In this document: piece by piece, positions 1 to 30,135 of the stretch
Numbering within the stretch: the stretch's first letter is position 1
Layout of the letters: the number at the start of each line of letters is the position of its first letter
NCBI GenBank assembly: GCA_045863335.1
Contig: BTVY01000061.1
Span: 1 to 30,135, forward strand
From: Candidatus Hydrogenedentota bacterium
GTDB taxonomy: Bacteria; Hydrogenedentota; Hydrogenedentia; Hydrogenedentales; SLHB01
Reading direction: 5' to 3'
DNA length: 30,135 nt
Position numbers and translations under genes: made by a program
Notes under the pieces: model-generated
Database searches by the model: none
What the model was told of the DNA's origin: nothing
What the model saw: the letters and a program-made list of their open reading frames with translations, nothing else

Positions 1-673
1 TTCCGTGGTTGCTCACGAGTTAAAAGCGCCCATCAATGCCATTGAAGGCTACCTCAAGATCATGGCGACGCACGCGGCAGGCGATGACCCGGCTGTGTAT
101 GACCGCATGGCCGAGCGCAGCATCACCCGGATACACGGGATGCGCAAGATGATCGAGGATCTCCTGGACATGACCCGCATCGAGTCTGGCCAGAAGAAAC
201 GCGAGATCGCAACCGTGGACGTGTGCGAGGTCGCGCATCTCGCCTTGGAAACCATGATGCCGGATGCGAGGGAGCGGAATATCACGCTGGAGTTCAGAGG
301 ACCCGATTCGTTGCCTATGTCCGCCGACCGGGGCGAACTCGAGATCATCCTGAACAATCTGGTGTCCAACGCGGTGAAGTACAACCGCGACGGCGGGCGG
401 GTGGAAGTCGTGGTGAAGAACCCGGATGAACGCGTGCAGATCGCGGTATCCGACACAGGGTTCGGGATCGCTCCAGACGATGCGAAAAAGCTGTTCAACG
501 ATTTTGTGCGGCTCAAGAACGAGCGCACGAAGGGCGTTCTTGGCAGCGGCCTTGGATTGTCCATCGTGAAGAAGCTCGCGCTCATGTACGGCGGGGACGT
601 GGGCGTCGACAGCGAAGTAGACAAAGGGAGCACCTTTACGGTGGAACTGCAGCGGGGCAATATCGCGACGTAA
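1..673 (+). CDS. Sensor histidine kinase, C-terminal HisKA + HATPase_c part (5'-truncated by window edge)
   Basis: H-box VAHELKAPINAI, N-box ILNNLVSNAVKY, G1 DTGFGI, F-box LFNDF, G2 GSGLGLSIV, terminal GSTFTVEL. Confidence 0.95.
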   Translation, partial: SVVAHELKAPINAIEGYLKIMATHAAGDDPAVYDRMAERSITRIHGMRKMIEDLLDMTRIESGQKKREIATVDVCEVAHLALETMMPDARERNITLEFRGPDSLPMSADRGELEIILNNLVSNAVKYNRDGGRVEVVVKNPDERVQIAVSDTGFGIAPDDAKKLFNDFVRLKNERTKGVLGSGLGLSIVKKLALMYGGDVGVDSEVDKGSTFTVELQRGNIAT

Positions 674-789
674 GTTCGCTTGCCATTAGTCGATCTCTCC
701 CGACTTCAGACAATTCTCTTCATTGGCACGTTACCCGCCGCGCATGCTATGGTGCCTTGCGTCTTCAAGGTAGAACGGAGAAATTTCCT

Positions 790-2052
790 ATGCTTTACCT
801 GCGAGCTTGGGCGGTGTTGCTGACGGCGGCTGCGTTTGGCGCCAGAGGAGCAACTGCTGAACCCGTTTATCTGCCGCCCGCGCTACACGAAGTAGCCGAC
901 GGCCTTCGGTCGGTGTTCGACGCAATCGATGCGAGTATGCATGAGGCCGCCGGCAAACTGTCGGAGACCGGGATCGACAGCGACGAGGCGCGCGCCGTGT
1001 TGGCTGAACTCCTGGCCGCCCATCCCTACGCCGTGGACGCGTGCACCGTGAATCCCTGGGGCCGAATCGTGGCAGCGGAACCCGAAGAGTACCGCGACAT
1101 AGAAGGTCAGAATATCCGGCGTCAGGAGCAGATGCGGCGCCTGTACCAGACCCACGAGCCCGTGATGAGCTTGGTCATCGACACGGTGGAAGGGTTTCCG
1201 GCTATCGACATCGAGCATCCGGTTTTCAATGAAGACGAGATGTTGATCGGGTCGGTCAGCCTGCTCATCCGGCATGGAGGTTTTCTGGAGGACGTCATTC
1301 GCCCGCGCGTGCAGGGGGAACCGGTCGACATCTGGGTCACGCAGAAGGATGGTACGGTGCTGTTCGGCGCGGATTCCAGCCGAATCGGCACGAATGTGCT
1401 AACCGACGACGTCTACCGCGCACAAGGCCCATTGCTTGGGGTGGCGCAGCAAGTTTCGACGCAGCCCAGCGGCGCGACGACCTACGAGTTGCCGCGTCCG
1501 GAAAGCGATGCGCGCACCAAGCGAAGTCTTCACTGGACCTCGGTGGACCTGTACGGAACCACGTGGCGCGTGGCGATGGTCCAGGTGGTTGAGGGCGAGG
1601 ATGCGGCGGCAAAAGGGGAGTTCGACGACCTGCAACTGATGTTCGCGCGCGACGCGCTGAAACGGACCTGCGAACGGTCGCTCGTGCGGCGTTACATGCA
1701 CGGCGACAATACCGTCGGTATGCGCCGCATCTTGGAAGGGTTCCGCGCCGCGCACCCGTTCCTGTATTCGGTGCAATGGCTGGACAGCGCAGGCGTCACG
1801 CGCTTCGGATACCCGGAAAGCAACAGCCTGAACGATTACGATCACAGCGCTTTACGGAATCCGAAGGATCAGGAATTCATGGATGCCCTCGGGGCAGGCG
1901 AGGAGCACTGGCTGGTTAAGGAACTGGTTGAGGGCGGCGAAGGCGTCATCTACATGTGCCCGGTGAAGTCGAAAGACACGATCCTGGGCATGATCTACTT
2001 CATTTCGCTGTTGCGTCCCGAGCAGGGTCAAGAGCCGCTTGCTTCCCCGTAA
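790..2052 (+). CDS. Secreted/periplasmic Cache-domain (PDC-type) sensor-like protein
   Basis: ATG at 790 with GGAG upstream; signal peptide (AWAVLLTAAAFGARGATA); Cache-like segments (PVMSLVIDTVEGFPAIDIEHPVF..IGSVSLLI; IWVTQKDGTVLF; WRVAMV; GVIYMCPV..ILGMIYF); no TM helix or output domain seen. Confidence 0.6.
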   Translation: MLYLRAWAVLLTAAAFGARGATAEPVYLPPALHEVADGLRSVFDAIDASMHEAAGKLSETGIDSDEARAVLAELLAAHPYAVDACTVNPWGRIVAAEPEEYRDIEGQNIRRQEQMRRLYQTHEPVMSLVIDTVEGFPAIDIEHPVFNEDEMLIGSVSLLIRHGGFLEDVIRPRVQGEPVDIWVTQKDGTVLFGADSSRIGTNVLTDDVYRAQGPLLGVAQQVSTQPSGATTYELPRPESDARTKRSLHWTSVDLYGTTWRVAMVQVVEGEDAAAKGEFDDLQLMFARDALKRTCERSLVRRYMHGDNTVGMRRILEGFRAAHPFLYSVQWLDSAGVTRFGYPESNSLNDYDHSALRNPKDQEFMDALGAGEEHWLVKELVEGGEGVIYMCPVKSKDTILGMIYFISLLRPEQGQEPLASP

Positions 2053-2926
2053 GAGCGGGATCGAATTCTGCGATGGCCTCGGCAAGAAGGTCAGGCCTGT
2101 CCGACAGAATGCTGTCCACCCCCGCCGACAGGATCTCCCGTATGCGGGGGAGATCGTTTATCGTGTGCAGTTGCACCTTGATTCCCTTGCCGCGGATACG
2201 CTGCAAGTCCTCCATGGAAATCTGAAATTGAGGGAGCATGCCTTCGTCGAGAGAAAGCACGTTGTTCGTGGGCGCGTAGTTGTCCCAGGCCTCGCTTCGC
2301 AAGGCGGTCAGTAAGGCCGCGCCGTCGGTGAAGTCGTAGCACGTCGGCAGTTCGGGCGCCAGTTCACGCACCCGCGCCATGGTCTCCGGCTTGAATGACG
2401 CGATCAGCACGCGATCGATCGCGCGCTGTTCCCGCAAAATCCGCAGGCTCGCTTCGGCCAGCGCCGGTTCGCCTTTGAACTCGATCAAGAAGCGTGAATC
2501 CGGCAACGCAACCAGAATCTCGTCGAGCGTCGGCACCCGGATTCCCTTCCCTCGATACGGGAACGTCGCGCCACCGTCGCGGGTGAACCGGTACCCCGCG
2601 TCGAGCGCTTTTATCTCGGCCAGCGTCAAATCCGCAACGGCGCCAGTTCCATCTGTCGTGCGGTCGATGGTCGCATCGTGAATGAGCACGACTGCGCCAT
2701 CGGCGCATAGGCGCGCGTCGGTTTCGAGAAGGATCCCGGGAAACTGGACGGCCGCTTGTTTGAACGCTTCGATCGTGTTTTCAGGCCACAGATCGGCGCC
2801 GCCGCGGTGTGCGCCCATGAGGATTGGCGCGGAGAAGAACGTATACGAGCCGTCTTCCGCGGTGGCAGGGACAGGCTGCGCCGCCGTCAAGACAAGTAGT
2901 ATGCCGATCGTGAAAATCCGAACCAT
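2000..2926 (-). CDS. Glycerophosphodiester phosphodiesterase (GDPD family), exported
   Basis: Motifs GAHRGG, PENTIEAF, ETDARL, VLIHD.TIDRTT, IEFK, GVDSILSDRP; N-terminal signal peptide. 3' end overlaps the convergent gene by 53 nt. Confidence 0.93.
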   Translation of the reverse strand: MVRIFTIGILLVLTAAQPVPATAEDGSYTFFSAPILMGAHRGGADLWPENTIEAFKQAAVQFPGILLETDARLCADGAVVLIHDATIDRTTDGTGAVADLTLAEIKALDAGYRFTRDGGATFPYRGKGIRVPTLDEILVALPDSRFLIEFKGEPALAEASLRILREQRAIDRVLIASFKPETMARVRELAPELPTCYDFTDGAALLTALRSEAWDNYAPTNNVLSLDEGMLPQFQISMEDLQRIRGKGIKVQLHTINDLPRIREILSAGVDSILSDRPDLLAEAIAEFDPALTGKQAALDPARDATAK

Positions 2927-3092
2927 CTGGCAAGCCTCGCGTTGTAGACCAGGAAAGAGCGGTCGTCATAATAGCAGGCCTGCGTGAGAATCGTGCAAGA
3001 GGCGCGCGGCGAGTGGAGTCTGCGGGCGTTCCCATGGTGCGCTGCGCCGGGTGTTCGAGTGGTACCATCGTCTGACGCGGGTGACACAGGAA

Positions 3093-3121
3093 TTGACAGG
3101 ACAGGCTGCCTGTGTTCTACT
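3093..3121 (+). promoter_or_regulatory. Possible sigma70 promoter for the peroxidase operon
   Basis: TTGACA (3093-3098), 17-nt spacer, TGn-TCTACT (3116-3121), about 75 nt before the ATG at 3195. Confidence 0.4.
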
Positions 3122-3194
3122 AACGCTCCGGGTTGTACCTACCGGTACACCCGCGCCGCAAGCTGCAAGGTTCGAGATGTGAGGCATTGGTTGT

Positions 3195-5570
3195 ATGGTA
3201 CATCGGGTATTTCTTGTCGTTTTGTCCATTGGAGTGGCTTTCGGGGGGGTGGCACATGGCGCGGATGCCACGCTGATTCCCGGTTACAGAATCGAAGACG
3301 GAACCTACGTTCCAGAGGAACCCTACCGGGAAGGTCAACCTAAGGTAACCGGCCTTCAACTCCCGTTCCCGCAGATGCCTTCTCTCGAAGCCAACCCCAT
3401 GACGCCGGAGAAAGTCGATCTGGGCAAGCTGCTCTACTTCGACCCCGTGCTCAGCGGACCCAATACTTTGTCCTGCGCGACGTGCCATCATCCCGATCAT
3501 GGGTTTGCCGATGGCCGTCAGTTGGGGATGGGCGTCGGCGGTGTGGGCATCGGTCCCGACCGTGCGGGAGGCGCGGTGTTGAAGCGGCACACGCCGACGG
3601 TCTGGAACGCGGCGTACAGTCACCTTCAATTCTGGGACGGACGCGCCACCGATCTCGAGGATCAGGCGGGCAACCCCATTACCGCGCACGACGAGATGTC
3701 GCAGGACCCGGATGAACTGGTGCGCGAATTGCTCGCGATTCCGGGATATGTCGAACGGTTCTCGCAGGTTTTCGGCGGCAGCCCCGAGGAAGCCGTGACC
3801 TTTGAGAACGTCAAGAAAGCGATCGCCGCATTTGAGCGAACGATCGTGTCCTTCAACTCCCCATTCGACCGCTACACCCAGGGCGACATGAATGCGCTCA
3901 CAGAAGAAGAGAAGCGCGGCTTGAAGCTGTTTCGCTCCGTGAAGACGCGGTGCTTTGAATGTCACCGGTTCCCGCATTTCGCGGATGACACGTTTCGCGT
4001 GATTGGCGTGCCGGACCTGGACGGGCAAGCGCCGGACATTGGCCGGGCCGAGGTGCCGGGACAGGGCCCCCAGTTTGCGTTCAAAGTTCCCACGCTGCGC
4101 AACGTCGAACTCACGGCCCCGTACATGCACAACGGCGTTTTCGCCACGCTGGAAGAGGTCGTCGATTTCTATGCCAAGGGCGGGGGACGCCAGTTTAAGG
4201 ACCCCGTTCCCGGCATCGACGACAAGATTGGAAAGTTCACCTTGACGGAGCAGGAGACGTCCGACCTGGTCGCTTTCTTGAAGGCGCTGACGGACACATC
4301 GCTCCAGCCGGATCCGCCTGCGGAGGTGCCGTCCGGTTTCCCTGTCGTCACCGTGTCGACCAAGGCCATGGACCCGATACCTCCGGTGCAACTGGCATCG
4401 GCGGGGACGGCCGATGACGCACGCCTCACGCGCACGCCAAATGTAAGCGAAAACGCCTTGCCTTCCACGAACCAGTTCGCGGACCTGTTTGCAGCGTCCG
4501 CGACGACACAAGCTGCGGATGCGCCACATGCCGCGTCAGGTGTTACATTCACCATCGAGCCGGGTCAATCGATCCAGGCCGCCATCGATCGCGCGCAACC
4601 GGGCGACCGTGTCGAGGTGATGCCCGGCGTTTACCATGAAGAGCTGATCGTCGATAAGCATGGCATCAGTCTCGTGGGCCGCAACGTGCTCGGCGAACGG
4701 CCCATCCTGGACGGGCTAGGAACCATGGCGGACGCCGTGAACGTTTCGGGAAGCAACTTCCTCATCGAAGGCTTCATCATTCAGAAGTATGCCGGGAACG
4801 GCGTCACCGTCAATAAAGCGACGAAGGTGACGTTCCGCAATCTGACCTTGATCGACACCGGCGTATACGGCGTCTATCCCGTCGAATGCCGGGGCGTGCT
4901 GGTCGAAGGCTGCACGGTTACGGGAATTCAGGATGCCGGAATCTACGTGGGCCAGAGTCGCGACATTGTCGTACGGAACAACGAGGCCTACAAGAACGTC
5001 GCCGGGATCGAGATTGAGAATTGCGTCAACGCACTCGTGGAAAACAACACCTGTCACAACAATACCGGCGGCATGCTGGTCTTCGTGTTGCCGAACAACC
5101 CATCCAAGGTGGGTGACAACTGCCGCGTCATCAACAACCGCATCTTCGACAATAACGGGCCGAACTTTGGCAAGCCTGGCACTATCGTGGAGTCCATTCC
5201 ACCGGGTATGGGGCTCATTGTCATGGCGGCGGACCGTACCGAGGTCACGCAAAACACGATCACGGGCAACGACACCTACGGCATTGCCGTGATTGGGTTG
5301 GCCTCGTCGACCGCGTCACAGGATTTCGCTTCCCACGAGTTGGACGTGGAACCGAACAGCGACTTCACCATCATTCGTGACAATCGTATCGCGGACAACG
5401 GCGCGAATCCTTCCGAGCGATTCCGGAAGGCATTTCCGGACTTGCCGGGCGGTGACATCCTCTGGGACGGTACCGGAGAAGGCAACGAGTTTCTCGAAGC
5501 GCAGGGATTGAAAACCATGCCGCCCAACCTTTTGGGCAATTCCGACAATAAGCTGGCCACTAACAATTAG
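3195..5570 (+). CDS. Di-heme cytochrome c peroxidase/MauG-family domain fused to a C-terminal right-handed parallel beta-helix domain
   Basis: Signal peptide; LGKLLYFDPVLS, CATCHH, TPTVWNAAY..QFWDGRA.DLEDQA, CFECH, FKVPTLRNVELTAPYMHNG; from ~4545 SIQAAIDRAQPGDRVEVMPGVY followed by Asn/Gly-rich beta-helix repeats (DAGIYVGQS, NVAGIEIEN). Confidence 0.9.
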   Translation: MVHRVFLVVLSIGVAFGGVAHGADATLIPGYRIEDGTYVPEEPYREGQPKVTGLQLPFPQMPSLEANPMTPEKVDLGKLLYFDPVLSGPNTLSCATCHHPDHGFADGRQLGMGVGGVGIGPDRAGGAVLKRHTPTVWNAAYSHLQFWDGRATDLEDQAGNPITAHDEMSQDPDELVRELLAIPGYVERFSQVFGGSPEEAVTFENVKKAIAAFERTIVSFNSPFDRYTQGDMNALTEEEKRGLKLFRSVKTRCFECHRFPHFADDTFRVIGVPDLDGQAPDIGRAEVPGQGPQFAFKVPTLRNVELTAPYMHNGVFATLEEVVDFYAKGGGRQFKDPVPGIDDKIGKFTLTEQETSDLVAFLKALTDTSLQPDPPAEVPSGFPVVTVSTKAMDPIPPVQLASAGTADDARLTRTPNVSENALPSTNQFADLFAASATTQAADAPHAASGVTFTIEPGQSIQAAIDRAQPGDRVEVMPGVYHEELIVDKHGISLVGRNVLGERPILDGLGTMADAVNVSGSNFLIEGFIIQKYAGNGVTVNKATKVTFRNLTLIDTGVYGVYPVECRGVLVEGCTVTGIQDAGIYVGQSRDIVVRNNEAYKNVAGIEIENCVNALVENNTCHNNTGGMLVFVLPNNPSKVGDNCRVINNRIFDNNGPNFGKPGTIVESIPPGMGLIVMAADRTEVTQNTITGNDTYGIAVIGLASSTASQDFASHELDVEPNSDFTIIRDNRIADNGANPSERFRKAFPDLPGGDILWDGTGEGNEFLEAQGLKTMPPNLLGNSDNKLATNN

Positions 5571-5580
5571 GGGACTATGC

Positions 5581-6675
5581 ATGAGCAACGCAAGACTCGC
5601 GACCATGTTGACAATGGCAATTCTCGGCGGCTTTCTTTCTGCGCACTCCGCGGATGCCGAAGGCATGACGTTGACTGTGCGTGTCGGCCAGTCCATCCAG
5701 GAGGCCGTCGATCGCGCGCAGCCGGGCGATCGGGTGGAAGTGCATCCGGGCGTCTATAACGAGGACGTGACCGTTGAGCGTAGCGGGATTACGTTGGCGG
5801 GTGTGGAAAAGAACGGCGAATGGCCGGTGTTTGAGGGCAAGAGCGAACTCGCCGATGCCGTCCAGGTCTCCGGCGCGGATTTCACCATCGAGAACTTCAT
5901 CATTCGCAACTACCAGGGCAACGGAGTCGTTGCGAACAAGACGCGTAACGTCACGTTTCGAAACCTTACCATCGACAACGCCGGCCTATACGGCGTCTAC
6001 CCTGTGGAGTGCGAAGGCGTGCTCGTGGAAGGCTGCGTGGTCAGCCGCATCAGCGACGCGGGGATCTACGTGGGACAAAGCCGCGACATCATCGTGCGCA
6101 ATAACGAAGTCTTCAACAACGTGGCGGGCATCGAAATCGAGAACAGCGTGAACGCCATCGTGTCGAACAACAGCGCCCACCACAACACGGGCGGCATCCT
6201 CGTATTCGTGCTTCCGAACAACCCCTCGAAAGTGGGCGACAACTGCCGCGTGGTCAACAACCGGATCTGGTCCAACAATCACGAGAACTTCGGCAAGCCG
6301 GGATCGACCGTTTCCCACATTCCGCCCGGCACCGGCATTCTGGTCATGGCCGCCGACCGGACGGAAATTACGCAGAACTGGATCGCCGATAACCAGACCT
6401 ACGGCGTCACGGTTCTGAACGTCCACACCGGAAGCCCGGGTCTTGACCTCACGCACGACCTGGATATCGAGCCCTGTTCCGATCACACGGTGCTATCGGA
6501 CAACACCTACCACAACAACGGCTACAAGGTTGCGCCGTCCTATGCCGAAGCGGGCGCGCCCGGTGGCGATATCTTCTGGGACGGCTCCGGCGAGGGTAAC
6601 CGCTGGCTGGAGACGGCCGAACTCAAGACCTTCCCGGAAGGCCTGCTCAACGGCGGCGTGGAGCAGGGCGGGTAA
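5581..6675 (+). CDS. Secreted parallel beta-helix repeat protein, paralog of the C-terminal domain of the upstream gene
   Basis: Signal peptide; SIQEAVDRAQPGDRVEV, YGVYPVEC, DAGIYVGQSRDI, NVAGIEIEN, VFVLPNNPSKVGDNCRV, GGDIFWDG all shared with the upstream domain; 10-nt gap implies an operon. Confidence 0.88.
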   Translation: MSNARLATMLTMAILGGFLSAHSADAEGMTLTVRVGQSIQEAVDRAQPGDRVEVHPGVYNEDVTVERSGITLAGVEKNGEWPVFEGKSELADAVQVSGADFTIENFIIRNYQGNGVVANKTRNVTFRNLTIDNAGLYGVYPVECEGVLVEGCVVSRISDAGIYVGQSRDIIVRNNEVFNNVAGIEIENSVNAIVSNNSAHHNTGGILVFVLPNNPSKVGDNCRVVNNRIWSNNHENFGKPGSTVSHIPPGTGILVMAADRTEITQNWIADNQTYGVTVLNVHTGSPGLDLTHDLDIEPCSDHTVLSDNTYHNNGYKVAPSYAEAGAPGGDIFWDGSGEGNRWLETAELKTFPEGLLNGGVEQGG

Positions 6676-6785
6676 CGCTTTCGCTCCGATAGTTGGACGA
6701 GTTCGCGTGCTGATCGTTTTATACTAGGGTCAAGGTGCCTGCCGGTGTGCCCGCAAGCATTCGGCCCTGAACGGGAGACGAAACG

Positions 6786-7691
6786 ATGAACGCGATTCGC
6801 GGGGTGACGTGGCTTCTATTGCCCCTCCTTCTGGCCGTTTCAGCCTATGGGTTGGGTCAGGAAGAATTTGGCAATGCGCCTTTGGGCGAGCCGAATTACG
6901 CCGACTGGCCCGGCATCATGCCGACGATCAACCACGAAAGCCGCGTCTACAATTCCTGGGTCAACGGCAACGAGTACTTCTGCTACCGCGGAGACGAGGC
7001 GGCATTGAACGAAGTGCTGGCGCGATTCGCCCAGAGTGAGTCTCCCGTGCGCGAGGTGTTTGTCCTTCCCGGCGAAGGTGTGCGGAAGACCTTCGACGGC
7101 GTAGACATGCACTACGACTGGATGTTGCACATCCTGGGTGGAATCAGTCGCGCTGTGTCGAAGGAAGCCGTCGCGCTCGACCTCTATCCGACCCTGACCA
7201 TCTATCCGCGCAACCTCTCGCTGAAGTCCATCAACCTGCCGGACGGTATTACGGTCCTGGATATCCACGACCTTCGGGATCGGTACGCGGAGGCGTTGCA
7301 GAGCGAGGATCAGGAAGTTCGCGGCTACGTGGCCTCGCTGTGGGCCAGTGCAGACCCATACAATCCCGCGGCCGCAAGTTCCATCGCGGACTTGTTGCAA
7401 GACCCAAATGGCTGGGTGCAAAGTATGGCAGCCCTTTCGCTGGGGCGGCTCGGAACCCTGGCGGCTGCCTACCTCGAATCACTCAAGACGACCAGAGCCA
7501 ACCAGCCGGACGACGCCCAAATTCAGGAGGTCTTTGGCCGCGCAATCGAATCGATCGAACGTTCGGAAGCTCCAGCTGCCGACGCGGTCGACCAATTCGA
7601 GCGTGAAACTGCCGCCATTCACGAGTTCGTTCAGCGACACCGCGTGGTACACCCATCGAGTGGTCCCGACCCTGTTCCGAGTCCGCAGTAA
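6786..7691 (+). CDS. Secreted hypothetical protein with C-terminal HEAT-like repeats
   Basis: GGAG RBS; signal peptide; HEAT-like ALQSEDQEVRGYVAS and LLQDPNGWVQSMAALSLGRLG. Confidence 0.65.
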   Translation: MNAIRGVTWLLLPLLLAVSAYGLGQEEFGNAPLGEPNYADWPGIMPTINHESRVYNSWVNGNEYFCYRGDEAALNEVLARFAQSESPVREVFVLPGEGVRKTFDGVDMHYDWMLHILGGISRAVSKEAVALDLYPTLTIYPRNLSLKSINLPDGITVLDIHDLRDRYAEALQSEDQEVRGYVASLWASADPYNPAAASSIADLLQDPNGWVQSMAALSLGRLGTLAAAYLESLKTTRANQPDDAQIQEVFGRAIESIERSEAPAADAVDQFERETAAIHEFVQRHRVVHPSSGPDPVPSPQ

Positions 7692-7729
7692 CCACTTCTG
7701 CCCAGCCAACATGCTGTCAGATTTCCGAT

Positions 7730-7758
7730 TAGACTCCACGTCCGCAATTTGCTATGAT
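7730..7758 (+). promoter_or_regulatory. Sigma70-type promoter of the tRNA gene
   Basis: TAGACT, 17-nt spacer, extended -10 TGC-TATGAT (7753-7758), about 55 nt upstream of the tRNA. Confidence 0.55.
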
Positions 7759-7812
7759 CCCCAAGTGTGTCCGGCAAGGACACACCACAAACCAAATCAA
7801 CCACGTTTCGGT

Positions 7813-7890
7813 CGGGGCGTAGCGCAGCCCGGTTAGCGCACTTGACTGGGGGTCAAGAGGTCGCTGGTTCGAATCCAGTCGCCCCGACCA
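7813..7890 (+). tRNA. tRNA-Pro (anticodon GGG), probable integration site
   Basis: Acceptor stem CGGGGCG/CGCCCCG, anticodon arm CTTGA-CTGGGGG-TCAAG, T-loop GGTTCGAATCC, encoded 3' CCA. Confidence 0.97.
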
Positions 7891-9524
7891 TCTTTCTTTC
7901 CTGAACTTTGGTGCAATGTAGCGAAATCACCTGTAAATACAGGGCTTTTCGTGCGTCGCTTTCGATCCCGCTTCTGATCGCCTTTTCCGGCTTCAATGCA
8001 TGCAACGGACTCCGAATGACCCTGACTGCATTTTTTCGATACAGTCAGCGATACAGTCACGGGCGGGGTGTCTTCGGCATGAGCGACCTTCGGCACAGTG
8101 CCTTTCTCGACATGTGGAAGCGCCGGTAACTGGGAAACCGCCGCCGCGCCGTCCAGGACGGAGAGGTGAGTGTAGGTACCCATGGTGAGGCGCGGGTCGG
8201 AGTGCCTCATCAATTGGGCCGCCTGCTGGAGGCTAACGCCAGAACGGGCGAGTTCACTGGCGAACGTGGCGCGTAACGAGTGGATGTCGAGCGTACGGCC
8301 ATGTGCATCAATCTTGTCGATTCCCGCGAACGCAAGGTCACGGTCGAATACCCGGACCATCGAGGCTGGGAGATCAAACAGTTTGACACTTGGATCAAGG
8401 GCCATCGGAATCGGGCCGTCGGCTTTGCGTGCTGCCCGCTGAGCCGCGCTGAGCATGTCCGACAGGTATTCATTCAGCGTGACGAGGAGATCGGCATGCA
8501 GAGGAAGCACGGCGCCGCGCCGCGCTTTTTCGTCCTTCGCGTAAAGTTCGATACAGGGTGGTACTTCGTTCAATCGCAACTGACCGATGGTAAGGCTTCG
8601 CAATTCGCCATATCGTAGACCTGTGTAAGCGAGCATTCGAATCACAAGCCCGCGTTTTCTGCCCACGCTCTCGAGTCTTGTGATGGTTGCCCCTTGCAGC
8701 TTTGCCGCATTGCCAGGGTTTTTGTGACGTCGATCCGCCAGCGGCCGCCGTTCCGCTGCGTTGATGACCTTGGCGAGTTCCTCCAGCGTCAGCGCCCGCC
8801 GGGGCCGGCGCCGGTCCGTACGCTCATTCAATGTCCGTATGCCGGCAAACGGATTGGAACCGAGCCGCTCCACTTCAACCAGCCAGGAACCGAACGCTTT
8901 CGCCGCAACGATTCGTGCATTGACGGAACGGGCACTTAGAGGGGTTTCATCGTCCGCCCGTTTGGTCTCGTCCTCTTTTGGAATACGGCGAGGCTCCACG
9001 CGAAGCCGTCCGATCCATCTCTCGAAGGCCTCCCGGTTCATGTCCCGGAGCAGATTCCAGCCGCAAGCGTCAATCATGAATTTCAGGAATCGTTCCGTAT
9101 TGTCCACGTGCTCCTGAGTGGTCCCGCGTGACACGAGCGCCGAGGTATAGTCCGCAACATGTTCGAGAACGGATCTGTTGCCATGGTCCAAAAACCTGCG
9201 TTCACGGGGAGTCAGGGCGCCGACCCGTTCCCGCTCCGCTTCCCGCTCGAACCTCGCCAGTTCTGACCGCGCTGCGTCCTGAGTCCGGCAACCAGTTGAC
9301 CGTGTGACCGTCTTCCCGTCCGCGTCCTTGTACCGTGCCAGGTACACGCCGCAAGCCTGTACGATACGCCACGAGCCATCCCGCCGTTGCTTGACGGACT
9401 TGCGTTGACTCTTGCCATTGTCGTCAGTCCATTCCGCGAACCACCGGCCCTTGATCTTGACGATCTTCGCGTCGTCTGGCAGGGGTTTCCATTTCTCTGG
9501 TTTGAAGATGAATCCCATGATCAC
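7833..9524 (-). CDS. Tyrosine recombinase / phage-type integrase
   Basis: Catalytic motifs YTGLRYGEL (R), DEKARR (K), DIHSLRATFAS (HxxR), LMRHSD (H), TMGTY (Y); N-terminal arm-binding-like region (RSTGCRTQDAA); adjacent to and overlapping the tRNA. Confidence 0.95.
   Translation of the reverse strand: MIMGFIFKPEKWKPLPDDAKIVKIKGRWFAEWTDDNGKSQRKSVKQRRDGSWRIVQACGVYLARYKDADGKTVTRSTGCRTQDAARSELARFEREAERERVGALTPRERRFLDHGNRSVLEHVADYTSALVSRGTTQEHVDNTERFLKFMIDACGWNLLRDMNREAFERWIGRLRVEPRRIPKEDETKRADDETPLSARSVNARIVAAKAFGSWLVEVERLGSNPFAGIRTLNERTDRRRPRRALTLEELAKVINAAERRPLADRRHKNPGNAAKLQGATITRLESVGRKRGLVIRMLAYTGLRYGELRSLTIGQLRLNEVPPCIELYAKDEKARRGAVLPLHADLLVTLNEYLSDMLSAAQRAARKADGPIPMALDPSVKLFDLPASMVRVFDRDLAFAGIDKIDAHGRTLDIHSLRATFASELARSGVSLQQAAQLMRHSDPRLTMGTYTHLSVLDGAAAVSQLPALPHVEKGTVPKVAHAEDTPPVTVSLTVSKKCSQGHSESVACIEAGKGDQKRDRKRRTKSPVFTGDFATLHQSSGKKDGRGDWIRTSDLLTPSQVR
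8037..8059 (+). repeat. Tandem direct repeat CGATACAGTCA x2 (12-bp period), candidate integrase arm-type sites
   Basis: Exact 11-mers at 8037 and 8049, about 150 bp from the tRNA 3' end. Confidence 0.45.
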
Positions 9525-10489
9525 AATCCCCTGAGTCCAGCATGCTTCATCCGCCGCGCCCGTTCGATCTTGCGTTGAAGCGCCCCGGGAAACTGAGCAG
9601 CCGTCACAGGGCCGCTGTTTTCGGGCGCTTTCGCCTGCCAGAATCCGAGCGCATCATTCACATCGCCGCCGCCTGCGCTCTTGCCATAGTTCAGCCCGAG
9701 CCGTTGTCCGGCAAACTGCGGGATACCGCCCGTGTACCGCGCACCGCCGCCAGTCCGCACGGGTTGCGCTCCCCACATTTCCACTCCGGGACGGCCACCG
9801 CCACCGAACATGCCCAGCCCGCCGCCGCCACCTCCGCGATTGGCAAGCGCGGTGCCGAACTGTAACAAGTTGGAGAGTCCCTGCGGGTCGAGTCCGGCCA
9901 GAGCGTCGATCACGCCCGAGCCGATGCCGCCCCGGCCGGCGAGCCGCTCATCTACGGTCTGCCAGGTCGTATCCCTTGGCGCGGGGCTTCCGGAGAAGTC
10001 CGTGTTGAGCGCCGCGCCCATGTCCGCGGTGGCCGGGATGAAGTTGGGTTGGTCGTATCCGCCCGTGAACTGAGACGGGTGCCCCATGAGCGAGGCGAGA
10101 CCCGCCGTGCTGTCCGCGACGGGGCCGCGTTCCTGCTGGGCAAGCGTCTGGTAGTTCTGCAGCCCGGACAACGCGGGGTAGTTCTGCATCATCTGGTTGA
10201 TGGCGCGGGCCTGCGCTTCCCCGACGCCGATGGGTTGTCCGGCATCGTTCACACCGAACATCCCACCCCATGCGCCGTAGGGATCGCCGTACAGATTCTC
10301 GCCGACGGCCTGGTTGTACCGGCCGGCGATGATTTCGGAGAACTGGCGCATCAGGGGATCGTACTGGGCGCGCAACCGATCCCGCCACGACATGATCGTG
10401 GGGATTAGCCCGAGCCCGGTATTCAGCATGGACTGGCCGCCGCTCATTCCCATCTGCATCAACGGCATCAGAACCGAGAGAGCTTCCAT
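9521..10489 (-). CDS. Gly/Met/Gln-rich hypothetical protein, translationally coupled to the integrase
   Basis: 322-aa ORF with GAGGT RBS; its stop overlaps the integrase start (9521-9524); no recognisable catalytic motif. Confidence 0.7.
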   Translation of the reverse strand: MEALSVLMPLMQMGMSGGQSMLNTGLGLIPTIMSWRDRLRAQYDPLMRQFSEIIAGRYNQAVGENLYGDPYGAWGGMFGVNDAGQPIGVGEAQARAINQMMQNYPALSGLQNYQTLAQQERGPVADSTAGLASLMGHPSQFTGGYDQPNFIPATADMGAALNTDFSGSPAPRDTTWQTVDERLAGRGGIGSGVIDALAGLDPQGLSNLLQFGTALANRGGGGGGLGMFGGGGRPGVEMWGAQPVRTGGGARYTGGIPQFAGQRLGLNYGKSAGGGDVNDALGFWQAKAPENSGPVTAAQFPGALQRKIERARRMKHAGLRGL

Positions 10490-10524
10490 GATTCGCTACC
10501 TCACCGCGCCAAGCGGCGCGTTCT

Positions 10525-10553
10525 TGTGTAAACTTGTTCACAGGAATTGTCAA
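10525..10553 (-). promoter_or_regulatory. Possible sigma70 promoter for the hypothetical gene-integrase pair
   Basis: Minus strand TTGACA (10553-10548), 17-nt spacer, TACACA (10530-10525). Confidence 0.4.
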
Positions 10554-10636
10554 CCGGCCCGGCATGCCTGAACTCAGCCAGCTTTCCCCGAAACCGCCGG
10601 AAGCCGGAGATCGCTGGACGCAGAAATGAAACCAGG

Positions 10637-11377
10637 CTACTCATTGGCCGCAAACCTCCCCGTAGATGAGGGCGCAACCAGCGTGAGCAGTGTCAGGGCC
10701 GTTTCGGCAATGGATGTGATCAGGGGTTCGGGAGCGTTTCCACCTTCATTCAATTTGCGTGGGGTACATGGAGACTGATCAAATCGGCACCCTTTGGGTG
10801 GTTGCAGATCCCCTTTTTCACCGTCAAACACGGCACTCTTTGGGTGGTTGCACGGTTTTGGCACGGCACCCTTTGGGTGTGTGCGCAGGGCACCCCTTGG
10901 GTGGTTGCAGATTTTCCTTTTTGCCAGGAGATTCGCTCTTCGTCTTCGCTTGCCCTGGATTCGGGTCCGCTTCCGTCGAAAGTGGGAGTCGAACTCCTTC
11001 CGTTCGTCGGATTTCATTTTGTACTTCGTCCACTTTCTTGATGGAACAAATCGGCGAGCCGAGCACAACCCCCCGCCTTCGTACTGAGGGTCGAGTTCGA
11101 AGAATCCCAAACTCATGATGCGCCCTACAGCATCGCGGAAAGTTCGCTCCGCGATCACGAACGGGCAGTCATTCCATGTGAACGTCATGCCCTCATCAAG
11201 TCGCCGAGTATCCCATCCGCTCAACTTTTGGAACTTTCGCATCATCTCACTTAGCACACGGTATTCCGTGCCCGAAAGCGCAAGACACGCCTGAGAGTCG
11301 AGCATTTCGAAGAAGAGTTGGACGCTCAAGCCCTTGCCAAAATGGCCGAACTGACGCGACCGTTTCGCCGCCCTCAT
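10637..11377 (-). CDS. Putative replication initiator (N-terminal winged-HTH-like, lambda O-like layout)
   Basis: N-terminal LALSGTEYRVL..TFTW..RTFRDAVGRIMSLGFF resembles a wHTH; basic linker; HPKG-type peptide repeats encoded by DNA iterons; lies downstream of alpA in a coupled operon. Confidence 0.55.
   Translation of the reverse strand: MRAAKRSRQFGHFGKGLSVQLFFEMLDSQACLALSGTEYRVLSEMMRKFQKLSGWDTRRLDEGMTFTWNDCPFVIAERTFRDAVGRIMSLGFFELDPQYEGGGLCSARRFVPSRKWTKYKMKSDERKEFDSHFRRKRTRIQGKRRRRANLLAKRKICNHPRGALRTHPKGAVPKPCNHPKSAVFDGEKGDLQPPKGCRFDQSPCTPRKLNEGGNAPEPLITSIAETALTLLTLVAPSSTGRFAANE
10785..10912. repeat. Four ~22-25 bp iteron-like repeats with internal dyad CACCC-TTT-GGGTG; putative replication origin
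   Basis: Copies at 10785 (CGGCACCCTTTGGGTGGTTGCAGAT), 10831 (CGGCACTCTTTGGGTGGTTGCA), 10864 (CGGCACCCTTTGGGTG), 10888 (GGGCACCCCTTGGGTGGTTGCAGAT). Confidence 0.75.
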
Positions 11378-11784
11378 GGATATGACACCCCAAATAGGTC
11401 ACCCTGGCCCGTGTCCGGTATCGCGGGCTCAGGATTATCGGCGAGCCAGGCCCACGCTTTAGAGGCGTCCACCATCGACCACACACTTGTCGGTGCCGCA
11501 TGGCGTTCCAGCCGTTCGCAAGCGCAGTATCCCACCCTTCGGATGATCCCGGCACGAGCCAGTGCACCAGGAACGGCGCCGAGACAGGCGGGGTCGATTT
11601 CCGGGGGCAATGTCACTGCGTTCCGAACGTCATCTGCGGTGCCGCTACCGTTTTCGAGCAGGTGAAGTAAGAGCGCACGCCCGCCGCGATTGATGTACAC
11701 GGCACGGCGACGTTCAAAGGTGGATAGGGCCGCGTCTTTGCGGGCACGGCCATCGCGGGGTTCTTGATTCGGCAGCGCGTTCAT
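11374..11784 (-). CDS. Small phage/satellite-type hypothetical protein (possible wHTH)
   Basis: ATG at 11784 overlaps the alpA stop (ATGA) and its stop overlaps the rep start; LLLHLLENGSGTADDVR..LARAGIIRRVG looks wHTH-like. Confidence 0.6.
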   Translation of the reverse strand: MNALPNQEPRDGRARKDAALSTFERRRAVYINRGGRALLLHLLENGSGTADDVRNAVTLPPEIDPACLGAVPGALARAGIIRRVGYCACERLERHAAPTSVWSMVDASKAWAWLADNPEPAIPDTGQGDLFGVSYP

Positions 11785-11987
11785 ACGGCCACCCTGCGGA
11801 CAGCCGGGCAACCAGCATCCAGCCAGGACAAGAGTTCCCGCTTTCGCCAAAGTGAACGGGAACCGAGCTTGACAGGACGCGGCATCTTTCCCGCGTCAGA
11901 CATGCGCCACACTGACCGCTGGCAAAGATCTAGCATGTCAGCCACTTCCTTGACGTTGAGTAATTCTTTTGCCGTGTCCTGTTCCAT
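11781..11987 (-). CDS. alpA: AlpA-family / excisionase-like HTH regulator
   Basis: LLNVKEVADMLDLCQRSVWRMSDAGKMPRPVKLGSRSLWRKRELLSWL is the AlpA-family pattern; GGGAG RBS before ATG 11987. Confidence 0.88.
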   Translation of the reverse strand: MEQDTAKELLNVKEVADMLDLCQRSVWRMSDAGKMPRPVKLGSRSLWRKRELLSWLDAGCPAVRRVAV

Positions 11988-12035
11988 CTTGTGTCTCCCA
12001 TCGCAGTCCCAATGACTGCCTTCAACCCTAAGTGC

Positions 12036-12156
12036 GAGACAAGTCTCATTTCGGGTTAACGGAGCACAGACGCGGAGGTGCAATGAAAGTAACCTGAGAG
12101 TCTTACGGAGCGAATAAAAGATGAGACAGAATAGGAGGGGTTGAGACTTGTCTCAA
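12036..12156. promoter_or_regulatory. Pair of palindromic operator-like sites upstream of alpA
   Basis: GAGAC-AA-GTCTC (12036-12047) and TTGAGAC-TT-GTCTCAA (12141-12156), plus a TGAGAC half-site at 12122. Confidence 0.55.
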
Positions 12157-12171
12157 AACTGGCGACTTGGG

Positions 12172-13332
12172 CTATTCTGGCCTGATATGGAATGCCGTCT
12201 TCCACCCCTTGAACTTAGGCAGGCGTTCAATGGGATCGCCTTTGATCGTACTGAAAATACGGGTAAGATCTTTACGAAGCCGGTTGACAACTTTGCGTTG
12301 TGCGTCTTGCTTCCCAAGATCGGGGTCTCGCTTCAGTTTCCCTTTTTCTTCCGCTAAGTCACGCAATAGTTTGAATTGTTGGTTTGGGTTCTTGTTTCGC
12401 CCATCAGCCATGCCAAGTTCCGCAGCCGTCTTTAATTCGTCGGTATCGCCCACTTGAATGCGGATGGTTTCACCATTGGTGAATTTCAACTGAACGTCAT
12501 CCCACGTAGCGCCTTCCGGCGAGGGGAAGACGTAAGAAATGCCGTCGAGGGGTTCGCCCAGGGCATTACGTTGCTCCTCGCCACCATCCTTCGGCGCCTT
12601 CCCGGCCTGCTCCGTAGCATCGCCAGTTCTATCTACTTCGCCGGCGCTGTCTACGGGCACGCTCAGACATGCCGCGGGCTGATGCTGGAGGAATTCGTCA
12701 AGTGCCTTCGGGAGAACTGCACCCGCCTTTTGTGCGATTGATATCGCGTCCATTGCGGCTATGATCGGGGTAGTCCGTCGAACCAGATCACGCAGCGCTG
12801 AACCGATTCGCGGAGTCGGATGCCTGCGAGGACACAAAACGCCGTCCCGCAGTGCTGTGTTGATGACAAGCTCCACTTCGCACATCATTGTTCGCCTGCT
12901 CAAGAACTCGGGGATCATGGTCTTGAACCACTCGTCGATTTGGCGTTCGTCCTCGGACTTGTCTACAGCAAACGGGTGGCCGAACAGAAACCTCCCCGGA
13001 AAGTGATTAGGATCGTCTTCCGGCAAGCGGTACCGTCTTATTCGGTTCTTGCTTGGGGATTTGTGTCTCCACTCGGTTTGCGGCTTGTATTCAAGCGACC
13101 GCCCTTTGCTCGCCATGAATTCCAAGGAAGTGTCGTAAAGACCGTGAAACTGCGCGGTCGGAAGTGGCTCCAATCCCGCCAGAAGGCACGATGCCTCGTG
13201 CACGGTCCACGTGGGGCGTTTCAGGTGCGCGTCGTAATCTGGCTGCAGGAGGTGGAACAACTGTCGGCATATTACGCGGCGAAGTTCACTTCGGGAGGGG
13301 CTTACGATCTGAACCATGGACCCGTCATCCAT
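12172..13332 (-). CDS. Hypothetical protein, possible C-terminal DNA-binding (winged helix-like) domain
   Basis: 386-aa ORF; N-terminal WTVHEASCLLAGLEP; basic C-terminus QFKLLRDLA..AQRKVVNRLRKDL..GWKTAF. Confidence 0.6.
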   Translation of the reverse strand: MDDGSMVQIVSPSRSELRRVICRQLFHLLQPDYDAHLKRPTWTVHEASCLLAGLEPLPTAQFHGLYDTSLEFMASKGRSLEYKPQTEWRHKSPSKNRIRRYRLPEDDPNHFPGRFLFGHPFAVDKSEDERQIDEWFKTMIPEFLSRRTMMCEVELVINTALRDGVLCPRRHPTPRIGSALRDLVRRTTPIIAAMDAISIAQKAGAVLPKALDEFLQHQPAACLSVPVDSAGEVDRTGDATEQAGKAPKDGGEEQRNALGEPLDGISYVFPSPEGATWDDVQLKFTNGETIRIQVGDTDELKTAAELGMADGRNKNPNQQFKLLRDLAEEKGKLKRDPDLGKQDAQRKVVNRLRKDLTRIFSTIKGDPIERLPKFKGWKTAFHIRPE

Positions 13333-13599
13333 ACCCGTATGAAGAAGGCGGGGCAGCCGTACGGTTCGGTTTTCGGGCCGTCGCCCTAGCCCCGGCTCAA
13401 GAGCTCGTTGTCAATGTATCAGTTCTGTCCCGAATGAGCAATATATTGCATAATGGGTACAACACATATGAAATTATTACAAAGATGGTCAGGATTGACA
13501 GGTAAGGCTCCCCCTCCTGTTTCTCCTTCCCCGCGTTGCATTTGGTAGGATCGTGGCTCAAGGTATTGTGGGCGTTGGCTTTACGTGCAAATCTGGCAT

Positions 13600-13718
13600 T
13601 GTAACGAAACGTTACACTTTGGAATTGTGTATGATCCAGTTTGCAACGGTTGGGTGAAGGCGGAGAATCCGTGTTTTCTCACTGGGAAAACGCCATTGAC
13701 AGTTCTACTGTTGGTAGA
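13600..13718. promoter_or_regulatory. Operator-like palindromes in the divergent control region
   Basis: TGTAACG-AAA-CGTTACA (13600-13616); TTGACA at 13696 followed by TCTAC-TGTTG-GTAGA (13704-13718) just upstream of the XRE gene. Confidence 0.5.
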
Positions 13719-13765
13719 GTAAGGATGTGGTAGGAATCGTACCACACCTTGGGAGGAACGGGGGG

Positions 13766-14143
13766 ATGAGATTTGGAGAACACATCAAGACGAGGAGGCT
13801 GGAACTAGGGCTGTCGCTTCGCGCTTTCTGCCTCAAGTACGGGGAAGACCCGAGCAACTGGAGCAAGCTCGAACGCGGCTTGCTTCCGGCGCCGGACAAG
13901 TACGAGCGGTTGCTGCAGATCGGCCAGTACCTCGGATACGAGGATGACAGCCCTAAGATGCGGGAGTTCTTCGACATGGCCAGTGTCAGCAAGGGAAGGA
14001 TTCCCGACGACATTCAGAGCGACGTAGCGCTCATGGAGAAGTTGCCGCTTGTGTTCCGGACTTTGAGAGACACGCCCACCGAAGGGGAACTCATGCGGTT
14101 GGCGGACCTGATCCGGGGGGCTCACCGTCCGGATGCTGAGTGA
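13766..14143 (+). CDS. XRE-family HTH repressor (ImmR-like)
   Basis: MRFGEHIKTRRLELGLSLRAFC..DPSNWSKLERGLLPAP; GGAGG RBS; overlaps the ImmA-like gene. Confidence 0.88.
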   Translation: MRFGEHIKTRRLELGLSLRAFCLKYGEDPSNWSKLERGLLPAPDKYERLLQIGQYLGYEDDSPKMREFFDMASVSKGRIPDDIQSDVALMEKLPLVFRTLRDTPTEGELMRLADLIRGAHRPDAE

Positions 14144-14591
14144 CCGGCAGATACGTGAAGCCGCGGACCGGTATCGCGAAGAGAACTGGCATGATGGGAC
14201 GATGCCCGTAGACATCGAACTGATACTGGAACGCATGGGCATCGATATCGTCCCGGTTGCGAACTTCCTCAGCGATGTTGGCGTGGACGCTTGTTTGTCG
14301 GCCGACCTGACAACGATCTATATCGATCTTCAGTACTACATGGATGAACGCATGACCTTCCGGGTCCGTTTCAGTGAGGCTCACGAGTTGGGCCATCTGG
14401 TTCTACACAGGCATGTCTTCGAGGAATTCAGAAGGGCATCGCCGGGCTCGGTTTTGGAGCGGGCGCGGCACGTGCGGGACCGGTTCGAGAATGAGTTGCT
14501 GGAGAAAGAGGCCGACGAGTTTGACCGCCTCATTGACCGCCCCCTGACCAGCCCGCTTACGACGCAATGGCGCGCTACTGTAATCTCCTGA
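14133..14591 (+). pseudogene. ImmA/IrrE-family Zn metallopeptidase, apparently 3'-truncated
   Basis: PVDIELI, RVRFSEAHELGHLVLH (HExxH), LEKEADEF; family similarity seems to stop at ~14523 where FA..LL.P and the C-terminal part would be expected. Confidence 0.65.
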
Positions 14592-14814
14592 CCTGCACCT
14601 CTTCGTCAATGCCATCAACAACGGGGACGGCCGATTCAAGCCAACTGCTGAAAATGATCGCCTCCGGCCTTATCCCGAACGCACTCTCGTACTCATCCCC
14701 GGCTTGCTGCCAGACTTACCGCTGACTGGTTCCTAAGTAGGAAGGTCACGGACACATGGTGAAATGTCCTTTTCCGTAACAGTCTCCCACAAAATTACCC
14801 CCCATAATTATGGC

Positions 14815-14843
14815 TTGACGAATGCCCGTCTTCGTGTTATACA
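14815..14843 (+). promoter_or_regulatory. Probable sigma70 promoter of the Rhs locus
   Basis: TTGACG (14815-14820), 17-nt spacer, TGn-TATACA (14838-14843); about 210 nt before ATG 15059. Confidence 0.5.
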
Positions 14844-15058
14844 AAAGCAGGACCAAGAGCGCCTCGGGCGGGGGATTGGGTAAGCGCGACGAAGCGAGTT
14901 TGGGTCTAGTACGGTGCGCGGGTGTTGATCCTTGACACCCCCACGCGGCTCATCTTGGGGAAGATGCAGCCTGTCGTCCTCCTTCCTCGTTTCCATCGCA
15001 GCACGTTCATGCAATTGATGTTGTGTGGGGTTTGCCCAACGATACGGGGAGCGTTGTC

Positions 15059-18000
15059 ATGCTCGCATTGCTCAAGAACCGGGTCTGGTTGCGGATCGTA
15101 ACTGTTTTCACCATCGCCACCTTCTTACCCTCCGCCGCTGGCGCGTGGAACTTCTTCCCTGCCAAGCTGGACGCCGAGGAGGCAAGTGCGCCGGAGAATC
15201 CATGGGCCGACCTTCCATGGGTCACGGCGGAGCAGTCCGCCGCCGCAGATTTCTCGCTGCTCCCGTGGGAATCCACGGGTGAGGGTGCGTCGCTTGATGG
15301 TTTCCACTCACCCTTAAAGCTGGCAAACCTCGATACGCCATCCGGCTCGCCGGGTGACTCAACCGAGATGGCAAAGTCCAGTTCCCAGGACTCCGGAAAC
15401 TCTCTGGAAGCTCAAGGGTACCGGCCGGTCCAACTTGCCAAGGCAACCGGCGGACTCCCGAACGCAAGCGAGTTGTTGGCCAACCTCGCGGCGATGAGCG
15501 AAAAAAAGGACGAACCCAAGAATGAACCGGTAGTCCTGGCCCAAGCCGAACCGGCCGCCCCCGAACCGTTGCCGGCGCCAGGTACGCTGGCCTACCAAGT
15601 CGCGGAAGCGAAAGCGTCTTTTGACAATGGCGAGTACGTAAGTGCCGGCCTGTCCTTTCTGTCGCTCGCGAATCAGTACTCCAGTGCCGAGGCCATTGCA
15701 GAGGCCGATGACGGCGTGAGCAGCATCATGCAAGGCACTCTGGATGGCACCATACCCTTTAGCGTCATGGACGCGTTTACGGCGCAGTTGCCGCCCTGGG
15801 AATCCCTCTCCACCGAAGCGCGGTATATTCTCGTCAGCGCGTACAACAACGGAGTCGAATCCGCGATTGAGAAGAACAACCCAGCGGGTGTCACTTACTA
15901 CATTCCTCAAGGGTTGGCGGTTGCATCCGCTTTTTGCCACGAAAACGGAGACAGCTATTTCATTCAATCCGCTGTCGATTACTACCACGATACCGCCACC
16001 GCCGCCGGTCCCGAACAAGTGGCCTTGCTCATCGCGGAATTTGAGGACATCGCAAGCGTTCACAACCCGGAAGAAAGCAGCCTGGCGGGACCCCTACACA
16101 AGATCGCCGTCCTGGATGTGCTCGACCGGCACTTCGCCGAAGTAGAGCATAACTTCCAACGCAGTCCTTACTACTGCGCCATGATTGAAGGGGCCGCTGC
16201 GAGCTCTGAATTCCAAGCCGTTTTCGACAATAAGGACGTTCAACCCTGGGTCAAGGCGTTTTACGCGTTCGTTGTAGGCCGCGCCCTCTGGCGACTGCAT
16301 AAGTACGAAGAAGCCTACGCCATGTACAACCAGGGCATTGCCTATGGTCCGGATCGCGGATCCACCCGCCAAGCCCTCGAGTTCTACGCGACGCAGGTGT
16401 ACTCGATCATCATGGGGGACGACGAATACGCGGGTATTCTGGCCTTCAACGACTTCTTAACCGCTTATCCCAACGCCGACTACAAGGACCGCGCACTCCT
16501 GCAAATGGGCGGGCTTTATCTCCGGGCCGGGGATTGGGCGAGCGCCCTTGAGTTCTTCCGGCAAGTTATCGCGGAATTCCCGGAAGGGCAAGTCGCGAAA
16601 GTGTGCCAAGGCGAGATTGATTACATCATGAATAATCTCTATGGCACAGTGCAGGTGGCGAAGACCCGGTCAGACGCCTCCGTCACTGATGCCGTACGCA
16701 CGGCCCAACTCTGCGGCCCATACGCCCTGCGGGAGTTGCTCGCCGCCCGGAATATCGACGCGTCGGTTGAACAGTTGGCTCAGGTCGCAGGGAGTGACGA
16801 AGACGGGACTTCCATGCTGGGCCTCATCGAGGCAGCAAATGGGTACAACGTCCAGCTCTCAGGAGTCCAGTACGCGTCCGTAGATACGCTACAGGTGCCT
16901 TGTCTCGCATTTGTCAATGGCAATCACTTTGTCTACGTGGAATCTGTCGATACGGACTGGATCAAATACCGGGACATCCAACTTGGCTCGGGACGGATGG
17001 CCACCCGGCGCTTCGCGTCTATTTGGAACGGTGAGGCATTGGTCACGGATGCGCCCATCCAGACGGCAACCCTATTGACTTCCGAGTCGCTATCGATGCT
17101 TGTGGGCGGGTGTGATGATGGTGGCGGAGATACTACAGAGATCGAAGAGAGTGACTACGAAGAAGACTGCCCAACTCAGAATGCGCATACCGTCGGTCGT
17201 TCAGGTGGTGGTTCAGCTAGCGGCTGTGGGGGATGTGGGGCGAATACCCCATGCAGTCCGGCAGCCCGAATCAGTACCAATAGCCCCGGCGTAAACGTGA
17301 TGATTGATGGATTTCAATCCCGTATGGTCATAACAGAAAACGACCTCTCGCTCGATTGTCCGGGGCCGCTAAGGCTCTTTTTCGAGCGCATATACACGAA
17401 TCCGGTTGGGTATCAGAAAGAGTATAGTGAACTCGGGGATGGCTGGACGCACACCTATAGCCAGGAGAACGGTTTCTATCAAGCAGCCGCGTGGAGCCAT
17501 GCCTTTATCACTACTACACTGGAGACGAGGTACTTTGATGTAGAAAACATACATACCAATTTGCACGTCAGCCTACCCCGTGGGGGGCACTATTCTAGAA
17601 GTACTTCAGCGCCAGAGTTTCTCGATGGAAATTGCGCCGTCGAACATCCCGATCCGTATATTTACGAGAGAAACGGTGTGACGTATCAATATGAGCCGAC
17701 AGCTACGTATACAGACGCATTTGGAGATTGCGGGGACATCTTTCACGCGCTCACCGTGAGCACCCAGTATCGACTAGCGTCAATACATTCGGCGAGCGCT
17801 GGTGCATTGAGCATGAGTTACGACGGATCGGGCCGCGTTACTATGGTAACCGCTCCAGGTTCGGCCGGCCAAGTTTTACACATTACGTACGCGGGTGATC
17901 GCATTTCTCAAGCCTCACTCTCTGTAGATTCTACACCAATAGCGGTTGTCGAATACGAATACAATGCCAATGGAGAATTGACGAAGGTTCTCGACATCAA

Positions 18001-21000
18001 CGACAACGCTGTCACCTACGAGTATGGATCCGACACGAACGCCCCTGGTTCTCGATTCATCACGAAGATCACCGATCGCATGGGTACCGAAACCTATTTC
18101 GACTACGAATTCGGTCAGGACTACGAGCAAAACTGGGAGGCAACCAAAATAACGGTCACCGATGAGGCCGGACTGACTGCCGTTTATGATCGGAGTATCA
18201 CAACGGATGTCGCGACAATCACGGTTCAAGATCGATCCACCGTTCTGCGCAAGATCGTTAATACGCCGGTCACCGGTAATCTCAATTTATCCCGGTACAT
18301 GGACTATTATATCGACTCGACAAACTGCGAACGCTGGGAGTATGAATACGATCTCGGTTATAGACTCACGAAGGTGCTTACGCCTGCCGACGATGTCTGG
18401 CAGGAGTATGAATATGATTCTACGTTGTATGACCGCCTAACAAAAGCGCGTCGCGGTACGGGTCCATGGACGTATTTTGGCTATGCAGACGACTTCACCA
18501 GATATGCAAACAGCATTACCGGTCCCGATGGCACCGTTACGAATATCCACTATGACGCCAACGGGCGCATTTCCAAAGTAACACATCCATCAGTCGGTGC
18601 TTACGGGACCCAATACGCTTACGACTCATTTGGCGACGTAACGCGGGTAACTGACCCGTCTGGCAGATTCACGGACTACGCATACGATTCGGCGGGTAAT
18701 CTGACCGCCGTATCCGATCCGAATTCTAACGTGACGACGTTCTCCTATGATGACTTCGGGAATGTCACGTCGGTGACGGACCCGCGCAGCAAAACGACGG
18801 AGTATGAGTACGCCACGGGCGGGTGCTCGGGTTGTGGCGGGAGTTTCGGGCTTCTGACGAAGGTCATCGATCCGCTGGATGAAGAGACGACGATGGCCTA
18901 CGATACGAACGGGAACCTGACGAAGGTCACGGATGCCCTCGGCGTGGTGACGGATTATTTCTATGACGCGATGAACCGGTTGACGAAGGTGCAGACGCCG
19001 GCGCCGTCGGGGCCGTATATGACGCTGGCCTATGACAAGCAGGGGCAGGTCGTGTCGCGGACGGATTTTGAGGGGGTGACGACTACGTACGAGTACGACC
19101 ATAGGCAGCGCTTGACGAAGTCGACGGACCCGATTGACGACGTCACGGTGGCCTACGCGAGCGATGGGCTGTTGGATTCGGTGACGGATGGGTTGAGCCA
19201 TTCGACGGTTTACGATTACGATGGAGCGTTCCGGTTGACGTCCATCACGGATGCCGCGAGCAAGGTTGTAAAGTATTTCTATGACACCTCCGGGCGGATG
19301 ACGAAGGTGGGCGCGGGGTCTACGGGGACCTTTGATCCGACGGAGTATTTCTTCGACGCCACGACGGGGTTGATGACGAAGGTGCGGTATACGTCGGATA
19401 CGAGCACGTTTGATGCGAACTATTTCTACGACAGCCTCGCCAGAGTGACGAAGATCACGGATTGGATCGATGGGACGAATGGGTTGCGGTATGGGTATGA
19501 CGACGCGGGGCGGCTGACGTCCATCACGGATTACGATAACTCGACGTTGACGTATGCCTACGACGCGGCGGGGAATGTGACGTCGATGACGGATTATCAT
19601 GGGAACACGACGACGTATACGTACACGGATAGGAATGAGTTGAGCACGTTGACGGCGCCGGGGTCGAAGACGTGGACCTTCCACTACAACGACATCGGGC
19701 AGCCCACGTATTATGATATCCCGAACGGGATGACGACGAATTACGGGTACGATTCGCGGAATAGGCTGACGACGATCGAGCATAAGGACGGGACCACGGT
19801 GCTGGATGGGTTTGCGTATGCGTTGGATGACGTGGGGAACATCACGAGTACCACGCATGAGGATGGGTCGTTCTGGGATTACGAATATGACGGGCGGTAT
19901 CGCTTGACCAGCGCGGTGCGGAAGAATTCGAACGAGACCATCGAGGCCACGTATGCGTATACATACGATGCCGGTGACAATTTATTGACCAAGGTCGAGC
20001 CGTTTGAGGACGATTTTAACGACGGCAATTACACGGGCTGGTCGGCGTGGTCGGGCACGTGGAGCGCGGCGAACAATTATCTCCGCATGACGCCGGGGTC
20101 GGCGGCGACGATTGCCAAAGCCAACACGGACAATGACAACGAGTTGCGGTTCTCGTACGTCTGCAACGATACGAGCAACGCGGGCTACACGTTGACGGTG
20201 AGTCCGCGCTACGCGTCCAGCGGCGACCGGATTTACCTGGAGATCAAGCCCGGTTCGATCAACCTGTCGCAACGGGTCAGCGGCGTGTGGTCGTCGTTGG
20301 ATACGAGCGCCACGTCGAGCACGCAGGGCACCGAGTACGCCATCCGCGTCGTATGCGACGGGCAAAACGTGACGGTGTACCGCGCCGCGCCGGGCGCGTT
20401 GGAAGAGGAAATCCTCTCCACGTCCAGTTGCACCGTCGCCAGCACGAACAACGTCTCCTTCACCCCGTCCGCGAACGCGGACTACAGCATCGACAACATC
20501 CGCGTTCTGTCCAACGACCTCAGCAACACGACCACCTTCGCCGTCAACAACGCCAACGAACTCACGTCCATGACGGACTACAACGGCTCCACCACCTTCG
20601 GCTTCGACGCCTGGGGCCGCATGACGAGCAAGGCCCGCGGCAGCTATGCCGCCACCTACGGCTACCGCTACGGCCAAATGCTCCGCTCTCTTACCTCCGA
20701 CTTCCCCGGTGAAGGGAATGTGACGTATGAGTACGGGGCAAACCACAGACAGCGACAGTCCACAATCGGAGCTGCATCGGAATACTACAATTGGACGGCC
20801 AACCACGTTGTCAACGTAGAGAACGGGAGCGGAGGGTTGCAGCGCACCAGCATTGGCGGCACTTTGGCTGTGGTCACCGGTGCGTCAGCGGCCTCTGGTT
20901 CATATGAATACCATATGCACGATGTGATACTATCTGACGTTTCCGCATTTGACGCGGATAAACAAAGAACTGCGCGTCATGAGTACGAGCCTTACGGCGA

Positions 21001-21667
21001 TTCATATTCCAACATACTGCTCAGTAGTGGAATGACATTTGCAACTCACGCTTGGCGGACAAGTGCGGAAACCTATTTTGGGGTTTTCAGACAATACTCT
21101 CCGAGCCTTGGACGATGGCTCAGCCGAGATCCCTTGGGATTTGTCGATGGCTTCAATCTCTACTCTTACGTAATGGCAAATCCAGTAAGCCGTGTAGATC
21201 TGTGGGGGCTAGACATCTGGACGGAAGGGCCGAGCGGTAACGAGCCGTCCGGTCATATGAGCGTGTGTGTGGGCGATCCGAATGGATTCTATCAATCGTT
21301 CAGCTTTGGCTTGAATATCGGACTGTGGCCACCGCCTCCTGCAGGTGTAGCGTATCCAGATTTGGACTTGGGCGGAGATATCTACAAGTATCTGCCCACA
21401 ACCGATGAACAAGATATTGAAGCTACACAGATACTTCTTCAAGACTTGGATGATTACTGGAATCTTTACGGTCCCGAGAACTGTCGCACGTACAGTGATA
21501 GAAAGTGGACGAGCTTTCGGTTGAAGTACCAGGATTCGACCACACCAACCGATCCACCGATAAGAATGGGTCCCACTCCTGACCGGCCTTGGTGGAGAAG
21601 AATGTTCGATTGGTTCTCGACTACTTTCAGTTCTACCGAAGTCAATTCACTTTTTGGCGGGGGGTGA
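15059..21667 (+). CDS. Large Rhs/YD-repeat polymorphic toxin: signal peptide, TPR region, C39 peptidase, GG-leader motif, Rhs shell with lectin-like insert, C-terminal toxin
   Basis: GGGGAG RBS, signal peptide ending PSAAGA; TPR-like FLTAYPNADYKDRALLQMGGLY..QVIAEFPEG; C39 motifs LCGPYAL, GTSMLGLIEAA, NHFVYV, YRD, WNGEAL; many YD repeats; core end GRWLSRDPLG..NLYSYVMANPVSRVDLWGL. Confidence 0.93.
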   Translation: MLALLKNRVWLRIVTVFTIATFLPSAAGAWNFFPAKLDAEEASAPENPWADLPWVTAEQSAAADFSLLPWESTGEGASLDGFHSPLKLANLDTPSGSPGDSTEMAKSSSQDSGNSLEAQGYRPVQLAKATGGLPNASELLANLAAMSEKKDEPKNEPVVLAQAEPAAPEPLPAPGTLAYQVAEAKASFDNGEYVSAGLSFLSLANQYSSAEAIAEADDGVSSIMQGTLDGTIPFSVMDAFTAQLPPWESLSTEARYILVSAYNNGVESAIEKNNPAGVTYYIPQGLAVASAFCHENGDSYFIQSAVDYYHDTATAAGPEQVALLIAEFEDIASVHNPEESSLAGPLHKIAVLDVLDRHFAEVEHNFQRSPYYCAMIEGAAASSEFQAVFDNKDVQPWVKAFYAFVVGRALWRLHKYEEAYAMYNQGIAYGPDRGSTRQALEFYATQVYSIIMGDDEYAGILAFNDFLTAYPNADYKDRALLQMGGLYLRAGDWASALEFFRQVIAEFPEGQVAKVCQGEIDYIMNNLYGTVQVAKTRSDASVTDAVRTAQLCGPYALRELLAARNIDASVEQLAQVAGSDEDGTSMLGLIEAANGYNVQLSGVQYASVDTLQVPCLAFVNGNHFVYVESVDTDWIKYRDIQLGSGRMATRRFASIWNGEALVTDAPIQTATLLTSESLSMLVGGCDDGGGDTTEIEESDYEEDCPTQNAHTVGRSGGGSASGCGGCGANTPCSPAARISTNSPGVNVMIDGFQSRMVITENDLSLDCPGPLRLFFERIYTNPVGYQKEYSELGDGWTHTYSQENGFYQAAAWSHAFITTTLETRYFDVENIHTNLHVSLPRGGHYSRSTSAPEFLDGNCAVEHPDPYIYERNGVTYQYEPTATYTDAFGDCGDIFHALTVSTQYRLASIHSASAGALSMSYDGSGRVTMVTAPGSAGQVLHITYAGDRISQASLSVDSTPIAVVEYEYNANGELTKVLDINDNAVTYEYGSDTNAPGSRFITKITDRMGTETYFDYEFGQDYEQNWEATKITVTDEAGLTAVYDRSITTDVATITVQDRSTVLRKIVNTPVTGNLNLSRYMDYYIDSTNCERWEYEYDLGYRLTKVLTPADDVWQEYEYDSTLYDRLTKARRGTGPWTYFGYADDFTRYANSITGPDGTVTNIHYDANGRISKVTHPSVGAYGTQYAYDSFGDVTRVTDPSGRFTDYAYDSAGNLTAVSDPNSNVTTFSYDDFGNVTSVTDPRSKTTEYEYATGGCSGCGGSFGLLTKVIDPLDEETTMAYDTNGNLTKVTDALGVVTDYFYDAMNRLTKVQTPAPSGPYMTLAYDKQGQVVSRTDFEGVTTTYEYDHRQRLTKSTDPIDDVTVAYASDGLLDSVTDGLSHSTVYDYDGAFRLTSITDAASKVVKYFYDTSGRMTKVGAGSTGTFDPTEYFFDATTGLMTKVRYTSDTSTFDANYFYDSLARVTKITDWIDGTNGLRYGYDDAGRLTSITDYDNSTLTYAYDAAGNVTSMTDYHGNTTTYTYTDRNELSTLTAPGSKTWTFHYNDIGQPTYYDIPNGMTTNYGYDSRNRLTTIEHKDGTTVLDGFAYALDDVGNITSTTHEDGSFWDYEYDGRYRLTSAVRKNSNETIEATYAYTYDAGDNLLTKVEPFEDDFNDGNYTGWSAWSGTWSAANNYLRMTPGSAATIAKANTDNDNELRFSYVCNDTSNAGYTLTVSPRYASSGDRIYLEIKPGSINLSQRVSGVWSSLDTSATSSTQGTEYAIRVVCDGQNVTVYRAAPGALEEEILSTSSCTVASTNNVSFTPSANADYSIDNIRVLSNDLSNTTTFAVNNANELTSMTDYNGSTTFGFDAWGRMTSKARGSYAATYGYRYGQMLRSLTSDFPGEGNVTYEYGANHRQRQSTIGAASEYYNWTANHVVNVENGSGGLQRTSIGGTLAVVTGASAASGSYEYHMHDVILSDVSAFDADKQRTARHEYEPYGDSYSNILLSSGMTFATHAWRTSAETYFGVFRQYSPSLGRWLSRDPLGFVDGFNLYSYVMANPVSRVDLWGLDIWTEGPSGNEPSGHMSVCVGDPNGFYQSFSFGLNIGLWPPPPAGVAYPDLDLGGDIYKYLPTTDEQDIEATQILLQDLDDYWNLYGPENCRTYSDRKWTSFRLKYQDSTTPTDPPIRMGPTPDRPWWRRMFDWFSTTFSSTEVNSLFGGG
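19529..20735 (+). repeat. Master copy of the Rhs homology block repeated in the orphan cassettes
   Basis: Recurs at ~21984-22790, ~24303-25397 and ~26775-27983; the stretch from CCGGGCGCGTTGGAAGAG to GGCTACCGCTACGG is nearly identical in all four copies. Confidence 0.92.
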
Positions 21668-21670
21668 AAT

Positions 21671-21931
21671 GTGCTCTCGGATCGCAAGAATAGGGACTTG
21701 ATCGTTGCACTACTATTTCTGGGGCTAAGTGTAGCATTTTCGCATGTCTCTTCTCCCCAGTACACACGGGTCTTGGTATTGTCGCTTCTGCTAGCTCTAG
21801 CGGGAGTTGCGACATGCACTGCTCACATCGCCTGTTTCGCCCAGAGGCGTTGGCTGTTCATAGGCGTCGGTTTGATTATCTTAATCTACGCCGTTTTACT
21901 AGGGACTACATTGTTTGACGAATGGGGTTGA
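21671..21931 (+). CDS. Small membrane protein, putative immunity protein of the lead Rhs toxin
   Basis: Starts 3 nt after the toxin stop; three hydrophobic segments; lower GC. Confidence 0.6.
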   Translation: MLSDRKNRDLIVALLFLGLSVAFSHVSSPQYTRVLVLSLLLALAGVATCTAHIACFAQRRWLFIGVGLIILIYAVLLGTTLFDEWG

Positions 21932-23741
21932 GTTTCTTCTTTCTAGGGAAATGAAGGGACAGACCACGAAATACACGGAGGCCGAGCCGTTCGAGGACGA
22001 CTTCAATGACGGCAATTACACCGGCTGGTCGGCGTGGGGCGGCACGTGGAGCGCGGCGAACATGGTAGGTGTCTTTCGCTATCACGCTCAGCCGCGTGAT
22101 AGCTGGCGACGCGGGCGGTTTCGCTCCGCTGCAACCGCCGGCATGACGCCTGGGTCGGCGGCCACGATTGCGAAGGCGAACACGGACAACGACAACGAGG
22201 TCCGGTTCTCGTACGTGTGCAACGACACGAGCAACGCGGGCTACGCGTTGACGGTGAGTCCGCGGTATGCGTCGAGCGGCGACCGGATTTACCTGCTCAT
22301 CAAGCCGGGCGTAGTCACCCTGAACCAACGCGTGGGCGGCGTGTGGTCGTCGTTGGATGCCCAGATTCTCACAAGCACGCAGGGCATCGAGTACACCATC
22401 CGCGTCGTGTGCGACGGGCAGGACGTGCAGGTGTTCCGCACCGCGCCGGGCGCGTTGGAAGAGAAAATCCTCTCCACCTCCAGTTGCACCGTCGCCAGCA
22501 CGAACAACGTCTCCTTCACCCCGTCCGCGAACGCGGACTACAGCATCGACAACATCCGCGTTCTGTCCAACGACCTCAGCAACACGACCACCTTCGCCGT
22601 CAACAACGCCAACGAACTCACGTCCATGACGGACTACAACGGCTCCACCACCTTCGGCTTCGACGCCTGGGGCCGCATGACCTCCAAGGCCCGCGGCAGC
22701 TACGCCGCCACCTACGGCTACCGCTACGGGGATATGCTCTGCTCGGTTGCCAGTGATTTTCCGGGAGAGGGGGATGTGACGTATGAATATGGCGAAGACG
22801 GCAAAAGACGCGAAAGGCACGTGAATGGTCAGGAGACATACTATCGCTGGGGATCTGGGCGGCAGCGGATTAGCGATGAAGATGGAAGCGGGACATTACA
22901 AAACACGTATATTGGCGCAGCTCTCGCTCATGTGTCGGGCGAGAACGCTGCTACGGGTGAAGTTCAGTACTATTTGCGGGACTTTCAGCGATCAATAAGA
23001 AGTATTCGAGACCAACAAAGGGGGTTGGTGCTGGCGGACGAATGGACGCCGGTGGGGAAAAAGTATTTCGAATCAGGTGCGTCAATACGAAGCGTATTCT
23101 CGGAACTCGATTGGGATTCCACGGCGCATGGCTATCTTGCCCTAATGCGTTTCTATGATGCGCAAACATCTCGGTGGAATCAGCGAGATCCTTTGTCATT
23201 CATAGACAGTACGAATTTGTACCTTTATGTAAAAGGCAATCCAATCGCGTTCACCGATCCACTCGGATCAAGTGTCGCCTTGCCGTACCCTTGGGTTGGT
23301 CCCGTGGCCGGTGGTTGTGCTCTTGCGGATGGTCCATTCCCAGTCGGAGATTTTCTCGCACTGGCGTTACTCCTAGTAGTCGGTCTTTGCGCCGCCGACT
23401 CCACGGGAGACCCGCCTCCCGGATGGATAGATCCCGAAAACAGGAGGACTTGTTCCGGGTCGGTGTATGACTTGCTCGTTAAGAACGTGCATGAGAAGTG
23501 CAAGAATGTGGATGGCATGGCGAAATGCCGACATGAGGTTGACGATATGGCAACATTGACGGTGAAAATGGAAATATTCAGCACATGCTTAGCGGCGCGA
23601 ATGACTCTCAACAGGGTGTGCTTCAATGGTGGGACTAAAAACCATCGAAGGGAAGTGGGAGCCATGGCAAAGAATGTTCTGAAGTGTGCAGGTGAGATGG
23701 AATTGAGAAGACGAAAAGACGCTAAGCAGAATCAAGAGTAA
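21915..23741 (+). CDS. Orphan Rhs-CT cassette 1; Cys-rich helical toxin tip resembling Ntox16
   Basis: Homology to the lead gene from ~21984; core end SRWNQRDPL..NPIAFTDPLG (~23267); ALADGPFPVGD plus hydrophobic helix; tip CLAAR..LNRVCFNGGTKNH. No convincing start, so probably silent. Confidence 0.8.
   Translation: MTNGVEFLLSREMKGQTTKYTEAEPFEDDFNDGNYTGWSAWGGTWSAANMVGVFRYHAQPRDSWRRGRFRSAATAGMTPGSAATIAKANTDNDNEVRFSYVCNDTSNAGYALTVSPRYASSGDRIYLLIKPGVVTLNQRVGGVWSSLDAQILTSTQGIEYTIRVVCDGQDVQVFRTAPGALEEKILSTSSCTVASTNNVSFTPSANADYSIDNIRVLSNDLSNTTTFAVNNANELTSMTDYNGSTTFGFDAWGRMTSKARGSYAATYGYRYGDMLCSVASDFPGEGDVTYEYGEDGKRRERHVNGQETYYRWGSGRQRISDEDGSGTLQNTYIGAALAHVSGENAATGEVQYYLRDFQRSIRSIRDQQRGLVLADEWTPVGKKYFESGASIRSVFSELDWDSTAHGYLALMRFYDAQTSRWNQRDPLSFIDSTNLYLYVKGNPIAFTDPLGSSVALPYPWVGPVAGGCALADGPFPVGDFLALALLLVVGLCAADSTGDPPPGWIDPENRRTCSGSVYDLLVKNVHEKCKNVDGMAKCRHEVDDMATLTVKMEIFSTCLAARMTLNRVCFNGGTKNHRREVGAMAKNVLKCAGEMELRRRKDAKQNQE
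22063..22140. repeat. REP-like double-hairpin insertion inside orphan cassette 1
   Basis: 78 nt absent from the three sister copies; GTAG near the 5' end, hairpins GCTATCACGC-N6-GCGTGATAGC and GGCGGTT-N12-AACCGCC. Confidence 0.6.
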
Positions 23742-23763
23742 GACTCGAAGTCAGAGCGGGACC

Positions 23764-24243
23764 ATGGTTAACGAGCAGAGTTTCGAGAAGGTTCGAGAAT
23801 CGGTACAGGATGCTTTTGCGGTCAGACCGATTCCTTGTGGGCGATCTGTAGTGTCGCTTGATCCGGACTACGACCTTGAGAGTAAGCAGGTCATGGACGA
23901 CTTTGGCGGGAAGACTTGGACAGAGCTTTCCGAAGAGTTTCTTGTCGATAACATTAGCGCCGTGTCTTTCCTCAGTGACAGTGCATTGTTCTATTTCCTC
24001 CCGTCCTATCTAATTTGCGGTTCGGGCGATAGCTCCAAGGCCGCGTTGATCCGCGACACGATCATATTTCGTCTTGTTGCTGTTGAGTATGTCAGAGATG
24101 AGAGCACTCTGACTCGCGAATTGAAGACGCTAAGCCACTCGCAAAAGGACGCGTTGCGCGATTGTCTCAATTATTGGAAGGTTCGATTTCCAGAGGATCG
24201 CATGACTGAAGAGATCGATATTATGTTACGGTATATCTACTAA
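23764..24243 (+). CDS. Putative immunity protein (DUF6714-like)
   Basis: Directly after orphan toxin 1; DFGGKTWTEL..VSFLSDSALFYFLPSYL matches my recollection of the DUF6714 pattern. Confidence 0.65.
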   Translation: MVNEQSFEKVRESVQDAFAVRPIPCGRSVVSLDPDYDLESKQVMDDFGGKTWTELSEEFLVDNISAVSFLSDSALFYFLPSYLICGSGDSSKAALIRDTIIFRLVAVEYVRDESTLTRELKTLSHSQKDALRDCLNYWKVRFPEDRMTEEIDIMLRYIY

Positions 24244-24250
24244 TACATAG

Positions 24251-26278
24251 TTGTTGGTATCGTTGCGCTTATTTCAATTACAACTGCGCAGCGCATTGAG
24301 ATGCACCTTGACCGCGCCGGGGTCGAAGACGTGGACGTTCCATTACAACGACATCGGGCAGCCCACGTATTACAATATCCCGAACGGGATGACGACGAAT
24401 TATGGGTACGATTCCCGGAATAGGCTGACGACCATCGAGCACAAGGATGGGACCACGGTGCTGGACGGGTTTACGTACACCCTGGACGATGTGGGGAATA
24501 TCACGAGCACGACGCATGAGGATGGGTCGTTCTGGGAGTATCTCTACGATGGGCGGTATAGGTTGACGAGCGCGGTGCGGAGCAATGCGAACGAGACCAT
24601 CGAGGCGAGCTATGCCTATACCTATGATGCCGGAGATAACCTGCTGACCAAGGTCGAGCCCTTCGAAGACGATTTCAATGACGGCAACTACACCGGCTGG
24701 TCCGTCTGGTCCGGCACGTGGAGCGCGGCGAACAACTACCTCCGGATGACGCCGGGGTCCGCGGCGACGATTGCCAAGGCGAATACGGATAACGACAACG
24801 AACTGCGCTTCTCGTACGTCTGCAACGACACGAGCAACGCGGGGTATACGCTGACGGTCAGCCCACGCTACGCATCCAGCGGGGATCGGGTGTACGTCAA
24901 CATCCTGCCGGGGTCCATCAACCTCGCGCAACGCGTGGGCGGCGTGTGGTCGTCCTTGGACACCAGCGCTACGTCGAGCACGCAGGGCGTTGAGTACACC
25001 ATCCGCGCCGTGTGCGACGGGCAGAACGTGCAGGTGTTCCGCACCACGCCGGGCGCGTTGGAAGAGGAAATCCTCTCCACGTCCAGTTGCACCGTCGCCA
25101 GCACGAACAACGTCTCCTTCACCCCGTCCGCGAACGCGGACTACAGCATCGACAACATCCGCGTTCTGTCCAACGACCTCAGCAACACGACCACCTTCGC
25201 CGTCAACAACGCCAACGAACTCACGTCCATGACGGACTACAACGGCTCGACCACCTTCGGTTTCGACGCCTGGGGCCGAATGACCGGCAAGGCCCGCGGC
25301 AGCTACGCCGCCACCTACGGCTACCGCTACGGCCAGATGCTCCGCTCCGTCACCAGCGACTTCCCCGGCGAAGGCGATGTGACGTATGAGTATGGCGGGG
25401 ATCGGAAGCGACGGCAGCGAGATGACGGTGTCGAATCTACGTGGTACAACTATGAATTCGGCTGGATAGCAATTAGTGAAGAAGGACAAGATGGTGTTCT
25501 TGAGCGTACGTATTTTGGTGACCACTTGGCGATATCGGATGGAACAAACCCGTCCTCAGGGAGTTGGAAGTATCCTGTTCAAGACAATCTGGGCTCACTC
25601 GTGGGAGTCAGGGACCACGCCAAGAATTCTGTCACGGCACGTGAATTTGGTCCCTATGGCACTGATTATGATAGCAGCGGCGAGATCGCCGCTCCGTCCC
25701 GCAGCTATACTGGGCACACTTTCGATGGGGCATCTAAGTTGTACTTTGCCCCATATCGGTTCTTTAGCTCTATCCAATCTCGCTGGATCACTAAAGATCC
25801 GTTAGGACTTGTCGACGGACCAAATATGTATGGCTACGTTAGGGGGCGGGTTATAAACTTTCGAGATGCCTTGGGATTGCACACACAGGCAGAGTGCCGC
25901 GCCGATGCTTTTAGGGCTCAGAGGAACTGCATGAGCATTGCGGATGACGCCTATGACATCATGGTTCAAAATGCAAATGATCAGTACTGGAATGCCATGA
26001 CAGTTATTGAGGAGCATAAACAGAGCTGCTATATTCTGACGTGCGAACGGTGGTTTGGATTTGATCGAGATTCAGATGCATATGTCAGATGCACATGGAT
26101 GTGCGAAGTAGCCGCAAGTGAGGGGGCCACGGCTGCATTCTATGAATATAACCAGGAATTGCTTGTTGCCGGGGCTATGCATGCCAAGGATGTAGCGTCA
26201 TGCAATGCATCGTTTCTAATTGCGAAGGCCAAATGTAGCTTGCATCCTCAGAACAAGCTCTTTCATCCTTGTGAATAA
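24251..26278 (+). CDS. Orphan Rhs-CT cassette 2; Cys-rich helical tip of unknown function
   Basis: Homology to the lead gene from ~24303; core end SRWITKDPLGLVDGPNMYGYV..RDALGL (~25879); no convincing start. Confidence 0.8.
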   Translation: MLVSLRLFQLQLRSALRCTLTAPGSKTWTFHYNDIGQPTYYNIPNGMTTNYGYDSRNRLTTIEHKDGTTVLDGFTYTLDDVGNITSTTHEDGSFWEYLYDGRYRLTSAVRSNANETIEASYAYTYDAGDNLLTKVEPFEDDFNDGNYTGWSVWSGTWSAANNYLRMTPGSAATIAKANTDNDNELRFSYVCNDTSNAGYTLTVSPRYASSGDRVYVNILPGSINLAQRVGGVWSSLDTSATSSTQGVEYTIRAVCDGQNVQVFRTTPGALEEEILSTSSCTVASTNNVSFTPSANADYSIDNIRVLSNDLSNTTTFAVNNANELTSMTDYNGSTTFGFDAWGRMTGKARGSYAATYGYRYGQMLRSVTSDFPGEGDVTYEYGGDRKRRQRDDGVESTWYNYEFGWIAISEEGQDGVLERTYFGDHLAISDGTNPSSGSWKYPVQDNLGSLVGVRDHAKNSVTAREFGPYGTDYDSSGEIAAPSRSYTGHTFDGASKLYFAPYRFFSSIQSRWITKDPLGLVDGPNMYGYVRGRVINFRDALGLHTQAECRADAFRAQRNCMSIADDAYDIMVQNANDQYWNAMTVIEEHKQSCYILTCERWFGFDRDSDAYVRCTWMCEVAASEGATAAFYEYNQELLVAGAMHAKDVASCNASFLIAKAKCSLHPQNKLFHPCE

Positions 26279-26383
26279 GGATTATGTAGAACGAACTACG
26301 CCAGAACATACGGGTTATATAATTGCTTTCAAAGGTAGAGCGATGCCCGCGAGAGAACTCTGCAACATATTGGAGCCTACGGG

Positions 26384-26653
26384 ATGCTAATTCGGGCGGT
26401 AGTGTTCATGATATGTTTCCCTGTATCTGTGTGCGTAATTTCATTGTCCGTATATGGTCTTACGCGCATTATCAAAGCTATCTATACCGAGACCTATTTT
26501 GGTGCCTTTGCGATGTTCGGGCAGCCTTTTGATCTGGTTCTCGAGATAGCAATGATTGTCCTCGTTAGTATTCCAATCGTCCTACCGGCGTGCTGGCTAT
26601 TCGTAAACCTTCGCAAATTACTCAATCGCGCTTCTTGGAAATCGAAAGGATAG
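26384..26653 (+). CDS. Small two-TM membrane protein, putative immunity protein
   Basis: GGAG RBS; two hydrophobic helices; follows orphan toxin 2. Confidence 0.55.
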   Translation: MLIRAVVFMICFPVSVCVISLSVYGLTRIIKAIYTETYFGAFAMFGQPFDLVLEIAMIVLVSIPIVLPACWLFVNLRKLLNRASWKSKG

Positions 26654-26738
26654 AGAGGCGCAGTACTCTATTACGGAACGCGAGTGCAATAAATGGGGAC
26701 GTCCATGATAGGTATAAGTCAAGAGGCAAAGCGGGCGG

Positions 26739-28883
26739 TTGCCATTGCGTCGGTTTCGCATTCTATTGCGACGAGATTACGACAACTCCGTGTTGACGTA
26801 CGCGTATGACGGCGCGGGGAATGTGACGTCGATGACGGATTATCACGGCAACACGACGGCGTATACGTACACGGATCGGAATGAGTTGAGCACCTTGACC
26901 GCGCCGGGGACGAAAACCTGGACCTTCCATTACAACGACATCGGGCAGCCCACGTATTACAATATCCCGAACGGAATGACGACGAATTACGCGTATGACA
27001 CCCGTAATCGCCTTACGGCGATCGAGCATAAGGACGGATCGACCGTGCTGGATGGGTTCACGTATGCCCTGGATGACGTGGGGAACATCACGAGCACGAC
27101 GCATGAGGATGGGTCGTTCTGGGAGTATCTCTATGATGGTCGGTATAGGCTGACGAGCGCGGTGCGGAGCAATGCGAACGAGACGATCGAGGCGAGCAAT
27201 GCCTACACCTATGATGCCGGGGATAACCTGCTGACCAAGGTCGAGCCGTTCGAGGATGATTTCAATGATGGCAACTACACGGGTTGGTCGGCGTGGTCCG
27301 GCACGTGGAGCGCGGCGAGCAATTATCTGCGGATGACGCCGGGGGCGGCGGCGACGATTGCCAAGGCGAACACGGACAATGACAACGAACTTCGGTTCTC
27401 GTATGTGTGCAATGATACGAGCAACGCGGGGTATACTTTGACGGTCAGTCCGCGCTATGCGTCGAGCGGGGACCGGATTTACTTGGAGATCAAGCCCGGT
27501 TCGATCAACCTGTCGCAGCGGGTCAGTGGTGTGTGGTCGTCGTTGGACGCCCAGGTTCTCACCAGCACGCAGGGCGTCGAGTACACCATCCGCGTCGTGT
27601 GCGACGTGCAAAACGTGCAGGTCTACCGGACCGCGCCGGGCGCGTTGGAAGAGGAAATCCTCTCCACGTCCAGTTGCACCGTCGCCAGCACGAACAACGT
27701 CTCCTTCACCCCGTCCGCGAACGCGGACTACAGCATCGACAACATCCGCGTTCTGTCCAACGACCTCAGCAACACGACCACCTTCGCCGTCAACAACGCC
27801 AACGAACTCACGTCCATGACGGACTACAACGGCTCGACCACCTTCGGTTTCGACGCCTGGGGCCGAATGACCGGCAAGGCCCGCGGCAGCTACGCCGCCA
27901 CCTACGGCTACCGCTACGGCCAGATGCTCCGCTCCGTCACCTCCGACTTCCCCGGCGAAGGGAACGTGACATATGAGTATGGTGGGGATCAGAAGCGTCG
28001 GCAACGCACTGTCGGTACGGACAATAGGTGGTACAACTATTCGGCCGGTTTGACGGTTGTAAATGAAGAGGACGGTTTGAATAATCTGGAACGGACGTAT
28101 GTTGGTCGTAGTTTTGCCCAGTCTGATGGCTCCAGCCCCGCCACGGGGGCCTGGTCCTACTATTTCCAGGATAGGTTAGGCTCAGTTCGAGTTGTGCGTG
28201 ACGGTTCAAAAGGATTGTCAGCTTCTTACGAATTTTCGCCCTATGGAAGTTTCTTTTCTTCGTCGGTCGGTTCGGGCACCACTTCGCCTCGATTTGCGGG
28301 ACTTGACTGGGAGGCTCCCAGCCAGCTTTACGTGGCTTCGTATCGGTACTATACCCCCACGCAAGCTCGCTGGAATAAGAGAGATCCTTTGGGGTTCGCA
28401 GCCGGGACGAATATTTACACTTATGTACGCAATAATCCAGCGAACCACGCAGATCCAACGGGAGCGTTTCCTGAAGAGTGGTGTAAAGTAGTTCGGGATC
28501 TTATGTACCTGCAATGCGATAGCATAACCGGAGATTCGACGGCGTTTGGAGATTTACTGGATTGGGAGAATTGTAGACGCAGAGCCGACGAGGCATATCG
28601 AAATTGTCGTGACGATGTATGGCCCTACCCGCCGGGCGATTATCAGTATCAAGGGGATCCGCTCGGCGAATTTGACCCAAGGTACTTTCCCCCGAGACGG
28701 CTAAGTTGTACTAGCCAGCGTCCACCCAACTATATACCAGATTCACCGCCAGGGTGGTGGACACCAGACTGGAATCTCCCAAGCTCGCTTGTCGGTCCCT
28801 CGCCCGCGGCGCAACAGGCATTCAACTCGACCGCCCTGTGGGGTGCGCTTCTCATATTTTTCGGCGTTCTACTTTTCGCGTAG
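26739..28883 (+). CDS. Orphan Rhs-CT cassette 3; Cys/Pro/Trp-rich tip with terminal hydrophobic helix
   Basis: Homology to the lead gene from ~26775; core end ARWNKRDPLG..NNPANHADPTG (~28463); ends ALWGALLIFFGVLLFA. Confidence 0.8.
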   Translation: MPLRRFRILLRRDYDNSVLTYAYDGAGNVTSMTDYHGNTTAYTYTDRNELSTLTAPGTKTWTFHYNDIGQPTYYNIPNGMTTNYAYDTRNRLTAIEHKDGSTVLDGFTYALDDVGNITSTTHEDGSFWEYLYDGRYRLTSAVRSNANETIEASNAYTYDAGDNLLTKVEPFEDDFNDGNYTGWSAWSGTWSAASNYLRMTPGAAATIAKANTDNDNELRFSYVCNDTSNAGYTLTVSPRYASSGDRIYLEIKPGSINLSQRVSGVWSSLDAQVLTSTQGVEYTIRVVCDVQNVQVYRTAPGALEEEILSTSSCTVASTNNVSFTPSANADYSIDNIRVLSNDLSNTTTFAVNNANELTSMTDYNGSTTFGFDAWGRMTGKARGSYAATYGYRYGQMLRSVTSDFPGEGNVTYEYGGDQKRRQRTVGTDNRWYNYSAGLTVVNEEDGLNNLERTYVGRSFAQSDGSSPATGAWSYYFQDRLGSVRVVRDGSKGLSASYEFSPYGSFFSSSVGSGTTSPRFAGLDWEAPSQLYVASYRYYTPTQARWNKRDPLGFAAGTNIYTYVRNNPANHADPTGAFPEEWCKVVRDLMYLQCDSITGDSTAFGDLLDWENCRRRADEAYRNCRDDVWPYPPGDYQYQGDPLGEFDPRYFPPRRLSCTSQRPPNYIPDSPPGWWTPDWNLPSSLVGPSPAAQQAFNSTALWGALLIFFGVLLFA

Positions 28884-28941
28884 ATTATGCCATCGGAACC
28901 TCACCGACAGCATGAACTAGAACAGATGGAGAAGAAAGACC

Positions 28942-29928
28942 GTGGCATCAGAACAGGAGTTCTATGTTTGGTTTCACGAGGGTCGGCGGTGCAATGGCTT
29001 GGACATCGAGAAGTTGTACGACAGGTTTAATAGCGAACCTGACAAAATCGATGTCCACATGAAGTTGCTCGGCTACTATCTTGATAATCCGGATATAAGG
29101 GCACCTGCCAACGGCGTTAACTTACAAGAGGCAAATATTGCTTGGTGCATCAATAACGTGCCGCATTGCACACTTCTAACTCTAGCTACCGCCGATATAA
29201 GTGTCAACGGACCATCTGATTCTTATGACCGTCTAGCCAAGTGTTGGAGGGACGCAGTAGCGAATGATGTTGACGACCAGCAAATTGTGTTGAACGCGGC
29301 GGAGTTCTTTGTGTTTCGTGACCCGCGTACATCAGTAAAGATACTGCTCCGGTCTCTTCCAAAGAAGAATGTTAGTCCCAAATATCTCCAACTATTGTCT
29401 GAAGCGTATAAGCGCATTCATCGGCGAGAAGGACAACAAGCGATAGAAGGATTGAGTGAGATCCAGCGTGTACTCGATACACAATCTGTATCGGGGAACT
29501 GGGTGGAGTTGAGCGTGTCGCTCGTAGAATTGGCAATTGAATGTGGCGATCTTGAGGGAGCCAATAAGTTCCTCAATTACTTCTTTGATAATAAAGACAA
29601 AGATCAAGTTTTCGATATCAATTTCTTGACGCACAAAGCACACATCTTGCGCGGGCAGGTTGCGTTTAAGCAAGGCGACGCGGATATGGCGGGGAAGATA
29701 CTATTGGAAGCTGCTGACGTGCCTGAATCACCACATATGAAGATTGCCGGGCCGAGCATGCGTTTGGCCCGTGATCTGCTCCGAGCTGGTAAGAAGGATG
29801 TAGTTCTCGAATACATCGAGCGATGGAAGGGCCGCTGGGATGGACCAACGAGTTTTCTATTGACGCAGTGGGAACAAGAAGTTCGGCATGGCGAGGAGCC
29901 TGATTTCGATCCCAATGTGCGCTATTGA
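28942..29928 (+). CDS. Alpha-helical (TPR-like) protein, putative immunity/accessory protein
   Basis: GGAG RBS, GTG start; HKAHILRGQVAFKQGD..AGKILLEAA..GPSMRLARDLLRAGKKDVVLEY; low GC, follows orphan toxin 3. Confidence 0.6.
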   Translation: MASEQEFYVWFHEGRRCNGLDIEKLYDRFNSEPDKIDVHMKLLGYYLDNPDIRAPANGVNLQEANIAWCINNVPHCTLLTLATADISVNGPSDSYDRLAKCWRDAVANDVDDQQIVLNAAEFFVFRDPRTSVKILLRSLPKKNVSPKYLQLLSEAYKRIHRREGQQAIEGLSEIQRVLDTQSVSGNWVELSVSLVELAIECGDLEGANKFLNYFFDNKDKDQVFDINFLTHKAHILRGQVAFKQGDADMAGKILLEAADVPESPHMKIAGPSMRLARDLLRAGKKDVVLEYIERWKGRWDGPTSFLLTQWEQEVRHGEEPDFDPNVRY

Positions 29929-30135
29929 TGGAAGGACGCGCCGCAGGCCGAAGTAACCAACAAAATCTTATGAGTGGGATATATATGAAGACACTCGTCC
30001 GGTTAAAAGTCGAATAATTCCAACTGGTTACAGGTATGACGATCACGCCTGCGGCGTGACTCACGTCGCTCACGGATTACGTGTACAATGATCGTATTCG
30101 CCTGACACCTGCCCCTTTGGGCGGTTCAGATTATA

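Follow-up and report, generated by a model that had tools for sequence, protein, structure and literature searches.

What does a C39 peptidase do inside an Rhs toxin, and why does a double-glycine leader follow it in the same chain? C39 peptidases have so far been known as exporter-bound leader peptidases and, more recently, as toxins. The gene described here lies in a window of 30,135 nucleotides, which is the whole stretch of Candidatus Hydrogenedentota DNA that was analysed. The reading favoured here, to which we assign a probability of about 0.62, is that the C39 domain is a putative cis releasing peptidase, freeing the Rhs cage from a carrier composed of a signal peptide and a TPR-like region. 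The features concerned are the following.

15023..21667, + strand: complete gene, from signal peptide and TPR-like carrier through C39, double-glycine leader and Cys/Gly linker to Rhs shell and C-terminal toxin
15059..15145, + strand: predicted Sec signal peptide (K/R n-region, hydrophobic core, PSAAGA before W)
15146..16675, + strand: N-terminal carrier of about 510 aa, low-complexity first, then helical and TPR-like
16676..17044, + strand: C39 papain-like cysteine peptidase domain, aa 552-674
17066..17110, + strand: cis double-glycine leader-like segment ATLLTSESLSMLVGG, aa 682-696
17111..17260, + strand: Cys-, Gly- and acid-rich linker, aa 697-746, predicted disordered
17282..21211, + strand: Rhs/YD shell (RHS_repeat), from a plug-like start (SPGVNVM...) to the Rhs-associated core
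21212..21664, + strand: C-terminal variable toxin domain, 151 aa
21671..21931, + strand: 86-aa hydrophobic ORF right after the toxin
21915..28883, + strand: orphan Rhs C-terminal cassette array, context outside the C39 module (21915-23741 with Ntox16; 23764-24243, DUF6714; 24251-26278; 26739-28883)

The ORF opens with GTG at 15023 and encodes 2214 aa; the true start is likely the ATG at 15059 (MLALLKNRVW...), where the N-termini of homologues begin. The signal peptide is predicted from the character of these first residues, and a motif F[LF]P[SA][SA]xxxW[N]F is common to the N-termini of 13 of the 28 Rhs-type sequences found among the best 150 of 790 matches. In the carrier, Pfam finds TPR at aa 491-521 (16493-16585; TPR_6, 28.9 bits; TPR_2, 27.2 bits), and the matches to the periplasmic TPR proteins PorW/SprE, YbgF and BamD are weak and all far below the cut-offs. 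The shell comprises 14 RHS_repeat stretches (Pfam, E 4.4e-79), preceded by a weak DUF6531 match at the plug-like start (aa 768-815) and closed by the Rhs-associated core (Rhs_assc_core, 58.7 bits against a cut-off of 32.5; aa 1988-2063, 20984-21211), in which RDPLGF and VDLWGL at aa 2035-2063 provide the DPxG...DxxGL signature of Rhs/YD polymorphic toxins. The shell also carries a LamG/3-keto-disaccharide-hydrolase-like insert (aa 1659-1830, 19997-20512), a name taken from a weak, below-cut-off Pfam match on an orphan copy (E 0.0074). The C-terminal toxin domain yields no family in a Pfam search; in a protein atlas it falls with IcsB_M/TseH-like clusters (IcsB_M, 21% of members, score 0.95), which is a lead only. 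The 86-aa ORF is, by its position, a candidate immunity protein.

The identity of the peptidase domain, which the first-pass annotation had named from the letters alone, is borne out by profile and fold comparisons. Peptidase_C39 (Pfam PF03412) matches aa 564-675 with 52.3 bits against a cut-off of 22 (E 6.6e-14), and with 58.2 bits in a six-frame search of the genome. All the positions given in that annotation are correct within the ORF 15023..21667 on the + strand: the catalytic Cys564 (16712-16714, within AQLCGPYAL), the catalytic His635 (16925-16927, within NGNHFVYV), Asp651 at 16 residues past the His (16973-16975), WNGEAL closing the domain (aa 668-673) and the GG at 17105-17110. In a phmmer search of PDB sequences, the domain matches LahT150 (6mpz, E 1.4e-5) and PCAT1 (4ry2, E 1.4e-4), with Cys564, His635 and Asp651 aligned to their counterparts in both. 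Foldseek with the AF2 model gives PCAT1 (8vpb, E 8e-9), ComA (5xe8, 3k8u) and LahT150 (6mpz, rmsd 1.3 A over 115 columns), all at a probability of 1.00 and a TM (target) of 0.74-0.78 for the isolated domains, together with the StbD CdiA-CT (8ssk_D, E 7e-6) and the HlyB CLD (3zua/7sgr). Fusion to an ABC transporter is not indicated, since the NCBIfam exporter models match aa 564-675 only (27.3 bits against a cut-off of 853) and the remainder of the protein is TPR and Rhs (Pfam) rather than the TMD and NBD of a PCAT/AMS exporter.

The catalytic residues are conserved in the family. In the Rhs-type sequences (best 150 of 790 matches), the Cys is kept in all 27 with an intact N-terminus and the His in all 28; the Asp at His+16 is present in 24 and absent from 4. 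C39/papain enzymes have an oxyanion-hole Gln about 6 residues before the Cys. No Gln is found at this position here; a Gln stands instead at -2 in this protein and in 15 of the 27 Rhs-type sequences. Both the missing Gln at -6 and the loss of the Asp in 4 of 28 sequences count against the favoured reading, and oxidation may inactivate a thiol protease that works outside the cytoplasm beside Cys-rich sequence.

The leader LLTSESLSMLVGG (aa 684-696) begins about 10 residues past the C39 domain and reaches its GG (17105-17110) 22 residues past the domain, directly followed by Cys697. It has Leu at -12, -7 and -4 and Gly at -2 and -1, and the predicted scissile bond is that between Gly696 and Cys697 (17110/17111). 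A word-indexed search with aa 380-760 as the query returned only the protein itself; the relatives come from an exhaustive HMMER search, of which the best 150 of 790 matches were analysed. The 28 Rhs-type homologues among these, this protein included, are about 26-39% identical to it. All of them have Gly at -2; at -1, 23 have Gly, 3 have Ala and 2 have Lys, the Lys counting against the favoured reading, and one of LIVMF occupies -4 in 21, -7 in 25 and -12 in 27. Within the same best 150 of 790 matches, most Rhs-type members keep a distance of 20-24 aa from the domain end to the GG. The motif is also present in all three paralogues of this genome, whose mutual identity is about 35%, and 17 further loci have it in every case but one, whose sequence ends before the site. 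The double glycine is thus conserved among homologues, a point that the first-pass annotation had proposed to test. Its placement of the GG directly before the Rhs region needs correction, in that the site and the plug and shell are about 50 aa apart, separated by the linker (aa 697-746); aa 697-745 contain 5 Cys and 11 Gly, and Cys716 (C179 in alignment A2) is nearly invariant.

The C39 fold itself does not include the leader, because 67 of the 139 anchored matches (best 150 of 790) stop less than 30 aa past the domain and, among the matches listed, a C39+DUF1573-like class has no leader in its tails by inspection. Nor is it an N-terminal extension of a small separate precursor: it is internal to a chain of 2214 aa and C-terminal to the peptidase. 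Past the GG, the residues are unconserved and predicted to be disordered.

Structure prediction places the leader on the domain, in line with the docking that had been proposed. The AF2 model (alignment of 23 rows, mean pLDDT 85) has block means of 89 and 93 over model aa 141-160, with a strand at 145-147, a helix at 150-155 and an extended stretch at 157-158, and its mean pLDDT falls to 51 right past the GG (model 158-159). Judged from pLDDT and secondary structure, the leader is therefore predicted to pack on the C39 domain up to the GG. A like break in confidence occurs at the I-K-G-S site of a distant, non-Rhs class. When leader and C39 domain are docked as two chains, the ipSAE is 0.37 against 0.01 for the best control (partner pLDDT at least 52; contacts agreeing to at least 87% between runs), rated as weak support. 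Of 80 solved complexes, 58 reach the mark applied, as do 2 of 110 mismatched pairs; passes at 0.60 or below comprise 7 of those 80 complexes and both passing mismatches, so that a pass in this range is, absent a good prior, more often wrong than right, and 0.37 supports the docking weakly. The pass may also represent recall of a like complex that has been solved (6mpz), and both structure predictors may recall the solved LahT150-leader and PCAT1-substrate complexes.

The genome, which is 99.4% complete, has only three C39 matches, all within giant Rhs ORFs: both full-length Rhs genes have the module, and so has a third one that is truncated by its contig. No PCAT exporter is found in it, and a separate PCAT cutting in trans was ruled out, there being no further C39 match. 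With no exporter to act in trans, the count of three speaks for processing in cis. Delivery by a T6SS was likewise ruled out: neither Hcp nor TssC/VipB is found in this 99.4% complete genome, and Pfam finds no PAAR in this Rhs protein. Across the phylum, the C39 module is matched in 43 of 135 genomes at E <= 1e-10. The two full-length toxins of this genome end in ...GGG/...GG; these C-terminal glycines were considered as further C39 sites and set aside as not general, since the three orphan cassettes in the window and most homologues end otherwise.

On the favoured reading, the gene product would be a Sec-exported, T6SS-independent Rhs polymorphic toxin whose N-terminal trafficking part is a TPR-like carrier ending in an active C39 cysteine peptidase. 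The leader would fold back into the substrate groove as a short strand and an amphipathic helix and offer Gly695-Gly696 to Cys564. The peptidase would then cut its own chain after Gly696, so that the carrier, made up of signal peptide, TPR, C39 and leader, would part from a product of about 1518 aa comprising the linker, the Rhs cage and the toxin. The C39/GG pair would thereby act as a built-in releasing peptidase, on top of the C-terminal aspartyl self-cleavage of the Rhs core. We infer the occurrence of the cleavage, its intramolecular course, its location after export and its trigger, and redox control as in StbD-CT is possible by analogy. The autoprocessing switch that the first-pass annotation proposed is supported to this extent: none of the three computational refutation tests named beforehand went against it, and cleavage is predicted.

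Several other explanations share parts of this evidence. PCAT-type C39 domains normally cut separate peptides, and the domain could mainly cut other chains, either copies of the toxin after assembly or export or another Gly-Gly substrate; cutting of the adjacent leader would then be intermolecular, or no more than an initial activation. A conserved catalytic dyad and leader fit this equally well, and two of the three toxins of this genome, and P0010, end in ...GG, which could be a further recognition element. The fixed, short spacing of 20-24 aa in most Rhs-type members and the confident packing within one chain in the AF2 model both suggest an intramolecular fit, however; C-terminal GG is absent from the orphan cassettes and most homologues, and StbD-CT is described as processing in cis (10.64898/2026.05.07.723447, accessible text). 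Cutting mainly in trans is accordingly unlikely. It is improbable that the leader occupies the groove as a pseudosubstrate with a structural or auto-inhibitory role and is never cut, the C39 domain being a peptide-binding or scaffolding module: C39-like domains that bind without cutting do exist (HlyB CLD, 3zua/7sgr), the oxyanion Gln is missing from its canonical position and the setting is extracytoplasmic and oxidising, but to our knowledge non-catalytic C39-like domains have lost the Cys, which here is retained in 27 of 27 sequences along with the His in 28 of 28. In the same set (best 150 of 790 matches), the invariant Gly at -2 and the Gly or Ala at -1 in 26 of 28 are what a scissile site should show, and the region past the GG is unconserved and predicted to be disordered.

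The two remaining explanations fare far worse. The leader resembles the substrates of PCAT/AMS ABC exporters (consensus LSxxELxxIxGG), and such an exporter, encoded separately, might recognise the internal leader and cut and export the Rhs part; with all three C39 matches of the genome inside the Rhs ORFs themselves, a predicted N-terminal Sec-type signal and a leader lying 680 aa into a chain of 2214 aa, this is very improbable. The likelihood that a GG in a Gly-rich linker merely happens to follow hydrophobic residues is negligible, even though the linkers in question are Gly-rich. The strict pattern [LIVMF]xx[LIVMFA]xGG was counted within 60 aa after the C39 end and in windows of the same size elsewhere in the same proteins: it occurs after the domain in 30 of 72 eligible homologues and in 26 of 1002 background windows (2.6%; best 150 of 790 matches). 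Together with the invariant Gly at -2 and the pattern kept at -4, -7 and -12 in 28 sequences whose identity is about 30-40%, this shows that the leader motif is not due to chance.

Processing in cis by the C39 domain can be set beside four known systems. With the C39 domains of PCAT/AMS exporters (PCAT1, ComA, LahT), it shares the fold and the Cys/His/Asp arrangement, and with their substrates the amphipathic helix, the hydrophobic residues at -4, -7 and -12 and the Gly-Gly at -2/-1. It differs from them in that the Rhs-type C39 is not fused to an ABC transporter and, with a Sec signal ahead of it, is predicted to lie outside the cytoplasm, in that the leader is in the same chain, C-terminal to the domain and in the middle of a 2214-aa protein, and in that the Gln before the Cys is displaced.

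A precedent for the cis reading is StbD-CT/Cpe1. According to the accessible text of a May 2026 preprint (10.64898/2026.05.07.723447), the C39 toxin StbD-CT auto-processes in cis after Gly157-Gly158, so that cis Gly-Gly auto-processing by C39 toxins is already known from that source, and the earlier statement that no cis C39/GG maturation had been characterised is outdated. In both cases a C39 domain belongs to a polymorphic toxin and the chain is cut in cis after Gly-Gly, in a flexible linker in StbD-CT/Cpe1 as that text describes it and by prediction in the present protein. The arrangement is different: in StbD-CT/Cpe1, as described there, the C39 domain is the C-terminal toxin itself, cleaving GyrB/ParE, and the site is N-terminal, between the entry domain and C39, whereas here the C39 domain precedes the Rhs cage and is followed by the site, which comes with a full leader helix, and a separate domain serves as the toxin.

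Release of part of a polymorphic toxin by an internal peptidase also has precedents in the main text of Zhang et al. (2012; PMC3482391), where the releasing peptidases are HINT, ZU5, PrsW, caspase-like, Tox-PL1 and OTU. That text records C39-like domains in toxins with RHS repeats, lists Tox-PL-C39 (Bacteroidetes, Chloroflexi, Firmicutes) with the toxin domains rather than the processing peptidases, and in the passages concerned mentions no cis Gly-Gly site ('double-glycine' has 0 occurrences in the main text). Unlike the Tox-PL-C39/StbD type, the C39 domain here (aa 552-674) is N-terminal to the Rhs shell and the C-terminal module is another domain. In the T6SS Rhs effectors RhsA and TseI, as presented in the part of PMC8765631 that bears on them, a second cleavage, additional to the aspartyl one at the C-terminus, parts the cage from the N-terminal region, as is predicted here; the cut is made at the plug (Pro305 in RhsA) by an intrinsic or unknown mechanism that involves no dedicated peptidase domain in that account. 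The present protein, by contrast, has a dedicated C39 domain and a recognisable substrate motif about 50 aa before the plug, in a genome without a T6SS. A literature search for the C39/GG-before-Rhs arrangement found nothing beyond Zhang et al. (2012) and the StbD preprint; the supplementary architectures of the former may show it.

Among the matches listed, the module also occurs outside Rhs proteins, in a class whose proteins have surface regions rich in repeats, linkers that are N/T/S-rich and 0 to about 45 aa long, and a leader LTxEEMQxIKG[K/E/S] just before a hydrophobic/aromatic C-terminal tail. At -1 this class has K, E, S, R or M, a departure from canonical C39 sites. The class has an archaeal or methanogen look, as an impression only. 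It is possible, at somewhat less than even odds, that C39 and a downstream leader form a portable, self-contained cutting cassette that frees a cage from its carrier in Rhs proteins and a surface protein from its anchor in the other class. If so, the cassette would define a general class of autoprocessing modules that is new and can be likened to the CPD of MARTX and large clostridial toxins or to sortase-like anchoring signals, and would relax the specificity of C39 at -1; with a length of about 150 aa and a defined site, it could serve as a self-cleaving tag.

For C39 biology, the favoured reading would add a built-in maturation switch whose substrate lies downstream in the same chain. We know of no maturation or delivery route for Rhs toxins without a T6SS, and a recognisable, dedicated releasing peptidase would offer a testable handle on both steps.

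The C39-Rhs gene of the window is a single long frame of 2214 amino acids (15023–21667, + strand) that holds the whole finding. Its C39 peptidase domain is proposed to cut its own chain after Gly696, at the end of a double-glycine leader, and to free linker, Rhs shell and toxin from an N-terminal carrier, a reading to which a probability of about 0.6 is assigned. ATG 15059 (MLALLKNRVW...) is probably the true start, because homologs begin at the corresponding Met. The domain order was taken from Pfam and NCBIfam searches.

Features of the C39-Rhs protein (+ strand; aa, residues of the protein; other coordinates, nucleotides of the window)
N-terminus: Sec-like hydrophobic segment, read from the sequence (K/R, hydrophobic core, PSAAGA|W)
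About 500 aa: low-complexity, then TPR-like region (TPR_6 and TPR_2 at aa 491–521, scores barely exceeding the cut-offs)
aa 564–675: Peptidase_C39 (Pfam, 52.3 bits, cut-off 22, E 6.6e-14)
aa 684–696: leader-like LLTSESLSMLVGG, with GG at 17105–17110 and Cys697 next
aa 697–746 (17111–17260): Cys-, Gly- and acidic-rich stretch of about 50 aa between GG and the Rhs shell
aa 768–815: DUF6531 (weak, sub-threshold match)
14 stretches: RHS-repeat
aa 1988–2063: Rhs-associated core (58.7 bits, cut-off 32.5), containing RDPLGF...VDLWGL
21212–21664: C-terminal domain of 151 aa without a Pfam family

The first-pass annotation had located a C39 peptidase here by eye, and its positions for Cys (16712), His (16925), Asp (16973), WNGEAL, the GG and the Cys that follows are all correct; the profile match establishes the family. 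The Rhs shell does lie downstream as described, although not directly after the GG, since the ~50-aa linker comes first, and the usual Rhs self-cleavage motif that was expected is present in the core. The signal end F[LF]P[SA][SA]xxxW[N]F (window 15059–15160) is common to 13 of 28 Rhs-type sequences (defined below) and may serve in sorting or docking, because its conservation exceeds the need of a plain Sec signal. The Rhs shell contains a LamG/3-keto-disaccharide-hydrolase-like insert (window 19997–20512; EPFEDDFNDGNYTGWS ... DNIRVLS), named from a weak, sub-threshold Pfam match on an orphan copy. A protein-atlas feature search links the C-terminal toxin domain to clusters in which IcsB_M domains (21% of members) and TseH-like domains occur (score 0.95); a papain-like hydrolase or acyltransferase is thereby suggested, as a lead only.

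An exhaustive HMMER search with aa 521–736 returned 790 proteins at E ≤ 1e-3 (69 at E ≤ 1e-10), the best 150 of which were analyzed. Among these 150, 27 carry at least three Y-x-Y-D motifs, a crude marker, and with the present protein make up the 28 Rhs-type sequences. Cys564 (16712–16714) and His635 (16925–16927) align with those of LahT150 (6mpz, E 1.4e-5) and PCAT1 (4ry2, E 1.4e-4), the C39 peptidases of bacteriocin exporters, by phmmer against PDB sequences; Asp651 (16973–16975) and WNGEAL (aa 668–673) follow. In the Rhs-type set, Cys, always in C-G-P, is present in all 27 sequences that reach the site (P0028 begins past it), His in 28/28, and Asp at His+16 in 24/28 (otherwise Glu 2, Gly 1, Ser 1). 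The 23-row alignment of C39 plus leader has 13 invariant columns, including C27, G28, P29, H98, the Gly of W-x-G and the first leader Gly. In papain and ComA, the oxyanion-hole Gln lies about 6 residues before Cys. No Gln is found at that distance in the present protein (window 16694–16714); a Gln at Cys −2 (here AQLCGP) occurs in 15 of the 27 Rhs-type sequences.

A profile search of the window's genome (6.75 Mb, 99.4% complete) gave three C39 matches in total, each within a giant ORF of the same build: the present gene on contig C61, an ORF of 2188 aa on contig C4 (70382–76945) and one on contig C88 that is cut by the contig end. The three C39 regions are mutually only ~35% identical, and all three have GG 22–23 residues past the W-x-G-x-A-L domain end, with the same preceding pattern (LLTSESLSMLVGG here, AMNTGQLTGAKGG on C4 and ALKREQLANVWGG on C88). 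When the 28 Rhs-type sequences (27 from the best 150 of 790 matches, plus the present one) are anchored on GG, position −2 is Gly in 28/28 and −1 is Gly in 23/28 (Ala 3, Lys 2), so that the predicted conservation of the motif holds; −3 is Arg/Lys in 17/28, −4 is LIVMF in 21/28 (Ala in 3 more), −7 is LIVMF in 25/28 (Leu 16, Met 9) and −12 is LIVMF in 27/28 (Leu 21), and no conserved residue is found at +1 to +4. Classical double-glycine leaders have the consensus LSxxELxxIxGG, with hydrophobic residues at −4, −7, −12 and −15, and by alignment the Rhs-type leader has the same spacing. Leader and GG stand at the same place in 16 of 17 further loci (L005 stops before the site), which come from 6 MAG records and 11 genomes of the phylum and are partly non-independent, some encoding proteins of the first set.

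A Cys-rich, Pro/Gly-rich linker also follows GG in homologs (PPCD..C.C, CSGDCCKC, PPCKKKKCKDCKPGGC); the 23-row alignment has one nearly invariant Cys column, and the present protein has Cys at +1. Disulfide formation or metal binding is conceivable for this linker, and it could play a part in any redox control of the thiol peptidase. The C-termini of the present toxin (window 21638–21664, ...NSLFGGG*), the C4 paralog (...EYLGLLGG*) and the homolog P0010 (...WQGG*) have a hydrophobic spacing that recalls a second double-glycine motif, which may be chance; such an end is not found in the orphan cassettes or in most homologs among the best 150 of 790 matches.

An AlphaFold2 model of aa 538–727 built with the 23-row alignment (mean pLDDT 85, pTM 0.76) has ten-residue pLDDT block means of 62 62 89 98 97 95 98 97 96 96 97 95 97 94 89 93 51 52 56. 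Past the domain, the chain is confidently modeled as a short strand (145–147), a helix (150–155) and an extended part (157–158), and confidence drops sharply right after GG (model residues 158–159). Because an unbound linker helix is not expected to score ~90, the leader is taken to be packed on the C39 domain in this model; the first-pass annotation had proposed a structure prediction to see if the helix docks in the C39 groove. Foldseek matches the model with PCAT1 (E 8e-9), ComA and LahT150 (rmsd 1.3 Å over 115 columns), and lower down with the StbD CdiA-CT toxin (8ssk_D, E 7e-6). In a two-chain test of residues 1–137 against 138–175 of the same alignment (three runs, three controls), ipSAE was 0.37 against 0.01 for the best control, with partner pLDDT of at least 52 and contact agreement between runs of at least 87%; the verdict is 'weak support'. 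The mark is reached by 58/80 solved complexes and 2/110 mismatched pairs, and passes at 0.60 or under comprise just 7/80 solved complexes and both passing mismatches. Leader-bound C39 structures are already solved, so both predictors may draw on memory, and the two-chain result is evidence of likeness rather than of binding.

The leader is an add-on and not part of the C39 fold. Among the best 150 of 790 matches, 67 of the 139 with a domain-end anchor end less than 30 aa past it and are stand-alone C39 proteins, and a class with a DUF1573-like β domain after C39, named by eye from repeated F-D-x-x-x-Y-D-F-G, has no leader. A further, non-Rhs class of 170–700 aa (P0038, P0047, P0053, P0062, P0074, P0075, P0089, P0100, P0106, P0113, P0119, P0127, P0132, P0134, P0143, P0150) has repeat-rich N-termini, C39, an N/T/S-rich linker of 0 to ~45 aa and the leader L-T-x-E-E-M-Q-x-I-K-G-[K/E/S/R], in which −1 is often other than Gly, followed by a hydrophobic/aromatic-rich tail. 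In its 16-row alignment, the leader aligns across the variable linker lengths, all rows keep Cys, His and Asp, and nearly all keep Ile at −4. The AlphaFold2 model of P0134 has block means of 96 94 92 through Ile169-Lys170 (helix 163–168), which fall to 50 54 44, with pLDDT <50 from residue 174; the leader is thus predicted to dock, and confidence is lost right after I-K-G-S, as in the Rhs-type model. Four longer proteins (P0059, P0128, P0145, P0152) have L-x-x-D-x-M-x-x-L-I-G-G and a hydrophobic segment ~40–50 aa later. Among named records, the closest are Candidatus Hydrogenedentes/Hydrogenedentota MAGs and one MAG labeled Nitrospiraceae; Planctomycetota and Bacteroidota give weaker matches, to C39 only. 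A model of the 23-row alignment matches at E ≤ 1e-10 in 43/135 genomes of the phylum (26/86 of the high-quality ones), and strong matches extend through the leader positions, in ORFs mostly of 1000 to 6570 aa; matches limited to model positions 22–137 are other architectures.

Directly 3′ of the gene lie an 86-aa hydrophobic ORF and then three orphan Rhs C-terminal cassettes, the first of which (21915–23741) ends in Ntox16 (E 1.3e-10), with a DUF6714 gene (23764–24243) behind it; this is the layout of a standard Rhs polymorphic toxin locus. All three cassettes start at the LamG-like insert or shortly upstream of it, so the insert marks a recombination boundary. In the first cassette, the insert has ~25 extra residues after WSAAN that are absent from the main gene and from the remaining orphans. 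Upstream are a phage-integrase-family gene (7833–9524, − strand, E 6.4e-13) and, just before the Rhs gene, a 152-aa ORF (14133–14591, + strand) with an H-E-L-G-H motif by eye and no Pfam match; the locus may lie at the edge of a mobile element. The genome has seven Rhs-core matches, two in full-length genes and five in orphan-sized ORFs (three in the window, two on contig C2), and the two on C2 may represent one orphan plus the end that the truncated C88 gene lacks.

After Sec export, the C39 domain would fold, the adjacent leader would dock in its groove and the chain would be cut after Gly696, parting the carrier (TPR-C39-leader) from linker, Rhs cage and toxin; the Rhs core would then add its usual C-terminal aspartyl self-cleavage, which is established for Rhs/Tc proteins and whose motif is present here. 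The cut itself, its intramolecular nature, its place and its trigger are what we infer from the observed parts, their conservation and the predicted packing, and all the computational tests that could be applied support this cis-release reading. That the domain instead cuts between molecules, or cuts other substrates, is considered unlikely, and an uncut leader serving as a pseudosubstrate latch is given slightly less weight. Recognition of the leader by a separate exporter is close to excluded, because no PCAT exporter able to act on it in trans is found in the genome, where C39 matches occur only in Rhs ORFs. Closest of all to exclusion is a chance GG: the strict pattern [LIVMF]xx[LIVMFA]xGG occurs within 60 aa past C39 in 30 of the 72 matches that extend 30 aa or more beyond the domain (best 150 of 790; 11 of the 150, lacking a recognizable domain-end anchor, were excluded), against 26 of 1002 windows of equal size from other parts of these proteins, and several of the 39 rows scored 'none' are near misses (Thr/Lys at −4, or GA) or other classes.

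Tox-PL-C39 domains were described in RHS-repeat polymorphic toxins of Bacteroidetes, Chloroflexi and Firmicutes and classed among toxin domains; the main text of that study makes no mention of a double-glycine site (Zhang et al., 2012; PMC3482391). The first-pass annotation knew of no characterized cis C39/GG maturation, a statement that is superseded: a May 2026 preprint shows cis self-cleavage of StbD-CT, a C-terminal C39 toxin, after Gly157-Gly158, which depends on Cys183, takes place only under reducing conditions and is required for intoxication; the T6SS effector Cpe1 is noted there to have the same site (10.64898/2026.05.07.723447). Cis Gly-Gly auto-processing by C39 is therefore already characterized; however, C39 is the C-terminal toxin in StbD-CT, whereas here it lies upstream of the Rhs cage. 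T6SS Rhs effectors are also cut N-terminally, at the plug, by a mechanism described as intrinsic or unknown that does not involve a peptidase domain (PMC8765631), in contrast to the dedicated C39 of the present protein. Literature searches did not find the present arrangement, in which C39, as the proposed dedicated releasing peptidase, precedes the Rhs cage and has a full leader helix downstream of it, in a T6SS-free, Sec-dependent toxin of Hydrogenedentota, and in which the C39-leader cassette recurs in non-Rhs surface proteins.

Neither Hcp nor TssC/VipB was found in this 99.4% complete genome, and the signal-peptide/TPR/C39/GG segment is therefore the sole N-terminal trafficking part of its full-length Rhs genes.
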